Positions 1 through 64,000 of a stretch of DNA of 64,000 nt are shown here, piece after piece (the stretch's first letter is position 1; every line of letters begins with the position of its first letter). This DNA is from an uncultured Gammaproteobacteria bacterium (GTDB lineage Bacteria; Pseudomonadota; Gammaproteobacteria; UBA9214), in NCBI GenBank assembly GCA_963748215.1, contig CAVVHS010000006.1:32001-96000 (forward strand), read 5' to 3'. The notes beneath the pieces were generated by a model, which had not been told where the DNA came from, did not search any database, and saw nothing but the letters and a program-made list of their open reading frames with translations. The position numbers and the translations under genes were made by a program.

Positions 1-1
1 G

Positions 2-292
2 CCGACGGGAAACCTGCCGGAGGTCATGGGTGGCGGCACCCCGACCTTGCGGGCGCTGATCCGCGAATACCTTTTCGTCTCGCTGTTCCGGGCGTGCGCC
101 GAATCGCTGGCCAGCGAGAACGCGAGCCGTCTCGCGGCGATGCAACGCGCCGACAAGAATATCGGTGAACTGCTGGACGACCTCAACGGCACATTTCACC
201 GTTTGCGCCAGAGTGGTATCGACGCGGAACTGTTCGACGTGATCTCCGGGTTCGAGGCGCTGAACGAATCCGGATTCCATATTGATGTTTGA
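2..292 (+). CDS. atpG: F1 gamma subunit of alternate (N-type) F1Fo ATPase, C-terminal part (cut by window edge)
   Basis: EYLFVSLFRACAESLASENASRLAAMQRADKNI...RQSGIDAELFDVISGFEAL is the gamma C-terminus; the wording matches N-ATPase AtpG. Confidence 0.85.
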   Translation, partial: PTGNLPEVMGGGTPTLRALIREYLFVSLFRACAESLASENASRLAAMQRADKNIGELLDDLNGTFHRLRQSGIDAELFDVISGFEALNESGFHIDV

Positions 293-309
293 TCCATAGA
301 CTTCCGTCA

Positions 310-440
310 TAATCAAGTGCGAACGCTTCAACCGTATTTCCCATCTGGTCGGCGCCACACTGGCGCTGGCGGGTGCCGCGGCGCTGGGCCTGGAACTCGA
401 TGCACTGCCGCTGCGCGGCGCGCTGGCCCAGCTCTCTTGA
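310..440 (+). pseudogene. Haemolysin III/PAQR family relic with internal deletion
   Basis: Reads ERFNRISHLVGATLALAGAAAL (family N-terminus ERFNSISHLVG), then jumps to GLELDALPLRGA; no intact ORF. Confidence 0.45.
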
Positions 441-790
441 AATACAACAGGGATTCATTGATCTTCGAAAAAGACAAATATACGGCCCCAGCAGGGTCCA
501 CATACAATCTGTTATGTATATTTGGAGCTTTGCATTGACTCGCTCAGTATAATAAGCGACACAAAGGTAACCCGGTTAGCACAGAAGATACGGAATCGAT
601 TAAACAATAAATAGATATACCTTTTAAAATCCGCTTGCCGGTCGGTGGTATTTTTCAATTTGGAGACGGAGAACCAACGTTCACCATTACTATCAATGAC
701 CATAATGGCTTGACGGCGATAACATCGGTTTGATGAACTGCATTTTACTGAAGCTTACATCAATGGCAGCCTAGGCATTGATGGGGATAT

Positions 791-881
791 CATGGCAGAG
801 CAGGGTAGGGAAGGATGCTTTCAGGAACAAGACTGCCTAAGTTGTCGTTTTCAAGTGATAATTTGAAATTCGCCTGGGGCA
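791..881. repeat. Solo copy of the upstream end of the IS at 3312-4510
   Basis: catggcagagcagggtagggaaggatgctttcaggaacaag...aattcgcctgg recurs at 4420-4506. Confidence 0.8.
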
Positions 882-1024
882 GGTTATATTTCGGACGCTG
901 ATGAGGGCAGTTGTTTGTCCTAAGGTTGCTTCTTTATATTACGGATCAGAAATCCTAAACCTTCTTCACCACGTTGCTAATGCTTATTCCATCAATTATA
1001 TAATTAAAACCGGAGCGGAATTTC

Positions 1025-1195
1025 ATGATTATAAGAATTATCATCGTACTTATCGTGTTGGCAATTGGCGCAACCATTGCCTACCAGATAGGCTGGTTAT
1101 CGGACAAGGGAGAAAATGCCTACGACGAAACCAAAGAAGCAATTATCGATAACAGCGAAAAGTTGATCGATAAAGCAGATGATGCAATGAAGTAA
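1025..1195 (+). CDS. Small (56 aa) single-TM protein, below the ORF-track cutoff
   Basis: GGAG RBS, then MIIRIIIVLIVLAIGATIAYQIGWLSDKGENAYDETKEAIIDNSEKLIDKADDAMK. Confidence 0.65.
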   Translation: MIIRIIIVLIVLAIGATIAYQIGWLSDKGENAYDETKEAIIDNSEKLIDKADDAMK

Positions 1196-1499
1196 GACCT
1201 GCCAGAAATATTAGCGCTAAACTTCTGGTTCCTTGCGCGCCTTATGGGAAGTCAGATGATGAACTACTACAGGTTATGTCACATGCATCCTGGTTCCTGA
1301 ATGATGGGGTGTAGTTCTTTACCCTTGTTCTCTGGAAATAACCAATGCATTGCAAAGGCTGTTTCAATATCCTTTATAGCAACAATGCAAGGAAACCGGG
1401 GTAATCAGAGCGCGACCTAAAGTGCACCTGCGGTTCACGTGTTTTGCACCATGAACTCAAATGGCATCCTGATCGGTTCCCGCGCCAGCTCTCGACCCT

Positions 1500-1748
1500 G
1501 CCAGGCTGGACCGGATGGACGAGATCAGGCCACACCATATCTTTCGCCGCATTGACGACCTGCGGGTGCGTCATTTTGACGAGCTGTATGATTCCCTTGA
1601 GCCCGGTCAGCTGATAGACAATCAGAACGTTCCCGAAGGCATGCACGACGAATGGCGCATGTCTCGCCCCGGTCGCTGGACACTGCAGATGGTGCAGGGC
1701 CAGTATGGAGGTGAAAGCACACGCCGGGAAGAGCATGCCGACGGGTAA
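1500..1748 (+). pseudogene. C-terminal relic of an FMN-binding glutamate synthase family protein
   Basis: LDRMDEIRPHHIFRRIDDLRVRHFDELYDSLEPGQLI...EW resembles the family C-terminus; the rest of the gene is absent. Confidence 0.5.
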
Positions 1749-1818
1749 GTCGGCTGGCGGATCCCCGGTGCGTGTTCAGATACATGAACTGCACACGAGC
1801 GTGCAAAGGAGGCCTTCG

Positions 1819-2304
1819 ATGAACCACCTGGTTTACAAATTCCCTGTTTTTATAGTCGCCATCATCTGGATGGTCGCCTCACAGGCTGAAGAAGGCCCGC
1901 CCTGGGGCCGCGCCAGTTTACAGGCAATCGACTATGCACCTCATAAAGTCGTGTACGATGTGGCGGTGGCAGATGTTGATAACTTTTCCCGCGTCCTTGA
2001 CCGGGTGAGTTTCCTGAACAATGTCTACCATTCCGATCCGTTCGATGCGTCAATTGTGCTTGTCTTGCACGGTGACGAAATACCCTTTTTCGCAGTAGAC
2101 AATTTCAGCCGCTATCAGGAGTTGATGCGCCGTGCACAGAGCCTGACAGTCGCCGGAACGGTGCAGTTCAGGATGTGCCGTATTGCGGCTGCCGGCCATG
2201 ATCTTGAACCTGGCCAGATACACGGGTTCGTCAAGGTGGTGCCTATGGCGGACGCGGAAATCGTACGACTGCAACAGGAGGAGGGATATGTCTACATGCA
2301 ATAA
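1819..2304 (+). CDS. Secreted DsrE-family protein
   Basis: AAGGAGG RBS; signal peptide; KVVYDV...IVLVLHGDEI...FRMC...ADAEIVRLQQEEGYVY motifs. Confidence 0.8.
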   Translation: MNHLVYKFPVFIVAIIWMVASQAEEGPPWGRASLQAIDYAPHKVVYDVAVADVDNFSRVLDRVSFLNNVYHSDPFDASIVLVLHGDEIPFFAVDNFSRYQELMRRAQSLTVAGTVQFRMCRIAAAGHDLEPGQIHGFVKVVPMADAEIVRLQQEEGYVYMQ

Positions 2305-3307
2305 GTGCCTGATGCCGGCCCTGCTGTGCGTGCTGGCGATAATAGCCCCGGCAGCGGCTGCCGAACGTACATCGACGCCGTACGGGACTGTCAGTCTTCC
2401 CTTTGTCCTGCACAAGGTTCCGAATGCGCCGGTCTATTACGTGATCGGACACTCCGGTGTGCCGGGCGCAGATAACGAAGGCCATACCTCCAACGCCGGC
2501 TTCGTGGTCACGGACGCAGGCGTGGTGGTGTTCGATGCGCTGGGCACGCCCGCACTCGGCTACCGTCTGCTGCAGCGTATCCGCGAGGTCACCGACCAGC
2601 CCGTAGAACGCATTGTCATCAGTCACTATCACGCCGATCACATCTATGGCCTGCAGGCATTCAAGGAACATGCCGGCGATCCGCCGGTGTGGGCGCAGCG
2701 CCTGGCGCTCGGCTACGCGGGAGGCACGGCCGCCAGCCAGGGCGAGGACGCCCGGCGGCGACTGGTACAGCGGCGCGAAGCGCTGTTTCCCTGGGTGGAT
2801 GAAACTACCTACATTGTCGCGCCGGATCACACCTTCGACACGGATGCGACATTCGAGGTCGGTGGTATCACGTTCGAACTGAAACACCTGGGGCCGGCGC
2901 ATGCGCCTGGAGACAGTATTATGCTGGTCAGGGATTACGGTGTGCTGTTCAGCGGTGATGTCATTTACAAGGGCCGCGTGCCCTTTCTCGACAGTCCCCA
3001 GACCGACATCGATCGCTGGCTGCAGGGGCTCGACTACCTGTCCGGACTGGAGCCGCAGCCCCGTTACGTGATCCCCGGACACGGTACGCCGTCGGACAAT
3101 CTGCAACAGGCCGTTGCCATGACCCGCGACTATATCGTCTATGTGTGCAATGCCATGCGCAAGGCCGTGGCAGATTTTGTTCCATTTGACGAGGCCTATG
3201 AGGCGACCGACTGGTCAGCCTACAGGGACTTGCCGGCATTCGATGCCAGTAACCGCGGTAACGCCTATCGTATCTATCTCGAGATGGAGGCAGAGTCGTT
3301 TGAATAG
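2288..3307 (+). CDS. Secreted MBL-fold metallo-hydrolase, SoxH-like
   Basis: SNAGFVVT, SHYHADH, AHAPGD, SGD and IPGHG motifs; signal peptide; overlaps the DsrE stop. Confidence 0.85.
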   Translation: MSTCNKCLMPALLCVLAIIAPAAAAERTSTPYGTVSLPFVLHKVPNAPVYYVIGHSGVPGADNEGHTSNAGFVVTDAGVVVFDALGTPALGYRLLQRIREVTDQPVERIVISHYHADHIYGLQAFKEHAGDPPVWAQRLALGYAGGTAASQGEDARRRLVQRREALFPWVDETTYIVAPDHTFDTDATFEVGGITFELKHLGPAHAPGDSIMLVRDYGVLFSGDVIYKGRVPFLDSPQTDIDRWLQGLDYLSGLEPQPRYVIPGHGTPSDNLQQAVAMTRDYIVYVCNAMRKAVADFVPFDEAYEATDWSAYRDLPAFDASNRGNAYRIYLEMEAESFE

Positions 3308-3311
3308 ATCC

Positions 3312-4510
3312 TGTCCTTGGCGAATTCCTATTCATGCAGCAATTGGCGTCTGAAAGAGTCCATTGCAATGCGATAACCATGAATAGTTGCAGAGTTTTGC
3401 GTGCAGAGGTAGAGGATTGCCGCTATGAACCGCTGGCGTATCTCCGCCTAACGATTGATGGACCCGTTCTCGGTTGTAGTATTGCCTGAAGTCTGCGAGT
3501 TTTTGCTCAAGATCCTTAGCATTCCAAAAGAGGGTGTGATCAAGATATTCACGGCGAATAGTTCCGATGAGTCGCTCAATGAAGGGGTGCGATATAGGCA
3601 TATACGGTACGGCCTTTATCTCATCTACACTAAGAACCCTCAGGTTCGCTTGCCATTGGTGATATAGGGATAGTGGGTCATTGTCAGAGCCGATATATTT
3701 CGGTGCACACCTGGTTGAGATGACGGAGTTGAACATTAGACACAAGACCGCACCGTCCACATCACCGGCGTGTACACCAAAGCCAACGATGCACCGCGTG
3801 AATTGGTCCATGACCACTAGCACCCAGTGGGTGTTGAGCAGAATGGATTCACAACGAAAATGATCAATGCTCCAGAGACTGTGCTTCGTGTGTCCGATGA
3901 AAGTCAGCCATGACGGCCCACTATCATCGGGCGCTGGGCGGTAGTGCCTGGCAAGGACGCGCCGGACCAGATCCTTGTTAATATCCACATCAAATGCCAT
4001 GGTGATTTACTGCGCTATTCCAGGACAACCAAAGTGTGGGTTGCGTAGCTTTTAGTTCAACGATTGCTTGGATGAGTTCGGGTGATGGGCCCTTAGGGTC
4101 TGGTTTTTCTTTTCTGCCTGAAGAGTACAGAAGCCGGTACTTGCGCTTTATAAGGAGGCCATGGCATTTCAACAGCGTCGATGGCCGAATAGTCACTGCA
4201 GCACGTTGAATATGGCATGGGTTGAGAAACAGTGACCAAAAGCCGAATAGAAACCGATCAAGTGCCGAAGGATTAGGCGCGCGTTGCCGCGAACGGTTGA
4301 TGACCAGGAGCTGTTGCTTCATGAGTAGGCTGTCAGCGACAACAGCTCTCGCACCACCGGATCCTATGTGTTTGGCGAGTGTAGTCAAAAAAATTGGCGA
4401 GGAGTATCAGCAGATCCTTCATGGCAGAGCAGGGTAGGGAAGGATGCTTTCAGGAACAAGTCTGTCTAAGATATCGGTTTCAGTTAATAATTATCAATTC
4501 GCCTGGCACA
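3312..4510 (-). mobile_element. IS481-like element (rve integrase core), degenerate
   Basis: Imperfect inverted ends TGTCCTTGGCGAATT / AATTCGCCTGGCACA around a split transposase. Confidence 0.7.
3332..4388 (-). pseudogene. Frameshifted DDE transposase/integrase
   Basis: Two ORFs (3990-4388, 3332-4000) with WSIDHF, VVMDQFTR, SDND, ERLIGTIRREYLD, YYNRERVHQSL. Confidence 0.85.
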
Positions 4511-4914
4511 CGGTCCAGCAGGACAAAACCGGTTATTTTTCTGACGCCTGCGCAACGACTTCGAAATTTCCACCCCGGCACCTCCCCGCAGTATGGGAAC
4601 CCACTCCGTCAATGGTCCGTTGCACGCGCATGACCGGCGTGATCCCGGCGATGCTGAATCGCTCAGGCTGCCTCGGCACCACCCCGCATGTCACCGCAAT
4701 CCGGCCACAAACCCGGGGCCACACAGCCAACCGTCCTGTTCAATTAGTTGTGTGAAAACCTGTATAAATTCTTTGTATAGGAATTGTTGAACTATTTGCA
4801 ATCCGGGATATCCCACCCTGTGCATGATCGCAGTACAGCAGGAATATCGGAGTGAAGATGAGGCGGATAGCCGTGCCGCCCGCAGTCCAACGACCAGCCA
4901 GAGAGGAATACACG

Positions 4915-5604
4915 ATGACGCAACCGACCCGAGGTATGAAACAGCTGTTGATCTACAGCACCTGCGCCCTGACACTGGGTGCCATGAGTGGTGCGGCAAA
5001 CGCCAACATGTGCATGAAACATCCCTATGGCTACCATGCCTACAAGAAACCCATGTACGGGTACGGCATGCATCGTCATGCTCGTCCGATGCCGTCGTAC
5101 GCTTATCCACCGACACAGTACGAGCAACGGCTCCCCGAACAGCCAGCGGTGAAAAGCGCAGCGGTGGAGAAGCAACTGCAGAAAACCGGGGCTGGCGCAC
5201 AAACAGCGCCTGCGCCGGCTCGCGGTCCCGACATCGTCGAGACAGCCGCCGCTGCAGGTACTTTCAAAACCCTCATCAAGGCGGTGCTCGCGGCTGACCT
5301 GTACGATACGCTGCGTGGCGATGGACCGTTCACGGTGTTCGCACCCACCGACGCCGCTTTTGAAAAGCTGCCTGCGGGTACGCTGGCCGGACTGCTGGCT
5401 GACAAGGAGAAACTGGCAGCCGTGCTCACCTACCACGTGCTCCCGGGAAGGATCACCGCAGCCGACATCCTGCAACGGCGTGATTTCGAGACGGTCCAGG
5501 GACAGACACTCTCAATCGATGCACTCTCCGTAGTCAGTGCAGACATCGAAACGTCCAATGGCATCGTCCATGTTATCGACAATGTCCTGATTCCCGTCCT
5601 GTAA
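4915..5604 (+). CDS. Secreted fasciclin (FAS1) protein with a Tyr/Met/His/Pro-rich N-terminal extension
   Basis: DIVETA...GPFTVFAPTDAAF...VLTYHV...SNGIVHVIDNVL; signal peptide; GAGG RBS (alternative start 4936). Confidence 0.9.
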   Translation: MTQPTRGMKQLLIYSTCALTLGAMSGAANANMCMKHPYGYHAYKKPMYGYGMHRHARPMPSYAYPPTQYEQRLPEQPAVKSAAVEKQLQKTGAGAQTAPAPARGPDIVETAAAAGTFKTLIKAVLAADLYDTLRGDGPFTVFAPTDAAFEKLPAGTLAGLLADKEKLAAVLTYHVLPGRITAADILQRRDFETVQGQTLSIDALSVVSADIETSNGIVHVIDNVLIPVL

Positions 5605-5610
5605 CCAGCA

Positions 5611-5640
5611 GCGGCGTGCACCCGTGCACGCCGCCTTTCC
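5611..5640 (+). terminator. Hairpin after the fasciclin gene, probable terminator
   Basis: gcggcgtgca-cccg-tgcacgccgc stem followed by ctttcc. Confidence 0.5.
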
Positions 5641-6083
5641 AGGCAGGGTAACAGTCGTCTGCGGTGTGGTGTGATCGTTTCAGGGCATCCCCGGCATTCG
5701 TCGTTGTGCCTGCACCAGAAATGCCCGTCGAAACGGTCCCTTGAGAAGGAAGAGGAACGCACAGTGCGCGAGATTCCTGGCCTGACTGGACCTCGTATGG
5801 ATTCAGTACTGTTCACCTGTTACGGTAGCGTTCATGTCCGGCATTTGCCGGTATGCCGGTTCACCGCGAGGCCCGGGCCATCCTGAACCCGCGCATGGGT
5901 GACGCAACCTGCCCGGTCCTGCGGGCGGAAACCTGCCGTGGATCCAGGGGTGAGAAGCCTGTACGGCTTCGGCAGGAACTGGCCGGCGAACAGCCACGCC
6001 TGTCGCCTGGTCATGAATACAGGCATGGGCATGGGTCTCTACCGGGCGGTGCAGCGCTCTGCACCGGGAGATCGCAACCGAGG

Positions 6084-8162
6084 ATGAAAAGGCTACTCCC
6101 TTCAGTCATCTGCCTGCTGTGCTGTCTCTTCGCGCCCGGCACCATCCAGGCCAATGATCCGGCCGTGGTCTCGACCGAACACGCGACGGTCACACTGATG
6201 AGCGAGCCGGCAACGGTCGCGGCGGACCAGACACTGTGGCTCGGGCTGCGCTTCGAGCTGATCCCGCACTGGCATGTCTACTGGCGAAATCCAGGCGCGT
6301 CGGGCACTGCGCCGGTCATCCGCTGGACGCTGCCGGTAGGCTGGGAGACCGGAGAGGTGCACTGGCCGGTGCCGAAGCGCATACGGGTCGGGCCGCTGGT
6401 CAACTATGGCTATGAGGATGCCGTCGTTTTACTGGTGCCTGTGCGTGTGCCCCCGGGACCGCTGCCTGCCGGCCCGCACACCATCACGGCTGACACCGAG
6501 TGGCTGGTGTGCCAGGTGGAGTGCATCCCTGAATCCGGCCGCCTCGCACTCACGCTCGATCACACCGGCAGCGGCACCCCCGCAGACACCGCAACGCACG
6601 AGCTGTTCAACGCAACCCGGGCCCAATGGCCCGAGCCGATCACCCTGGCGGGCCGCTACCGCCTGGAGGGTGATCGTATTTCGATTGCAGTCGGCCTGCC
6701 CGGCCTGTTTCCGCGCGCGCCCACCGACCTCTGGTTCGCGGCCGGGGAATGGGGGCCTGTCGATGCCAGCGGTGCGCAACGCTGGGAACAAACCGGGACG
6801 GAACTGTCGCTCGGCGTGGCGGCCGGCGACGTGCCTCCTGCGGGGGATAGCCCGTTGGAAGGCCTGCTGGTGGTCGAGTCGGAGCAGGGTGGCAAGACGC
6901 TGCGCAGCGGCTATCGCGTGCGGCTCGCGGCACAGCCGCCGGTACCCGGCGGTCAGAACCTGAACCTGGTCACCGCCCTGGTATTTGCATTCCTGGGCGG
7001 ACTGATACTGAACATCATGCCCTGCGTCCTGCCCGTGCTGAGCATCAAGATACTGGGTTTCGCCCGGGAAGCCGGGGCGAACCGGCTGCGTCTGAGCTGG
7101 CACGGCCTGAGTTACGCGGCCGGTGTGCTGGCCACTTTTACCGTGCTGGCAGTAATCCTGCTGGTGCTGCGCGCGGGCGGCGAATCGCTAGGCTGGGGAT
7201 TCCAGCTTCAGTCGCCGGTGCTGGTGACCCTGCTGGCCTACGTCATGCTGCTGGTGGGACTCAGCCTGTCAGGCGTCTTTTCCATCGGTGGCGGGCTGAT
7301 AGGTAGCGGCCAGTCCCTGATGTCATCCGGTGGACTCACCGGTACCTTCGCCACCGGTGTGCTGGCCGCCGTCGTCGCCAGCCCGTGTACCGCGCCCTTC
7401 ATGGGGGCCGCCCTGGGTTTCGCCATCACGCGCCCGGGCACGGAGGCATTTGCTGTTTTCCTCACCCTCGGTGCCGGCTTTGCCCTGCCTGTCCTGCTGC
7501 TGAGCCTGTTTCCCGCCTGGCTCAGGTTCATTCCCAAGCCGGGACGCTGGATGATACGTTTCCAGCAGACACTGGCCTTCCCGCTGTTCGCCACCGCCGC
7601 CTGGCTGCTGTGGGTGCTCAGCCAGCAAACCGATGCACGCACCTACGGAGGCGCGCTGGCGGGACTGGTAGTGGTCGCCTTCGCCGCCTGGCTGTACGGC
7701 CAGTGGAGACCGGGCGCGTGGCGACTCGGATTGCTGGGTGCCGGCACGGCAGCCGCGCTGGCGCTGGCGATCGGCCCGATGCTTTTATCCGGTTCAGCCG
7801 GGCATTCCCGCCCTGTCTCCGAGGACTACACACCCTGGTCAGAGCAGCAGGTACAGGCACTCACCGCAGCGGGGCGGCCGGTCTTCGTCAACTTCACCGC
7901 TGCCTGGTGCATTACCTGCAAGGTCAACGAGCAGCTGGCCCTGTCATCGGACCACATCCGGCAGCTTTTCGAGGCCCGGTCCGTGGCCTACCTCGTGGCC
8001 GACTGGACCCGGCGCGACCCCGCGATCACCCGCCAGCTGGAACGCTATGGACGCAGCGGCGTACCCCTCTACCTGTTGTTTTCACCGGCGGCCGGGGCGC
8101 CGGTGATACTCCCCCAGCTGCTGACTGAAGGCATCGTAGCCGAAGCCATCCATACACTTTGA
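6084..8162 (+). CDS. dsbD: Protein-disulfide reductase DsbD family (ScsB class)
   Basis: N-domain WHVYWRNPG...CQVECIP; TM domain LNIMPCVLPVL and ASPCTAPFMG; thioredoxin domain FTAAWCITC. Confidence 0.9.
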   Translation: MKRLLPSVICLLCCLFAPGTIQANDPAVVSTEHATVTLMSEPATVAADQTLWLGLRFELIPHWHVYWRNPGASGTAPVIRWTLPVGWETGEVHWPVPKRIRVGPLVNYGYEDAVVLLVPVRVPPGPLPAGPHTITADTEWLVCQVECIPESGRLALTLDHTGSGTPADTATHELFNATRAQWPEPITLAGRYRLEGDRISIAVGLPGLFPRAPTDLWFAAGEWGPVDASGAQRWEQTGTELSLGVAAGDVPPAGDSPLEGLLVVESEQGGKTLRSGYRVRLAAQPPVPGGQNLNLVTALVFAFLGGLILNIMPCVLPVLSIKILGFAREAGANRLRLSWHGLSYAAGVLATFTVLAVILLVLRAGGESLGWGFQLQSPVLVTLLAYVMLLVGLSLSGVFSIGGGLIGSGQSLMSSGGLTGTFATGVLAAVVASPCTAPFMGAALGFAITRPGTEAFAVFLTLGAGFALPVLLLSLFPAWLRFIPKPGRWMIRFQQTLAFPLFATAAWLLWVLSQQTDARTYGGALAGLVVVAFAAWLYGQWRPGAWRLGLLGAGTAAALALAIGPMLLSGSAGHSRPVSEDYTPWSEQQVQALTAAGRPVFVNFTAAWCITCKVNEQLALSSDHIRQLFEARSVAYLVADWTRRDPAITRQLERYGRSGVPLYLLFSPAAGAPVILPQLLTEGIVAEAIHTL

Positions 8163-8177
8163 AAACAGGAGAAAATC

Positions 8178-8786
8178 ATGTTCAAACGTTTTTTTTGCAT
8201 CCCTTTCATCCTCCTCGCCCTGTATGCCTGCGGATCGAGCGCCAACCTGCGCGTGGGCGAACCGGCGCCCGACTTCGAGGGCGTGGACACCCGGGGCACG
8301 GTCCATCGGCTGGCCGATTACCGGGGCAAGACCGTCGTGCTGGAATGGACCAATCATGACTGCCCCTTCGTTCGCAAGCATTACAACGCCGGAAACATGC
8401 AGGCCCAGCAGCGCGAGGCAGCGGCAGAGGGCGTGGTCTGGCTGTCGGTGATCTCCTCGGCCCCCGGCAAGCAGGGTCACGTGAGTCCCGCGGAGGCCGA
8501 CGAGCTCACCCGAAACCGCAATGCAGAACCCCGGGCGGTCATCCTCGACAGCGACGGCCGCATCGGCCGGGCCTACCAGGCCAGGACCACGCCTCATATG
8601 TTTATCATCGACGCCGCCGGTACGCTGGTTTACATGGGCGGCATAGACAGCATCACCACCGCCAACCCGGATGACATTCCAAAGGCCACGCAGTATGTGC
8701 GCGTCGCCCTGCAGGACATGGCAGCCGGCAAGCCCGTGAAAACACCGGTGACGAAGCCCTACGGGTGTTCAGTCAAGTACCCGTGA
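8178..8786 (+). CDS. Peroxiredoxin-like redoxin lipoprotein (AhpC/TSA, PrxL-like)
   Basis: Lipobox LYAC; VVLEWTNHDCPFV, ARTTPHMF, YGCSVKY. Confidence 0.85.
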   Translation: MFKRFFCIPFILLALYACGSSANLRVGEPAPDFEGVDTRGTVHRLADYRGKTVVLEWTNHDCPFVRKHYNAGNMQAQQREAAAEGVVWLSVISSAPGKQGHVSPAEADELTRNRNAEPRAVILDSDGRIGRAYQARTTPHMFIIDAAGTLVYMGGIDSITTANPDDIPKATQYVRVALQDMAAGKPVKTPVTKPYGCSVKYP

Positions 8787-8812
8787 GTAGCCGGCTGCTC
8801 CGGCCATGACGA

Positions 8813-9230
8813 AAGGATGGTGGATATGACTCGCCGGCCCAAAATTGAGGGGGCTGCAGCGCTTCGGGCTTCGTCTGACGCACTTCGTTTCAGGTTAGTT
8901 AGCTAATGCTGTGCGGGACTGTCACGGGACCTGTCCAGCATCGTTGTGCGCTGTCCTGCAATTCTTGCAACGGGCGTCCCGAAATACATAAATAAACACT
9001 TGATGTTATGAACGGATAAGCGGCATGGGGTGCAGGTGGTCGAAGGTTCACAAAATCGTCAGGAACGATTTTGAACGCCGCGAAGCGGCGGCCCCGCAGG
9101 GGCGACGGACAGGGATGTCCGCCGTAAATCCTCTCGCCCCGGACAATTATTCCCTTTACCACTCAGTTGGTTATAGCTGCTTTCTCTAACTGGTCTTGCT
9201 GTTCAAAATCGTCAGTGCGGGACTTTTGCG
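8813..9230 (+). repeat. att junction A (attP-like), near-identical to 25403-25920
   Basis: About 400 bp shared with copy C; tRNA-Pro 3' core flanked by GTGCGGGAC arm-like motifs and an integrase tail (RKSPALTILNSKTS, minus strand). Confidence 0.8.
9023..9145 (+). other. 3' half of tRNA-Pro(GGG) with a 76-nt structured repeat in the T-loop
   Basis: gcatggggtgcaggtggtcgaaggttca[9051-9126]aatcctctcgccccggaca; no 5' half. Confidence 0.75.
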
Positions 9231-9232
9231 GG

Positions 9233-9565
9233 TGTGGTCCGCAAATACACATGCAGCTTTCGGCAGCAAGCCGTATTCATGATTTAATCCACCCAGGACA
9301 GGGTGAGTTACAAGCTTAAGGTGATTCGGGATGCGATATCGATGTATTTGTGGCGAGACAGGGAGATCGGATGGTGGGTCCGGTATGCCTGGGCCAATAC
9401 TGGAATGTGACCGGCCTTTGTTGTAATACGTCACCCGGTTTAACGTGATACTGCGAAGGTGGGTTTCCGCTAACGGGATAAAGAAGTCAAGGCATTCGCG
9501 GCGGAGTGTGCCAGTTACGCGTTCACAGAGACTGTTGGCTTTGGGGCTTCGAGGTGGTGCCCTAC
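9233..9565 (-). mobile_element. 3' relic of an IS481-like rve transposase
   Basis: PRSPKANSLCER.TGTLRRECLD...YYNKGRSHSSIGPG...PVLGGLNHEY; end TGTGGTCCGCAAAT. Confidence 0.75.
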
Positions 9566-9611
9566 AGTATACCCAACTTCTATTACCGTGAAGCAGCTTG
9601 AAAGTAAGCGT

Positions 9612-11766
9612 TCAGTTATTTGCACCATACGGGCTCTTCGTCAGGCGCAGTAATGCCGCAGAACGGCCCTGCAGCGGATAGCTTTCACCGGTATTGAAGG
9701 TGCGGAGGTCAGGGCGTTTCCCGTTCGCATGGCAGGTGTCGATTTCAACATCCCAGCGGGCGATGCCTACATGCCCCGGCATGCGAAACGCAACCGGTTC
9801 CGCAGCGGCGTTGAGCAGCAGCAGGAAGGTATTGTCATGAATCCCGCGACCGTGTTCATCGTGTTCTTCTATCGCGTCGCCGTGCAGCAGAATACCCAGG
9901 CAGTAGGCGTGGAAAAGGTTCCATTCCCTGTCTGCCATTTCCATTCCATCCGGCCGCAACCAGAGGATATCCTTGACGTTTGCCCCCTTGATATGCCGCC
10001 CCTGGAAGAAATAGCGCCGGCGGAACACCGGATGGTCTTTTCTCAGGTGTATGACCCTGCGTACGAACTCCAGAAATTCGCGGTCGTGACTGTCTATATT
10101 CCAGTTGACCCAGCTGATCTCATTGTCCTGGCAATAGGCATTATTGTTACCGTTCTGGGTGCGACCGATTTCGTCGCCCGCCAGCAGCATGGGTACACCC
10201 TGGGAGAGCAGCAGCGTGGTGAGAAAATTACGCTTCTGTTGCCTGCGGGCATTGTTGATGTTCAGGTTTCTGGAAGCGGGGCCTTCCACACCCATGTTCC
10301 AGCTCAGATTGTTGTTTTCACCGTCACTGTTATCTTCCAGGTTGTCGATATTGTGCTTGTCGTTGTAACTGACCAGATCGGTGCAGTGTGAAACCGTCAT
10401 GGCAGGTAACGAAATTGATGCTTGCATACGGGCGGCGACCACTGTGCTCATACAGGTCGCTGGAACCGGTAATGCGGTATGCCAGTTCGCCGATCAGGCT
10501 GCCTTCTCCCTTCCAGTACGCGCGCATACAGTCGCGGTAACGGCTGTTCCATTCCGTCCAGCCGATCGGAAAGTTGCCGACCTGATAACCGCCTTCTCCC
10601 AGGTCCCAGGGTTCGGCAATCAGTTTCACCCGCGACAGCACGGGATCCTGGTGAACGATATCCAGAAACGCGCCGAACCTGTCGACGGCGTGTTGCTCGC
10701 GTGCCAGGGTCGGAGCCAGATCGAAGCGGAAACCGTCAACGTGCATCTCCTGCACCCAGTAACGCAGGCTGTCCATGATCAGCTGCAGCACCCGGGGGTG
10801 CATCATGTTCAGGCTGTTGCCACAGCCGGTGTAGTCCATGTAGTAGCGCGCCTGGTCTGCCACCAGGCGGTAGTAGGCGACGTTGTCGATGCCGCGGAAG
10901 CACAGCGTCGGGCCCATATGGTTGCCCTCCGCAGTATGGTTGTAGACCACATCCAGAATGACTTCGATGCCGTTGGAGTGCAGCCGTTTTACCATGGTCT
11001 TGAACTCATGGATATCACCGCTGGCAGAGTAGGCTGCATGCGGAGCGAAATAACCGATCGTATTGTAACCCCAGTAATTGCCGAGACCTTTTTCCACCAG
11101 AAGCCGGTCGCTGATGAAACTGTGTACCGGCATGAGTTCCACGGCGGTAACGCCCAGCTGTTTGAGGTGGTCGATGACCGGCTCCGTGGCCAGCCCGGCA
11201 TAGGTGCCCCGATAGGGCGGGGGTACATCCGGATGCTGGATGGTGAATCCCTTGACATGCAGTTCATAGATAATAGTGTCATGCCAGGGGGTACACAGCG
11301 GCTGGTCGTCCCCCCAGGTGAAAGCGCTATCGATCACGCGTGACTTGGGAACGCCATGGGCGCTGTTGCGGGGATCGGGAAACAGGTCCTCTGCCTTATC
11401 GCCAATGGTGTAGCCGAACAGTGCGTCATTCCAGCGCACCTGGCCGACGATGTCTTTGGCATACGGATCGAGCAGCAGTTTATTGGGATTGAAGCGGTGA
11501 CCCTGGCGGGGATCGTACGGCCCATGAACCCGATATCCGTAAAGTTGTCCCGGTCTGGCTTCCGGCAGGTAGCAATGCGAGACCTGGTCAGTTTGCCACT
11601 GCATGGGGATGCGGTTCGTCTCGCGGCGACCGCGTTGATCAAACAGGCACAGTTCAACCTTTTCCGCATGTTCGGAAAACAGGGCGAAATTGACGCCTTC
11701 GCCATCCCAGCTGGCACCGAGAGGATAGGGTTGTCCCGGCCAGACAGCGGTTGATGCACCATTCAT
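9612..11766 (-). pseudogene. glgX: Glycogen debranching enzyme, +1 frameshift near 10380
   Basis: GH13 motifs [20 protein letters not shown]; one extra C splits HDGFTLH|[10 protein letters not shown] across two ORFs. Confidence 0.9.
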
Positions 11767-11770
11767 ACAT

Positions 11771-13945
11771 CTATCCCGGCTGCAGAATGACGGCCGCGAG
11801 TGGTGGCAGGGTAAGGCTGATGGAATATGATCTGTTCATCCAGGGGAGTGATTCGGCTATCAGGGTGCTGCCACCATTACCCATATTGCTGCCGGCATAG
11901 TACGCAGAGTCTGAATTGAAGATTTCGCGGTATTCACCGGCCTCCGGTACGCCGATGCGATAGCCATGATGCGGCTGTGGTGTGAAATTGACCACCACAA
12001 CCACAAACTGATTGTCGCTGCGGCGCACGAAGCTGAGTACGGAATTGTCTGCATCATGACAGTCTATCCATTCGAAACCGCGCCAGTCGAACTCGTAATG
12101 ATGCAATGCGGGCAGGTCCTTGTAGAGCTGGTTCAGATGCTTCACCAGGCGTTGCACCCCCTGATGATAGGGATACTCAAGTACATACCAGTCAAGAATC
12201 TGGGCGCTGTTCCATTCCTGTCCCTGACCGAATTCCGTTCCCATGAACAGCAGTTTCTTGCCCGGGTGGCAGAACATGTAGGTATACAGGGCCCGCAGGT
12301 TGGCGAAGCGCTGCCACTCGTCACCGGGCATCTTGTTAAGCATCGATTGTTTGCCATGCACGACTTCATCGTGTGAAAACGGCAGCAGGAAATTCTCGGT
12401 AAAGGCATACAGCATGCTGAAGGTCAGTTTTCCCTGGTGATAGCGCCGGTAGAGTGGATCTTCGCTCATGTATTCCAGTGTGTCGTTCATCCAGCCCATG
12501 TTCCACTTCATGTCGAAGCCCAGGCCGCCGGTCCATGTGGGTCGGCTCACCTGCGGCCAGGATGTCGACTCTTCGGCGATCATTAGGACGCCGGGTTGTT
12601 CATCATGCACCACGATATTGAGTTCACGCAGAAAATCCAGTGCCTCCAGGTTCTCCCGGCCCCCGTACTTGTTGGGGATCCACTGACCTTCTTCCCGCGA
12701 GTAGTCGAGATAGAGGATGGACGCCACAGCATCCACACGAAGGCCGTCGATGTGCAACTCCTGCAGCCAGAATATGGCGCTCGACAGAAGGAAGTTCTTG
12801 ACCTCGTTGCGGCCGAAGTTGTAGATCAGTGTCGACCAGTCGAGATGCTCGCCAAGCCGTGGATCGCCGTGTTCGTAGAGCGCGGTGCCGTCGAACCTGG
12901 CCAGACCATGAGCGTCCTTGGGAAAATGCGCAGGCACCCAGTCGAGCAGCACGCCGATGCCGTTCTGGTGGCATACATCAACGAAAAAGCGAAAGTCGTC
13001 GGCTGTTCCAAAGCGGCTGGTCGGTGCGAAATAACCGGTCGCCTGATAACCCCAGGAAAGATCGTAAGGGTGTTCGGTAACAGGCAATAGTTCGATATGT
13101 GTGAAGCCCATTTCCCTGACATAGTTCACCAGGCTTTCGGCCAGTTGCCGGTAACCGAGAAACTCACCCTCCGGACCGCGCTGCCAGGAACCCGGGTGTA
13201 CCTCATAGACCGACATGGGCGAATGCTGCCAGTCGCGTGACGGCCGCTGTTCCATCCACGCCTGGTCATTCCATACGTAACTGGAAGGGCCGGCAATGAT
13301 CGACGCCGTACGCGGTCTTAATTCAAAGGCCTGTGCGTAGGGGTCCGATTTCAGAAAGATTTCTCCGCTTGCCCGGTTGCGGATCTCGTACTTGTAGAGG
13401 TTACCGGCTTTCAGGTCGGGGATGAACAGCTCCCAGACACCGCTGCCGCCACGCACCCGCATCGGATGCCGTCGACCGTCCCACTGGTTGAATTCACCCA
13501 CCACGCTGACGCGCTCCGCGTTTGGTGCCCATACCGCAAACAGGATGCCGGGAACCTCATCGATTGCATGTACATGAGATCCCAGTATGCGGTAGGCATG
13601 GCGATGCCTGCCTTCGCTGAACAGGTGCAGATCAAAGTCCGGGAGTTGAGGCGGAAAACTGTAGGGGTCATGTGCAATGTGCTCGTGATGCGCGGCATCG
13701 CGCCACACCAGGTGGTAACGATCGGGGACTGTTCCCGGTACGCCGCGCCATTCGAAGATGTCAGTGTCGGGAATGCGTTCCAGGCGTACATTACCTTCGG
13801 CAATCGTAACCTCGTTTGCCTGTGGCAAGTAGGTGCGAACCAGATCAAAGTCCTCTTCGCGGTGTTTGCCGAGCACGCTGAAAGGATCATGGTGGCGTGC
13901 CTGGGCAATTCTTTCGAGATCGTGTGTTAACTTGTTGCTCTGCAT
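11771..13945 (-). CDS. glgB: 1,4-alpha-glucan branching enzyme
   Basis: [57 protein letters not shown]. Confidence 0.97.
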
Positions 13946-14530
13946 TGCAGTCCCTCACTTTTGTTTTGGTGCCGGTAGGCCGGATATTATGGACTTTCCA
14001 TGTATCGGAAAGACGCAAGCCGGCCTGGTAGCAGACTTTGCCTGCCTGTTCATGCTGCGCCATGCGGATGTATCAACGTATTTCTGGTGGAAAAATGCAC
14101 GTCACAACCGGGATGACGGGGTCAGAGAGAAATGAGAATAAAAGCGGTTTGACGCCGACACCCTGAATTTTACCTGTCACGGTTCAGACCACAGGTGGAA
14201 ACCGTCATCACCTTCAGCACCATTCCCGCACATTATGCTTCCCGAATACACATACCACACAACTGTCGTTGGTGATGAATAGTCCTTAATCGCGATCCCT
14301 GCAACCAGCAGCTCCCGGAAGGGTAGTATAATTCAAAGCAGTCTGTAACCTGCATCACCATTCTGAACGGCTGGCAGCGCTGGAAATACGGCGCGGCCCT
14401 CCCCTGCAGGTGGCCGGCATTCACAGCCCTGCCGGTGCGGATGTCTACCTGCATATCGAGGCCGAGGGGTGGCCTGGATCGATATGCAGAAGCGGGCAAA
14501 CCGCCCCTGCACAACAGAATTCGCTATTTT

Positions 14531-16639
14531 ATGAACAAGCAAAGCACCAGGTCATACTCCATCAAGCCCGGCAGCCGCTATCCGGCCGGAGCGACCCCCG
14601 TGCCGGAGGGGATCAATTTCTCGATCTACAGCCGGCACGCCAGCCGCGTCGAGCTGCTGCTTTTCGAGAGTGCCCGCAGCGTGGAACCGTTTCAGGTCAT
14701 CTACCTGGACCCGCGCTTGCACCGCACCTTTTTTTTCTGGCAGGTGCTGGTGGTGGATCTGCCGGTCGGGACGCACTACGCCTGGCGCATTGATGGCCCG
14801 GATGACCTGCACCAGTCGGGTTTTCGCTTTGACCGGGAGAAGGTCCTGCTCGATCCCTATGCCTGCGCCGTCACCGATACCCTGTGGAGCCGCGAGCAGG
14901 CCTCTTTGCCCGGAGATAACCTCAAGACCTCGATGCACGGCGTGGTGGTGGCTGCCGACTATGAATGGGAAGGGGATACGCCGCTCGGTTGCAATAACCC
15001 GGAACAGACCATTATCTACGAGGCGCATGTCGGCGGATTCACCCGCCACCCGGCCTCCGGGGTCCGGCATCCCGGCACCTTCCTCGGTCTGATCGAAAAG
15101 ATTCCTCACCTCCAGTCGCTGGGCATCACGCATGTAGAACTTCTGCCCGTCATGGCGTTTGACGAGCAGGACGTGCCAGCCGGTGTCATGGATCGGGGTC
15201 TGCACAACTACTGGGGCTACAGTACCCACAGTTATTTCAGTCCGCATCCCGGCTACTGCAGCTCGCCGGATGCCGGCTCGCATGTCCGCGAATTCCGCGA
15301 CATGGTCAAGGCCCTGCACCGGGCCGGGATCGGTGTCATCCTCGATGTGGTCTACAACCATACCGCGGAAGGTGGAGCGGGCGGGCCAGTCATCAATTTC
15401 AAGGGTATCGGCAACGAGACCTTCTACCATCTGGATCCCGCGGACCGCGCAAACTACCGCGACTTTACGGGTTGCGGGAATACCGTCAACTGCAATCACC
15501 CGCTGGTGGCGAAGTTCATCCTCGACGGACTCGAGTACTGGGTCAGGGAGATGCACGTGGATGGCTTTCGCTTCGATCTGGCCAGCGTATTGTCGCGCGG
15601 CGAGGACGGCAAGCCGCTCTACCATGCCCCGCTGCTGTGGAATATCGAGTTCTCCAGCCTGCTGGGCCTGACCCGCGTCATCGCCGAGGCCTGGGATGCG
15701 GCGGGGCTCTACCAGGTGGGGGACTTCCCCGGCTACCGCTGGGCTGAATGGAACGGGCGCTACCGGGATGTGATCCGCCGCTTCGTGCGCGGTGACAAGG
15801 GGCTGGTCGGCGAGGTGGCGATGCGAGTGAGCGGCAACAGCGATCTCTACCAGGCGCAGGACCGCCGGCCCATCAACAGCATCAACTTCGTGACCTGTCA
15901 TGACGGCTTCACCCTGCATGACCTGGTGAGCTACAAGCACAAGCACAACGAAGCCAACGGGGAGGAGAACCGTGACGGTACCAACCACAGCCTGAGCTGG
16001 AATTGCGGTGTCGAGGGCGAGACAGAGGATCAGGGTATCCTTGCCCTGCGGCGCTGTCAGGTGAAAAATCTCATGGCCATCCTCCTGCTCAGTCAGGGGA
16101 CGCCCATGCTGCTGGCCGGTGACGAGGTGCTGCGGACCCAGCACGGCAACAACAACACCTGGTGCCAGGACAATGAACTGGGCTGGTTCGACTGGAGCCT
16201 GCTGGAGACGAACCGCGACATGCTGCGCTTCACCCGGCAGATGATCGCGTTCCGCAAGCGCCACGCCTGCCTGATGCACACACGCTTCCTGACCGGGCAG
16301 GGGCGCGAGGGGCACCGCTTTCCCGATATCACCTGGCACGGTGAACAGCTGCACCAGCCGGCCTGGGAGGACAACCAGGCCCAGGTGCTGGCCTGGACGC
16401 TGGGCGCCATTGAATATGATGAAGGGGACCTGCACATCATTCTGAACATGGGGGATGAAGCTCGGCAGATGACACTGCCCGAATGCACCGGCCGGGGCTG
16501 GTACCGTGCAGTGAATACCGCGCTGGTGTCCCCGGACGATGTCCTGGAAGTGTCACGTCAGGTCGAGCACGGGGAGCCGGTCTGCCACGTTTCTCCCCAC
16601 AGCGTGGTGGTATTCGAGTCACGCGCGGCGCGGTCCTGA
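14531..16639 (+). CDS. glgX: Glycogen debranching enzyme/isoamylase, intact second copy
   Basis: [46 protein letters not shown]. Confidence 0.95.
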   Translation: MNKQSTRSYSIKPGSRYPAGATPVPEGINFSIYSRHASRVELLLFESARSVEPFQVIYLDPRLHRTFFFWQVLVVDLPVGTHYAWRIDGPDDLHQSGFRFDREKVLLDPYACAVTDTLWSREQASLPGDNLKTSMHGVVVAADYEWEGDTPLGCNNPEQTIIYEAHVGGFTRHPASGVRHPGTFLGLIEKIPHLQSLGITHVELLPVMAFDEQDVPAGVMDRGLHNYWGYSTHSYFSPHPGYCSSPDAGSHVREFRDMVKALHRAGIGVILDVVYNHTAEGGAGGPVINFKGIGNETFYHLDPADRANYRDFTGCGNTVNCNHPLVAKFILDGLEYWVREMHVDGFRFDLASVLSRGEDGKPLYHAPLLWNIEFSSLLGLTRVIAEAWDAAGLYQVGDFPGYRWAEWNGRYRDVIRRFVRGDKGLVGEVAMRVSGNSDLYQAQDRRPINSINFVTCHDGFTLHDLVSYKHKHNEANGEENRDGTNHSLSWNCGVEGETEDQGILALRRCQVKNLMAILLLSQGTPMLLAGDEVLRTQHGNNNTWCQDNELGWFDWSLLETNRDMLRFTRQMIAFRKRHACLMHTRFLTGQGREGHRFPDITWHGEQLHQPAWEDNQAQVLAWTLGAIEYDEGDLHIILNMGDEARQMTLPECTGRGWYRAVNTALVSPDDVLEVSRQVEHGEPVCHVSPHSVVVFESRAARS

Positions 16640-16819
16640 ACCCTGTCCCTGGCAGATTGATATTCAAGTGAACCTGCAGGTGCTCCCGCGAGCGTCTGAA
16701 ACTATTACCCGTTTTCAGCGAAAGCAACGGCTTGCTGGCGCAAGCTTGCGATAATTCCAGACCCGGAGGAGGGGTGTAAAGACCATGTAAACAAATAGAT
16801 AAGTGTGGTTTGCCAGTCA

Positions 16820-16866
16820 GCGCGGGGTGCAGGTGGCCGGCGCCTCAAATCCTCTCGCCTAGACAA
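16820..16866 (+). other. Degenerate tRNA-Pro(GGG) 3' half (att core B)
   Basis: gcgcggggtgcaggtggccggcgcctcaaatcctctcgcctagacaa aligns with copies A and C. Confidence 0.65.
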
Positions 16867-16889
16867 CATTATATATATCAGAAACTTAT

Positions 16890-17106
16890 TTATATTTTCT
16901 CTAACCAGTCTCCCTCTTCAAAATCGTCAGTGCGGGACTTTTCGTCCGACACCCTGTTTGCGGGCGCAATCAGGTTGTGCAATTCGGCAGCTGAATAGTG
17001 TGTCGTGATCCGTCCCGACTTGTGCCCGAGCAGGTCCTGCCGATCTTCAAACGACACGCCCGCAGCCGGTAATCGCCGGCCAAAGGTGTGTTTGAGGTCG
17101 TTACAC
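16890..17106 (-). pseudogene. C-terminal relic of a tyrosine recombinase (phage-type integrase)
   Basis: DLKHTFGRRLPAAGVSFEDRQDLLGHKSGRITTHYSAAEL: box II with LGH and catalytic Tyr, pointing at the att core. Confidence 0.85.
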
Positions 17107-17268
17107 ACTAGCAGATAGTACGCCAGCCCCCAGCCGGCTGATTCAGATTGCACGACATACGAGATGATACACCCGTTAATGAGGTACCCGGTGCTGATCG
17201 GCAGACACCTGATCCTGGCACTGCCAAGCCAACTGAACCGGTAAAGCTGAAAAAGTGTTCGTACGTAT

Positions 17269-18213
17269 TCAGTCCTTCGCAATTCCAATACATTCACTGA
17301 TCAGAAAGCGTGGACGGTTTCGCGATTCAATCAACACCCTTCCTAAATACTCGCCGAGGACGCCCAGCAATATAAACAGAATGCCAAACAGGAAAGAAAC
17401 TACCGCGACTCCGGATGCCCATCCTGGAACTACTGTATCGGTAAATAATTTGGCATAGATTGCATATACCATCTCGGCAAATGCAAGCAGGCTGGTAAGA
17501 ATCCCGATTATAATGCTGACCCTGAGTGGAACCAGTGAAAACGAAGTCACTCCTGTCCACGCCAGTTTCAGCATCTTCCTGAGACCGTACTTTCCTTTCC
17601 CGCTGAACCGCTGCCCGCACTGGAATTCCAGTTTTGAACTTTGATAGCCTACCCAATGGACGATCCCTCGTAAAAACAGTCCTTCTTCCTTGAACTTAAG
17701 CAATTCATCCAAAACCTGCCTGTCCAGCAATCGAAAATCAGCCATGCCACTTTCCATTTTCACACCACTAAGAAAGGAAAACACCCTGTAAAACAGGGCT
17801 GATGAAGCTCTCTTTAAAACGCCCTGCTCGTTGCCATCAACACGAACCGTATGAACGATCCTGTCGCCAGTCCGCCATCTTTCCAGCATTTCCGGCAGGA
17901 GCTCCGGAGGATGCTGAAGGTCTCCATCCATCGTAACGACCGCTTTCCCGGATGCATGCTGCATTCCCGCGAACAGCGCATATTGATGGCCAAAGTTGCG
18001 TGAAAACCGAATGCCTTTTATACGTTCGTCGTTCCTGTGCAAGGTATCGATTATTTTCCAGCTTGCATCATCACTGCCATCGTCGCAGAAGATTACCTCC
18101 CATTCCACGCCGAGCCGTTCAAGTACAGGGATTAACTCAGAGCACAATTTTTCAATGTTTCCAGCCTCGTTGAAAACCGGAACCACTATCGACAATTCTG
18201 TACCCATATCCAT
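17269..18213 (-). CDS. GT2 polyprenyl-phosphate glycosyltransferase (GtrB/ArnC-like)
   Basis: SIVVPVFNE, DDGSDD, FSRNFGHQ, MDGDLQHPP, DFRLLDR; two C-terminal TMs. Confidence 0.92.
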   Translation of the reverse strand: MDMGTELSIVVPVFNEAGNIEKLCSELIPVLERLGVEWEVIFCDDGSDDASWKIIDTLHRNDERIKGIRFSRNFGHQYALFAGMQHASGKAVVTMDGDLQHPPELLPEMLERWRTGDRIVHTVRVDGNEQGVLKRASSALFYRVFSFLSGVKMESGMADFRLLDRQVLDELLKFKEEGLFLRGIVHWVGYQSSKLEFQCGQRFSGKGKYGLRKMLKLAWTGVTSFSLVPLRVSIIIGILTSLLAFAEMVYAIYAKLFTDTVVPGWASGVAVVSFLFGILFILLGVLGEYLGRVLIESRNRPRFLISECIGIAKD

Positions 18214-18286
18214 AGTCTCTGTTTTCTAGCGCATTTTAATCCGGGCTTGACGGCAATACTCATGGAATAATCAATATAATCGTTGC

Positions 18287-21200
18287 TCAAGGTCGCTCGC
18301 CTTCCACTTTCGCCTTGTGTTCTTTTAGCCTGTCTCCGGCGTACTCGGCCCAAGGAGTCCCGGGATGCCGCGCCCGCAGCTGTTGCATTTGACGGTTCCC
18401 CTGGCTCTCCTGTCCGGTTCGATACAGACACAGGCCAATATGATATTCGACTTCCGGTATCCAGTTACTCGTGGGGTAGCGCAGGATCAGGTCTTCAAAA
18501 GCAGCAATCGCATCCTGGTCCCTCTGCTCCAGATAATACGTGATGCCGATGTAGTAGGCGGCATTCTGTGCGAGGTCTGATGCACCCAGTTCCTCCTTGG
18601 CCAAATGGAAACCCTTTCTGGCCTCGTCAAAGCGCTTTTCATCTTTCAAATGGATCGCATTGTTATAGATGCGGTTGGGGTTGGAGTGATAGGTCACATA
18701 GGAAAATGTGGCTATCGCCACCCCCGCGATTATCATCGTAACGATGAGCATCAGCCATCGAGTCCGGATGTCTGGATCGAACTCTATCCGTGGCACCAGA
18801 GAAGGGCGGACGTGCATGTAGGCCGCGATCGATTGCCAGATCGTACCGCCTTGCCGCCAGCCCAGCGGGATATTGATAAGCAGAACAATCAAACCGGTAA
18901 CAGTCAGAACCTGGCCAATCCTGTCCCACAATCCCGGTCCGTAATACAGGCGCACATGGCGCTGCTCGGGATAAATCAACATGAACGACGGCGACGTCAT
19001 ATAGATACGATCCGCGCCGTCCACATGCCAATTCGGGTGATAGGACATCTTCACCATCAGCGGCTTGCCGATGCAATCAGTCTCAATCCTGATTTCCTGA
19101 TTTTCGATGCGTTCCTGAACAGTACAATTCCCGGTCTCAACGGGTATTCGGGGAAGAGCAGCCAACTCTCTGGTCAAAGCCGTGAACGGCGGGAATGCAC
19201 CGGTCATATCTTCTTCAACGAAAACCAGAGGTATCTGAAGCTGTGAATCATCCACGAACCATCGATGGGAATCCTCCTTCCATGAAGCCGTCGGAAATAG
19301 CACCGGCTCATAGTTCAGCACTTCCACGTAGCGGTTGCGATTCGTGGTCAGTTCCCACAATTCATACTCCCCGATGGTATCTCTCAATGCATACCCTTCC
19401 GACAGGCGAATCGCCTTTTTGGCGTGATCACTGCGGATAATCAGATCCCGGACATTGAACAGCTCGAGACGCGGCCTGGCGCGATCGAAATCCAGGCTGC
19501 TGTACGAGTACTGCGGAAACGGCACGGACTTCTGCCGGGAAATCTGCGACTGGATATAAAACACAAAAGGAGCGCTGATGGAGGCCTGCATGTAAAGACC
19601 TTCCAGAGTGGCCCGACCGGAGAACAGCGGCAAAGACTCGAAGGCCCGGCTGGAACCGAAGCTATTGTGAAGCTCGGAATGCTCGAAGACCACCCGCGGA
19701 TCGTTGAAGTCACCTTTCAGTTTCAGGTTGATCTGCTCAAATACGGGCCACGCGGACTTGGCTTCAAACCCCTCATAGTTCCACTTTGCCCAATCCGAAA
19801 CCGGTCCGGGTTGACTCCCGGTCCAGACAATCGCCGCCACCAGAATTGCCGGCAGCAAGACCCAATCGATTTTCCAGCGTTGCAGAAACCGGCCCAGCCA
19901 ACCCAGCGACATGGCAGCAAGCAGCGTTCCGATCAGGTGCCCATAGGGTACATAACGTATATCCACCACACCAAGCCTGGGTGCCGCAACAAAAAATACC
20001 ACGCACATTGCCAGGCCAAACCAGAGATAACCCAGCATTGGCAAAGCTTCCTTGCCAATCTGCGCGTGATCACGAATTCCCCAGATCAGCACGCCCAAAC
20101 TGCCGACAGCCGCTGCCAGCAATACAGGAAGCAGAATTGGCGGGAATACTTCCTGTATGGAATATATCGTCCAGACAAGGTCATAGGACGTTGTGTACTT
20201 TGTAAATACCAGTAACGGCACTATCCAGAATGCCAGCAGGCAGAAAGCCAGCGAGTACACCTTTCCCAGGTAAAACAGCCGCTCGATAAAGCCCCTTAGC
20301 GTGATCAGCAAATACAAAGACATGGCCTCGGCAAACAACAGCGTATAACCGTGGCTAAACCCTACCAGAAAGACCAGAATCGCATTTGCAACCACGTGGC
20401 GATGCCTGCGAGCGCCGCTGTACAGGCTGCCCAGCAAGACAAGCGAAAGCGCCATGCTGAGACCGTAGGAAAACTCGCCGGCGAAACTGCTGAGAATGTT
20501 ACCGCCCCACATGGAGTGTGAGGTGTTGAACAAAAACGGAAGCGTCAGGGCTGCCGCTATACCAGGCCCGGGAAACGGACAGCGCATGAGACGCATCATC
20601 CAGTAGGCACAAACCGGCAATAACATTATTCCCGCTACCGACCCAAGCTTGAAGGCTACCTGTAACGAAATAATGCCGTTAAGCAGCGTCATGAAAAGAA
20701 AATCGAGGGGAAAATAAAACTGGAGAATCGGGAAACCCGCGTAGTTACCGGGCGTCCACCCGCTCACCTGTCCGGCGGGCAGCAATACATCCCGAAGATA
20801 CTGTAGCGTATAGTAATGAGAGGCAGTATCTCCGCCGGTGGTAATGGTGTTTGTAAACAGGTACTCCGGATTTATCCTCGAGAAAATAAATATCTCCACT
20901 GCCAGCAGCGTGACGAGGTCAAGCAGAAGGCGGGGATCTTCCAGTTGCCGCCATCCCTTCAGGATCGATGTTCTCGCCTGTCGTGACAGCAACAAAACTC
21001 CCGCAGCCGTGCCAGCCATAAGCAGCCACAACCAGTGAGGACGGTGAAATACACTTCCACTATCCAGTCCTTGCGGCCAATCCACTGTAATTCTGGCTAC
21101 GTAAGTGCCACCACCGGCTTCTTCCCTGGCTGAAAAAGAAAGCGTCCGCGCATCCAGCCACTTCCCTTTCGGGTTATAGATACGAAATTTCGTTGCTTCC

Positions 21201-21502
21201 TGTTTCGTCTGGCGCAAACGCACCGTCTGCCGGGCCGGTTGAATAACCATCCCCTTGGGCCCGTGCCCGATGATCGTAACCGTATCTACCGAGGGTTTAG
21301 TTGCACTGACCGTGATCGAGACGTCTGCCCAGTGCTGATTACGCCCGGGAATGACCGATGATACTTCCATCGCAAATGGCTGATCCGGTGCCGTCAGACC
21401 GGGCATAGCTGTTTGCGCGGCGCAAACAGGCTGGCACAACCACAGCAGCAAAAATAACAGCAGTCCGGACTGCTTGCCGAGTCTCGAGTCAACGGTTGTC
21501 AT
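18287..21502 (-). CDS. Large multi-TM protein, PTPS-related/YfhO-like (probable GT-C glycosyltransferase) with C-terminal TPR
   Basis: TTGGDTASH, GFPILQFYFP, AGEFSYGLS, WAKWNYEGFE, KMSYHPNWHVDG; many TMs; TPR YYIGITYY/YHIGLCLY. Confidence 0.75.
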   Translation of the reverse strand: MTTVDSRLGKQSGLLLFLLLWLCQPVCAAQTAMPGLTAPDQPFAMEVSSVIPGRNQHWADVSITVSATKPSVDTVTIIGHGPKGMVIQPARQTVRLRQTKQEATKFRIYNPKGKWLDARTLSFSAREEAGGGTYVARITVDWPQGLDSGSVFHRPHWLWLLMAGTAAGVLLLSRQARTSILKGWRQLEDPRLLLDLVTLLAVEIFIFSRINPEYLFTNTITTGGDTASHYYTLQYLRDVLLPAGQVSGWTPGNYAGFPILQFYFPLDFLFMTLLNGIISLQVAFKLGSVAGIMLLPVCAYWMMRLMRCPFPGPGIAAALTLPFLFNTSHSMWGGNILSSFAGEFSYGLSMALSLVLLGSLYSGARRHRHVVANAILVFLVGFSHGYTLLFAEAMSLYLLITLRGFIERLFYLGKVYSLAFCLLAFWIVPLLVFTKYTTSYDLVWTIYSIQEVFPPILLPVLLAAAVGSLGVLIWGIRDHAQIGKEALPMLGYLWFGLAMCVVFFVAAPRLGVVDIRYVPYGHLIGTLLAAMSLGWLGRFLQRWKIDWVLLPAILVAAIVWTGSQPGPVSDWAKWNYEGFEAKSAWPVFEQINLKLKGDFNDPRVVFEHSELHNSFGSSRAFESLPLFSGRATLEGLYMQASISAPFVFYIQSQISRQKSVPFPQYSYSSLDFDRARPRLELFNVRDLIIRSDHAKKAIRLSEGYALRDTIGEYELWELTTNRNRYVEVLNYEPVLFPTASWKEDSHRWFVDDSQLQIPLVFVEEDMTGAFPPFTALTRELAALPRIPVETGNCTVQERIENQEIRIETDCIGKPLMVKMSYHPNWHVDGADRIYMTSPSFMLIYPEQRHVRLYYGPGLWDRIGQVLTVTGLIVLLINIPLGWRQGGTIWQSIAAYMHVRPSLVPRIEFDPDIRTRWLMLIVTMIIAGVAIATFSYVTYHSNPNRIYNNAIHLKDEKRFDEARKGFHLAKEELGASDLAQNAAYYIGITYYLEQRDQDAIAAFEDLILRYPTSNWIPEVEYHIGLCLYRTGQESQGNRQMQQLRARHPGTPWAEYAGDRLKEHKAKVEGERP

Positions 21503-21705
21503 GGTCAGTATTTCAGGATCCTGGCAACAGCATGCCGGCGTGGTCTGACAATCATGACGTAAGGTTCACACATGCACATTTAACTGCCAGGATCTGTCTC
21601 CCGGACCGCCCGGTTACCACTCTTGTTACCGGCAACGATAACCTGCGTAAAGTACAAACACCACCCGGGAAAAGGCTCTGCAACACAACGGCAATAATAG
21701 CGTGA

Positions 21706-22503
21706 TTACTTGCGTCGCAATCGGATAATGATCGGAAATACCAGGATGACGGCAGCTATCGCCGCCACTACCCAGGGCAAGTATCCAGCCATGGTATCGG
21801 GCTCGGCAATACGCAGAGTGCCTGAACCGGCAGTGGCATAATGGCTGTTACCATCATCGTACTCTGCCAGAAGTGCGATTGCGTACCCGCTGTTTTCCAG
21901 GGCCGAAAAATTCTCTATCGTGTATTGTAACGATCTTGTTTGCCTGGGACCTATCGTCAAGCTATCACTCTCCTTGAGGGTCGCCAGCTCATCCGGAAGA
22001 TACAGCGTCAGCACCAGGTCACGCTCCACGGAATCGTTGTTACGGAGCGTAAACTTCATCGTTCCCTTGCCATTGGAGGGAATACTGGCATCTTCCGCCT
22101 GAATCAGAACCTTGCTCACTACCGAATGCTGATAATCATGGAAGCCGACGGAAAGTGCGGTAAACGGGTACCCGTTGGCGTCCTGATAATGGGTCTTGAT
22201 CAGCACCGGGTAACGCCCAGGCAAACTGAATGCGTCCTGGATGGAAAGATTTGAGGACGTGGCCTGGTTCACACCCAGCTGGGGCACCGATGCAGTCGTG
22301 AATTTCTGCTTCCCGATCTGAACCACGAACTGAATTCCATACGCTGACTCGTCACCCTGGTTTGTTGTTGTTACGTCAAGCACCATGCCATCTGGCCCCT
22401 CAGTAACAGAAAAACCGGTCGCCATGGTGATATAGGATGCTGCAACGTTGCCGGATACCAGCCATGCGAGGGCCGCTAATGTGTATATCAATGATCTCAT
22501 CAC
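21706..22503 (-). CDS. Secreted beta-rich protein with C-terminal TM anchor
   Basis: Signal peptide; Ig/CARDB-like TNQGDESAY segment; C-terminal TM followed by RLRRK. Confidence 0.75.
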   Translation of the reverse strand: MMRSLIYTLAALAWLVSGNVAASYITMATGFSVTEGPDGMVLDVTTTNQGDESAYGIQFVVQIGKQKFTTASVPQLGVNQATSSNLSIQDAFSLPGRYPVLIKTHYQDANGYPFTALSVGFHDYQHSVVSKVLIQAEDASIPSNGKGTMKFTLRNNDSVERDLVLTLYLPDELATLKESDSLTIGPRQTRSLQYTIENFSALENSGYAIALLAEYDDGNSHYATAGSGTLRIAEPDTMAGYLPWVVAAIAAVILVFPIIIRLRRK

Positions 22504-22679
22504 TACAGCCTCCTTGCGGCTACCCGCACAAATACGCAGACAGCCCCGTTACAATCCACATGCAACACACGCCCGGCTGAATACTGACTGCAACACCTGC
22601 ACTCCAGTATGGCTCCTGCATCGACAGGCTGTCTGGACCCCCGGCCATATCGTGGTCTGCCGGAATGCCCGCTGAATAC

Positions 22680-23648
22680 TTACTGGCCTGTTACATTACG
22701 CGCAGCGGGCTCCCGCAGCAGCAACATGAACGCGCCGGGTAGCGTGGCACACCACAATACCAGCAAATACGCGACCGACAGAGCCAGCACAGCGGCGGCA
22801 TCAACCCCGAGCGGCAGCAGCAGACTCATCATGGCACCTTCTCTTGCCCCAAGCCCGCCTAACGAAATGGGCAGGCTGGATACCAGGAATACCAGCATCA
22901 ATACGACCGTGAACTGGAATACCGGCAGCTGCACACCGAGCCCGGGGGCCAGCATCAACAGTACCAGCACCACCAGCAGTTGATTCAGCACGGACAGGCC
23001 AAAGGCTTTCAGGATCAGTCCAGGGTCGTCAAGGTAGCGCGGGAAACAGGCCAGCACGGCATGCACGCGCGGCCAGCGGCTGCCGTAACCCGCATCCAGC
23101 CGCTTTGCCCAGCGGGGCAGCACGGCGATGGTCAACATCGATACTAGCGTCAGCATGCCGAGCCCAAAGACGCTCAGCGCAAGCTGGTTTCCAAACCCGG
23201 CCGGGACAAACAGCAGTGCGAAAAGGCCCATGCTGACCACGGCGGCCAGACCCAGCAGGCGGTCAACAAACGCGGAACTTACCAGTGCGCTGCCCCCGAT
23301 TCCGGAGGCGTAAAGCCGGGCGGTACGCGCCAGGTCGCCACCAAAGAGAGACGGTAGCAGGTTGTTGAAGAATACCCCCAGGTAATAACTTGGCCATACC
23401 CGGCGAAATGCGATGGCCCCGTGCAGGTGCCGGAACAACAACCACCATCGCACGCCACCCGCCAGAAATGACAGAAAATGCAGCACAATCGCAACAACCA
23501 ACAGGCGCATATCGATACCGGCCAGCGCGGCACGAACCTGCTCGAATTCGAAATAACGGGCCAGCCACCACAGACAGGCGGCGGTAACCAGTGCCTTGAG
23601 CAGGAATATCGCTACGGTCTTTGTTGCGCCGATCACACGGCATTCCAA
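22680..23648 (-). CDS. Flippase-like protein (LPG synthase TM/UPF0104)
   Basis: RWWLL, GVFFNNLLPSLFGGDLAR, DRLLGL, LPISLGGLGAREG. Confidence 0.88.
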   Translation of the reverse strand: MECRVIGATKTVAIFLLKALVTAACLWWLARYFEFEQVRAALAGIDMRLLVVAIVLHFLSFLAGGVRWWLLFRHLHGAIAFRRVWPSYYLGVFFNNLLPSLFGGDLARTARLYASGIGGSALVSSAFVDRLLGLAAVVSMGLFALLFVPAGFGNQLALSVFGLGMLTLVSMLTIAVLPRWAKRLDAGYGSRWPRVHAVLACFPRYLDDPGLILKAFGLSVLNQLLVVLVLLMLAPGLGVQLPVFQFTVVLMLVFLVSSLPISLGGLGAREGAMMSLLLPLGVDAAAVLALSVAYLLVLWCATLPGAFMLLLREPAARNVTGQ

Positions 23649-23753
23649 GGGATATGTGACATTGACAATCCTGCCTTGTATGCAGCTATTTCACAGCAGT
23701 ACATCGGACAGGAAGCGTGCGGTGTAATCATCACCGATGCCAGGATGGACATT

Positions 23754-23787
23754 AAAAAAAGAAGGCCCCGGGGAGATCCCCGGGGCC
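23754..23787 (-). terminator. Rho-independent terminator after the cytochrome lipoprotein gene
   Basis: ggccccgggga/tccccggggcc stem followed by a T-run on the minus strand. Confidence 0.85.
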
Positions 23788-23819
23788 GGTTGCTGAGTGC
23801 TTACTGTTATTACTGTTAA

Positions 23820-25214
23820 TTACAGTGTACTGAGAAATGCCTTGAGATCATCTACCTGAGTAGTGGACAGCGTGGGCATCGGGGAACCCATGTTCGTTGT
23901 TATCCTGTTGAAATAAAACGAAGTCGTGAGGTCTCCATCACCGCCACTCGTGTCAAAGCTCCCTGCCGAATGGCAGCCTGCGCATTGTTGAACATACAAT
24001 GCCTGACCCGCTGACGGCGGCAATGTTGTGGTCGTCGTCGTGGCTGCTGTGGTCGTCGTCGGTGCCGCCGTGGTTGTGGTGGTTGTCGTCGTCGGTGCCG
24101 CTGTAGTAGTGGTAGTAGCTGCCGTGGTCGTCGTTGGAGCACCTGTCGTGGTGGTCGTTGCACCCGATGTCGTCGTGGTAGCGCCTGTCGTCGAAGTCGT
24201 AGCGCCCGATGTCGTCGTGGTAGCGCCCGTCGTCGAGGTCGTAGCGCCCGATGTCGTCGTGGTAGCGCCCGTCGTCGAGGTCGTAGCGCCCGATGTCGTC
24301 GTGGTAGCACCCGTCGTCGTGGTCGTCGTCGCGCCTGTCGTGGTGGTGGTCGTCGTTGGTGAGCAGGTACCGTTGTCGTCGTCATCATCGTCATGCCGGC
24401 CATCGTGATCCCGGTCATCATCGTGATACCCGTCGCGGTTCCTGTCATCGTCATGGAAGCCGTCGTGGTTCCGGTCGTCGTCGATGTAACCGTCCTTGTC
24501 GCAATCGTCCTTCAGATCATCGTTACCGTGATTGCGGTCATTATGGCGATTCGCATCGACAGCGTCCGGCAAGCCGTCATTATCACTGTCATCCTGCCCG
24601 CCCGAATAATCCCGGTCATAGGCGTTGGGAATGCCGTCGCAATCCTTGTCTTGCGGATTCATAGTGCAATCGGCGTAGTGGTAACCACCGTGGTCCGGAT
24701 CATTCCAGTCGTCCACGTTGTCCTCATCCGCGTCGGATTGTGACAACGGGTTGCGAGCGCCGACATCGTCCAGTATTAGTGGCCGGTCGAGCACACCGTC
24801 ATTGTCGAGGTCGTCCGCCGCTGCATCATTGCGGCTCATATGCAACGGTACATGTCCCAGGTCGACCCGCTCACCGTCGCGGAGCATCATGCGAGTCCGG
24901 GTACCGCCGGAAGAATCGCGGAAACCAATGGGTGCATTTACTTCATCGGGAGTCCCTTCTCCGGTAGTCATAACCAGCTGGAAACCGACACCAGCCGGCA
25001 CGTCAAGTTCGAAGGGGTGCCGGGTTGTTCCATTGTCGTTCGAATCAACGGCATAGTAAGAGCCATTATCGCCGAACGCTTCAATCACAGTCCCGGGCAC
25101 GGTACCTGAAACCGATGCTCCTCCCAGGAACGTTGCGCCGCCGCCTCCGCCGCCGCCGCAGGCGGCCTGGAGCAATGCAAGAGCCAGAATGCTGAGATGA
25201 TGATGAGGTTTCAT
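23820..25214 (-). CDS. Lipoprotein with Asp-rich Ca-binding-like repeats, Thr-rich linker and C-terminal monohaem cytochrome c
   Basis: LQAAC-GGGG lipobox; DxDxDG repeats; (TTTTSGATTSTTGA)n; GQALYVQQCAGCH...NMGSPM. Confidence 0.85.
   Translation of the reverse strand: MKPHHHLSILALALLQAACGGGGGGGATFLGGASVSGTVPGTVIEAFGDNGSYYAVDSNDNGTTRHPFELDVPAGVGFQLVMTTGEGTPDEVNAPIGFRDSSGGTRTRMMLRDGERVDLGHVPLHMSRNDAAADDLDNDGVLDRPLILDDVGARNPLSQSDADEDNVDDWNDPDHGGYHYADCTMNPQDKDCDGIPNAYDRDYSGGQDDSDNDGLPDAVDANRHNDRNHGNDDLKDDCDKDGYIDDDRNHDGFHDDDRNRDGYHDDDRDHDGRHDDDDDDNGTCSPTTTTTTTGATTTTTTGATTTTSGATTSTTGATTTTSGATTSTTGATTTTSGATTSTTGATTTTSGATTTTTGAPTTTTAATTTTTAAPTTTTTTTTAAPTTTTAATTTTTTLPPSAGQALYVQQCAGCHSAGSFDTSGGDGDLTTSFYFNRITTNMGSPMPTLSTTQVDDLKAFLSTL
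24028..24358 (-). repeat. Tandem repeats coding the Thr-rich linker (42-bp unit, about 3 copies, plus degenerate units)
   Basis: gtcgtagcgcccgatgtcgtcgtggtagcgcccgtcgtcgag repeated. Confidence 0.9.
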
Positions 25215-25611
25215 CTTGTTATTCTCCTAAAGTATTCGTGGGAAAAATATCCCAAGAATTCGTGAATGTGCTTGACCGCTAGCATATTGTCAAGCGTCAA
25301 TATTACGTCTTCATAGGCCCGGGCAGCCCGGAACCTTTCACCGTGGACAGTTTCTGCAACAGGCGGGAGGGATGGCCCCTGGCGATTTGCGAGTATATAC
25401 ATAAGGATGGCGGATATGACTCGCCGGCCCAAAATTGAGGGGGCTGCAGCGCTTCGGGCTCTGTCTGACGCACTTCGTTTCAGGTAGTTAGCTAATGCTG
25501 TGCGGGGCTGTTACGAGACCTGTCCAGCATCGTTGTGCGCTGTCCTGCAATTCTTGCAACAGGCGTCCCGATATATAGCAGAAAATACAAAACGTTATGA
25601 ACGACTATGCA

Positions 25612-25658
25612 GCATGGGGTGCAGGTGGTCGGAGGTTCAAATCCGCTAGCCCCGGACA
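25612..25658 (+). other. 3' half of tRNA-Pro(GGG) (att core C)
   Basis: gcatggggtgcaggtggtcggaggttcaaatccgctagccccggaca: anticodon loop GGG, T-arm, acceptor 3' strand; no 5' half. Confidence 0.8.
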
Positions 25659-25714
25659 CTATCCAAAAAGAAAAGGTCTCTTACCCTTTGGTGGAGGCCT
25701 ATGCTTTTTGGATT

Positions 25715-25843
25715 CGGGATGAGGGAATGGAAGCGAATCCAAGGTTCACAAAATCGTCAGGAACAATTTTGAACGCCGCGAAGCAGCGGCCCCGCAGGGG
25801 CGACGGACAGGGATGTTCGCCGTAAATCCTCTCGCCCCGGACA
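25715..25843 (+). repeat. tRNA-linked structured repeat (copy C)
   Basis: gggatgaggga...ggttcacaaaatcgtcaggaacaattttgaac...aatcctctcgccccggaca; also at 9045-9145 and 42317-42445. Confidence 0.8.
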
Positions 25844-25889
25844 ATTATTCCCTTTACCACTCAGTTAGATAGAGCCACTTTCTCTAGCC

Positions 25890-25999
25890 GGTCTCCCTGT
25901 TAAAAATCGTCAGTGCGGGTTTTTCGTCCGACATGCGGTTTGCGGCCTCGATCAGGTTGTGCAATTCGGCCACAGAATAGCGTGTCATGATCCGTCCCT
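25890..25999 (-). pseudogene. Extreme C-terminal relic of the same tyrosine integrase
   Basis: GRIMTRYSVAELHNLIEAANRMSDEK matches the 16890-17106 relic. Confidence 0.75.
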
Positions 26000-26070
26000 G
26001 TTTATTTGTAGCGAATATTGACCCAGCATTTGCACGTTATTTTGAACCATATTATTTGGTCAATACACTG

Positions 26071-26184
26071 AAGGAACCTCTGATTAATTCACTCATCGTC
26101 ATCCCGGCGCATGCCGGGATCCAGTGCTTTCAATAGCCTGGATGCCGGCATGCGCCGGCATGACGGATTAATCAGCGGTTCCTG
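26071..26184. mobile_element. MITE with IS5-like ends and internal GTCAT palindromes
   Basis: aggaacctctgattaat...attaatcagcggttcct; same family at 54426-54680. Confidence 0.7.
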
Positions 26185-26349
26185 AAATCCTAGATTGGTT
26201 GCGGTGAATTGATGGGTCAACTATTAAATGCAACTTGTTGTTCTAGCGGGTCAATCGAACGTGCAAATCAACGGAGTGCTATCAGCACCCCCTTCGCGGC
26301 TACATTTCCCGGAATCTCAGGTCTGCCGCCGGATCCGCGTTGGAGCCAT

Positions 26350-26916
26350 TTACTTTTCGGTGTCTTCGCTGCTGCCAGGCTGCAGGTCCCGACCCACGAT
26401 ACGCATGTAGGGTAGCATGCCTTGCATGCCGCGGTTGACCGCGTATTCGTTGTGATTGACCAGGTAAGCCTCCAGGCCGCGCGCGCTGTTACGCGGTACA
26501 ACCGGTGGGGGGATGTTGTTGGCACGGATGTAGTCATTGACGCCCGGGGCACTGGCGATGGCCGGCGCGCCGGCCGGGTCCTGCTGGCGGACCGACTGCA
26601 ACGAGACCACGGCCACGACGGCCACCGAGGCCGCCAGTGCCAAACCGGCGACCGGTTTGAACAGGGGCATGACGCGTGACTGGGCGGCGTGGATCTCCGC
26701 CTCCTGCTCCAGGGCTGCATGGACACGCCGGTAAAAGCCGGTATCGACCCCGTGCGGCAGGTTGCTGCGCAGTGTATCGCTGATGACCTGGTAACGTGCC
26801 AGTCGATTGCGTAAATTGGCGTCCCGTCCCAGTTGCCTGATCAGCAGGGCCTGTTCGGACTCGCACAGTTCATCATCAACCAGTGCGGAGAGCTGTTCGT
26901 GTAGAGTGTCCGTCAT
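26350..26916 (-). CDS. rseA: Anti-sigma-E factor RseA
   Basis: EQLSALVDDEL...RYQVISDTLR, TM LALAASVAVVAV, LEAYLVNHNEY; follows the rpoE relic. Confidence 0.85.
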   Translation of the reverse strand: MTDTLHEQLSALVDDELCESEQALLIRQLGRDANLRNRLARYQVISDTLRSNLPHGVDTGFYRRVHAALEQEAEIHAAQSRVMPLFKPVAGLALAASVAVVAVVSLQSVRQQDPAGAPAIASAPGVNDYIRANNIPPPVVPRNSARGLEAYLVNHNEYAVNRGMQGMLPYMRIVGRDLQPGSSEDTEK

Positions 26917-26937
26917 GGCAATCAACCTGTTCCGCAG

Positions 26938-27170
26938 TTACTTCAACAAGGGTCTCAGTTTCACATCGATCCCCTCGCGCGCCCGGAATATCCTCGAGCG
27001 GACCGTCGCGATCGGACATTCCATGGCTTGTCCGATCTCCTCGTAACTCAGTCCTTCCAGCTCGTGCAGGGTGATCGCCGTACTCAGGTCATCCGGTAAA
27101 TTGTTTATCGCACTGGCTATAGTCTTCTTGAGCTCGTCCCTGACCAACATATGTCCTGGTGTCGCATATC
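26938..27170 (-). pseudogene. rpoE: Region-4 relic of ECF sigma factor RpoE
   Basis: LPDDLSTAITLHELEGLSYEEIGQAMECPIATVRSRIFRAREGI; region 2 missing. Confidence 0.85.
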
Positions 27171-27203
27171 ACGTTGGACTTCAGGGCCATCATATTGTTC
27201 CCG

Positions 27204-27570
27204 TGTGGTCAAACAACTCATGCGTATCGGTATATCAGCATCTTAACATCCACTGTATATCGCGATGGCTTTGTGTCTTGCCTCAAATGAGACCTATAAT
27301 TTCAATAGGCAGTCGGGGATTTTATGGATTGGGTGCGCACACTGGCCTATATCACCGACACAGTGGACAAGGAATACCTTTTTACGTATTGAGTATCTTG
27401 TCGCCGAAAACCAGATCCTCAAAGTTCAACTCATGACTCCGTTGCGGCTCGCTGATGCGGAGAGGGTTACACCCGCTGAATTCGCCCATCGCCTTGGCCG
27501 TAGCGCTTGAGGATGTGGCCAAAGCCGCGAAGCCCGACACCATTATGGATTGGTGTCGGAGGCTCATAGC
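27204..27570 (+). mobile_element. 5' relic of an IS481-like rve element
   Basis: TGTGGTCAAACAACTC end; LRIEYLVAENQILK...LADAER...HRLGR, EDVAKAAKPDTIMDW (frameshifted). Confidence 0.65.
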
Positions 27571-27666
27571 AGTCGCTTTTAAGTAATAATTACGAATTCG
27601 CCATGCACAGGGGGCAAAATGACCGTAATGTAACCTGTGTTTACGGCTTCAAGAGGGGTGGCTTCT

Positions 27667-29214
27667 GTGAAACAGTACATCTGGCTTGTACCGTTAATTA
27701 TTCTGCTGACCAGTACAATCGCGTCGTGCGCACCCGAAAATGATGAGGCCGAGGTTCAGTACCAGTTACCCGCGACAGAGTTCGATCCATCCTTGCCCTG
27801 GCTGAATGTAAAGCGACCGCTGACACTGGAGGATCTGAAGGGTAAGGTTGTTATTCTTGATTTCTGGACCTACGGGTGTATCAACTGCATCCATGTCCTG
27901 GAAGACCTGCGACGCCTCGAACACAAGTACGGAAACCAGCTCGCAATAGTCGGGGTGCACACCCCGAAGTTCGATAACGAAAAAAATGTCAGCACCTTGC
28001 GCAATATCATCATTCGTTATCGGATTGAACATCCTGTCGTGAATGACGTGGAGTTCGGTCTGGCCCGCTACTATGGAATGCGTGCCTGGCCAACGCAGAT
28101 TGTCATTGACCCGCAAGGAAAGGTTGTGGGCGAGGTGCTGGGCGAAGGGAATTATGATGTACTCGACAAAGCAGTTGCAAAGCTTATCAAGCGACACGAA
28201 GGGCACATGAATCCTGAACCGCTACCCTATAGTCTGGAGCGGGACGGTTTGGCTGACTCATTGCTTGCGGCCCCCGGCAAGATTGCGGTTTCCAGCCGGC
28301 ATGTCGCTATCAGTGATACGCTGCACAACCGCGTGATTGTGGCGGATCATCAGGGGAAAATCGAGTCGATATACGGGGGTAAACACGGTGGTTTTAATGA
28401 TGGGGACGCCACCACGGTGCTGTTCTCTTCACCCCAGGGGCTGGCCTTTGCAGATGACGGGCTGTATGTGGCCGACACGGGCAACCATGCGATTCGCTAT
28501 ATCAATCTGTCACGGTCCGAGGTCGAAACCGTCGCCGGTGGCGGGGAGGTCGAGATTCCGCGTTCCGGGACATTCGATGCAAAGACAGTACGCTTGCGCT
28601 CGCCCTGGGGCCTGGCGCTTAAAGATAATCTGCTTTACATCGCGATGGCCGGCACTCATCAGATCTGGCGTCTCGACCTCGAGACGGGGCAGATCAGAAA
28701 CTACGCGGGTAGCGGGCGAGAGGGTCTAAGGGATGGGGCGTTACCTGAATCACGATTCAGCCAGCCCAGTGGACTGAGCCTGAGTGGGAAGTGGCTATAT
28801 GTCGCAGACGCCGAGGATTCCGCGATTCGCAGGATTGATGTCGAAAGCGAACGCGTGGAGACACTGGTAGGTACTGGCTTGTTTGATTTCGGGGACCGTG
28901 ACGGTTCTTTTGGCCAGGCTCTGCTGCAACATGTATTGGGAGTTGCAGCAGTAAGTGCCTCCGAGATCGTTATCGCAGATACCTATAACCACAAACTGAA
29001 GCGACTGGACCTGAACAAGCGGCGGGTTGTTTCGCTTGCAGGGAACGGTGCGCCAGGCAAAGAACGCGAAGGGTCGCAACGGGTCCAGTTGAATGAGCCC
29101 GGTGGCCTGGCGGTACTGGGCCACCACATACTCATTGCAGACACGAACAACAACCGTATCATGCAGTATGACCTTGATTCCGGTGATGTCGGCGAGTGGG
29201 TCCTGGCGCCCTGA
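27667..29214 (+). CDS. Thioredoxin-like plus NHL-repeat lipoprotein (SOQ1/NHLRC2 architecture)
   Basis: TIASC lipobox; GKVVILDFWTYGCINC, GVHTPKF, RAWPT; NHL repeats YVADTGNHAIR, IADTYNHKLK. Confidence 0.9.
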   Translation: MKQYIWLVPLIILLTSTIASCAPENDEAEVQYQLPATEFDPSLPWLNVKRPLTLEDLKGKVVILDFWTYGCINCIHVLEDLRRLEHKYGNQLAIVGVHTPKFDNEKNVSTLRNIIIRYRIEHPVVNDVEFGLARYYGMRAWPTQIVIDPQGKVVGEVLGEGNYDVLDKAVAKLIKRHEGHMNPEPLPYSLERDGLADSLLAAPGKIAVSSRHVAISDTLHNRVIVADHQGKIESIYGGKHGGFNDGDATTVLFSSPQGLAFADDGLYVADTGNHAIRYINLSRSEVETVAGGGEVEIPRSGTFDAKTVRLRSPWGLALKDNLLYIAMAGTHQIWRLDLETGQIRNYAGSGREGLRDGALPESRFSQPSGLSLSGKWLYVADAEDSAIRRIDVESERVETLVGTGLFDFGDRDGSFGQALLQHVLGVAAVSASEIVIADTYNHKLKRLDLNKRRVVSLAGNGAPGKEREGSQRVQLNEPGGLAVLGHHILIADTNNNRIMQYDLDSGDVGEWVLAP

Positions 29215-29314
29215 GGCTGGCATCAAGCAAGTTCCGAGAGGAGCGTGACCAGATCGTGACCTGCATCTGTTATCTCGCTCGCCAGCGGTATCTGTTCGCC
29301 TGCTTGGTTCCCGG

Positions 29315-30385
29315 TTAGTGAGTCTGTTCCATCACTTGAAACAGATTGCGTGCGTGGTTTGTCTTCGAACAAACGGCGCATAAGTCGCAACTGCTTGTCT
29401 TTATTGAGGGTTGGTGAAACGGCACGCCGCAAGCGCGACACCGGTGCGCTGTCAAGGGCAGCTCAAACTGGACTTGTGAACTCCAGTGATCGACGCAGAC
29501 CGCTTTCTGGTCGCAAACGTCCACACAGATGTCGCAGCCTGTACAGCATTCAGCGTCAAGACGGTATTGGAGGATATCTTCACTGCTGTACAGCGCGATA
29601 GCACCTTGCGGGCAGAGCCGTGCACAGGCATTGCAACCGTTGCATTTTGTAGAATCGATGCGCGGTGAAAACGGGACGACATCGTTCCGACTTGTCCGCG
29701 GTAATAATTTCCCCGGTGGTGTAAACGCCCGTTCTTCGGCAGGCCTGGTGACGTCCATCCAAACCGTCATGGAGGAGGTCGCCGCTTTGCGGAAAAAGGC
29801 TCTGCGACTGATTGCCGGTCCGCTGAACGACTGCTTTGCGTTCTGTGATTGCTGGTTCCATTCTTCCCGATCTGCGACCTGGAGTGTTATCGTAGCCAGA
29901 TTCCGGCTTTCCAGCATGCCGGTCAACTGTTCAAGCAGATCCGGAAGCTGTAAAACACCGCCCCTGATGCAGGATGCACAGTCGCCCGTTGCGACGCATA
30001 AGCGGCGCATGCCGCTTCGGTACAGTTGCAGCAGATCCTGGAGTCCGAGCGCGTGCAGGCAGGGAATGATTCCGTCTTTGCCATTGACGCCGGCCTTTTC
30101 ACAGGCGAACAGGGCTGATGTGCGGCTTCCCGAGAGCACTGGCAAATTGGCCTGATGCGGAATGATTGCGCCTTGCGGGCAGGCGGATGCGCAAAGTCCG
30201 CAGCCGTCGCAGGCCTCGGTGTCGATGCCCAGGGATTCTTCATCCATCACCCACGCGTTCACGGGACAGGCATCCATGCAGGCGCGGCAGCTGGCTTGCG
30301 TCACTAGTGTGTGCACGCAACGTTCGGCGATGACTGTTGGCAGTGTCGCAGGCTCACAATAGGGGGCGATGATTTTATGCCACAA
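29315..30385 (-). CDS. Multi-[4Fe-4S] ferredoxin-like protein
   Basis: CRACMDACP, CDGCGLCASACP, CNGCNACARLCP, CTGCDICVDVC. Confidence 0.88.
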   Translation of the reverse strand: MWHKIIAPYCEPATLPTVIAERCVHTLVTQASCRACMDACPVNAWVMDEESLGIDTEACDGCGLCASACPQGAIIPHQANLPVLSGSRTSALFACEKAGVNGKDGIIPCLHALGLQDLLQLYRSGMRRLCVATGDCASCIRGGVLQLPDLLEQLTGMLESRNLATITLQVADREEWNQQSQNAKQSFSGPAISRRAFFRKAATSSMTVWMDVTRPAEERAFTPPGKLLPRTSRNDVVPFSPRIDSTKCNGCNACARLCPQGAIALYSSEDILQYRLDAECCTGCDICVDVCDQKAVCVDHWSSQVQFELPLTAHRCRACGVPFHQPSIKTSSCDLCAVCSKTNHARNLFQVMEQTH

Positions 30386-30430
30386 GATGCCTGCCTCCCG
30401 AATGTGTTTTAGTCACGATAAGCGAAATGC

Positions 30431-31216
30431 TTACCAGGAAGGGCCGCCTGCGCCAGGTATGAATTTCACCGGGATAGCCGGCATGTCCATCCTGGTCCGC
30501 TGCTTTTGTGCCTCGATTTCCTCAGAAGTCGGACGTGGTTCTTCCAGGATGTCAGCCAGTAGGTCGCGTAATTCCTCGCAATAGGCGCCGGTGAGCAAGT
30601 TGATGCCTGCATAGAATGGTGTCGCACAACGGCCGGCGACACGGCTGGTAAACGGCATTAGCCAGCGGAGCAGGTGTTCATCCATGAAACGTGCCGCCGT
30701 GGTGAATACTTCATCCCGCTGTTCCTCGCCAAACAGGTGGGCCAGGAACTGGAGTTGGAGAACCAGGTGGTCGTCGGCGCGCTTGCGCCAGTCCGTGGCC
30801 TCCAGTCCATGACGGTGGTAATACTCGCGGACCTCGAACATGGACTGTTGCCGTTCGAGGTGCTCTTCGTCGATCCATACCGATTCATTGGGTGAGGCCC
30901 GGTATGCGTGGGTGAGATAAATGCCCGCGTAATCCACTGCGAGTTCATCGGCATGTTGCTCATCGAGCGGGTCCGGAAGACCGGCGAGCGCTTTTTCGAT
31001 CAGCACCAGCGCCTCTTGCGCGGCCTTCGATTCAAGTTTCAGTCCCAACGCGGCCGGAAAACCGGTGTGCTTCAGTGATTGAATCAGCGAATTATCCGCT
31101 TCGGCGTCGTGCAGGATCGCGAGTTGCGCCAGATCCTGGGCGAGCGCTGCGCAGAAATCGCCGAGCAGGCTGGCTCTGTCAGGGATTGCCTGGCCGGTGA
31201 CAGCCGCGGCGCACAT
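30431..31216 (-). CDS. dmsD: TorD/DmsD-family molybdoenzyme chaperone
   Basis: SPNESVW, ADDHLVLQLQFLAHL, FMDEHLLRW, PFYAG. Confidence 0.88.
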   Translation of the reverse strand: MCAAAVTGQAIPDRASLLGDFCAALAQDLAQLAILHDAEADNSLIQSLKHTGFPAALGLKLESKAAQEALVLIEKALAGLPDPLDEQHADELAVDYAGIYLTHAYRASPNESVWIDEEHLERQQSMFEVREYYHRHGLEATDWRKRADDHLVLQLQFLAHLFGEEQRDEVFTTAARFMDEHLLRWLMPFTSRVAGRCATPFYAGINLLTGAYCEELRDLLADILEEPRPTSEEIEAQKQRTRMDMPAIPVKFIPGAGGPSW

Positions 31217-31881
31217 CAGTCGACCCTGCCTTTGCTGTGCGGGACGAAGCCGATGGAGGGCTTGGTGAGTTCCGGATCAGCCATGTTCTTTACCTGACGT
31301 ACCACTGTGTCATTGGGACCGATGGCTTTGGTCTTCAGTTCCTTTTCCCAGATCCAGTCGATGGGGCCGATATCGAGCACCCGCATCATACAGGCCATCA
31401 CGCAGTAAGGTCTGCGCCCGGCGTCTATTTCATCCACACACATATTGCATTTCTTCACCAGACCGTCCATGGGATCGTACTGCGGTGCGCCATAAGGGCA
31501 GGCGGCCTCGCAGCGCCGGCAGCCGATGCACAAGGTCGAGTCGATGTCGACGATGCCGTCCTTCTTGCGCTTGAAGATCGCACCGGTCGGACAGGCCGGC
31601 AGACAGGCGGGTTCCGCGCAATGATTGCAGGACATGTTGACCTTGTAGGCATAGACGTCCGGGTATGTCCCACCCTCTATATACTGAACACGTCTGAATC
31701 GGGGGCCGGGTGCCAGACCGTTCTTGTCCTTGCAGGCGATCTCACAGGCGCGACAGCCGATGCAGTCCACATTGTTGTGGACAAATCCCAGCTGCATATC
31801 CGGGACCACGGGTGTGTAGACTTCTTTCCTGTGACGCTTGATCGCAGCCTTGATCTTTGCCTTGTCTTTCGTTGTGGCCAT
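31216..31881 (-). CDS. dmsB: Four-cluster Fe-S subunit, DmsB-like
   Basis: CIGCRACEIACK, SCNHCAEPACLPACP, CIGCRRCEAACPY, KCNMC...CVMAC. Confidence 0.9.
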   Translation of the reverse strand: MATTKDKAKIKAAIKRHRKEVYTPVVPDMQLGFVHNNVDCIGCRACEIACKDKNGLAPGPRFRRVQYIEGGTYPDVYAYKVNMSCNHCAEPACLPACPTGAIFKRKKDGIVDIDSTLCIGCRRCEAACPYGAPQYDPMDGLVKKCNMCVDEIDAGRRPYCVMACMMRVLDIGPIDWIWEKELKTKAIGPNDTVVRQVKNMADPELTKPSIGFVPHSKGRVD

Positions 31882-31904
31882 TGGTCTGTACCTTTAGTCC
31901 GATT

Positions 31905-34475
31905 TCACAGGTCACGCCGGAATACGTGTGCCCGCGAGGTGGCGAGCTGGTCCCACCCGGGACGGTGTGCAAGTTTTGTCTTGGTGATGTTTGCCAGCAC
32001 GGTGTTATAGGCAAAGGCACCCGCCGGGCTTGGCTCATCGAGGGTCAGAAAGTCCGGGTTGCCGGAGCGGTCCACGCCGTTTTCATCGAGGTCCATCCAG
32101 GCCCCTTCATAGATGATGAGCACCCCCGGCATACAACGTTCGGTGACATAGGCGGGTACAACGACCTTGCCTCGCTCATTCCAGACTTCGCAGATATCCC
32201 CCATCTTGATTCCCAGCTTTCTGGCATCCGACGCGTTTACGGTGACCTCCTGCTCGTAGGTCTCCCGCAGCCAGCTGCAATTGTTGAAAATCGAATGCGT
32301 CCGATGGCGGGGATGCGGCGAGATCAGGTGGAACGGGTATTTGTCTGTTTTCGGACTGTTCAGTGATTCCCATGGCTCGATCCACTTCGGGATAGCCGGG
32401 ATATGATAGCCGTACATGGTCTTGGTCCAGTCTGTTATCTGTGCAAGCTGGGTTGAGAGGATCTCGATCTTCCCGGAGGGGGTCTGGAAGGGCAATCCTT
32501 TCTCAATCTGGTCCTGAAACGCGACATGTGGTCGGGACAGTTTGAACTTGTAGACACCTCTGCGCTTGAATTCATCCCACGGCATGGTCACGCCCTGATG
32601 GGCCATGACCTTGTGCTCCCACCAGTCGCGCAAATAGGCCTCGTCGACATCATCCTCATACTGGAAGTAGTTACGCGTAGCCTTGGGATTGAAGTCGCGG
32701 CCAAATTCAGGGCTTATTCGATAGGCCAGTTCAGTGAAGATCTGGAGGTCGGTCTTGCTTTCCCCCAGCGGTTCGATGACTTTGGGACGATGGATGTAGT
32801 AATGCCCCTTGTACCACGGCAATGCAGCGTCGTGCCGCTCGAAATGTGTCGCCACCGGCAGCAGCACATCGGCCCAAAGCCCGGACGGTGTAATGGTGGA
32901 ATCCATGCACACCACCAGCTCCATCTTCTTGATGGCCTGCAGCTCCTTGTTGATATTGGTGAGCTGGTTCAACCAGTCGGAACCTTGCCAGAAGATACCG
33001 CGGATATTGGGGATCTGTCCGTCAGTTGCATCCTCGCGTGGCCACAGGCCGATCTCTTCGCGCTTGACATTGGGATAGTTCAAAACACAGTGCGCCCAGC
33101 GATCGGACTTGATCGACTGGAACCAGATGTTCGAGTACTTGTCGTAAGGGTAAGCGACAGCCTCCGCGTGCCAGGCTTTGCCCACACCTTCGGCGCAACC
33201 ACCCAGGATGCCGATATTGCCGGTCATGGCCTGCAGTGCCGCTGCCATACGGTTGTATTGTTCGCCGTAGGCGTTACGGCCCGGCGCCCACGAAGCCTTG
33301 AGCGCAGCCGGCTTAGTGGTCGCGTACATATGAGCGAGCTTCTTGATGTCAGCGGCTTCCACGCCGCAAATCCCTGCAGCCCATTCAGGCGTCTTGGGCT
33401 GGCCGTCGGAGTTGCCCAGGATGTAATCCTTGAACGACTCCTTGCCTCTGGCCCAGTCCGGCATGGTACCGGCGTCCATGCCCTGCACGAATCGATTGAT
33501 GAAGGACTGGTCCTGGAGATTGCTGGTGAATATATAGTGCGCCATGCCCGCCAGCATGGCCGCATCGGTATTGGGCCGGATGGGAATCCACCACGCGTCA
33601 TATACCGCGGCCGAATCCGTATATTGCGGGTCGATCAGCACGAACTTGCAGCCTTGCTGTTTGGCCATGCGCATATAATAGAACGTATTGCCGCCATGGA
33701 AGGTATAGGCCGGGTTCCAGCCCCACATGATGATCAGCTTTGAGTATGCAAAGACGTCGTCCTCGTTGCCGTCCTCAATTGTGCCGAAAGTCGTGCGCGA
33801 GCTGAAGGTGGTGCCTTGATAGGAGGGCACTGACCATGAGTTGGTACGGCATCCGAACATTCCGAGGAAACGGGCAAGCAATCCTTCGATCTGGTCGGAT
33901 TTATGCAAAACACCATAAGAGGCGCCCGCATAGCTCTGGTCGAGGAGGGCCGTGGGCCCATACTTGTTCTTGATCTCAACCATCTTGGTGGCAACATGAT
34001 CGAGTGCGGTATCCCAGGAGACACGTTTGAATCTGCCTTCGCCACGTTCCCCGACGCGCATCATGGGATACAGCAGGCGCTCCGCCGAGTAGATGCGCTG
34101 GCGGTATGAGCGGCCGCGCAGACAGGCCCTTAACTGGGGTTCTTCAAATGTGTCCTTGCCGTGTTGACCGTCTGCCTGATAGCTTCCGTCGTCGGTCGAC
34201 AGGCGGACGATGACATCACCCTTTTTGTGGGCCACCAGCATGTGACGGGAACCGCAATTGTGTGCGCAACTGGTGACTACGGTTTCGAGTTCATCATCAC
34301 GTGGATAGGGTTCGTAAGCAAAGGCCCTGGCCTGTTTCGCAGTACGCAGGTCAATAAGGCTGCCGCCGGTCAGGGTCGCGGCGCCAGCAGCAGAGGTCTT
34401 CAGGAATGACCGTCGGGTCATGTTAAGTCGTGATGCGAGCGCCTTCAGTTTATCAGGATCCATGTAGATACCCAT
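31905..34475 (-). CDS. dmsA: Tat-exported DMSO-reductase-family (DmsA-like) Mo-bisPGD catalytic subunit
   Basis: TRRSFLK; CAHNCGSRH...RACLRGRS; PIRPNTDAAM; ADVLLPVAT; RTHSIF; substrate not established. Confidence 0.88.
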   Translation of the reverse strand: MGIYMDPDKLKALASRLNMTRRSFLKTSAAGAATLTGGSLIDLRTAKQARAFAYEPYPRDDELETVVTSCAHNCGSRHMLVAHKKGDVIVRLSTDDGSYQADGQHGKDTFEEPQLRACLRGRSYRQRIYSAERLLYPMMRVGERGEGRFKRVSWDTALDHVATKMVEIKNKYGPTALLDQSYAGASYGVLHKSDQIEGLLARFLGMFGCRTNSWSVPSYQGTTFSSRTTFGTIEDGNEDDVFAYSKLIIMWGWNPAYTFHGGNTFYYMRMAKQQGCKFVLIDPQYTDSAAVYDAWWIPIRPNTDAAMLAGMAHYIFTSNLQDQSFINRFVQGMDAGTMPDWARGKESFKDYILGNSDGQPKTPEWAAGICGVEAADIKKLAHMYATTKPAALKASWAPGRNAYGEQYNRMAAALQAMTGNIGILGGCAEGVGKAWHAEAVAYPYDKYSNIWFQSIKSDRWAHCVLNYPNVKREEIGLWPREDATDGQIPNIRGIFWQGSDWLNQLTNINKELQAIKKMELVVCMDSTITPSGLWADVLLPVATHFERHDAALPWYKGHYYIHRPKVIEPLGESKTDLQIFTELAYRISPEFGRDFNPKATRNYFQYEDDVDEAYLRDWWEHKVMAHQGVTMPWDEFKRRGVYKFKLSRPHVAFQDQIEKGLPFQTPSGKIEILSTQLAQITDWTKTMYGYHIPAIPKWIEPWESLNSPKTDKYPFHLISPHPRHRTHSIFNNCSWLRETYEQEVTVNASDARKLGIKMGDICEVWNERGKVVVPAYVTERCMPGVLIIYEGAWMDLDENGVDRSGNPDFLTLDEPSPAGAFAYNTVLANITKTKLAHRPGWDQLATSRAHVFRRDL

Positions 34476-34487
34476 TCTGTTCGATGA

Positions 34488-35297
34488 TCACTGTGCTGGT
34501 TGTACGGATTCCCCGGCTATGCCGCCAAGAAAACGTGCCTCCGATTCGCTGGGCCGGTCCTTTGCCCAGTCAGGAATCTGCTCGGCGATACCGGGCCAGC
34601 TATGACGCGGGAAAGGGAAACTGGTCCGGAACCATGCGCGTCCGCCGTGGCAGCCAAAACACACATCTGCATCTTCCTGGCCAGCCTGTTCGATGGCTTC
34701 GGCATTGAGGAAATTAACCTGGTGGCGATGGGTACGGATCGCAATATGGCAGGTCAGACATGAATCACCGAAGGTTTCGCTGACTTCGAGCCACGGGCCG
34801 GGCAGCCCCATGAGCTGGTAATCAAACTTTCCATGACACATCAGGCAGGTCTTCGGATTGACCACCTTGCGCAGCGTGAAGCCGGCATCGTTGCTGGTTG
34901 GCGGGACTGGTGCCTCCTCGCGAGGGTCGTGGCCCTGATGACAGGTGTTGCACTTCATGTCCATCACCCGTTTCGCCAGCGGCGTTACCAGGTGACGCCG
35001 GTGAAAAGTCTCCTGTGGTCCTGCATAGGTGTTCAGAGTCTGGTACCACGCCAGCGCTTCACTGGCCGTAACCCCGGCCGGTGACTGTTCCAGCACCTTG
35101 CGTTCCAGTATTTCCTGATGGCAACCCAGGCACTGTTCATCGCTTGTGCTATCGATTGCCGGTTTAAAATGGCTGGGATCCCAGCGCGCGGCTTCATATG
35201 CCTCTGTATCAGGATCGGCTGCCCGGACATCTATCCAGGCAGTAATCGTGCTTACCATAGCCAGCAGCAGAAAGATGGTTACCTTGACAGTTTGCAT
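34488..35297 (-). CDS. Periplasmic pentahaem c-type cytochrome
   Basis: Signal peptide; five CxxCH (CLGCH, CNTCH, CLMCH, CLTCH, CFGCH). Confidence 0.9.
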   Translation of the reverse strand: MQTVKVTIFLLLAMVSTITAWIDVRAADPDTEAYEAARWDPSHFKPAIDSTSDEQCLGCHQEILERKVLEQSPAGVTASEALAWYQTLNTYAGPQETFHRRHLVTPLAKRVMDMKCNTCHQGHDPREEAPVPPTSNDAGFTLRKVVNPKTCLMCHGKFDYQLMGLPGPWLEVSETFGDSCLTCHIAIRTHRHQVNFLNAEAIEQAGQEDADVCFGCHGGRAWFRTSFPFPRHSWPGIAEQIPDWAKDRPSESEARFLGGIAGESVQPAQ

Positions 35298-35388
35298 CAA
35301 TCCCGTGTCCTTGAGAAAAGACAAATCAGTTCATGGCGAAAGAGATCAGAGGGTACGTCCCTGTACCCCCAGGATCCCTATTGAACCC

Positions 35389-36741
35389 TCACTCGCCCTT
35401 GGGTGGCGTCCATTCTTTCTTGCCTTCCATGCCCTGCATTCCGGACATACCGCCCATGCCTGACATGCCGGACATACCGCCCATGCCTGACATTCCGGAC
35501 ATACCGCCCATACCTGACATTCCGGACATACCGCCCATACCTGACATTCCAGACATACCACTGGCCGGATAGAAGTAGATCTGGCCCTGGGGTGTGATCT
35601 GGAAATAGCCGGACATACCGCCCATGCCACCCATGCCTCCCATGCCGGACATACCGCCCATGCCGGACATGCCGCCCATGCCGGACATGCCGCCCATGCC
35701 GGACATGCCGCCCATGCCGGACATACCGCCCATGCCACTCATACCGGACATGCCGCTAGGTACCCAGACCCACTGGCCGCCCATGCCTTGCATACCGGAC
35801 ATACCGCCCATGCCTGACATTCCGGACATACCGCCCATGCCTGACATGCCGGACATACCGCCCATGCCGGACATGCCACCCATGCCTGACATGCCGGACA
35901 TACCACCCATGCCGCTCATGCCTGACATGCCGCCCATACCGGACATCCCGCTCATACCACTGGCCGGATAGAAGTAGATCTGGCCCTGGGGTGTGATATT
36001 GAAGTAGCCGGACATACCGCCCATGCCACCCATGCCTTGCATGCCGGACATACCGCCCATGCCTGACATTCCGGACATACCGCCCATGCCACCCATGCCT
36101 TGCATACCGGACATGCCACCCATGCCGCCCATGCCTGACATACCACCCATACCGCCCATGCCACTCATGCCGGACATGCCGCCCATGCCGCTCGGCACAT
36201 AGACCCACTGGCCACTCATGCCTTGCATGCCACCCATACCGCCCATGCCTGACATACCACCCATGCCGCCCATGCCGGACATGCCACCCATGCCACCCAT
36301 GCCTGACATGCCGGACATACCACCCATGCCGCTCATGCCTGACATGCCGCCCATACCGGACATCCCGCTCATACCACTGGCCGGATAGAAGTAGATCTGG
36401 CCCTGGGGTGTGATATTGAAGTAGCCGGACATACCGCCCATGCCACCCATGCCTTGCATGCCGGACATACCACCCATGCCTTGCATGCCGGACATGCCGC
36501 CCATGCCTTGCATGCCGGACATGCCGCCCATGCCTTGCATGCCGGACATACCGCCCATGCCTTCCATGCCGGACATACCTTCCATACCGGACATACCTTC
36601 CATACCGGACATGCCTTCCATACCCGACATGCCGGCCATACCCGCCTCAGCGGAATGGACTTGCGGTGCACCGATCAGAGATCCCATTACGGTAACCAGT
36701 CCGATGATTTTCTTGAAGCGATACATTCGTGACATATTCAT
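35389..36741 (-). CDS. Secreted methionine-rich (Gly-Met-X)n repeat protein, 450 aa
   Basis: GAGGAG/AAGGAG RBS; signal peptide ending VHSA; GMS/GMG/GMQ/GME repeats with synonymous codon variation; operon strand. Confidence 0.85.
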   Translation of the reverse strand: MNMSRMYRFKKIIGLVTVMGSLIGAPQVHSAEAGMAGMSGMEGMSGMEGMSGMEGMSGMEGMGGMSGMQGMGGMSGMQGMGGMSGMQGMGGMSGMQGMGGMGGMSGYFNITPQGQIYFYPASGMSGMSGMGGMSGMSGMGGMSGMSGMGGMGGMSGMGGMGGMSGMGGMGGMQGMSGQWVYVPSGMGGMSGMSGMGGMGGMSGMGGMGGMSGMQGMGGMGGMSGMSGMGGMSGMQGMGGMGGMSGYFNITPQGQIYFYPASGMSGMSGMGGMSGMSGMGGMSGMSGMGGMSGMGGMSGMSGMGGMSGMSGMGGMSGMQGMGGQWVWVPSGMSGMSGMGGMSGMGGMSGMGGMSGMGGMSGMGGMSGMGGMGGMGGMSGYFQITPQGQIYFYPASGMSGMSGMGGMSGMSGMGGMSGMSGMGGMSGMSGMGGMSGMQGMEGKKEWTPPKGE

Positions 36742-36778
36742 ATCTTTCTCCTTCTCCTCAATAATATTCTTCTGAGTT

Positions 36779-36830
36779 AGACTGCGGTTATCCGCAGTCT
36801 GGTTTGGCACCGGCCTGGCAAACAGGCCGG
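36779..36830 (-). promoter_or_regulatory. Twin stem-loops in the leader of the Met-rich gene
   Basis: agactgcgg-ttat-ccgcagtct and ccggcctg-gcaaa-caggccgg. Confidence 0.5.
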
Positions 36831-36879
36831 GGTTTCTTTGCGCCCGCGTAGCGGGTGAGGCTGAGCAGCCAGGCGCCCT

Positions 36880-37185
36880 TCAGTCACCGGTATACCAACC
36901 ACGCATGTCATAATGGCCCGTCATGCCTGGATGGATAAACGGCGTATACCAGTTACCCTGGTCCTCGAGAAAACCGAGGCTGTTGGGGTAGGGCTTGCTT
37001 ACGCCTGTCAGTGCTTGCTGATACCAGACGTCACCCTTGATCACCTGCTTGATGACAGGTGCGTTGTTTGGACGCTCATAAGGTGTGAGACCGGCTATTG
37101 GATACTCTGCCTGCGCAACGCTCCATGCACTGAGCAGTGCAGCCGTAAGTCCGACGGACACTTTTCCCTGTCGATGATGTTTCAA
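36880..37185 (-). CDS. Small secreted Tyr/Pro/Trp-rich protein, first gene of the operon
   Basis: GGAGGAG then TTG start; signal peptide ...VAQA; YPIAGLTPYERP...DQGNWYTPFIHPGMTGHYDMRGW. Confidence 0.75.
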   Translation of the reverse strand: MKHHRQGKVSVGLTAALLSAWSVAQAEYPIAGLTPYERPNNAPVIKQVIKGDVWYQQALTGVSKPYPNSLGFLEDQGNWYTPFIHPGMTGHYDMRGWYTGD

Positions 37186-37276
37186 CTCACTCCTCCCCAC
37201 GAGTGAAAGTCACAAGATCATACCGCGCTTTGATTTTCAAAATGCGGTTTGCCTTTAACTCCCTCAAATCTAATGT

Positions 37277-37292
37277 AGCAAACTCTGAGCCA
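37277..37292 (-). promoter_or_regulatory. sigma54 -24/-12 promoter
   Basis: Minus strand TGGCTC-AGAGT-TTGCT: one mismatch to TGGCAC-N5-TTGCW, correct spacing, about 90 bp upstream of the first gene. Confidence 0.75.
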
Positions 37293-37382
37293 ATAGCCGT
37301 CAACTTCCTGCAAGGGTCTGTTGTCAAACGGGTATTAGACTGATTGGCGGGAGCCGGGTGTCGTTCGCCAGTTACTGAAATC

Positions 37383-37461
37383 TGCCAATTTGGCGAGAGA
37401 AAAGGCTGGATACACACAACCTCATTGATTTGCCTGGAGAATTATTTATGCCAAATTTGCA
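37383..37461. promoter_or_regulatory. Two putative enhancer (UAS) palindromes
   Basis: TGCCAATTTGGCG (37383-37395) and TGCCAAATTTGCA (37449-37461) upstream of the sigma54 site. Confidence 0.45.
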
Positions 37462-37570
37462 GGTGATAGTGCGTTTCGCCAGCCGGGAGTGTACAGGCTG
37501 CGCAGCATGCATTTCGACGAGATCCGGGAAGGGTGTTAAGGACTTTTCACCGGATTGTCGGGCAGGAATA

Positions 37571-38374
37571 CTAAAATAAAGGCAACAGCTCGCCGTTCCG
37601 CTTGTTAATGATCAATTCATTACGCAACCTGTAGGGTGGTATTTGGTCAACAATCTTGACAAGATAAATCCAGTTGATGTTGCGAATACCGCCCACGCCA
37701 AGCTCTGTATATCCGGACTCCAAACGCCAGTTTTCACTGATCCGCCATGCCTCTTCGATGGTGTTTACCGGCAACTTTACCCCTGCCGTGAACAGGAATT
37801 CCTGTTGTTCTTCGGCACAATCCGCTTTGGTTGCGGTGGGAAGTGGAAGGGGGTGCGCTGGCGCCAGGAGATGTAAAGCGTTGCTGCCTTCCTGTACCAG
37901 ATTCCAGCTGTAAGCCTCTAACAATTCATGTAATTGCTGCATATCTTCAGATGACACCGTCAATGTGATCGATACAGGTGCCGGTTCCTGTGCCGGTGGA
38001 GTGTCCCGTAATGGCAATAAAAGGGTGGAACCATCAGGGGCGCGCTCTACGCGCCAGCCACGCGTTTCCAGCAGGCTGCGCAGGCTTTCAAAATCGCCGG
38101 TCATCGATGGCTGCGGCACAGTGACATCGTCTGCCTCCGCTGCCTGTGGAGTGTCTCGTAACGGAAATAACAGGGTGGAACCATCAGGGGTACGCTCTAT
38201 ACGCCAGCCCCGCGTTTCCAGCAGGCTGTGCAGGCTTTCAAAATCGCCGGTCATCGATGGCTGCGGTGCAGCGACATCGCTCGCCTCCGCATTCCATGCC
38301 CATATGGCATATCCCGTCAAAGCAAGCACCAGAACCCATCGGAAAGCCTCGTGCCACCGGATCAGAATTTTCAT
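37571..38374 (-). CDS. Secreted hypothetical protein with a 50-aa tandem duplication
   Basis: Signal peptide; SLLETRGWRxERxPDGSTLLxPL twice (150-bp period, 37998-38290). Confidence 0.75.
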   Translation of the reverse strand: MKILIRWHEAFRWVLVLALTGYAIWAWNAEASDVAAPQPSMTGDFESLHSLLETRGWRIERTPDGSTLLFPLRDTPQAAEADDVTVPQPSMTGDFESLRSLLETRGWRVERAPDGSTLLLPLRDTPPAQEPAPVSITLTVSSEDMQQLHELLEAYSWNLVQEGSNALHLLAPAHPLPLPTATKADCAEEQQEFLFTAGVKLPVNTIEEAWRISENWRLESGYTELGVGGIRNINWIYLVKIVDQIPPYRLRNELIINKRNGELLPLF

Positions 38375-38629
38375 GTTATGCTCCTCAATACATTAATAAT
38401 AATTAGTTAATCGACCGCGCAGGGTATGTGCATGGCGACTTTGTTATCGACCTGGGTAGCAGGTGTCGGGCGCTCGTTATGGACGGAGCAATTGTCATGC
38501 CAGTTGCCAGGTACAAGGCAGGCATCCAAATTGAGTCGCTGCGGAACCTGACTCACACACTGGTGTATTTTCCGGTTGAGGAGGTGTCCGCTTTGGGGCT
38601 GCCAGTATCGCAGTAGCTTTTGATGTTAG

Positions 38630-40534
38630 ATGAATATAATGCCCACAGCGACCACACGTTGGATAAAGACGAGTCTCAGCCGCAAGTTTCTGTCAGGCGT
38701 CGCTGCAGGGCTGGTCGTGACCTCGCTTGTCTTCCTGTTGTTGTTTATGGCCATGTACCGCGCCCAGTTGCAGTCAGAACGCATCCAGGCCGTAGAAGAT
38801 ATTAATCGGCTGCTGCAGACGTCTCTGGAAAACGCAATGCTCAAGCGGGATCTGGACGGACTGCGCGACATCGTTGCCAGACTCGGTCAACAGGACGGCA
38901 TTGTTGGGGTAATGATCGTCAATCCGGACGGTGAAGTGCGTTTTGCCGCTGATCAGAACATGCTGGGGCACCAATTTTCCAGGGAAACGGATTCAGCCTG
39001 CCGCGTATGTCACTTGAGCGGAAGCATGCCTGACGACACCACTGTTTTTACCGTAAACGAACGGGGGCAGGAGGTCTTGCGCAGCGTTAACCCCGTGCAG
39101 AACAAGGCAGCCTGTATCGGTTGCCATGGCCCGATAGAGACTCATCCTGTCAACGGCGTCCTGTTTGTCGACTACGATGCATTGCCCATTCGTCGTCATG
39201 CGCAACAAACGACTTTGTTACTCATGGGATCCGGTGCCCTGGTGGTGTTGATCACGTTAACGGGTGGCTGGTGGTTTATGCGCCGATTCGTTCTGCAACC
39301 GGTACAGCAGTTGTGCAAAGCCAGCCAGGCGATGTCAGAAGGACAACTTGATGCGCGTGTCCACTTGCCCGTAACAGATGAACTGGGAGAGCTCGGCCGC
39401 ACTTTCAACGTGATGGGAGAACGTCTGGAGCGGAGTATGCGTGAATTACAGGAGAAAGATTTATTCCTGCAAGGCGTTGTGGATGCCATTCCAGACGGTA
39501 TTCGCGTGATAGACGATCAGTTCGCAATTGTGCTGTCCAATCAGGCCTATCGCCAGCAGCTGGGTCTTGCAGAGGAAGAAGAAAGCGCCAGGCCGTGTTA
39601 CCTTTCCAGCCACAAGCGTTATCAACCCTGCCCGCCAACACTGGTACGCTGTCCGCTTCACGAGATCCTGAAAAACGGCGAGCCTGTGAAAGTGCTCGAT
39701 CAGTTTATTGGTGCTGATGGTCGGCCGTTTTCCGTGGAAGTGGTTGCTGCACCCATGCAGATGCCTGTCGGGGATGACTCCAGGACCCTGATCGTGGAAT
39801 CAGTGCGTAATCTCGAAGAACATGTTCTGTTCTCACAGGAACAACGACTTTCAGAACTGGGACGACTCGCGGCTGGTGTGGCCCATGAAATTCACAACCC
39901 GCTGACATCTATACGCCTTGCACTGGACTCGATGGTGAAAGCGGGGAAGCAGGCTGATGGGAACCTTTCCAGGGCATGGGACTATCTTGAGGTTATTGAT
40001 TCACAGGTCGATCAGTGCATCAGCATAACAGAGCGACTCCTGAAAATGAGCCTGTCTCCTGGGCAGCGCCAGGTTGTGGATATGAATGTCGCGGTTGGCG
40101 AGGTTATATCACTGGTTGCATGGGAAGCCGAGAACAAGAGTGTTTCAATCCATCAAAAACTCGATCCAGGCAACCCGCGGGTCATTGCGACTGAAAGCGA
40201 ATTTCGTACTGTGATCCTGAATCTGGTGCAGAATGCCTTTCATGCAATGCCGGATGGTGGACGGATCGACATCTGCACCCGGAAGAATAACGGAAACGTA
40301 ATACTCATCGTCGGGGATACGGGGGTGGGCATTCTCCCTGAAGACCGGCCGCATATCTTCGAGCCTTTCTTCAGTCGCCGTGCTGACGGCGTGAATGGCA
40401 CAGGGCTCGGCTTATCCATTCTTCGGGCAGTTGTCGACCACTATGGCGGACGCATCGAGGTAGAGAGCCAGCGCGGTCAGGGTAGCCGATTCACCGTATT
40501 ATTTCCCGATGCCGATAGCGAGGGAAGGTACTAG
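38630..40534 (+). CDS. Sensor histidine kinase with periplasmic dihaem-c domain, HAMP, PAS, HisKA and HATPase
   Basis: Two TMs flanking CRVCH and CIGCH; DELGEL; AHEIHNPL; NLVQNA; DTGVGI; GTGLGL. Confidence 0.92.
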   Translation: MNIMPTATTRWIKTSLSRKFLSGVAAGLVVTSLVFLLLFMAMYRAQLQSERIQAVEDINRLLQTSLENAMLKRDLDGLRDIVARLGQQDGIVGVMIVNPDGEVRFAADQNMLGHQFSRETDSACRVCHLSGSMPDDTTVFTVNERGQEVLRSVNPVQNKAACIGCHGPIETHPVNGVLFVDYDALPIRRHAQQTTLLLMGSGALVVLITLTGGWWFMRRFVLQPVQQLCKASQAMSEGQLDARVHLPVTDELGELGRTFNVMGERLERSMRELQEKDLFLQGVVDAIPDGIRVIDDQFAIVLSNQAYRQQLGLAEEEESARPCYLSSHKRYQPCPPTLVRCPLHEILKNGEPVKVLDQFIGADGRPFSVEVVAAPMQMPVGDDSRTLIVESVRNLEEHVLFSQEQRLSELGRLAAGVAHEIHNPLTSIRLALDSMVKAGKQADGNLSRAWDYLEVIDSQVDQCISITERLLKMSLSPGQRQVVDMNVAVGEVISLVAWEAENKSVSIHQKLDPGNPRVIATESEFRTVILNLVQNAFHAMPDGGRIDICTRKNNGNVILIVGDTGVGILPEDRPHIFEPFFSRRADGVNGTGLGLSILRAVVDHYGGRIEVESQRGQGSRFTVLFPDADSEGRY

Positions 40535-40536
40535 TT

Positions 40537-41883
40537 ATGATAAAAACCATCCTGGTTGTCGAAGACGACAAGATTCTAAACCGGCTCATTGCCGAACACA
40601 TCGAACGCATAGGCTATGCGGTTCGGGCTGCGTACACCTGGGCAGAGGCCGATCAATATCTGGCGCACCATGAACCGGATCTCGTTTTGATGGATGTGCG
40701 ACTGCCGGACGCGAACGGGATGGAACTGCTTCCCCGGTTGGCAGGTGTGCAACCCGTCATTGTTGTCACTGCATACGGATCGGTGAAGGATGCCGTGAAA
40801 GCCATGCATGCAGGGGTCGAAGATTATCTGACCAAACCCATCAGCCTGGATGAATTGGAAATCGTGGTAAAGAGGACGCTGGATAATATCGCCATGCGAG
40901 CGGAACATCAATTTTGCATACAGCGGATGCAGGCCAGTGAAGGCAAAAAGCTCATGATTGGAAACAGCCCGGCCATGCAGGAGGTCCATCGCCTGATTGA
41001 TGCAGTTGCCGGTACCGATATGACCGTGCTTATTCAAGGAGAAAGTGGTGTCGGTAAGGAGCTCGTGGCGAAGACAGTCCATGAGCGCAGTAACCGGTCA
41101 AAATGTAATTTCGTTGCAGTGGACTGCTGCACCCTTCCGGAAAAACTGTTCGAATCCGAATTGTTCGGACACGAACGCGGTGCCTTCACCAGTGCTGACC
41201 GGCAAAAGAAAGGACTTATCGAGGGCGCCGGTGGCGGAAGCCTTTTTCTGGATGAGATAGGCGAAATCGAAATGGCGGTGCAGGCCAAACTGCTGCGCGT
41301 GCTCGAAACCGGGGTGTTTCGCCGGGTCGGAGGAACGAAGGATTTACGCGCCAATGTGCGGATCGTGGCGGCCACGAACAGCGACCTGGAAAAGGCCAGC
41401 CGGGAAGGAAGCTTCCGTTCCGACCTTTACTACCGCCTGAGTGCTTTTATCATTACAGTTCCTCCGTTACGCGAACGCCGTGAGGATATACCCGAACTCG
41501 TTGATTATTTTATAGGTAGTCGCGAATTTTCACGCCGCATCAATACCACGGTATCTCGTAGTGCGATGCGCGCCTTACTGGCCTATGACTGGCCAGGCAA
41601 TGTCAGGGAACTGAAAAACACAATCGAACGCGCCATCATACTTTCCTGGCAGACCAGGAAGATACGTCCAGAACATCTTGCGCCTATGATTGCCAGTACC
41701 GAGTCGTCAAGTTCGGTGACATTGACCTTCGATCATGAGCCGAGTCTTGCCGAGGTTGAGGGAAAGTATCTGCAGATGCTGCTGACGAAGTACTCGGGAC
41801 ATCGTTTGGACATAGCAAAAAGGCTGGGTGTCAGTGAAAGAAATATTTATCGATTGATCGATAAACATCAGCTAAAGAGCTGA
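40537..41883 (+). CDS. sigma54-dependent response regulator (NtrC family)
   Basis: Receiver domain VEDD/MDVRLP; GESGVGKE; ESELFGHERGAFTSA; FLDEIGE; WPGNVREL; HTH. Confidence 0.95.
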   Translation: MIKTILVVEDDKILNRLIAEHIERIGYAVRAAYTWAEADQYLAHHEPDLVLMDVRLPDANGMELLPRLAGVQPVIVVTAYGSVKDAVKAMHAGVEDYLTKPISLDELEIVVKRTLDNIAMRAEHQFCIQRMQASEGKKLMIGNSPAMQEVHRLIDAVAGTDMTVLIQGESGVGKELVAKTVHERSNRSKCNFVAVDCCTLPEKLFESELFGHERGAFTSADRQKKGLIEGAGGGSLFLDEIGEIEMAVQAKLLRVLETGVFRRVGGTKDLRANVRIVAATNSDLEKASREGSFRSDLYYRLSAFIITVPPLRERREDIPELVDYFIGSREFSRRINTTVSRSAMRALLAYDWPGNVRELKNTIERAIILSWQTRKIRPEHLAPMIASTESSSSVTLTFDHEPSLAEVEGKYLQMLLTKYSGHRLDIAKRLGVSERNIYRLIDKHQLKS

Positions 41884-42316
41884 CAGCACGACACACAGTG
41901 CTGGGTGATCAGCGGTAACATCCCGGGCTGCAATGCCCTTTACCCGGCAACTGCAAGCGGACCTTCCTTAGTCCGCCGCTCTCCCCGGGATCAATGCACC
42001 CAGGGTAAGATTGACCCATAATGCTTCCTGCAACGCCCGGTAAAGATCATCCGCTAACAGTTCCGTGATCTGGCGGGTAAAGGTCGGCGTCTATAAATGA
42101 TCGTACGCCAGTGAGGTATTCACCAGCGGCGTAGTACAGGCCAGGATTCAATCCGCGGACAGGTGAATCAGCGGTAGTCATGGCGCGTCTAAAACAAATG
42201 CCGGAAATCAGCAGAAAGAAGAACTTATTGGCCCAAAATTGCAATAATTCTAGACGCAGAATCGTAGTATATAGTTTATATAAAACAGAGAGATAAGTGT
42301 AGTTAGACAATCAGTA

Positions 42317-42445
42317 GGGGATGAGGGAATGGAACCGAATCTGAGGTTCACAAAATTGTCAGGAACAATTTTGAACGCCGCGAAGCGGCGGCCCCGAAGG
42401 GGCGGCGGACAGGGATGTCCGCCGTAAATCCTCTCACCCCGACCA
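42317..42445 (+). repeat. tRNA-linked structured repeat ending in a tRNA-Pro-like ...CCGACCA (att relic D)
   Basis: ggggatgaggga...ggttcacaaaattgtcaggaacaattttgaac...aatcctctcaccccgacca. Confidence 0.8.
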
Positions 42446-42459
42446 ATGGTGAGCTTGAT

Positions 42460-42830
42460 CGGTTCCTGAATATCGAGTCGCCGATTACCTGACCAAGGTC
42501 TACGATGTGGCCATTGTCGGGGCCGGTCCGGCCGGTATGTCGGCCGCAATCTATGCCGTGCGCAAGAATCTTTCGAAGCTGATAATTACCTCCGACATTG
42601 GCGGGCAGTTGGGTGCCACCTATGAGGTTGGCAATTACCCATGCATTCAGATGATCACCGGGCCAGACCGTCGAGCAGTTCGAAGTACACCTGGACAAGG
42701 TGCGCAGTGCCGATCGGGTCGAATCACTGACATTGCATGATCCGGTCGAGATTCACGGGTCGGGGCAGGTGGAAGGAGTCACGGTGAACAATCTTCAGAC
42801 AGGCAAGGTCCGAAGACTCGATGTGCAGGG
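42460..42830 (+). pseudogene. Thioredoxin reductase/AhpF-like relic
   Basis: YDVAIVGAGPAGMSAAIYAVRK...IGGQL, then jumps to EIHGSGQVEGVTV...LDVQG. Confidence 0.75.
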
Positions 42831-42873
42831 GTACGAGCAATTGGCCGAGAAAAATCGTCCGCTCGGTATAGCG

Positions 42874-43224
42874 ATGAACATCGAACTGGACATGCCTGAA
42901 CATTCATTGGAGGAGGTTGATTGTGAAGACTGGCTTGGCAACCAGTCGCCGAACGTATACACGGTATAATTGATTTCAACGTGGCATCCTGATGGTGCTT
43001 GCAAACTGGCACGGCAATACGATCTGGCAGAGTACGTGGTTTGCAGCTCTGCACACGAGGAACACACCCGCCATGCCCTGTTACTCGGTGCTTACCCTGG
43101 TGCCGATGCAGCAAGGGAAGCAATAACGGGTTTGCCGCCTGAGTTAAAAACCGGCAGGCCATGGATTAGAGAAATTACAGGTCTCAAGCAGTTGATGGTA
43201 AGTAACAGCCGGCAAGCCGAGTAA
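42874..43224 (+). pseudogene. SPOR-domain (DamX-like) gene with in-frame TAA at 42967
   Basis: WLGNQSPNVYTV*L...LLLGAYPGADAAREAITGLPPELKTGRPWIR; same frame on both sides of the stop. Confidence 0.7.
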
Positions 43225-43306
43225 GAGGCAGCCGTACCGATGTATATCAGGGAAAAATGTGCTTTGACAGCATTATTTGTAGTTTAACCGGGATGAGGAA
43301 TGCGCC

Positions 43307-43570
43307 ATGAATGAAACCAGAAAGTATATCGATGACATGCTCGATGAACTCAGGAAAGAGCGTGAAGAGCTCAAGCTGAAACTTGCTCTGGCCAAGATGG
43401 AGGCGGGTGACGAGTGGGAGAAACTTGAAGGCAAACTGCAGAAGCTCGAGTCCAAGGCCAGTGAGCTTGGCGATGCCACCGCGGAAGCTTCAAAGGGTAT
43501 CGGAGCGGCAGCGCAACTGCTCGGCGAGGAGATCCGGAAAGGATTCAGGATTATCGCCAAACGCCTTTAA
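43307..43570 (+). CDS. Small coiled-coil hypothetical protein
   Basis: GAGGA RBS; heptad pattern ELKLKLALAKMEAGDEWEKLE. Confidence 0.75.
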   Translation: MNETRKYIDDMLDELRKEREELKLKLALAKMEAGDEWEKLEGKLQKLESKASELGDATAEASKGIGAAAQLLGEEIRKGFRIIAKRL

Positions 43571-43853
43571 CCGGAAGGCATCTCAGGATTGGAACCCGGC
43601 CCAGTTGCCTGATATCGCAGGTGTGCGGACCCATCAGTGAGACAAGCGCATGCCTTGCCCTTCGTTTGCAGGGAAATCCGTATTGTGCACAGGCCACAGC
43701 AAGATGAATGCAAACAATTGCGATGTATATCATCACGGTTGTGAACTCTGGTCGGGCTTGCGAGATTGTGAAATGTTTTTACCGTGCAGGAACTATAATA
43801 GCAACGTAAGGTCGCATCCCGTGACGTGGATAATTCAGGCAAGGAGAGAATCA

Positions 43854-44090
43854 GTGGTAACTCAAATACACCATCAGAAACAGACAAAGGCAGCAAAGCA
43901 AAACGCGGCAACGCTATCAGAAGCAAAGCATCAGGCGGCCCGGGATGTCACTCCGGAACAGCGACATCAGATGATCGCGGTAATAGCCTATCTTATCGCC
44001 GAACAGCGTGGCTTTCAGGGCGATATGGCATTGAATGACTGGTTACAGGCAGAAGTGGAAGTGGATGACAGCGTCACAGCTCGACATTGA
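43854..44090 (+). CDS. DUF2934 protein
   Basis: AAGGAG then GTG; RHQMIAVIAYLIAEQRGF...DWLQAEVEV. Confidence 0.75.
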   Translation: MVTQIHHQKQTKAAKQNAATLSEAKHQAARDVTPEQRHQMIAVIAYLIAEQRGFQGDMALNDWLQAEVEVDDSVTARH

Positions 44091-44117
44091 ATGATGCCTG
44101 GAGGCGAGGGTGGCCGT

Positions 44118-44450
44118 GTGACGCCGAAGGTGCGTGCAGGTGTGCCCTTGCCAATGGGTGCGCGCTAGCGCAATGCGGGAATCAACTTCGCAATATTCAG
44201 CTGCAATATCAACGCTGTCAGCCTGCTGCTGTCCAGTAGTCAGCGGGATAATAAGCCACCGTTACAGTAACGCTTGGTCCCCGGCAGAACCGTACCGGGG
44301 ATAAGTGGCATCTGTGGGTGAACGGTAACGGTCTGGGCACCCGCTATGCCTGCCCGTTCGATGGGTCGTATGCACCCGGGCAGGGTGATCGCTTCAACCA
44401 AAACAGGCTCCTGTTCGACCCGCATGCGACAGCGCTTGCCGGCACCGGGT
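44118..44450 (+). pseudogene. glgX: Heavily decayed N-terminus of a third glgX
   Basis: GVPLPMGAR*RNAGINFAIFS..., NRTGDKWHLWV, RFNQNRLLFDPHA, with stops and frameshifts. Confidence 0.65.
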
Positions 44451-44699
44451 GACGGGACTTCGCGCGTGCCTGCAGCAATTACGTATTAAATACCGATGAG
44501 ATAATGCAGCGGTAAAGCCCCGGTGCCCGGTGCCGGATGGCCGTAAGACCGGGAGAGCGGCCAGCCACCGTGAATCCCACGGTCCGGCATGTGATCCATG
44601 AAACACGTGTACGGTTTTCTCACGATAACCCCTCGTTAGCGGTCGGCATACGGCGGTCTGTCCACGCTCGGCAGCATAGAGCGGCGCCCGGCCAGCTTT

Positions 44700-45509
44700 T
44701 TGTGCGCGTGTCTGGATGCAATGGTATGGCGGCCTGGGTATCGTCGTGCTGTCGATCACCCTGCTCATGGGGCATCGCGCTGCTGCGCGGTAGCTGGCAG
44801 ACCCGGTTGAAAGCGGGGAGACGCTGATCGCAATGTCGCGCATCCATGCGCGGCACAGCCTTGTCATCCATGTGTGCCTGACCCTTCTGGGCCGGCCGTG
44901 GTGTAGCCTCCGGCCGGTGAAGGCTTCGATGCCCTGCTGCTGGTACTGGCGGCGGTCTCGACAGGCGGCTTTTCCGCGTTCGATGCCAGTCCCGCCGGGC
45001 CGGGGTCAATGATCACCATGGCGGTGCTGGCAGACGCCCTGCTGGGTGCGGTGTCGATGCCATTGTACTGGCGTGTGGTGCAGGCGGGGCCGGGTGGGAG
45101 TTTGCGTGCACTTTTCGGCGATGTTGAGCTGCGTATGCTGCTGGCCGGCTGTCTGCGGGCGGGAGGTTTGCTGACCTGGTTCGCCTGGGAGCATGGCACG
45201 GCAAGGTACTGGTTCCACGGGCTGCTGATGGGCATTTCCGCCCTGACGACCACGGGCTTTGCCACCCTGCCGGTAGCGGATATGGGTACGGCCACGAAGC
45301 TGCTGATGAGCATCGCCATGCTGGTGGGTGGCAGCGTCGGTTCCACCGCCGGCGGCTTCAAATTATTGTGCCTGCTGATCCTCTGCATGCTGCAACTGAC
45401 ACTGCGTCGCCTGGCGATGCCGCCATATGCCGTGGCGGTGCCCTATCGCTCGGGGCATAAGCTTGACAACGATGACATACTGCGGTCCTTGATGATATCG
45501 CAGCGATGA
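44700..45509 (+). pseudogene. trkH: TrkH potassium uptake protein relic
   Basis: AVSTGGFS, SALTTTGFAT, MLVGGSVGSTAGGFK pore-loop motifs; broken and truncated. Confidence 0.75.
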
Positions 45510-45654
45510 TTCTGTTACAGGATGAAATCAGCTTCAAAGCCAGGCAAACGCCCGTTGTCCGGACACGCAAGGCAGCCAGGTGGAAGCTATACTCTTGTTA
45601 GTGCCGCCCCGTCGCGGGTATTCAGTCACACTGGAAGAATCAGGAGCCAGGTCT

Positions 45655-46083
45655 ATGCCGGTCTACGAACACATTCTCGCTGCCGTTGATTTGGGCGATC
45701 ATAGCGCAAGGGTGTTGCAGCATGCGCAAGCAATGGCACAATTGTGCGAAGCAGAACTAACCGTCCTGCATGTCGTGAACGATAGCCTGCCTACAGATGT
45801 GGATAACCTGATCGCGCTCGCGGACGATCTCGAAAGCAAGCTGGTTGAGGCTGCTGAGAAACAGCTGCATGAATTGCTGGAGCGGGAAGCACTCACCAGC
45901 AGTGTCCGGACTTCCATCGTGTCCGGACGTCCCAGGGTCGAGATTGTGCACATCGCCGAAAGAGAGAAGGCGGATTTGATCGTCCTGGGCGCGCACGTCC
46001 GGCACGGTCTTGCCGGTCTGTTCGGCTCCACTGCGAGCCACGTACTGACCCAGGCAGCCTGCAATGTACTGGTCGTGCGTTAG
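45655..46083 (+). CDS. Universal stress protein
   Basis: YEHILAAVD, LTVLHV, ADLIVLGAH, FGSTASHVL...VLVVR. Confidence 0.92.
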   Translation: MPVYEHILAAVDLGDHSARVLQHAQAMAQLCEAELTVLHVVNDSLPTDVDNLIALADDLESKLVEAAEKQLHELLEREALTSSVRTSIVSGRPRVEIVHIAEREKADLIVLGAHVRHGLAGLFGSTASHVLTQAACNVLVVR

Positions 46084-46187
46084 GCAGTCTCCGGTTGACT
46101 GATTCCGTGTTGATGAAAGTGCTTCGCAACGCCTGCAATGACAGGTTGCCTGGGTTGATCGGGGGTTCCTGAGCAAAGGTAGTTCAT

Positions 46188-46829
46188 ATGAGCGGCTTTA
46201 CATCGTCCTACTCGCTGCTGCCACCCGTGGTCAGGACCTTGCTGATCGCCAACGGCCTGATGTTCATTTTCGAGCTTTACTATGGCGAGCCGCTGATTAC
46301 CGCCCTGGCGCTTTGGCCGCTGGGCCAGTCGGGCAGTTTTCCGGATCAGCCTGTACAGCAGCATTTCCAGCTGCTGCAGCTGGTGAGCTACAGTTTTCTG
46401 CATGGCAGCGTGATGCACCTGTTTCTGAATATGTATGCCCTGTGGCTGTTCGGCACGCGTATGGAGAATGTCTGGGGCTCCGCTGCATTCACCGTTTATT
46501 ATTTTGTGTGTGTGATCGGTGCCGGACTGGTGCAGCTGCTGGTGTCCACACAGAGCGGCGACTACTACCCGACCGTCGGTGCCTCCGGTGGCATATTCGG
46601 GCTGTTGCTCGCATTTGGCATGCGGTTTCCGAATGAAGTGCTGCTGCTGGTGTTCCCGCCGGTGGCATTGCCGGCAAAATGGTTCGTAACGATTTATGCA
46701 GGCATCGAGCTGTTCGCGGGCGTTACCGGGACCGCGGCGGGGGTGGCGCATTTTGCCCATCTGGGCGGCATGTTGTTCGGTTATCTCCTGATACGGTACT
46801 GGCGCATGCGCCCGCCCGGAGCACGTTGA
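46188..46829 (+). CDS. Rhomboid family intramembrane serine protease
   Basis: FLHGSVMHLFLNM, VGASG, AHFAHLGG. Confidence 0.93.
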   Translation: MSGFTSSYSLLPPVVRTLLIANGLMFIFELYYGEPLITALALWPLGQSGSFPDQPVQQHFQLLQLVSYSFLHGSVMHLFLNMYALWLFGTRMENVWGSAAFTVYYFVCVIGAGLVQLLVSTQSGDYYPTVGASGGIFGLLLAFGMRFPNEVLLLVFPPVALPAKWFVTIYAGIELFAGVTGTAAGVAHFAHLGGMLFGYLLIRYWRMRPPGAR

Positions 46830-46941
46830 CCTTATTATGAAAACGGAGCGGGTCAGTTGCTGACCGTGTCAGGGGCTTTGGCAGAGAATTATCTCCATGG
46901 CGTGAAATTACAAGGCGCAATCAAGGTTGTATCTTTCTTCC

Positions 46942-47313
46942 TTACAGAAAACCCCGAACCAGGTAAAAACTCAACAGCAGCCCGAGAATCCCGATAATAG
47001 CGTTCGTGATTATTCCCAAACGAACGTTGTAACCACCGGGTATTTCAACCGGTCTTAATGTCTTCAGTACCTGCCGGTACTGGTTTATCGAAACGAATGC
47101 CAGGAACGAGGCGAGCAGGATAAAGGAGATACCTACGATGAAAGAAATATGTCGTTGAAAAACCTTTATTTCGTCTTTACCCGCGATCTCGAGAAACAGG
47201 CCAAAACGTTCTATAACAAAACCGAACGCCATAAGTGAAATGCTGGTTCTGTTCCACGCCAGCAAGGTGCGTTCGGCAGCAAACAGCACTCTTGGATCAT
47301 TCAGGTCGGACAT
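46942..47313 (-). CDS. YidH/DUF202 membrane protein
   Basis: DPRVLFAAERTLLAWNRT; three TMs. Confidence 0.9.
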   Translation of the reverse strand: MSDLNDPRVLFAAERTLLAWNRTSISLMAFGFVIERFGLFLEIAGKDEIKVFQRHISFIVGISFILLASFLAFVSINQYRQVLKTLRPVEIPGGYNVRLGIITNAIIGILGLLLSFYLVRGFL

Positions 47314-47347
47314 CTGTGATACCTTGAATTAAATTATCTGAGAGCAA

Positions 47348-48319
47348 TCAGGCGCCGGGCACCAACAGCGGCGTCCCGTTCATTTCGTGCCATTGCAGTA
47401 TGCCGTCCCAGATTTCCTGTGCCGTTTCGGCGTACCAGAACAGCTCGCGGTCCTCTTCATCGATTACGCCTTCCTCGACCAGAAAATCCACGCTGAAGGC
47501 CTTCCGCCAGTACGCTTCACCGACGAGCACGATCGGTACCGGCTTGATCTTGCGTGTCTGCACCAGGGTCAGGGTCTCGAACAACTCGTCGAACGTACCA
47601 TAACCACCCGGAAATGCCACCAGCGCCCGGGTGCGTAACAGGAAGTGCAGTTTGCGCAAGGCGAAGTAGTGAAAGCGGAAACACAGGTCCGGTGTAATAT
47701 AGGAATTTGGATACTGTTCGTGCGGCAGCTTTATGTTCAGGCCGATGGACTTGCTGCCCTCGTCATGGGCGCCGCGATTGGCGGCTTCCATTATGCCGGG
47801 GCCGCCACCGGTCATGATCACCAGCTGACCGTCGCGTGATTGCTTGCCGGCCCGGCTCACCAGTCGGCCGAACGCCTGGGCTACCTCGTAATAAGAACTT
47901 TTGGCCAGTACCCGCTCGGCAACATGCAATTGCCGCTGCAAGCCGGTATTGTCGGGATCACCGGCGAGTTGCTCGCGCGTCTTATCCAGCCTGGCCTGCG
48001 CGGTTGAAGGGTCATGAATCCGTGTACTGCCAAACACGACAACGGTGTGCCGGATATCATGTTTCTGGAGCAGAAACTCCGGTTTCTGATAGTCAATTTG
48101 CAGACGCACGCCACGGGTTTCGTCCAGGTTGAGAAAATCGACATCCTGATCAGCCTGGAGATAGCTGGGATTTTCGAGGATTGCCTGCACACGATCCTGC
48201 ACTCCGGGATCCTCTGCTGCGGGTTTGGGCTGGCATCCCGGCAGTGGCTGGCGTCGTTGCTGCGGGTGTGGCGGGGCAGGGATGCGTGCCTGCCCTGGGG
48301 CGCCGTTATTTTTCTTCAT
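47348..48319 (-). CDS. LOG family (TIGR00730) nucleotide-binding protein
   Basis: VFGSTR, TGGGPGIMEAANRGA, FHYFALRK, FPGGYGTFDEL. Confidence 0.92.
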   Translation of the reverse strand: MKKNNGAPGQARIPAPPHPQQRRQPLPGCQPKPAAEDPGVQDRVQAILENPSYLQADQDVDFLNLDETRGVRLQIDYQKPEFLLQKHDIRHTVVVFGSTRIHDPSTAQARLDKTREQLAGDPDNTGLQRQLHVAERVLAKSSYYEVAQAFGRLVSRAGKQSRDGQLVIMTGGGPGIMEAANRGAHDEGSKSIGLNIKLPHEQYPNSYITPDLCFRFHYFALRKLHFLLRTRALVAFPGGYGTFDELFETLTLVQTRKIKPVPIVLVGEAYWRKAFSVDFLVEEGVIDEEDRELFWYAETAQEIWDGILQWHEMNGTPLLVPGA

Positions 48320-48418
48320 CGCGGTATTCCCTCGCGTCCTGAATGTTGCCCGTGAATATTACGTGACAATGCACTACCTGATATATCGATGTGTGCTTCA
48401 GGGCGTTGCAGGTGTCGA

Positions 48419-48652
48419 TCAGTCATAGGATTCGGGCAGGTTTTGCTCCCTGTCCCGCTGCATGCGCGACAGGTGACTGTGCAGCAGCCAGCCGACTGCA
48501 ATTCCTGTCAGCAGGATAAACACGAACATCAATGCCCTTGACATGACCACTTTCCAGAACAGGAAGCGCAGTTCGACAACCTCGGCGTTTTGAACGATAA
48601 AAATACTTGCCAGCGCAACCAGCAGCAGGATCGAGAACAGTTTCCAGTTCAT
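48419..48652 (-). CDS. LapA/DUF1049 small membrane protein
   Basis: IFIVQNAEVVELRFLFW; two TMs. Confidence 0.8.
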   Translation of the reverse strand: MNWKLFSILLLVALASIFIVQNAEVVELRFLFWKVVMSRALMFVFILLTGIAVGWLLHSHLSRMQRDREQNLPESYD

Positions 48653-48820
48653 TTATGCCTCATGGTGAATAGTGAAAAGCCGGAATCCCACGCAGGCCTG
48701 CACACGGTATGTCGGGATTGCCGATCCCCGATAATTTACCACGCCCTATGCTGGCTGTTCAGCCGCATGTCGATGTTCACGGTGATTATTTGGGCTCTTC
48801 CCCAAATCATGTGGGCAGAT

Positions 48821-49098
48821 CTCCTTTACAGGGCCGAATTCATTCGGCCACCAGCTGGTTCGTGAATGGTCGAATGAATTCGACCCTACAGGAGACAAGG
48901 AGGCCATCCTGTCCTGTGACGCATTGCACAGAAGGCGTCTTTCCCTGCACCATCAAGTCTGTTGCATCACCACGGTCACCCGCGGTCGTCATCATTTGCT
49001 TACGGAGACCAGCGCAGCACGTCTGCTCGGATGAAACACCCTTGGTCGAATGAATTCGACCCTATGGTCTGATTGAGCAGGTCCGGATTCATTCGGCC
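48821..49098. repeat. GTAG-type REP palindromes
   Basis: gggccgaattcattcggcc...ggtcgaatgaattcgaccctac (48831-48889); further copies at ~49044-49098. Confidence 0.7.
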
Positions 49099-49171
49099 AA
49101 GCACCTTGCCATCAGAAGCAATGCGTCTCGTCTGAATTGATGTGTTACCCACTCAATCAGGTGAAGGCCCA

Positions 49172-50152
49172 TTATTTGTGTGCCTTGCGCTTGTTCGGGA
49201 CGTGCAAGTCGGCGCGGGCCTGGCGAAAAGGCCGAATCACGGCAGGCGCTTCGCTGACTTCGTTGTTGATGGCCACCATCCACTCGGCATAATCAGGGTC
49301 AAGCCTTATGAGTGTTTGCACGATTTCCTGTTTGTAGGCCGTCTCGATCGGGGCGCTGCGGCCGGGCCAGATCCGGAACTTTACACGTACAAACGGCCGA
49401 CTGGCCGGCAATGAACCCGCTGTGCCGATTTCAGGTTTGCTGCGGATGATGCCCTGGAATTGCTGGACGAATCCCCGGGTGATTGCCTCTATTTTCTCCA
49501 GCATCTGCTGCGCAGTTTCCTGCTGCGATGAAAGGGTGATATCGGCAAAACAGCGAACGTACCCGCGCGGGTAAACAATGACATTGGACAGTGTCCGGTT
49601 GGGAATGAAAACCTGGGCGCCGAGCGGATTGAGCAAGACGGTAAAACGCATCCCGATACTCAGGACAAGCCCGGTCTGGCCCGAGATCTCCACCAGGTCG
49701 CCGATCTGGAATAAATCGGAAAAGATCACTGTCAATCCGGTCACCACATCCTGCACCAGTCCTTGCGAGCCGAAGCCGATGGCCAGTCCCAGGATGGAGG
49801 CACTGGCCAGATAGGCAGTCAGTGATACGCCGAATTCGTGCAGTACCAGCCCGATGGCACCGAAATACAGGGTGAAGACGAGTATGCTGGTTATCAGTCC
49901 TGCCAGGGTACGAAGCTTGGCCCAGCGCATGACCGCATCATTCGTGAGCAGGTGTTGCCCGATGAGACGAACCGCGCGCACCGTCAAATGGGCAATGGCG
50001 GCAATAGCGATTACCAGTACTATGCGTCCTGTTGTACCCAGTCCGGTGAAAGAAAATATGTCTGTTGTCACTGTACCTTGCTCACTGCGCAGGGGACTTC
50101 GGCAATCAAGGAAGTTCTGGTTTAATCGTAAAAAGACAGGTGCCCTGGCCAT
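49172..50152 (-). CDS. MscS family mechanosensitive channel (start uncertain)
   Basis: GLAIGFGSQGLVQDVVTG, FQIGDLVEI, IPNR. Confidence 0.88.
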   Translation of the reverse strand: MARAPVFLRLNQNFLDCRSPLRSEQGTVTTDIFSFTGLGTTGRIVLVIAIAAIAHLTVRAVRLIGQHLLTNDAVMRWAKLRTLAGLITSILVFTLYFGAIGLVLHEFGVSLTAYLASASILGLAIGFGSQGLVQDVVTGLTVIFSDLFQIGDLVEISGQTGLVLSIGMRFTVLLNPLGAQVFIPNRTLSNVIVYPRGYVRCFADITLSSQQETAQQMLEKIEAITRGFVQQFQGIIRSKPEIGTAGSLPASRPFVRVKFRIWPGRSAPIETAYKQEIVQTLIRLDPDYAEWMVAINNEVSEAPAVIRPFRQARADLHVPNKRKAHK

Positions 50153-50440
50153 CCCGGCGCCCTGATTGTGATACTAGCGTGAACTCCCCGCCAAGAACAG
50201 CCAAGGGTTGCGGCACGGTGAAAGTCGCGGCCAGTCTCCCGGGGCCGGCAGGCAGTAACCCGTGGTGCATAGTGCGAGTGCTGTGATGCCGGTGCCCGGT
50301 ACGGCCGGATTCAGCAGCGCCGGCTTCGGTAAGGCTCCTCGAACACCGGCCTGCCCGGTCAGGGTCCGGAGACCCACAGATTTGTGGAACAAGCCAATCG
50401 TTAGCTGTATTTTACGAGGGCGTGATCAAACCCTCCCGTC

Positions 50441-50986
50441 ATGATTGAACAGATACAGGCGCAGGTCTTCCTGAAGTATGGATACATCATTCCTGATGAC
50501 TTCCTGTCCGACATGCCTGCCATGAGTATTGCCGGTGACAACGTCGACCGTGACCGGGAGCGGACACCGCACCGCCGGGATATCAGGGTGATACGCAATT
50601 ACATGATTACCTTCGGGCTGGTGAGTACGGTGTTCGATCTGCTGACATTCGGGGTATTGCTGTATCTGGCCGGTGAGGTGGCAGAGATATTCCGCACCGG
50701 CTGGTGCGTGGAATCATTGCTCACTGAATTGCTCATCCTGTTCGTAATCCGCACTTACAAACCGTTTTATCGAAGCCGGCCAGGCCGGTTTCTGGTCTGG
50801 AGCACATCCGGCGTTGCAGTGCTTGCGCTCCTCCTGCCCAATCTACCCCTTGGTGCCGTGTTCGGTTTCGTTCCCCTGCCTGCCACGATACTGGTTTCCA
50901 TACTGTTCATCACGGTGCTGTACGTGGTAACGACCGAACTGGTTAAACGCGCATTTTTCCGGCACTTCATTATGCATCATGGATAG
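50441..50986 (+). pseudogene. mgtA: C-terminal relic of a Mg-transporting P-type ATPase
   Basis: FLSDMPAMSIAGDNVD, FGLVSTVFDLLTF, FRTGWCVESLLTELL...IRT; all cytoplasmic domains missing. Confidence 0.8.
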
Positions 50987-51971
50987 CGGTATGCCGGGCG
51001 ACGATGAAAAGGTTCTGAAGCCGGCCTGGAAAAGGATCGGGACCTGGTTTGCCGGACTGGTGCTGCTGTCGGGCCTGATTATCGTCGTCAGCCACTTCGG
51101 GGAACTCAGGCGTTTTGTACAGTTGATGCGCCAGGCCGACCCTGCCTGGTTGTTCCTGGTAGTGATCCTGCAAGCAGCGACATATACCTGTGTGGCCACT
51201 GTGTGGAACCTGGCCTTGCGCAAGTCGGGTCTGCATTATTCGATTATTTCCCTGATGCCCGTCAGTGTGGCCAAACTGTTTTCCGACCAGGCGATGCCCA
51301 GTGGCGGTATGAGCGGATCCGCCTTTTTTATCACCGCCCTGAGCAGGCGTGGTGTGCCTGCTCACACGTGCATGGCAATCATGCTGTTGAGTCTGGTGGC
51401 TTTTTACGGCGCCTATCTCCTCGCTGCAGTCCTGACTGTCCTGTTGCTGTGGTTTTACCACGCAATCAATACCTGGAGTATCACTGTCCTGGTCGTTTTC
51501 TGTGTCGTCGCAGTGGGTATTCCGGTCGGTGCCCTGTGGCTGCGCAGCCTGGGAAGGAGGCAACTGCCACCGGTCCTGCTGCGATATTCCGTACTGAGCC
51601 GCTTGAGGGATACGATTGCAAACGCGCCTGATGAGCTGTTGCGCAGCCCTGCGCTGGTCATTGTTTCCATGCTGTTGCATGGCGCTGTTTTTGTCCTGGA
51701 TGCCGCCAGCCTGTGGGTCATTTTGCAGATGGTCGGTGTGCAACTGTCTTTCTGGGTGGCTTTCCCGAGTTTTATCATGGCGTCCATGGTTGCCACGGTC
51801 AGCCCGACCCCCCTCGGGCTTGGCACCTTCGAAGTGACCTGCGTCAGTATGCTCGGGGTGCTCGGAATACCGATCGAGGCGGCACTGACGGCAACGATAT
51901 TGCTGCGCGGTTTTACCCTCTGGTTGCCTATGCTGCCCGGTATGTGGCTGGTGAGGCGCGCACTGCGTTAA
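50979..51971 (+). CDS. LPG synthase TM/UPF0104 membrane protein
   Basis: DQAMPSGGMSG, PTPLGLGTFE, LLRGFTLWLP. Confidence 0.85.
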   Translation: MDSGMPGDDEKVLKPAWKRIGTWFAGLVLLSGLIIVVSHFGELRRFVQLMRQADPAWLFLVVILQAATYTCVATVWNLALRKSGLHYSIISLMPVSVAKLFSDQAMPSGGMSGSAFFITALSRRGVPAHTCMAIMLLSLVAFYGAYLLAAVLTVLLLWFYHAINTWSITVLVVFCVVAVGIPVGALWLRSLGRRQLPPVLLRYSVLSRLRDTIANAPDELLRSPALVIVSMLLHGAVFVLDAASLWVILQMVGVQLSFWVAFPSFIMASMVATVSPTPLGLGTFEVTCVSMLGVLGIPIEAALTATILLRGFTLWLPMLPGMWLVRRALR

Positions 51972-52090
51972 CGGGTCTGGTACCACTGCTGTGCCGTATC
52001 ATCATCAGGAAAGTTTATTGAATGCGGCTAATCCAGTGATTGGATGGTGTTGTGCGATACATGGACATGAAAATGCAGAACAACAATGAT

Positions 52091-52176
52091 GTCATACCCG
52101 CGCAGGCGGGTATCCAGTCAGTCACTGATGAGCAGGGGCACAAATAATCCTGGATTCCCGCCTGCGCGGGAATGAC
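52091..52176. repeat. Inverted pair of GTCAT(T/A)CCCGC palindromic repeats
   Basis: gtcatacccgcgcaggcgggtatccag...ctggattcccgcctgcgcgggaatgac between convergent genes. Confidence 0.75.
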
Positions 52177-52279
52177 GGCTATGTGGGTCAGCAGTGGGGC
52201 CGGATACATTTTTGTATTGGTATGAGCAATTAATGTGCCCGGCCCTTTTATTGATTGACTGCGCTGTGATATCGCGGGA

Positions 52280-53521
52280 TTAACCATTTTCCAGAGACGC
52301 CTGCAACTCCATCCTGGTGTCATCATCATGCTTGCCCATCGGCACGATGAGTAGTTTTCCGGCGATAATCCGTGTGCTCTCCAGCTGATTGTTCCGGCGC
52401 AGCCGGGCGACTGTCGTCTGGCTGTTCTGCGCTATGGCGCTTAATGTATCACCCTGACGAACCCGGTACTTGACCGACTGTACGCGCTGGTCCGCGGTCA
52501 GTCGCGCGAGCCCTTCGCGGAAGCGTTGTTCACGTGCCGTGGGAATAAGCAAGGTGTGCGGCCTGGCGGGCGGTGTGATTGACCGGGTAAGGCCCGGGTT
52601 GAGGCGCTGCAGTTCGTTCATGGAGGACCCGGTCAGTCGTGCGGCAACCTGCAGATCAAGTTGTCCGCCGGTATCAACAGATGTGAAGTAATGGGTGTTG
52701 GCGATGGCCGGCAGTGTGATGTTGGAGGCCTCGGGGTTGGAGATGATGGCCTTCAGTGCGATCAGTTTCGGCACATAACCACGGGTCTCCTCAGGCAGCG
52801 GCAGGTGCCAGAAATCGACCGGTTTGCCCTGGCTGCGATTGAGGCGGATGGCCTTGTTTACCCGTGCGCGGCCTGCGTTGTATGCCCCCAGGGCCAGGAG
52901 CCAGTCACCGTCGAAGTATTGATGTAGCTCGCTCAGGTAATCCAGGGCTGCTTCGGTTGCTGCGACGATGTTCCGGCGGTCGTCAACCCACCAGTCCTGG
53001 CGCAGTCCGACATGTTTGGCCGTAGCCGGCATGAACTGCCAGATACCCACTGCCCCGGCAGGTGAGCGGGCATAGGGATCAAAGGCGCTTTCAATGACCG
53101 GCAGCAAGGCGAGTTCCGCGGGCAAACCGCGTTCCTCCACGCGACCGAGGATATAAAAGAGGTAGGGTTCACCACGCTGCAATATATGCTCGATATGACG
53201 GGGGTGATTGTGGAAGGTATCGATATGGGCTTGCACAGACGGCATGGTCTGTTGCGGAAAGTTGAACCCGGTGCGCAACCGCTCCCAGATATCAATGGCC
53301 TCGGCCGTGCCGGTAAGTGTCTCTTCCGCTGGCAAGTTATCCCCGACGGTTTTCAGGTGAGTGATTTCCGGCTGAAGGGAAGCGGGTGCAAGCAGGGTAT
53401 CCAGCGCTCGCTCCCGGTCGCTGTTGATCAGGGGAGTGTCCGGTGAAATATGATGGTGTGCGGTCAGCGTAGTGGCGGCCACTGCAAGCGCCGGGACCCA
53501 TAACGCATGTATTAGTGTCAT
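52280..53521 (-). CDS. mltD: Lytic transglycosylase with LysM, MltD-like
   Basis: LPVIESAF, AVGIWQFMP, AYNAG, ETRGYVPKL; LysM YRVRQGDTLS. Confidence 0.88.
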   Translation of the reverse strand: MTLIHALWVPALAVAATTLTAHHHISPDTPLINSDRERALDTLLAPASLQPEITHLKTVGDNLPAEETLTGTAEAIDIWERLRTGFNFPQQTMPSVQAHIDTFHNHPRHIEHILQRGEPYLFYILGRVEERGLPAELALLPVIESAFDPYARSPAGAVGIWQFMPATAKHVGLRQDWWVDDRRNIVAATEAALDYLSELHQYFDGDWLLALGAYNAGRARVNKAIRLNRSQGKPVDFWHLPLPEETRGYVPKLIALKAIISNPEASNITLPAIANTHYFTSVDTGGQLDLQVAARLTGSSMNELQRLNPGLTRSITPPARPHTLLIPTAREQRFREGLARLTADQRVQSVKYRVRQGDTLSAIAQNSQTTVARLRRNNQLESTRIIAGKLLIVPMGKHDDDTRMELQASLENG

Positions 53522-54126
53522 TGTTGTGCAACTCCAGAATTTATTGTTGTTTCAGTTTTCCCTCTCTGGTGCGCAACCTCCGCCTGTGCTGCAGAGGTTT
53601 TTCCTTATTTCCTGTCTAATATAGATGCTATACGGCGGAAAGGTAGGGATGAATGGTACTTTGGTACAAGGAGACTATCCGCAAGCCGCTGTATCTGTAT
53701 GAGTTGCGATGTGAAACGAATGAATTAACAAGGATTTGTCTAAATGGATCCGCCGCAGAATTTGTGCGTGTCCGGATGGGCTATTGCTCTTGCTGAATCG
53801 TCATGCGCGCGAATGAATTATTGATATTCCTGAAACGTTTCAATTACAAATCCGTGAAACGCCCAATAAGTCAGAATTGCGGCCGGAATTCACTGCTCGT
53901 TCACGATGCGTCAAGAGATTGGCCAGGTGAGGCCTCTCGGAAGTTCAAGGCAGCTCCAAGCCATCGTTTCCAGATGACAATTCCGAATTCGCGACACTCA
54001 CGCTCCGAAGGCGATCCAGGGACTCATCCCTGTAATCGAAGTTGCTTCTTTCCGGGCTGAAGCTGTAAATCAACTCGCGTCGTATCTAACCTTGACTGGC
54101 AGCGTATAAGACATATACCTGACGCT

Positions 54127-54318
54127 ATGGCGAATTATGAATCGTCCGGTCTGGACCGGGTATTCATGGCGTTGTCAGATCCAGTTCGATGTGCGATCTT
54201 GCAATGCCTGTCCGAGTGCGATGACCGGGTGTCCGAACTGGCCGCACCCTTCGATATCTCGTTGGCGGCAATCTCTAGGCACCGTGATGGGTTGGAGCAT
54301 GTGGGGCTATTCGGATGA
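54127..54318 (+). pseudogene. Truncated ArsR-family regulator
   Basis: LDRVFMALSDPVR...VSELAAPFDISLAAISRH, then premature end. Confidence 0.7.
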
Positions 54319-54425
54319 GAAGATGATGCACTACTGTGCCATGAAGAACCGACCCAATCTGTCCATGGATAACAGCACCGATGACAGTATCCATTTTAAA
54401 TATTTCGAGAGTGAAGGTTTCAATG

Positions 54426-54680
54426 TTAAGGAACCTCTGATTAATTCGTCATGCCGGCGAAAGCCGGCATCCAGGCCATTTAAAAACACTGGATCCCGGC
54501 ATGCGCCGGGATGACGATGAGTGAATTCATCAGGGGTCCCTAATATTAAAGAAAATCGTGCTCTCACCCCGTTTATTCCAGGCCCGTCATGCCGGCGAAA
54601 GCCGGCATCCAGGCTGATGAAAACACCGGATCCCGGCATGCGCCGGGATGATATGAGTGAATTAATCAGAGGTTCCTTAA
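54426..54680. mobile_element. Composite MITE (two units) with IS5-like TIRs and TTAA flanks
   Basis: Perfect inverted ends ttaaggaacctctgattaattc / gaattaatcagaggttccttaa. Confidence 0.75.
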
Positions 54681-54828
54681 CAAGGATGCGCACGTGCATG
54701 AGCTCACCATTCGATTTATTGATGAGGACAAAATCGAGCAGGACCGGGTTCTCTACCGGGACGGCAAGCCCGTGGATACCAAACGTATCGCGTTAGAGCG
54801 TATTTAATCACAACCGGAGGAATTCGTT

Positions 54829-55143
54829 ATGTCCAGATACCTGTTTGTTTATCATGGTGGCAAGCAACCTGAAACACAGGATGACATAGACCGTGTGATG
54901 AAGGCCTGGAGTGACTGGTTTTCCGATATGGGCAGTGCCGTTGTAGATGGCGGTGCACCAGTCGGGATTTCATCGACAGTCAATGCCGACGGCAGTGTCA
55001 CAGACAATGGCGGCGCCAATCCTGCCGGTGGTTACAGCATCATTGCCGCAAATAATCTGGCTGACATACATGCCATGGCAAGGGGTTGCCCTATTCTGAT
55101 TGATGGCGGCAGCATTGAGATCGCCGAAATCATGCAAATGTGA
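54829..55143 (+). CDS. YciI/DGPF family protein
   Basis: GGAGG RBS; YLFVYHGG...WSDWF...GGYSII...ARGCP...GSIEI. Confidence 0.85.
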   Translation: MSRYLFVYHGGKQPETQDDIDRVMKAWSDWFSDMGSAVVDGGAPVGISSTVNADGSVTDNGGANPAGGYSIIAANNLADIHAMARGCPILIDGGSIEIAEIMQM

Positions 55144-55240
55144 TGTATGCAGCGAGGCTTGAATCTCCCTGGCAGGAACAGCGCCGCCCCGGTTTGCGGT
55201 AGCCAGTCACCTCACACCGCCTCCATTTCGTGTGCTGTGC

Positions 55241-56098
55241 TTATTCCTGCGTAGCCGGTCTGGCATGCCTTCCCAGAAAGGCGGCAATGTCGTTCATAAC
55301 GTCGTAACGACTGCGGTAAGGGATTGAAAGTGCAGCGAGAATAGTGGCGTGATTGACCCCGTTGTAAACGTGTGGCTCGACCACCCCGCCTTTTTGCTGC
55401 ACGATTTCAGTCATATTGACGATATTGCGCATATAGACTTTCTTGTCCTGATTGCCATAGAGCAGCAACAATGGTGGTTCGCTGCCATCGACAAAATGGC
55501 TGGGCTGGGACTCGGGGTAGTCCATGTCGGCAAAGAGTGCTGACATGTAGGGCTTGTCGAAAATAAAATCATACGGTGCGGCAAGACCAATGAAGCCAAG
55601 AATGTTTTGATGCAATTCCACGCCGAGATAACGCTCATTCACGGTCAACATGGCGGCAATATGTCCGCCGGCGGAATGCCCCATCAGGAAAAGCTGCTCC
55701 GCGGTGCCGCCAAATCGTGCGATATTTCTGCTGACCCACGCCACCACTGCTGCACTGTCTTCCATTATTTGCGGAAACAATACTTCCGGATAACGGCGAT
55801 AGTCAGGAATCACCACCAGATATCCCCTTGCGGTCAGGGCCTGGGCAACAAATCGATAGGATTCCCGGGTATACGTGGTACAGGCACCCCAGCAGCCGCC
55901 ATAGAAAAAAATGACCGTGCCTTTCACTTTTCCCCTGGGCTGATAGATGTCCAGCTTGTTGAGTGTATGTGTGCCGTAAGGCTGGTTTCCCGTCAGGGTG
56001 TAGTCATCAAAACGTGCCAGGGTGTTGGCTACCATCAATGCGGAACTAGAGCAGGCGATGAGGAGCGGTGCAAGCACGGCAAGCAGGAGTGTTTTCAT
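55241..56098 (-). CDS. Alpha/beta hydrolase (esterase/lipase) lipoprotein
   Basis: LIAC lipobox; FFYGGCW, PDYRRYP, GHSAG. Confidence 0.9.
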   Translation of the reverse strand: MKTLLLAVLAPLLIACSSSALMVANTLARFDDYTLTGNQPYGTHTLNKLDIYQPRGKVKGTVIFFYGGCWGACTTYTRESYRFVAQALTARGYLVVIPDYRRYPEVLFPQIMEDSAAVVAWVSRNIARFGGTAEQLFLMGHSAGGHIAAMLTVNERYLGVELHQNILGFIGLAAPYDFIFDKPYMSALFADMDYPESQPSHFVDGSEPPLLLLYGNQDKKVYMRNIVNMTEIVQQKGGVVEPHVYNGVNHATILAALSIPYRSRYDVMNDIAAFLGRHARPATQE

Positions 56099-56547
56099 CA
56101 GTCTTCCGGTAATGATTCCAGTACGAACCGCGCGACGCACAATACGCTACAGGTCATGGATTATATACGGGTACCCACGCCTGGCAGGTGGCAGACACTG
56201 ATTTTAGAGTCATCGATAGGGGATCGGTAAATCCTGCCCCGCCTTCAGGCGATGACTCACTCCATGGTGCATGGAGTGAGTCGTGCATCATGAAATATGA
56301 ATACCGGCTGTGATGATGAATAGCCACGGTAGCGCATGGAATATCACGGATAGTAACGCTGCATACCGTCTGCTTGCTGGAGGTGTCGCAAAAGGTGTTT
56401 GTATTATCGCAGGGTGTGCTGTGTGCGCCGTTACCGGTGCGTGAAACGCACCCTGTATTCTATTCCCGCTCCCCGGCGTTCACCTGAGGAGGCGGGTTAA
56501 ATCGGCCGTATGGACGATCGATCCGGCTTTAGCCGGTGGAGTATTCG

Positions 56548-57009
56548 CTATTCACGTTGCATGTTCTGCACCGCAGGGGGTTCTGCTTCCTGGTTGCGAT
56601 AGTCGCTACATTCCTCGATAGCCTCAATAAAATTCAGGCGCGTTACCCCGGTCACCAATTCCGCCTGGTAGCCTTCTGACCATGAGAGTAATGGCTGTAC
56701 CTCAGCGCGCCATTCTTCAGCATCACCGCCGGCATAGAGCAGCACAACGTAGGGTTTGTGACACCCGGTAAAATGCAGGAAGCGCAGGCGCGGATTTGTC
56801 AGTTCCCTGACCCGGTTCGGGAGTCCTCCCCTGGCATTGATCTCGACTTGGGGGCAAATCACCATGACGAAACGGTTGGGCAGTTCACCACAGGAGTGAC
56901 GCCAGCGGTCAAGTACCGCGGGGATGAGCCCGGGGATCGAGGCTGCACTCCAGCTTTGGACGTAGGGTGGTATCCCCTCGATTTCCAACCGCTCCCTAAT
57001 CGGTTCCAT
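56548..57009 (-). CDS. Hypothetical protein divergent from the Lrp regulator
   Basis: GGGAG RBS; 153-aa ORF; no family recognised. Confidence 0.65.
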   Translation of the reverse strand: MEPIRERLEIEGIPPYVQSWSAASIPGLIPAVLDRWRHSCGELPNRFVMVICPQVEINARGGLPNRVRELTNPRLRFLHFTGCHKPYVVLLYAGGDAEEWRAEVQPLLSWSEGYQAELVTGVTRLNFIEAIEECSDYRNQEAEPPAVQNMQRE

Positions 57010-57173
57010 GTTTTACTCCCGGCTGTTTGCTGGCTCGCTGATGGACAATTCCAGTCTAGAATAAAATTACTTTAAAATTGCCTAAAGTAGAAAAATAATA
57101 ATAAAATTACGCCGTAAAGCGGCTAAAATAGAAAAACAAACCTGTTTGGTTGAATTTATCAGGAAAATAACCC

Positions 57174-57635
57174 ATGGATGCAGTTGATCGGAAAATACTG
57201 GACCTGCTGCAGACCGATGCCAGCCTGACCGTCAAGCAGATTGCCGGGCAGATCCCCTTGTCGGTCACGCCGTGCTGGAAACGTATCCAGAAACTCGAGG
57301 CGCAGGGTTTCATCCGTGCGCGGGTTGCGCTCCTTGACCCCGAAAAAGTCAATGCGAATGTCACCGTCTTTGTTGCCATCAAGACCGATCAGCACACCAG
57401 GGAATGGATCGACCGCTTCTCCCGGGCTGTCAGCGATATGCCCGAGGTCATGGAGATCTATCGCATGAGTGGGGAAATCGATTATCTGCTGAAGGTTGTT
57501 GTCAGCAGCATCGAGGCCTATGACCTGTTCTACAAGAATCTGGTTGACCGCATTGAGCTATCCAATGTCACATCCAGTTTCGCGATGGAACGGATTAAAT
57601 ACACCACTGCACTGCCGATCAATGTAGAGCGCTAA
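57174..57635 (+). CDS. Lrp/AsnC transcriptional regulator (DecR/YbaO-like)
   Basis: DRKILDLLQ, LSVTPCWKRIQKLE, YRMSGEIDYLLKV, SSFAMERIKYTTALP. Confidence 0.93.
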   Translation: MDAVDRKILDLLQTDASLTVKQIAGQIPLSVTPCWKRIQKLEAQGFIRARVALLDPEKVNANVTVFVAIKTDQHTREWIDRFSRAVSDMPEVMEIYRMSGEIDYLLKVVVSSIEAYDLFYKNLVDRIELSNVTSSFAMERIKYTTALPINVER

Positions 57636-58135
57636 CCCGCCTGTTGCACCAGGCTGGTGGAGGGAATGACTGCAGTCCAATCGCCAGCATTGTATGACCA
57701 CACGTCGTAGCCGGAACTGCATACCATCAGCTCGTGAGGTAGTAGACAGGCACAAAGAGAATCCACGTTCGACAATGTTTAGCTAGGGCAGGTCAGATAC
57801 CCGCTGCGTAAAATACATTGTTCTATAATCCTTGTTTGGAATGGCAACCCCCGGAGTGGTCGACTGACCCGACAGGGGCAATACTTCCCGTTAACTGTCG
57901 TACAAGGAAAGGCCATGGGCATTTCCCGCGCTGGTCGAAGTTGAGGATGTCGAAGCTGTCCGCGAGTGGACTATCGAAGATGTTCGGCTTGCTGCGCAGA
58001 TCGCCCCCCCCACGCCACCGAGTAACAGGACTGCGCAGCCTGTTCCCATGCTCTGGTAGTGATTGTTGATATCAGATGTTCAGGTATGGGGCATGTTTTC
58101 TTCCATCGGCAGGAGTTAAATCCGATTGTCCCTGA

Positions 58136-58999
58136 TCAGGATTTTCCCCGGCCGGGATTATTGCCGCTGTATAAGCTCTCGGCGTGGTAGGCGAGATGCT
58201 CGCCGATGAAGGTGGCGACGAAATGATAACTGTGATCATAGTCCGGCTGCATGCGCAGGGTCAGCGGGAAATTGTGCGCCTTGCAGGCGGCCTCCAGGTT
58301 TTGCGGATAGAGTTGCTTGGCCAGAAACTCGTCACCGGTGCCGCTGTCGATGAGCAGCGGTATCGGTAGCGCACCTGCGGCAACCAGCGCGGTCGCATCA
58401 TAAGCCTGCCAGGCTTCCTGATCCTCTCCGAGATAGGCTTCGAAGCAACCCTGTCCCCAGCCGCTGACCATGGGGTTGCAGATGGGGGCAAAGGCCGAAA
58501 CAGATCGATAGGCTCCCGGATTTTTCAGGGCGCAGATCAATGCGCCATGACCGCCCATGGAGTGGCCGCTGATGGACTTGATGCCCGGCTGGACAGGGAG
58601 CTCGCGCTCGATCAGTGCCGGCAGCTCGCGGGTGACGTAGTCGTACATCCGGTAGTGCGCTGACCACGGTGCCCGGGTGGCGTTTACGTAGAATCCCGCC
58701 CCCTTGCCGAGGTCGTAGCGGTTTTGTCCATCCGCTACATCGGTGCCGCGCGGGCTGGTGTCGGGGAACACGAGTGCAATCCCCAGTTCGGCAGCATAGC
58801 GCTGCATGCCACCTTTGGTCCGCGCGTTGTCGTCGGTGCAGGTGAGACCGGACAGCCAGTACACCACCGGGACCCGTGCACTGGCTGCCTGGGGTGGCAG
58901 GTAGATGGAGAACCGCATGGTACAGTTGCAGGTTCCGGAGTCATGCGTGTAGCGGTTGAGCCAGCCACCGAATTCCCTGATATGTTCGATCTGCTGCAT
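58136..58999 (-). CDS. fghA: S-formylglutathione hydrolase
   Basis: YWLSGLTCT, PDTSPRG, GAGFYVNAT, GHSMGGHGA, YDHSYHF. Confidence 0.95.
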   Translation of the reverse strand: MQQIEHIREFGGWLNRYTHDSGTCNCTMRFSIYLPPQAASARVPVVYWLSGLTCTDDNARTKGGMQRYAAELGIALVFPDTSPRGTDVADGQNRYDLGKGAGFYVNATRAPWSAHYRMYDYVTRELPALIERELPVQPGIKSISGHSMGGHGALICALKNPGAYRSVSAFAPICNPMVSGWGQGCFEAYLGEDQEAWQAYDATALVAAGALPIPLLIDSGTGDEFLAKQLYPQNLEAACKAHNFPLTLRMQPDYDHSYHFVATFIGEHLAYHAESLYSGNNPGRGKS

Positions 59000-59220
59000 A
59001 ACTAGGCTCCTCGGAGAATATTCGCGGCGTGAACGGGTTTGCCTTTATGTACGGGCCTGGAGGTACGTTTGATGTGAGTTTCCCGCAGTTTGTGGCGCGG
59101 CTCCTGGCCGCTGCGCAGCGGCGTATCTTTATTACAGCACTGGATCAGGGCAGATCGTCGAGCAGGCTCCTGTGCGGGGTATAATCGGAACCTGTTGCTG
59201 ATCTGAGTGGAATACCGTCC

Positions 59221-59523
59221 ATGCACGCAATTGTCGGTTTTACCCTGGTACCCATCGATGCGGGGATTTCGGTCTCGCCCTATGTCGCGGCCATTGAGCA
59301 GGTGCTCGAGGAATCGGGCCTGACCTTTGAGGTCAACTGCAACAGCACCAACGTGGAAGGGGAGTGGGAAGACGTGTTTGCCGCCATCAAACGCTGTCAC
59401 GAGGTGGTCCACGGTGCGGGCGCACCCCGAATCCACACCTGCCTTCAGGTGGGCACGCGGGTAGACCGTGAACAGCGCATGGCCGAAAAACTCGAAAGCG
59501 TGGAAAGACGGCGCCACCGGTAA
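59221..59523 (+). CDS. MTH1187/thiamine-binding family protein
   Basis: LVPI...SVSPYVA...TNVEGEWEDV...GTRVDR. Confidence 0.9.
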   Translation: MHAIVGFTLVPIDAGISVSPYVAAIEQVLEESGLTFEVNCNSTNVEGEWEDVFAAIKRCHEVVHGAGAPRIHTCLQVGTRVDREQRMAEKLESVERRRHR

Positions 59524-59619
59524 GAATGGTATTCGCCGACTGCTGGATTCACAACCGTGCCGCTCCCGGGCCAACCGTCTTCCTGCTCCATCAGCACATG
59601 CTGCAGCGGCCGATGGTTG

Positions 59620-60399
59620 ATGAACGTTCGAGGGGATACTGAGTTGGTTTCCGGATCCGGTACCCATGGGCGTGAATGTGTCAGTGCACGAGCCGTTTTG
59701 CTGGACGCTGCCGGAACCCTGATCAGGCCCCGCGAGCCGGTGAGCGGGACGTATGCTGCGTTGGCCAGGCGCTGTGGCGTGGAACTCGAGGTCAGGAAGC
59801 TTGCACAGGCGTTCGAGACGGTCTTCGGCGATATGCCTGATCTGGCTTTCGAATGGACCTCGATTGATGAGTTGCACTGCCTGGAGCGGGCCTGGTGGCG
59901 ACTGCTGGTGCGCCGTGTGGTCGCCGGGGCCGGCAACTTTACTGGCGATTTCGATAGCTTTTTTGCGGCGCTGTACGAGCACTATGCACAGGGCCATGCC
60001 TGGGAGTGCTACCCCGAGGTGCCGGATGTTCTGGCAGGCCTGCACGCCAGGGACTACAGGCTTGCCGTCGTATCCAATTTCGACTCCCGATTGCCCGGGA
60101 TACTTCGTGCAGTGGGGATCTATGGTTACATGGATGCGGTCGTTTATTCCTCCAGGGCCGGCAGCGCCAAGCCGGATCCTGCTATTTTCAGGCAGGCGCT
60201 CGATGTGCTCGGTATTGCGCCGGAGCACGCGGTCCATGTCGGGGACAATCCGAAGGCCGATGTTGGAGGTGCACTTGCCGCAGGTCTTGCGGCACTGCTG
60301 ATTCGGCGCGGTCATGCGCCTGCGGTTGGTTCCGGGCAGGCGATCAGCAGCCTCGACGAGCTGTTTATCCGGCTCGAAAGTTCGGGTGGCACTATGTAA
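59620..60399 (+). CDS. HAD-IA hydrolase (REG-2-like), start uncertain
   Basis: LLDAAGTL, VVSNFDSRL, KPDPAIF, HVGDNPKADV. Confidence 0.88.
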   Translation: MNVRGDTELVSGSGTHGRECVSARAVLLDAAGTLIRPREPVSGTYAALARRCGVELEVRKLAQAFETVFGDMPDLAFEWTSIDELHCLERAWWRLLVRRVVAGAGNFTGDFDSFFAALYEHYAQGHAWECYPEVPDVLAGLHARDYRLAVVSNFDSRLPGILRAVGIYGYMDAVVYSSRAGSAKPDPAIFRQALDVLGIAPEHAVHVGDNPKADVGGALAAGLAALLIRRGHAPAVGSGQAISSLDELFIRLESSGGTM

Positions 60400-60484
60400 C
60401 CCGGGGACACGGCGGATGTGAAGGGGGATCGCTGTGCAGGGCAATTGCGCATGTCTCTGCTGTGCCGGTGATGAGTAGTGATGC

Positions 60485-61033
60485 CTAGAAATGTGGCTTT
60501 TCGGGTGAATTTTTATACATTTCCATACAGGCAATGATTTCCTGTTTGGCTTCATCAACACCACCCCAGCCTTCTACACGTACCCATTTGCCTTCGTCCA
60601 GGTCCTTGTAGTGTCCGAAGAAATGCGCGATGGCATCGAGAATCGTGGGTGAAAGGTCACGGAAACTCTGCACATCGCGATAGGTCTTGCACAACTTGTC
60701 GGTTGGTACTGCAAGCACTTTGGCATCGTCGCCGGATTCGTCAGTCATCTTCAGCACACCAACCGGACGGCAATGCACCACCGACCCGCTGATCAGCGGT
60801 ACCGGGGTCAACACAAGAACATCCACCGGGTCCCCGTCTTTCGATAACGTGTGGGGAACATAGCCATAGTTACAGGGATAGTGCATCGCCGCAGTCATGA
60901 AGCGGTCCACGAACATGGCACCGGTATCCTTGTCGACTTCGTATTTGACGGGGTCGGAGTGGGTTGGAATTTCGACAATTACATAGAAATCATTCGGGCA
61001 GTCGATGCCGGAACTGACGCGATCAAGATTCAT
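60485..61033 (-). CDS. ppa: Inorganic pyrophosphatase
   Basis: [36 protein letters not shown]. Confidence 0.97.
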
Positions 61034-61318
61034 TGTAGGCTTACCGTCATTTGAATTCGCCTCTCGTTGTATAGCGTTCCATTGTCCGGAACACCGGGTT
61101 TATTCACCAGAATAATGATGCCAAGGCGGACTTTCTGATCGTCGGTGGCTTCAGTCATGCACGCGCCCGCGAGTTGTTATTCGGTAGTGTCACACGTCAC
61201 CAGCTTGAGCACTCGAATATAGTCACCATTATGGCTCACTGACAGCGCCTGGCAGGCAGTCAGATTTGCAGAAGCAGATGTTTTGCAGGTTGATAAAAGG
61301 TTCGTTTTGCCGGGACTG

Positions 61319-61750
61319 TTACGTCTGCATGTTATCCTTGCCTGAAACCCAGCGCTTGCCGGTCACTGTGTCTTCCTGTTTCCAGAACGGCGCATCGGTC
61401 TTCAGGGTATCGATCATGTATTCACAGGCACGGAATGCGTTTTTGCGGTGCGCACAGGCGGCGGCGACAAACACGATGCGGTCATTCGGTGCAAGCTGGC
61501 CGACGCGGTGAATGATAACGGCATCGATCAGCTCCCAGTGCGTGATGGCATGCGCAGCAATCTCTTCCAGTGCTTTTTCGGTCATGCCCGGGTAATGTTC
61601 CAGGGCAAGCTGCGAGACGGCAGAGCCGTCATTGAGGTCGCGCACCAGGCCGGTGAAGCTTACTAGTGCACCTGCGCGTCCTGCACAGCGCTTGCGCAGC
61701 TGCTCCAGTTCCAGACCGGGGTCGAAATCCGCCTGCTGGACGAGGATCAT
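61319..61750 (-). CDS. moaE: Molybdopterin synthase catalytic subunit
   Basis: GALVSFTGLVR, LEHYPGM, HRVG, LKTDAPFWKQE. Confidence 0.96.
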   Translation of the reverse strand: MILVQQADFDPGLELEQLRKRCAGRAGALVSFTGLVRDLNDGSAVSQLALEHYPGMTEKALEEIAAHAITHWELIDAVIIHRVGQLAPNDRIVFVAAACAHRKNAFRACEYMIDTLKTDAPFWKQEDTVTGKRWVSGKDNMQT

Positions 61751-62002
61751 TCAGCCACCCGTCACCGGCGGGAACCAGGCTATCTCGTCGCCGTCGTGTA
61801 TATGTGTATCCGGTTTGACAACGGACTGGTTGACTGCGGTATGCAGGCGCGGGTCGCCAAGCGCCTCCTGCCAGTCGGCGCCGCGTGTCTGCAGCCAGGC
61901 GTTCAGTTGCGCCACGGTGGTGATGGTGTCCGGGAGTTCCAGCTGTTCCTCACCGGTACCCAGTGCTTCCCGCAAACTCGCAAAATAGCGTAGCTGAACC
62001 AT
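61751..62002 (-). CDS. moaD: Molybdopterin synthase sulfur carrier
   Basis: YFASLRE...AVNQ...PPVTGG C-terminus. Confidence 0.96.
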   Translation of the reverse strand: MVQLRYFASLREALGTGEEQLELPDTITTVAQLNAWLQTRGADWQEALGDPRLHTAVNQSVVKPDTHIHDGDEIAWFPPVTGG

Positions 62003-62012
62003 ATCTTGCCTG

Positions 62013-62996
62013 TTAGCCGCCGGTCTTTGCCATGAAGCGTACCACCTGCTGTGGTTTCTCCAGAAACTCATGACGTTCCGGTTTCAGGCTGATGGCAGCG
62101 CGTACTGCAGCCAGTAATCCGGCGTCATCGATGCCGGCACGCAGCAGCGGGCGAAGCTCGAATTTATGATCCTGGCCGAGGCACAGGTAGAGCGTGCCAT
62201 CGACGGCGAGCCTTACCCGGTTGCAGGTCTCGCAGAAATGCTGCGAGATGGGTGTGATGAAACCGATCCTGAGGCGTGTGCCGGCAATCTGGACATAACG
62301 TGCCGGGCCGCCACCGGGTACGACACCCGGGATCAGCTTGAAATCTTCAGCCAGCCTGGCCTTGACCGTTTGCAGGTCAAGGTAGTGGTCGGTGGCGCTC
62401 CTGCCGGTGTCGCCGATCGGCATGGTCTCGATCAGTCGCAGTGTAAAATCATGTTCGATACAGAATTCGACCATGTCCCTGATCTCATCGTCGTTGATAT
62501 CTTTCATGACGACCATGTTGATCTTGATGGGCTGAAAGCCGGCGTGTTTGGCTGCCATCAGGCCGTCCATGACCTTGTCGAGATTGCCGCGGGTGATTTC
62601 CTTGAAACGGTCGGCGCGCAATGAATCCAGCGAGACATTGATCCGCTTGATGCCTGCCCGGTACAACGCTGCGGCATGCCGTGAGAGCGCCACCGCGTTG
62701 GTGCTCAGGGACAGATCCTCTATACCCGGGATGCGTGAGAGTTGTCCGGTCAGTGTGGCCAGGTCCTTGCGAACCAGCGGCTCACCGCCGGTGATGCGGA
62801 TACGCTGCACACCGAGGGTTGCAAATGCGCGGATAACCCGTTCGATCTCCGCAAACGTCAGCCATTCTTCCGGTTCGCTGAAATCCCGATAATCGCCTGG
62901 CAGGCAGTAGAAACAGCGCAGATCGCAGCGGTCTGTGACAGACAGCCGTACATATTCTATGCTGCGACCAAACGGATCAATCAAGCCAGTGTTCAT
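62013..62996 (-). CDS. moaA: GTP 3',8-cyclase
   Basis: RLSVTDRCDLRCFYC; FCETCNRVRL...LCL; C-terminal GG. Confidence 0.97.
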   Translation of the reverse strand: MNTGLIDPFGRSIEYVRLSVTDRCDLRCFYCLPGDYRDFSEPEEWLTFAEIERVIRAFATLGVQRIRITGGEPLVRKDLATLTGQLSRIPGIEDLSLSTNAVALSRHAAALYRAGIKRINVSLDSLRADRFKEITRGNLDKVMDGLMAAKHAGFQPIKINMVVMKDINDDEIRDMVEFCIEHDFTLRLIETMPIGDTGRSATDHYLDLQTVKARLAEDFKLIPGVVPGGGPARYVQIAGTRLRIGFITPISQHFCETCNRVRLAVDGTLYLCLGQDHKFELRPLLRAGIDDAGLLAAVRAAISLKPERHEFLEKPQQVVRFMAKTGG

Positions 62997-63059
62997 GACC
63001 TATGAGGCTAACCCACCCCCGCTGTTTTATCCAGCATCCAGACACCTAAGTATAGACAA

Positions 63060-63695
63060 TCATTGTCCCGGCAAGGTATTTGTCTGCCCAGCCAGTTTTT
63101 TCTCGATAAGCTGCCGGTCCGAGGGCGTATTCATATTCAGGAAGATATCCGGCGAGGCTGAAAAATCGGCCAGCGCCAGACGCTGCTGTTCATACCAGGT
63201 ATCAATCTTGCGCCCCCCCTCGCTGAGATAGGACAGCAGGCTGGGGAGCAGTTCGCAACGCAGCAGTGCGAAAACGGGTTGCATGCGAATACCGTCATGT
63301 GCAACGCAGATTTCGGCGTCCATCTTTTCCATCTCGTCGCGGAGCGTGACGCACAGGTGTGCCGGGACGAATGGCGAATCGCACGGCACCGCAAGAATCA
63401 ATGGCGTGGCGGCTGCCTGCATACCGGTTGCCATGCCGACCAGCGGGCCGAAAAAGTCACCCATCATATCGGCAATGACGGGATGGCCGAATTCGCGATA
63501 CCGGTCGAGGTTGCGGTTGGCATTGACGATAATATGGCCGGCCTGGGGGCGCAGTCCGGCAATGATATAGTCGAGCAGGGGCCTGCCATCCAGTTCGATC
63601 AGGCCCTTGTCCTTGCCGCCCATGCGACGTGCCTTGCCGCCAGCGAGTATGACTGCAGTGATATCCGGGTCCGGCGTCATGGATTTTACTGGCAT
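63060..63695 (-). CDS. mobA: Molybdenum cofactor guanylyltransferase
   Basis: ILAGGKARRMGGKDKG, GPLVG, VPCDSPF, FLNMNTP. Confidence 0.95.
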   Translation of the reverse strand: MPVKSMTPDPDITAVILAGGKARRMGGKDKGLIELDGRPLLDYIIAGLRPQAGHIIVNANRNLDRYREFGHPVIADMMGDFFGPLVGMATGMQAAATPLILAVPCDSPFVPAHLCVTLRDEMEKMDAEICVAHDGIRMQPVFALLRCELLPSLLSYLSEGGRKIDTWYEQQRLALADFSASPDIFLNMNTPSDRQLIEKKLAGQTNTLPGQ

Positions 63696-63784
63696 GGTAT
63701 GTTCGTCCCTTTCGGTGTCTGCATGTGTTCACCAGAATAGTCAGATAACGATGCCGAAACTGGTGTATTTCCGGAGGTGGAAAA

Positions 63785-63991
63785 ATGAACGAAGACGCCG
63801 TAAACATGGAAATCAGAAAATTCCTCAAGAAGGTTGGTATTACCTCGCAGCGGGAAATCGAGAAGGCATTGCAGGAGGCGGCTGCAGCCGGGAAACTGGA
63901 TGAGCCGCTCTCTCTCAAGGCAACCATGACACTGGAAATCGCCGCGCTTGGGCTGGTGCATGTCACTGACGGTGATATCGCTGTTGAATGA
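63785..63991 (+). CDS. Small conserved protein (DUF6494-like)
   Basis: GGAGG RBS; MNEDAVNMEIRKFLKKVGITSQREIE. Confidence 0.75.
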   Translation: MNEDAVNMEIRKFLKKVGITSQREIEKALQEAAAAGKLDEPLSLKATMTLEIAALGLVHVTDGDIAVE

Positions 63992-64000
63992 CCGTGCTCA

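Follow-up and report, generated by a model that had tools for sequence, protein, structure and literature searches.

A sigma54-linked operon joining a (Gly-Met-X)n protein, a pentahaem cytochrome c and a DmsA-like enzyme as a putative periplasmic methionine/methionine sulfoxide buffer

DmsABC of Escherichia coli and Haemophilus influenzae and YnfEFGH are membrane-bound reductases of S- and N-oxides and of selenate. The E. coli DmsABC enzyme reduces methionine (Met) sulfoxide efficiently, with hypochlorite and H2O2 as inducers of dmsA (PMC12096835). DorA of Rhodobacter is reported to reduce protein-bound Met-sulfoxide (PMC7402097), and DorC is described as a membrane-anchored quinol dehydrogenase of the NapC type (PMC13488963). 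In Azospira suillum PS, MrpX, a periplasmic protein with 20% Met, is oxidized by hypochlorite, and its regeneration by YedY has been proposed (PMC4436054). Here, we describe an operon that resembles each of these systems in part, found in a window of 64,000 nucleotides (the whole stretch of DNA that was analyzed) from an uncultured gammaproteobacterium (Table 1). The preliminary description of this DNA knew of no described system with this make-up, and our literature search likewise found no paper describing one.

The minus strand from 37292 down to 29315 carries a sigma54-type promoter followed by seven genes. Open reading frame (ORF) and domain searches recovered the previously claimed order of small secreted protein, Met-rich protein, pentahaem cytochrome, DmsA-like enzyme, DmsB, DmsD and ferredoxin, and a -24/-12 motif was seen ahead of the run, as had also been claimed. 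When the 450 nt upstream of small106 were scanned in 41 related loci with the expression TGGC-N8-TGC[ATC], 26 contained a sigma54-type motif. The kinase and NtrC-type regulator genes are divergent from the operon, as had been noted, but the intervening minus-strand gene rep267 had been missed. The label "dihaem" fits the window kinase, which has two haem motifs (CRVCH and CIGCH) in its periplasmic part, but only one motif is conserved among the orthologues (at least one CXXCH in 38/39, two in 4/39). The regulator gene adjoins the kinase gene in related loci too.

Table 1. Features of the operon and its divergent regulatory genes, in window coordinates
Feature	Position	Strand	Basis or remark
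Polyferredoxin, 356 aa, four 4Fe-4S motifs	29315..30385	-	Fer4 families
TorD/DmsD-family Tat-proofreading chaperone	30431..31216	-	PF02613
DmsB-like four-cluster iron-sulfur subunit	31216..31881	-	PF13247; TIGR02951 match below cut-off
Tat-exported DmsA-like Mo-bisPGD catalytic subunit, 856 aa	31905..34475	-	PF00384, PF01568, TAT signal
cyt5, soluble periplasmic pentahaem cytochrome c	34488..35324	-	Five CXXCH and signal peptide
Met-rich (G-M-X)n ORF	35389-36810	-	Likely start 36741, giving gene 35389..36741 and a 450-aa precursor
small106	36880..37200	-	ORF; small Sec-exported protein, unnamed family
Sigma54-type -24/-12 motif TGGCTCAGAGTTTGCT	37277..37292	-	~90 nt upstream of small106
rep267	37571..38374	-	ORF; between kinase gene and promoter
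Sensor histidine kinase, periplasmic haem-c domain	38630..40534	+	HAMP, PAS, HisKA and HATPase domains
NtrC-type sigma54-dependent response regulator	40537..41883	+	PF00072, PF00158, HTH_8

We interpret the operon as a putative regenerable periplasmic Met/Met-sulfoxide redox buffer (rough probability, 0.45), the logic of which would be like that of MrpX-MsrP, with MrpX compared by its description only, but realized with unrelated parts. The haem-c sensor kinase and the NtrC-type activator would turn on the sigma54 promoter, and a disordered protein with a thioether at every third residue would be exported in large amounts. Strong oxidants, candidates being reactive chlorine or halogen species, peroxynitrite and the like, would convert the thioethers to Met-sulfoxide, which the Ser-ligated, Tat-exported S-oxide reductase of the DmsAB type may turn back to Met. 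Without a DmsC anchor, DmsAB would draw its electrons via soluble cyt5 from the pool of c-type cytochromes in the respiratory or sulfur-oxidizing chain, and small106 is probably an accessory at the cytochrome end. Oxidation of Met by H2O2 is slow, so a stronger oxidant would be needed; the gene content of the operon points to no particular one. The preliminary description had offered both an "oxidant sponge" and a "redox capacitor." The sponge is the best-supported reading, favored by the linkage of the Met-rich gene, its transcription and the Mo-ligand serine, and we still hold it as an inference. What the analysis establishes is the set of parts and its conservation, the selection for Met, the disorder predicted for the arrays and the transcription seen in a related symbiont. 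The capacitor is unlikely as an energy store because, by a rough estimate from respiration rates, the stored electrons would last only seconds of full respiration.

The likeness to MrpX-YedY1Z1 (MsrPQ) extends to a Sec-exported, Met-rich, probably unstructured periplasmic protein (PMC4436054), the gene for which shares an operon with that of a Tat-exported Mo enzyme (acting here on Met-sulfoxide by our proposal), to respiratory-chain electrons and an own envelope-signal regulator, and to the proposed logic of sacrificial Met oxidation followed by enzymatic regeneration. The components are different. The Mo enzyme here is of the DMSO reductase family (DmsAB, bis-PGD, Ser ligand, FeS subunit), whereas MsrP is of the sulfite oxidase family; electrons enter through a soluble pentahaem cytochrome c rather than the haem-b membrane protein MsrQ; and a sigma54/NtrC pair with a haem-c kinase stands in place of SigF/NrsF. 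MrpX is small, with 20% Met and 44% charged residues, in contrast to ~420 aa with 27% Met and 40% Gly, hardly any charge and a strict three-residue period here, and its (per)chlorate reduction context is not shared by this operon. The MsrP family (PF00174) had no match in the whole genome (95% complete) and was absent from 23/24 genomes of the genus, with or without the module, and present in the module-bearing genomes G033 and G034; MsrP thus shows no pattern complementary to the module, a point against the buffer reading.

The best-scoring family for the DmsA-like enzyme was TIGR02166 (DmsA/YnfE), with 601.5 bits against a cut-off of 777.7; the DmsB-like subunit matched PF13247 (E = 5e-23) and reached 192.3 bits with TIGR02951 (cut-off, 214.1). 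The DmsA and DmsB assignments proposed earlier therefore hold as best-matching families, but both proteins lie below the curated NCBIfam cut-offs, which makes them a distinct clade rather than canonical DmsAB and means that the substrate could differ from S-oxides. The closest solved relative is the Rhodobacter sphaeroides DMSO reductase 1eu1 (E = 1.7e-75). Its Ser147, which we take to be the Mo ligand, aligns with Ser218, and the neighboring Tyr of DorA is also kept, so that, by this alignment, the Mo-ligand Ser of S-oxide reductases is retained. The twin-arginine signal (motif TRRSFLK) scored 24.0 bits with PF10518 (cut-off, 22.7), and the N-terminal group C70-x3-C74-x3-H78 ... C118, with all four residues invariant in three orthologues, scored 20.1 bits with PF04879, below the cut-off of 22.7.

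Best-matching families, Tat signal, DmsB-type partner and DmsD/TorD chaperone are held in common with DmsABC and YnfEFGH, from which the operon differs in the His at the third position of the N-terminal Cys group, in sigma54 control and in having the pentahaem cytochrome, small106 and the Met-rich protein in place of DmsC. No ORF for this quinol-oxidizing anchor was found in 29315-38400, and the sole PF04976 (DmsC) match of the genome is on contig C2, adjoining another molybdoenzyme. The closest solved structure, the Ser ligand and a pentahaem cytochrome donor are likenesses to DorA/DorC; DorA, however, has neither an FeS subunit nor an N-terminal FeS group, and cyt5, in contrast to the anchored DorC, carries a signal peptide of the cleavable kind and resembles NapC/NirT only weakly, below cut-off. 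We know of no Met-rich partner of Dor.

Relatives of the DmsA-like enzyme with 78-95% identity number more than 80 and occur in Gamma-, Beta- and Alphaproteobacteria that differ widely in G+C content. Linkage was assessed in 80 such loci, 74 of which were informative, with DNA visible upstream of the cytochrome gene. A Met-rich ORF lay upstream of the cyt5 gene in 70 of the 74, identified in 68 by regular expression (an ORF with at least three GMx just upstream of the gene) and in L031 and L088 by eye. Arrays were internal in 40 of the 68 and ran off the contig end in 28. The contig end falls inside the Met repeat in 29 of the Met-rich-positive loci, so the gene is usually lost from assemblies. 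It was missing in three loci (L082, L090 and L098), and L107 has only a remnant; all 3 orthologous loci found among 40 relatives had the ORF. The frequency check suggested in the preliminary description thus yielded presence in 70/74 rather than absence from nearly all related operons. The same gene order in dozens of genomes from three classes argues for more than a chance arrangement. The hosts, which range in habitat from marine symbionts to freshwater and wastewater bacteria, are mostly sulfur oxidizers of oxic-anoxic interfaces, and the operon is widespread in sulfur-oxidizing bacteria.

In the Met-rich precursor, a signal peptide precedes six (G-M-[S/G/Q/E]) arrays, each 45-72 aa long, which are interrupted by three GYF[NQ]ITPQGQIYFYPAS hairpin modules and two GQWV[YW]VPS modules; the protein ends in the tail KKEWTPPKGE. 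The mature protein (~420 aa, 39.6 kDa) contains 113 Met, 166 Gly and 60 Ser (27% Met, 40% Gly); by composition count, His, Cys, Asp, Arg and Leu are absent, and charged residues are scarce (Glu 8, Lys 3). All 10 Pro lie in the modules and the tail, leaving the arrays free of Pro, and the Trp residues flanking the arrays are conserved. AF2 predicted disordered arrays (pLDDT 31-40) and three modules folded as beta-hairpins (pLDDT ~80). Position 2 was Met in 3780/3994 repeat triplets, and the residues one base away from ATG were rare there (Ile 0, Val 0, Leu 1, Thr 4, Lys 9 and Arg 4), while the Gly and Ser codons showed synonymous variation. The near absence of Ile, Val and Leu indicates that it is the thioether itself that is under selection. 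Across loci, the arrays range from 6 to 152 triplets in length, which, with the predicted disorder, argues that the bulk of the arrays matters more than their specific sequence.

On these data, we consider a structural role very improbable, whether as a collagen-like material, polyglycine-II bundle or hydrogel or as the matrix of sulfur globules, with the thioethers contributing physical properties alone. Gly at every third residue, a Pfam Collagen score above cut-off (30.2 against 27.2 bits; 127 bits for the L036 paralogue), sulfur storage by many hosts and a fusion of a (GMx)n array to an OmpA peptidoglycan-binding domain (P0231) would suit such a role, but the position 2 counts favor chemistry over hydrophobicity, Pro is confined to modules and tail, charges are few, and AF2 shows neither helix nor bundle. 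Several hosts, moreover, are not known as sulfur-globule formers. The bacterial collagen-like proteins Scl1/Scl2 and Lcl share the Gly period and the matching Collagen and SclB/Lcl models; here, in contrast, Met fills every X position, Y is Ser or Gly, charge pairs are missing from the arrays along with Pro, and there is no trimerization or LPXTG domain. A triple-helical, collagen-like identity was rejected despite the Collagen match, given the Pro-free arrays, the predicted disorder and a SclB NCBIfam score of 54.8 bits against a cut-off of 325.

Met arrays are likewise characteristic of Cu(I)-handling proteins, and the regular M-x-x-M spacing is like that of Cu(I) "Mets" motifs. The arrays might accordingly buffer periplasmic soft metals (Cu(I), Ag(I), possibly Hg), with the reductase keeping Met reduced or being unrelated, a function that we consider improbable. 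Conserved Trp next to the arrays and database matches that include CusB-like adaptors and multicopper oxidases speak for it, as does the finding that copper stress oxidizes Met of CusF, with MsrPQ as the periplasmic repair system for such residues (PMC9302797). Yet His, Cys and Asp are missing from the mature protein, cop, cus and cue genes are absent from the conserved gene set of the related loci, regulation is by a haem-c kinase and NtrC rather than a metal sensor of the CusRS or CueR type, and it would go unexplained why the gene is obligatorily linked to those of a molybdoenzyme and a cytochrome. Membership in the Cu(I)-binding Met-rich class (CusF, CopM, PcoE, the CueO insert) was rejected for want of His/Asp ligands and linked copper genes.

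Exactly five CXXCH motifs were present in 75/78 cyt5 orthologues, and no sequence relative of cyt5 was found in the PDB. The likely start of small106 is the TTG at 37185, and its signal peptide ends in AQA, followed by EYP. It had no Pfam or NCBIfam match; its 81 homologues are all named "hypothetical," clustering at 50% identity gave 276 clusters, and the AF2 model is largely coil (pLDDT 66). In related loci, its gene immediately precedes the Met-rich gene. Fusions of small106 to cyt5 (P0224), to monohaem cytochrome c (P0208, P0201 and P0138) and to a Met-rich tail (P0217), and of a Met-rich segment to cytochrome c and cyt5 (P0240), argue that small106, the Met-rich protein and cyt5 belong together. 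In L013 and L105, a membrane-anchored class I cytochrome c (PF00034) forms the N-terminal part of a fusion with cyt5. Such wiring is commoner for high-potential acceptors or dehydrogenases than for the DMSO-type couple (near +160 mV), so that electron flow could be reversed or the substrate could be a high-potential oxyanion. Separately, (GMx)n tails occur on a NapC/NirT quinol dehydrogenase (P0234) and on a DsrE-like domain (P0233).

To assess expression, we mapped RNA-library contigs of two clam-symbiont metatranscriptomes (runs X1 and X2) on the orthologous locus L048. Contigs of these runs cover small106, pieces of the Met-rich gene, cyt5, dmsA and dmsB, and RNA depth upstream of small106 (positions 6954-7634) was 0-0.16. 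Cotranscription, a check proposed in the preliminary description, is visible in X2 record 12 (1312 nt; positions 8971-10281), which joins the 3' end of the Met-rich gene, the entire cyt5 gene and the 5' end of dmsA. In a lucinid symbiont, a gene resembling those of anaerobic DMSO reductases ranked among the top expressed in 5/5 transcriptomes and 6/6 proteomes, very highly so and alongside aerobic oxidases (PMC6872982); the substrate of the enzyme is unverified according to PMC8090883.

In these lucinid studies, the enzyme was regarded as a possible alternative terminal reductase (PMC6872982, PMC8090883), in line with a broader alternative that we rate as unlikely. DmsAB and cyt5 could form a respiratory or detoxifying reductase of a small molecule (DMSO, TMAO, another S- or N-oxide, or chlorate, iodate, bromate or selenate via the cytochrome c pool), with the Met-rich protein being not its substrate but a sacrificial shield against a reactive product. 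The class I cytochrome c fusions suggest feeding from cytochrome c, and the missing DmsC, with the only gene of that family beside the molybdoenzyme on C2, fits as well. In Shewanella, DMSO reductase genes are needed for iodate reduction and mediate bromate reduction (PMC9048795, PMC9468665), and MrpX, a shield against hypochlorite, has its (per)chlorate context (PMC4436054). Against this, the conserved gene set holds no cld, pcr, clr or idr-like gene, hosts from marine symbionts to wastewater bacteria have no obvious oxyanion in common, and a stoichiometric scavenger cannot sustain respiration without re-reduction, the need for which leads back to the Met/Met-sulfoxide buffer.

The class I cytochrome wiring would also suit a dehydrogenase, and the enzyme might run in reverse or reversibly on thioethers. 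Protein-bound Met/Met-sulfoxide would then be a periplasmic redox mediator or store, a "solid-state DMSO" that is charged while acceptors abound and drawn down under anoxia or by reduced sulfur. The oxic-anoxic interfaces inhabited by most hosts, the expression of the lucinid gene beside aerobic oxidases and the tails on P0234 and P0233 are compatible with this, but we judge it quite unlikely. The store is small relative to respiration rates (a rough estimate), every characterized Ser-ligated enzyme of the DmsA/DorA/TorA type is, to our knowledge, a reductase, and sulfide reduces sulfoxides only slowly at neutral pH without a catalyst.

The chaperone matched PF02613 (E = 1.5e-20) and, below their cut-offs, the TorD and DmsD models. 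The polyferredoxin, the gene for which is kept 3' of the chaperone gene in most related loci, lacks a signal peptide and has a weak NapF match (3.5e-8, below cut-off), pointing to a NapF-like role in cytoplasmic maturation. Among the related loci compared, rep267, a secreted or anchored protein with three internal repeats, is restricted to those of the Sedimenticolaceae/Thiodiazotropha type. The final 61 aa of rep267 reappear as the C-terminal part of a second (GMN)n protein encoded in L036 (43% identity; E = 4e-11).

ORF listing and domain scans bore out the gene list of the preliminary description. The minus-strand operon runs from small106, a small secreted protein, through a secreted (Gly-Met-X)n protein (the Met-rich protein) and cyt5, a pentahaem cytochrome c, to DmsA- and DmsB-like proteins, a chaperone and a polyferredoxin; rep267, which was missing from that list, is the gene between promoter and kinase.

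Features of the DmsA-like operon and its flanks (window positions)
Feature	Position	Strand	Remarks
NtrC-type sigma54 activator	40537-41883	+	divergent from operon
Histidine kinase	38630-40534	+	HAMP, PAS, HisKA, HATPase; two periplasmic CXXCH; divergent
rep267	37571-38374	-	between kinase gene and promoter
Sigma54-type -24/-12 motif TGGCTCAGAGTTTGCT	37277-37292	-	~90 nt 5' of small106
small106	36880-37200	-	small Sec-type secreted protein; no Pfam/NCBIfam match
(Gly-Met-X)n protein	35389-36810	-	ORF; likely start 36741, 450 aa
cyt5	34488-35324	-	five CXXCH; signal peptide
DmsA-like enzyme	31905-34475	-	856 aa; Tat signal; TIGR02166 601.5 bits, below cut-off 777.7
DmsB-like protein	31216-31881	-	TIGR02951 192 bits, below cut-off 214
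TorD/DmsD-family chaperone	30431-31216	-	PF02613
Polyferredoxin	29315-30385	-	356 aa; four 4Fe-4S motifs; no signal peptide

The sensor kinase had been described as dihaem. Both motifs are present in the window; 38 of 39 orthologues keep at least one CXXCH, and the second is found in only 4. A strict sigma54 motif lies 5' of small106 in 26 of 41 loci. A stem-loop between small106 and the Met-rich gene was ruled out as a terminator by its z-score (-0.35) and the missing T-run on the coding strand. A consensus scan also picked up a weak terminator-like site (35349-35370, minus strand) in the gap between the Met-rich gene and cyt5, to which we gave no weight.

The closest solved structure to the DmsA-like enzyme is the DMSO reductase of R. 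sphaeroides (1eu1; E = 1.7e-75). Ser218 of the enzyme aligns with Ser147 of 1eu1, the Mo ligand, and the preceding Ser-Tyr is also kept. In the N-terminal FeS group, C70-x3-C74-x3-H78...C118 (34200-34270), His occupies what is presumably the place of a third Cys; three orthologues keep all four residues unchanged, and the Pfam Molybdop_Fe4S4 score falls below the cut-off. The operon resembles DmsABC, but its scores fall short of the curated cut-offs and a DmsC gene is missing from it; the single DmsC-family gene of the genome adjoins a different molybdoenzyme.

The mature Met-rich protein (~420 aa, 39.6 kDa) contains 113 Met, 166 Gly and 60 Ser and is devoid of His, Cys, Asp, Arg and Leu. Six (G-M-[S/G/Q/E]) arrays of 45 to 72 residues each are separated by three GYF[NQ]ITPQGQIYFYPAS modules and two GQWV[YW]VPS modules, and the protein ends in the tail KKEWTPPKGE. 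As its three Lys residues all fall within the final 11 positions, trypsin would leave one 411-residue peptide, making the protein invisible to shotgun proteomics. AlphaFold2 (23 homologues) predicted the arrays to be disordered (pLDDT, 31 to 40; whole protein, 42.6) and the three YF..FYP modules to form beta-hairpins (pLDDT, ~80); the model was used solely for these two features.

Across related loci, position 2 of 3,994 G-x-y triplets was Met in 3,780 cases, and the single-base neighbours of ATG were almost never seen there (Ile, 0; Val, 0; Leu, 1; Thr, 4; Lys, 9; Arg, 4). Position 3 was mostly Ser (2,159) or Gly (1,396). Synonymous variation is free in the Gly and Ser codons of the repeat, array length ranges from 6 to 152 triplets, the frame stays open in genomes of widely differing G+C content, and the signal peptides are conserved among loci. 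In our reading, selection favours a large number of thioether side chains carried on a flexible chain, and the pattern does not resemble what selection for a fold, for hydrophobicity or for a DNA repeat would leave. The exclusion of Ile, Leu and Val from position 2 argues against a purely structural role for the protein, which we regard as very improbable. Buffering of soft metals would fit the M-x-x-M spacing and the Cu-protein matches in a protein-database search with the Met-rich protein, but the protein lacks His, Asp and Cys, copper genes are absent from the conserved set and the regulator is of the wrong type; we consider metal buffering improbable.

That search gave 22 matches among 8,000 scored candidates, mostly of low complexity, and is therefore no guide to family size. 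It also yielded fusion proteins. (GMx)n tails occur on a NapC/NirT-type tetrahaem quinol dehydrogenase (P0234), an OmpA-like peptidoglycan-binding protein (P0231) and a secreted DsrE/DsrF-like protein (P0233). Elsewhere in the window's genome (G000:C6:514466-515293), a second secreted low-complexity protein of 276 aa combines (MSPWSGMSG)n repeats with an Asn/Gly-rich region; at a guess, it may be of the sulfur-globule type.

Orthologous DmsA (78 to 93% identity) was found in 3 of 40 relatives of the window's genome: one of 24 same-genus genomes (G003) and two genomes of other families (G033 and G034). Such a patchy distribution is as expected of a mobile module. All three carry a Met-repeat ORF at the expected place, and in all three the contig ends within it. 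A DmsA alignment scan with one genome per species gave 577 relatives, and we analysed the best 80 (78 to 95% identical). The hosts of these 80 include Sedimenticola, Candidatus Thiodiazotropha and other clam and tubeworm symbionts, Competibacter, Thiobacillus, Hydrogenophilales, Chromatiaceae, Thiothrix, Thiomargarita, Azoarcus, Niveibacterium, Methyloversatilis, Hyphomicrobiales and Xanthobacteraceae. By tblastn with the window's proteins, the recurrent order is NtrC and kinase, (rep267), small106, Met-rich protein, cyt5, DmsA, DmsB, chaperone and polyferredoxin, with NtrC and kinase either divergent or, in the alphaproteobacterial type, downstream.

Four of the 80 loci had no cytochrome match (one 2.4-kb contig and three orphan dmsA genes), and two more, with <60 nt upstream, were uninformative. 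Among the 74 informative loci, a (GMx)≥3 ORF was internal to the contig in 40 and ran off its end in 28; two further Met-rich ORFs were recognised by eye (L031, a contig-end fragment, and L088, with an (MSGMSGQ[EK]G)n variant). One locus retained a one-unit remnant (L107) and three had none (L082, L090 and L098). The preliminary description had taken absence of the Met-rich gene from nearly all related operons as speaking against its proposal; the gene lies upstream in 70 of the 74 informative loci among the best 80 of 577. In 29 of the 74 (the 28 found by regular expression and L031), the contig stops within the Met-repeat gene, typically 1 to 1.6 kb 5' of dmsA, which indicates a systematic loss of the gene from short-read assemblies. 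Repeat collapse may account for some very short versions (L064 and L107). The orphan dmsA genes (L091, L093 and L097, from Albibeggiatoa and Thiotrichaceae) are 80%-identical relatives; tblastn found no match to the cytochrome, DmsB or other partners at these loci, and no partner genes were seen among the ORFs ~4 kb either side of dmsA in L097.

Expression was checked on the orthologous locus of a clam symbiont (L048:6500-13300), of which two metatranscriptome runs from one study covered 73% and 56% of sampled words. A contig (X1 record 2) matches small106 without mismatch at positions 7639 to 7973, the Met-rich gene is represented by several contig pieces, and cyt5, dmsA and dmsB are covered by RNA-library contigs. 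One 1,312-nt contig (X2 record 12; 8971-10281) joins the 3' end of the Met-rich gene, the entire cyt5 gene and the first 281 nt of dmsA. Depth is 0 to 0.16 in the stretch 5' of small106 (6954-7634), making carry-over of DNA unlikely, and ~2 to 3 on rep267. As contigs cannot establish a single transcript or expression levels, the evidence from L048 is of transcription and of a bridged Met-rich/cyt5/dmsA junction only, and the depths were not used to rank genes. Two other runs (X8 and X6) contain mainly diverged relatives with many mismatches. Thiodiazotropha and Ctena-symbiont loci belong to the window's DmsA clade and are covered in metatranscriptome libraries. Passages of published work on lucinid symbionts give the substrate of a DMSO-reductase-like enzyme as unverified (PMC8090883; 10.64898/2025.12.05.692423); they carry no gene identifier.

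Cyt5 has a cleavable signal peptide and exactly five haem motifs in 75 of 78 orthologues; a PDB sequence search with it returned nothing below E = 0.06. Members of the small106 family (276 clusters at 50% identity) occur fused to the pentahaem cytochrome (P0224), a membrane-anchored monohaem cytochrome c (P0208, P0201 and P0138) or a short Met-rich tail (P0217), and a single protein, P0240, combines a Met-rich segment with a cytochrome c and cyt5. Both small106 and the Met arrays are thereby linked to the cytochrome end of the chain. The AlphaFold2 model of small106 (pLDDT, 66; mostly coil) is too weak for a fold search, and a predicted complex with cyt5 (score, 0.14 against a mark of 0.32) speaks neither way.

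In two alphaproteobacterial variants (L013 and L105), cyt5 and a membrane-anchored class I cytochrome c (PF00034) form one protein. Wiring of this kind is commoner with high-potential acceptors or with dehydrogenases than with a DMSO-type couple, and it opens two other readings of the operon. The enzyme might reduce a small high-potential oxyanion, the Met-rich protein shielding against a reactive product, which we consider rather unlikely. Alternatively, and at long odds, the enzyme could run in reverse or reversibly, with protein-bound Met/Met-sulfoxide as mediator or store. Protein-bound Met/Met-sulfoxide might conceivably, though improbably, serve as a true redox pool in the periplasm, a "solid-state DMSO" charged and discharged reversibly by the DmsAB-cytochrome unit. 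At fluctuating oxic-anoxic interfaces, such a pool would allow sulfur-oxidising bacteria and symbionts to buffer electrons or to pass them between sulfur chemistry and the respiratory chain, and the protein would be a respiratory substrate or mediator, beyond a mere antioxidant.

The reading we put first, at a probability of about 0.45, is that the operon encodes a regenerable periplasmic Met/Met-sulfoxide buffer. It builds on the observed anatomy, conservation, selection and transcription. As to substrate, oxidant and direction of electron flow, we infer that strong oxidants would oxidise the disordered thioether-rich protein, that the Ser-ligated DmsAB-type S-oxide reductase would re-reduce it and that c-type cytochromes would feed DmsAB via cyt5. 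Support comes from published results according to which DorA reduces protein-bound MetO (PMC7402097), Met-sulfoxide is a substrate of E. coli DmsABC and hypochlorite and H2O2 induce E. coli dmsA (both PMC12096835).

The MrpX-YedY/MsrP system of Azospira (PMC4436054) follows the same logic and shares no protein families with the present module. MsrP belongs to the sulfite-oxidase family (PF00174), which was not found in the window's genome, whereas the enzyme here is of the DMSO-reductase family, its electron input is a pentahaem cytochrome c and its regulator is of the sigma54/NtrC type. A complementary distribution of module and MsrP was considered and rejected: PF00174 had no match in 23 of the 24 same-genus genomes, many of them incomplete MAGs, regardless of the module, and the two occur together in G033 and G034. 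Full-text literature searches found no published account of a DmsAB-type enzyme paired with a Met-repeat protein, and the "methionine-rich" passages of a 2026 sulfoxide-reductase review (PMC13488963) name none.

The DmsA clade is thus almost always accompanied by a partner protein that has been overlooked because assemblies break in its repeat and shotgun proteomics would not see it. That partner leads to a directly testable hypothesis, that the substrate of the enzyme is a protein, and so offers a testable substrate for a widespread, very highly expressed enzyme. If true, this would be a second, independently evolved methionine-based redox system of the bacterial envelope, occurring widely among sulfur-cycling bacteria in sediments, in wastewater and in symbiosis with animals, and "DMSO respiration" genes in metagenomes would have to be read differently.

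Several neighbouring genes deserve mention. Rep267, either secreted or anchored, contains three internal repeats and matches no Pfam family. Over its final 61 residues it shares 43% identity (E = 4e-11) with the domain at the C-terminus of a second (G-M-N/S/A)n protein, encoded in a Sedimenticolaceae locus (L036:3688-4653), so that Met arrays also occur fused to this domain. A gene for a lipoprotein with thioredoxin-like CxxC and NHL repeats (27637-29214, plus strand) adjoins the operon. The two are neighbours in many Sedimenticolaceae/Thiodiazotropha loci; since the orientation of the lipoprotein gene varies and tblastn found it absent from Thiobacillus, Competibacter and alphaproteobacterial loci, we read it as lineage synteny and not as a member of the module. 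Beside it lies an RseA-like anti-sigma gene (26350-26925).

Follow-up and report, generated by a model that had tools for sequence, protein, structure and literature searches.

A (Gly-Met-X)n protein encoded beside a DmsA/YnfE-type reductase, a candidate methionine/methionine sulfoxide partner of the enzyme

The operon and its signals

The window (the whole 64,000-nucleotide stretch of DNA analysed here, from an uncultured gammaproteobacterium) carries on its minus strand an operon with the gene order 106-residue secreted protein, GM protein, pentahaem cytochrome c, DmsA/YnfE-type enzyme, DmsB, TorD chaperone and polyferredoxin. The second of these genes encodes a protein built of (Gly-Met-X)n runs, in the following called the GM protein, and the operon has a sigma-54-type promoter. 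The architecture described in an earlier reading, made from the sequence only, stands; the operon with a DmsAB-type S-oxide reductase was overlooked there. The genes of the operon and its neighbours are as follows.

36880 to 37200, minus strand: 106-residue secreted Pro/aromatic-rich protein, first gene of the operon, no known family in Pfam, NCBIfam or the Atlas
35389 to 36741, minus strand: GM protein, with signal peptide, six (Gly-Met-X)n runs, three hairpin motifs, two Trp motifs and an EWTPP tail
34488 to 35324, minus strand: pentahaem c-type cytochrome, 278 residues, five CxxCH, N-terminal hydrophobic anchor or signal (Pfam, NCBIfam)
31905 to 34475, minus strand: catalytic subunit of a DmsA/YnfE-type Mo-bisPGD reductase, Tat-exported (Pfam, NCBIfam, structure relatives)
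31216 to 31881, minus strand: DmsB-type four-cluster Fe-S subunit (TIGR02951, 192 bits)
30431 to 31216, minus strand: TorD/DmsD-type Tat proofreading chaperone (Pfam, NCBIfam)
29315 to 30385, minus strand: 29-Cys polyferredoxin without signal peptide or TM segment, present in 56 of 80 loci
37571 to 38374, minus strand: 267-residue secreted protein with two internal repeats of about 40 residues, no known family, homologue in 22 of 80 loci
38630 to 40534, plus strand: sensor histidine kinase, periplasmic domain between two TM segments, then HAMP, PAS, HisKA and HATPase
40537 to 41883, plus strand: sigma-54-dependent response regulator, with receiver, AAA+ sigma-54 interaction and HTH_8 domains (Pfam, NCBIfam)
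27637 to 29214, plus strand: thioredoxin-fold and NHL-repeat protein, a recurrent neighbour (16 of 80 loci)

The periplasmic domain of the sensor kinase contains two CxxCH haem-c motifs, at residues 124 and 162, between TM-like segments at 19-37 and 193-211. The response regulator was found by tblastn in 23 of the 80 loci, where many contigs end early. The polyferredoxin has a weak NapF-type match among many ferredoxin models and may act in maturation or electron transfer. Among 2466 candidates, 1997 are relatives of the pentahaem cytochrome at E<=1e-5. The 106-residue protein shows 19 invariant columns in an alignment of 35 sequences, and an Atlas search with it returned unnamed clusters only. 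Its AlphaFold2 model (pLDDT 65.7, pTM 0.37) was too poor for a fold search, and a complex prediction with residues 96-192 of the GM protein, run without controls, scored 0.00. At one locus (L067) this protein bears a Met-rich tail of its own.

Three putative signals accompany the genes.

37277 to 37292, minus strand: sigma-54 promoter-like site TGGCTC-N5-TTGCT, 5' of the 106-residue protein gene
38487 to 38502, minus strand: sigma-54 promoter-like site TGGCAT-N5-TTGCT, 5' of the 267-residue protein gene
35349 to 35370, minus strand: GC-rich stem-loop with a T-run behind it, 19 nt past the stop codon of the GM gene; it resembles a terminator or may be a stabilising hairpin within the operon

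Since the sigma-54 pattern is not above chance in the window as a whole (36 occurrences against 43 expected), only the position of the sites and their recurrence across loci count. A near-consensus site lies within 300 bp 5' of the 106-residue protein gene in 24 of 38 loci, the window included, and a similar one stands 5' of the homologue of the 267-residue protein in 10 of 22. The site at 37277 to 37292 is probably the operon promoter. In many loci the 80 nt that follow the stop codon of the GM gene form a more stable fold than shuffled sequences (median z -1.97), with z <= -2 in 34 of 71. Rfam gave no match on the window.

The GM protein and its gene

Counted from the ATG at 36741, which follows directly on a GGAG-rich Shine-Dalgarno sequence, the GM protein has 450 residues, including 169 Gly (38%), 117 Met (26%) and 63 Ser. 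Only about 3% are charged (eight E, five K, two R), and the composition is near-neutral, Gly-rich and of low complexity. The secreted protein has a mass of approximately 40 kDa. Its parts are the following.

36652 to 36741, minus strand: Sec-type signal peptide, residues 1-30, putative cleavage after VHS; read from the sequence, homologous N-termini exist
36376 to 36426, minus strand: hairpin motif 1, GYFNITPQGQIYFYPAS, residues 106-122, predicted strands 106-110 and 116-120
36190 to 36213, minus strand: Trp motif 1, GQWVYVPS, residues 177-184, a motif of the family
35959 to 36009, minus strand: hairpin motif 2, residues 245-261, inside a 183-nt exact duplicate of the surroundings of motif 1
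35755 to 35778, minus strand: Trp motif 2, GQWVWVPS, residues 322-329
35560 to 35610, minus strand: hairpin motif 3, GYFQITPQGQIYFYPAS, residues 378-394

The six runs described after the signal peptide are indeed there, with 24, 18, 20, 20, 16 and 15 triplets as assembled (runs of 15-24), and together they hold 113 perfect G-M-X triplets. X is S in 55, G in 43, Q in nine, E in five and A in one of them; none of the 113 contains Pro, as had been claimed. The figure of "roughly 110 Met" given by the sequence-only reading suits the 113 in the triplets, and four more in the signal peptide make up the whole-protein count of 117. The linkers are GYF(N/Q)ITPQGQIYFYPAS, three times, alternating with GQWV(Y/W)VPS, twice, and the C-terminal tail is GKKEWTPPKGE, which confirms the alternating aromatic motifs YF(N/Q)ITPQGQIYFYPAS and QWV(Y/W)VPS and the EWTPP ending of the same reading.

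Ser is encoded by both TCN (51) and AGY (12) codons and Gly by GGC (105), GGT (53), GGA (9) and GGG (2), and the match at the DNA level within the arrays is only 63-69% (periods 9, 18 and 27) while the protein periodicity is perfect. These results support the proposal that selection acts on the protein and that slippage alone does not account for the array. Across 3,569 triplets in the related loci X is S in 1899 or G in 1316 cases, with Ser again from TCN and AGY, and an independent assembly (L008) has the identical layout of three hairpins and two Trp motifs.

That the array is a mis-assembled repeat or a non-coding slippage product is highly improbable. The 183-nt exact internal duplicate would suit such an origin, as would the frameshift in the assembly of one orthologue (G042) and the fact that no short-read contig spanning the GM repeat was found, so that the repeat number rests on the assembly. 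Against it, GM genes in the same position and frame, with the same signal peptide and motifs, are found in 40 loci of independent assemblies, the residues of the orthologues are kept where synonymous sites have diverged, and contigs of RNA libraries from two studies cover the unique 5' end of the gene and its junction with the upstream gene. These contigs were read as cover only; their depths cannot rank genes and uncovered parts were not interpreted. Because the same architecture is found in other genomes, the array is neither chance nor mere slippage, and judged by these comparisons the GM gene encodes a real secreted protein selected at the protein level.

In about 28 of the 80 loci the contig starts inside the GM repeat. 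Lys and Arg are absent from the mature chain up to the C-terminal KK, so trypsin would give nothing detectable, and with tryptic sites almost absent the lack of GM peptides would be an unfair test of the reality of the gene. A repeat that breaks assemblies, combined with the near lack of tryptic sites, is what standard metagenomics and proteomics would tend to miss.

AlphaFold2 predicts three beta-hairpins at the YF..ITPQGQIYFYP motifs (pLDDT 64-85 in the hairpin blocks), in agreement with the hairpin-like character suggested for them before. All GM runs stay below pLDDT 50 without packing, the pTM is 0.26, and the protein is predicted to be largely disordered; AlphaFold2 is a weak judge of polyglycine/PPII structures. 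Bundles of the snow-flea antifreeze type consist of Gly-rich tripeptide repeats arranged as antiparallel PPII helices of matched length. The GM protein shares the tripeptide repeat, but such bundles, as proposed earlier, find no support in the unpacked model or in the run lengths, which resemble each other here (15-24) and are very unequal among orthologues (e.g. 19 and 38 flanking a Trp motif and 12 in the last run).

A collagen triple helix was rejected, given the lack of Pro in the triplets and of any helix in the AlphaFold2 model. Gly at every third residue gives nominal matches to collagen-like profiles: PF01391 scores 30.8 bits with no stretch passing on its own, and the NCBIfam models Lcl and SclB score 49.7 and 48.2 bits against cut-offs of 500 and 325. 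The match is compositional, and Pfam found only collagen-type compositional matches on variant GM proteins as well, including those with a globular insert.

The protein could instead be a PPII-rich gel, condensate or coat, cross-linked by the hairpins, in which the reductase would be concentrated or a hydrophobic sulfur species (DMS, S0, polysulfide) retained, in the style of a sulfur-globule envelope. We regard this as improbable. It would suit the near-neutral, Gly-rich, low-complexity composition, the alternation of hairpin and Trp motifs, which would be expected if they connected the runs at the two ends of an up-down array, and the carriers, which are mostly sulfur-storing bacteria, with Tyr/Gly/Met-rich variants in Thiomargarita. 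The lack of packing speaks against a matrix, as do adjoining runs that differ up to three-fold in orthologues and an enzyme far closer to DmsA (601 bits) than to polysulfide/thiosulfate reductases (215 bits). With sulfur-globule envelope proteins (Sgp), Gly/Tyr-rich secreted proteins with repeats that sit on the globules, only secretion, repetitiveness and sulfur-oxidising hosts are shared. The C-terminal (GGM)n tails of GroEL, reported to form PPII helices (PMC12571646), also favour a matrix and have the three-residue Gly/Met periodicity in common with the GM protein; they are 13 residues long, cytoplasmic and part of a chaperonin, and bear no resemblance to it in length, location or context.

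Conservation of the locus and type of the reductase

Eighty related loci were found by way of the cytochrome. The DmsA-like gene lies directly downstream of the cytochrome gene in 79 of them, and the enzyme is 72-98% identical across these 79. The GM gene was tallied in the 41 loci whose upstream sequence measures 1.5 kb or more, and here a GM-rich ORF on the same strand stands directly upstream of the cytochrome gene in 40. The only exception, L082, lacks the enzyme too; wherever the enzyme is encoded and the sequence reaches far enough upstream, the GM gene is retained (40 of 40). The carriers include many sulfur-oxidising Gamma- and Betaproteobacteria, among them Sedimenticola, Thiodiazotropha, tubeworm symbionts and Thiomargarita. 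One natural fusion protein (P0010) unites a homologue of the pentahaem cytochrome with a cytochrome c domain and a GM tract.

Hairpin-type motifs are encoded in 45 loci that the protein search had missed, and the idea of a genus-restricted family was dropped. The search with the whole GM protein in a collection of 5.8 billion gave tract-level matches only among those listed and no hairpin-bearing relative, probably due to word saturation, with candidates capped at 8000, or to uncalled genes. A region-restricted search gave one tract-level match and is uninformative, since a query of 40 residues cannot reach significance. Exact sequence look-ups matched in 0 of 20 cases; nothing follows from them, as the cytochrome of the window was itself absent. 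In the library of papers searched, none describes the GM protein family or its motifs.

The best NCBIfam model for the enzyme is by far dmsA_ynfE (TIGR02166), with 601.5 bits, below the curated cut-off of 777.7, and its best solved relatives are DorA DMSO reductases (1eu1, E 1.7e-75). Pfam recognises a TAT_signal. Ser218 aligns with DorA Ser147, the Mo ligand, and a Tyr aligns with DorA Tyr114, the active-site Tyr; the Ser and Tyr segments are kept in 70 and 65, respectively, of 71 full-length orthologues. The FS0 motif is C-x3-C-x3-H in all 71 and not the four-Cys form.

With the S-oxide (and selenate) reductases DmsABC, DorCA and YnfEF the system shares the best match to dmsA_ynfE, the Tat signal, the Ser and Tyr positions, DmsB and a TorD-type chaperone. 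It differs from them in the score below the cut-off, in the FS0 motif, and in that no gene for a DmsC-like anchor is present at the locus, where the 278-residue pentahaem cytochrome stands instead. Two extra secreted proteins, one of them the GM protein, are encoded at the head of the operon, and canonical Dms operons are not known to carry a GM gene. The substrate of the enzyme could be a small S-/N-oxide or an oxyanion.

A possible methionine sulfoxide cycle

Because the GM gene shares a conserved operon with the reductase gene, the GM protein is probably the Met/Met-sulfoxide partner of the enzyme. As our main reading we propose, with a probability of roughly 0.45, a high-capacity periplasmic Met/Met-sulfoxide buffer that is recycled by the co-encoded S-oxide reductase. 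The 113 exposed thioethers, flanked by Gly and by Ser/Gly, would take up two-electron oxidants that come from outside (oxygen- or host-derived) or are made by the enzyme itself, and the reductase would turn the sulfoxides back to Met. Electrons would probably pass from the quinol pool by way of the cytochrome and DmsB to the reductase. The Gly/Ser context and the disorder may keep each Met(O) able to enter the enzyme funnel, the hairpins and the C-terminal Trp motif might serve as points of docking or self-association, and the stem-loop 3' of the GM gene could let the cell make more GM than enzyme transcript.

This proposal draws on the gene linkage, the P0010 fusion, the Met-rich tail at L067, the type of the enzyme, the protein-level selection, the disorder and the sigma-54 sites (24 of 38 loci), together with precedents. 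In unfolded casein, DorA is reported to reduce protein-bound MetO at about 45,000-90,000 M-1 s-1 (PMC7402097), and in Azospira suillum the Met-rich periplasmic protein MrpX is described as scavenging hypochlorite and being regenerated by a Mo enzyme (PMC4436054). Several points speak against it. The coupling of the GM protein and the enzyme is read from gene order alone. GM tracts are found on periplasmic proteins of unrelated kinds as well (NapC/NirT cytochromes, CcoP, a PQQ dehydrogenase, OmpA-like) and on CusB adaptors and a multicopper oxidase, and a tie between the tract and S-oxide reduction is therefore not a given; a metagenome scan with the GM-tailed NapC/NirT cytochromes matched 203 pattern stretches, none of them confirmed. 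The enzyme scores 601 against 777.7 bits, which leaves room for a small S-/N-oxide or oxyanion as substrate, and MrpX differs strongly in composition and partner enzyme. Furthermore, DorA-type enzymes reportedly reduce the S-sulfoxide diastereomer only (PMC7402097), in which case half of the chemically formed MetO would stay unrepaired. Linkage of MsrA to the locus was ruled out, as it is adjacent in only 2 of 80 loci and in G042.

The true substrate of the reductase could be small (DMSO, another S-/N-oxide, iodate, chlorate or selenate). The GM protein would then be a mere shield: it would mop up reactive by-products in the vicinity of the enzyme and afterwards be degraded or restored by other Msr enzymes. 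This is unlikely, although we rank it first among the alternatives. DmsAB-type enzymes are reported to turn iodate into hypoiodous acid and H2O2, as described for DmsEFAB (PMC9732548), and to reduce bromate (PMC9468665); such products would equally feed the buffer proposed above. MrpX is reported to accompany perchlorate respiration (PMC4436054), and MsrA homologues occur elsewhere in the genome (C9, C8, C3). A shield alone leaves the retention of the GM gene in 40 of 40 enzyme-bearing loci unexplained, and no halogen-related gene was recognised in the 30 most recurrent clusters when the first residues of their representatives were read.

A further alternative is that the protein binds periplasmic Cu(I)/Ag(I) or similar ions, thereby guarding the Fe-S/Mo enzyme and the haems or buffering copper, as the sequence-only reading had also considered; we find this slightly less probable still than a matrix. 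Every GM run places Met at i and i+3, a continuous MxxM array with the spacing of known Cu(I) Met motifs, and eight of the 40 tract-level matches listed are of copper type (seven CusB-type RND adaptors and one multicopper oxidase), whose GM tails the tract resembles. The idea loses ground in the gene neighbourhood: no cop/cus/pco-type family was found by Pfam in the 30 scanned ORFs of the window, and none is evident among the representatives of the 30 gene clusters that recur most often in the 80 loci. In addition, His and Asp as co-ligands are missing from the GM tract, regulation is by a haem-sensor kinase and a sigma-54 activator, unlike the CopRS/CueR type, and copper is scarce in sulfidic habitats. 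CusB, CueO/PcoA-type oxidases and Ctr1 share the i, i+3 spacing, but there short Met-rich Cu(I) segments belong to folded proteins with His/Asp nearby and copper operons around them, whereas here a whole protein of 113 triplets lies in a reductase operon.

Returning to the recycled buffer, the closest parallel is MrpX with MsrP(YedY)/MsrQ, where, as here, a secreted Met-rich protein and a periplasmic sulfoxide-reducing molybdoenzyme are reported in one operon (PMC4436054). Both would follow one proposed logic, in which Met is oxidised sacrificially and then recycled by the enzyme. That report gives MrpX as a small protein in which Met makes up 20% and charged residues 44% (PMC4436054), against 450 residues, 26% Met and about 3% charge in the GM protein, which has in addition 38% Gly, the strict triplet periodicity and the hairpin motifs. 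The partner enzymes are MsrP of the sulfite-oxidase family with MsrQ in the one case and DmsAB of the DMSO-reductase family with the pentahaem cytochrome in the other, and control is by SigF/NrsF and by a sigma-54 two-component system, respectively. Among the marks of the MrpX type, the GM protein has the signal peptide and a Met content of at least about 20%, and lacks the high charge and the MsrP/MsrQ-SigF/NrsF operon. It appears as if the GM system is best read as functionally like MrpX-MsrP and built from unrelated parts.

The conserved poly-Met neighbour is a testable candidate for what such a DmsA-like enzyme works on or with. If redox cycling holds, the MrpX principle would extend to another enzyme family and to a protein with about 100 reactive sites. 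At oxic-sulfidic interfaces and in animal symbioses this would matter for oxidant defence and possibly for energy storage. It is also conceivable, though doubtful and a shade less so than a matrix, that the protein is a protein-bound sulfoxide "battery", in which about 110 Met per chain are charged by oxidant and discharged by the DmsAB-type enzyme as respiratory acceptor; oxidation could, moreover, make the chain pass from a condensed to a dissolved state or back. Bacteria commuting between oxic and sulfidic layers would in that case possess an organic store of oxidant in addition to nitrate and sulfur, and the "DMSO reductase" of lucinid symbionts would be a poly-methionine-sulfoxide reductase. 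Circumstantial support for the recycled buffer comes from Ca. Thiodiazotropha, where a "DMSO reductase"-like gene ranks with the aerobic oxidase among the genes of highest reported expression (PMC6872982); its substrate is described as unverified (PMC8090883). Five Thiodiazotropha loci carry the operon analysed here, and the link between the expressed gene and the GM operon is circumstantial.

The repetitive protein and its operon

The sequence-only reading had described a secreted protein with six Gly-Met-X runs and aromatic linkers on the minus strand, and this open reading frame is real, with runs, linkers and signal peptide all present. The GM gene (window 35389-36741) encodes 450 residues (Gly 169, Met 117, Ser 63) from an ATG at 36741 that is preceded by a GGAG-rich ribosome-binding site. 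The protein has an N-terminal Sec-type signal peptide, six runs that together comprise 113 G-M-X triplets (24, 18, 20, 20, 16 and 15 per run), three GYF(N/Q)ITPQGQIYFYPAS linkers (hairpin motif) alternating with two GQWV(Y/W)VPS linkers (Trp motif), and the tail GKKEWTPPKGE. In the DNA, Tandem Repeats Finder detected 9-, 18- and 27-nt periods whose matches reach only 63-69%; in the protein, every one of the 113 triplets keeps its G and M, and both Ser codon families occur, as had been claimed. A 183-nt exact duplicate (residues 91-151 equal 230-290, offset 417 nt) shows that a higher-order unit was duplicated or underwent conversion recently. The neighbouring genes are as follows.

Genes around the GM gene in the window
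37571-38374, minus strand, upstream: 267-aa secreted protein, no known family
Upstream: 106-aa secreted protein, no known family
Downstream, same strand: 278-aa cytochrome with five CxxCH motifs
Downstream, same strand: 856-aa Tat-exported molybdopterin enzyme, best model dmsA_ynfE
Downstream, same strand: DmsB-type Fe-S subunit
Downstream, same strand: TorD-type chaperone
Downstream, same strand: 29-Cys polyferredoxin
Divergent: histidine kinase, periplasmic domain with two CxxCH motifs
Divergent, beside the kinase: sigma-54 activator

The DmsA-like enzyme scored 601.5 bits against dmsA_ynfE, under the cut-off of 777.7, and its closest solved relatives are the DorA DMSO reductases. Aligned to 1eu1, its Ser218 pairs with Ser147, the Mo ligand of DorA; a Tyr pairs with Tyr114 and Gly replaces Trp116. 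The N-terminal Fe-S (FS0) motif is C-x3-C-x3-H (window about 34250-34280, residues about 69-78) in 71/71 full-length orthologues (L006-L085); its His stands at the place of a third Cys in DmsA-type enzymes.

Conservation, selection and expression

Of 2466 candidates for relatives of the pentahaem cytochrome, 1997 reach E <= 1e-5, and scanning one genome per species gave 80 loci. Carriers include Sedimenticola, Ca. Thiodiazotropha, tubeworm and lucinid symbionts, Thiomargarita, Thioploca, Arenicellales, Competibacteraceae and Betaproteobacteria. A DmsA-like gene (identity 72-98%) lies directly downstream of the cytochrome in 79/80 loci. Upstream sequence of 1.5 kb or more is available at 41 loci, and in 40 of them a same-strand GM-rich ORF immediately precedes the cytochrome; the sole exception, L082, also lacks the DmsA-like enzyme. 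We regard it as very unlikely that the GM gene is an artefact. About 28 of the 80 loci lie on contigs that start within it, and L008, which comes from an independent assembly, has the window's layout of three hairpin and two Trp motifs.

Within the organism's order the cytochrome was found in only 2/53 other genomes, with the GM gene ahead of it in both, one copy being frameshifted in the assembly and the other cut by a contig end. The frameshift (L004 9333-10809, genome G042) splits the gene into two overlapping ORFs; it could be genuine or could stem from misassembly of the repeat. The window has a G+C content of 56%, compared with roughly 60% across the contigs of the genome, and the operon occurs in only 3/54 genomes of the order; both observations fit horizontal acquisition.

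The X position in 3,569 triplets across loci is mostly Ser (1899, through TCN and AGY codons) or Gly (1316). The hairpin motif occurs 77 times in 45 loci; since the search pattern fixed 12 positions, invariance at these is circular. Its free positions vary little and its four-fold sites are well mixed, as at Gly9 (GGC 29, GGT 19, GGA 19, GGG 10).

Of 38 loci, 24, including the window (37277-37292), have a near-consensus sigma-54 site no more than 300 bp upstream of the 106-aa gene; we estimate the chance expectation at about 0.005 per sequence. Downstream of the GM stop codon lies a GC-rich stem-loop with a T-run, and in many loci the 80 nt past the stop fold more stably than mononucleotide shuffles (median z -1.97; z <= -2 in 34/71 loci). 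Two perfect stem-loops, including one at 36810-36830, lie in the spacer between the 106-aa and GM genes (36742-36879, minus strand). RNA-library contigs from two studies, whose presence is not proof of transcription, match parts of the GM gene, among them the unique 5' end (36625-36747); one piece of 471 nt joins the 106-aa gene to the GM start. These contigs differ from the window at a few positions and thus derive from relatives. In a DNA run from a further study, exact pieces matched both gene ends. Among the RNA- and DNA-library contigs matched to the gene, none spanned the repeat.

Possible functions

The most economical reading makes the GM protein a Met/MetO buffer that the co-encoded enzyme recycles, and we give it a probability of roughly 45%. 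Three precedents are published: MrpX is paired with a Mo sulfoxide reductase (PMC4436054), a DMSO-reductase-family enzyme reduces protein-bound MetO, best in unfolded protein (PMC7402097), and DmsAB-type enzymes release hypoiodous acid and H2O2 (PMC9732548). In Ca. Thiodiazotropha a "DMSO reductase"-like gene, which may or may not be that of this operon, ranks among the most highly expressed, together with an aerobic oxidase (PMC6872982); the substrate of its enzyme is unverified (PMC8090883). The literature searched contained no description of the GM family. In function the system would be the MrpX principle in a new form, with components that are unrelated.

A protein that acts as a shield and is not recycled by the co-encoded enzyme seems an improbable alternative, though the foremost of the others. 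A Cu(I) sponge is kept as a reading because 8 of the 40 tract-level matches listed are copper proteins, and we consider it the least probable of these functions. A structural matrix is doubtful to nearly the same degree. In the AlphaFold2 model (21 sequences; mean pLDDT 42, pTM 0.26) the three hairpin motifs, earlier suspected of being hairpin-like, are indeed predicted as beta-hairpins (blocks of pLDDT 64-85); none of the GM runs and neither Trp motif reaches 50.

Family plan and related proteins

After the signal peptide, the family plan places four runs separated in turn by a hairpin motif, a Trp motif and a second hairpin motif, and it closes with a C-terminal GW(R/K/N) or xW(T/N/K)PP. In L010-L012 and L015 a globular insert replaces the hairpins, Thiomargarita variants have Tyr/Gly/Met-type repeats, and some Betaproteobacteria have acidic forms. 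Two Sedimenticolaceae loci (L014 1501-2484, L021 1498-2319) encode, some 4 kb upstream of the main GM protein, a second one that is hairpin-free and has GMNGMS- or GMSGMG-type repeats. GM tracts also form tails on NapC/NirT tetrahaem cytochromes, PQQ dehydrogenase, CcoP, DsrE-like and OmpA-like proteins; the set of GM-tract proteins is P0004, P0019, P0027, P0028, P0002, P0005, P0003, P0001 and P0010, the last a fusion of GM tract, cytochrome c domain and pentahaem cytochrome homologue. The window's own genome encodes three further secreted Met-rich repeat proteins (plus strand of contigs C7 from 235401, C6 from 855679 and C6 from 514465). In two of them a helical head rich in Met and Gln precedes repeats of the MMGGPGGPGGPQG type; the third has SPWSGMSGM-type repeats and is related to the protein P0033.

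The 267-aa protein has two repeats of about 40 aa (three in G042) before a C-terminal domain and recurs in 22/80 loci. A monohaem class I cytochrome c of about 127 aa lies between torD and the polyferredoxin gene in 26/80 loci (for example L063 5544-5984) and is absent there in the window. In L067 the 106-aa homologue (11946-12428) sits after torD and has its own Met-rich C-terminal tail.
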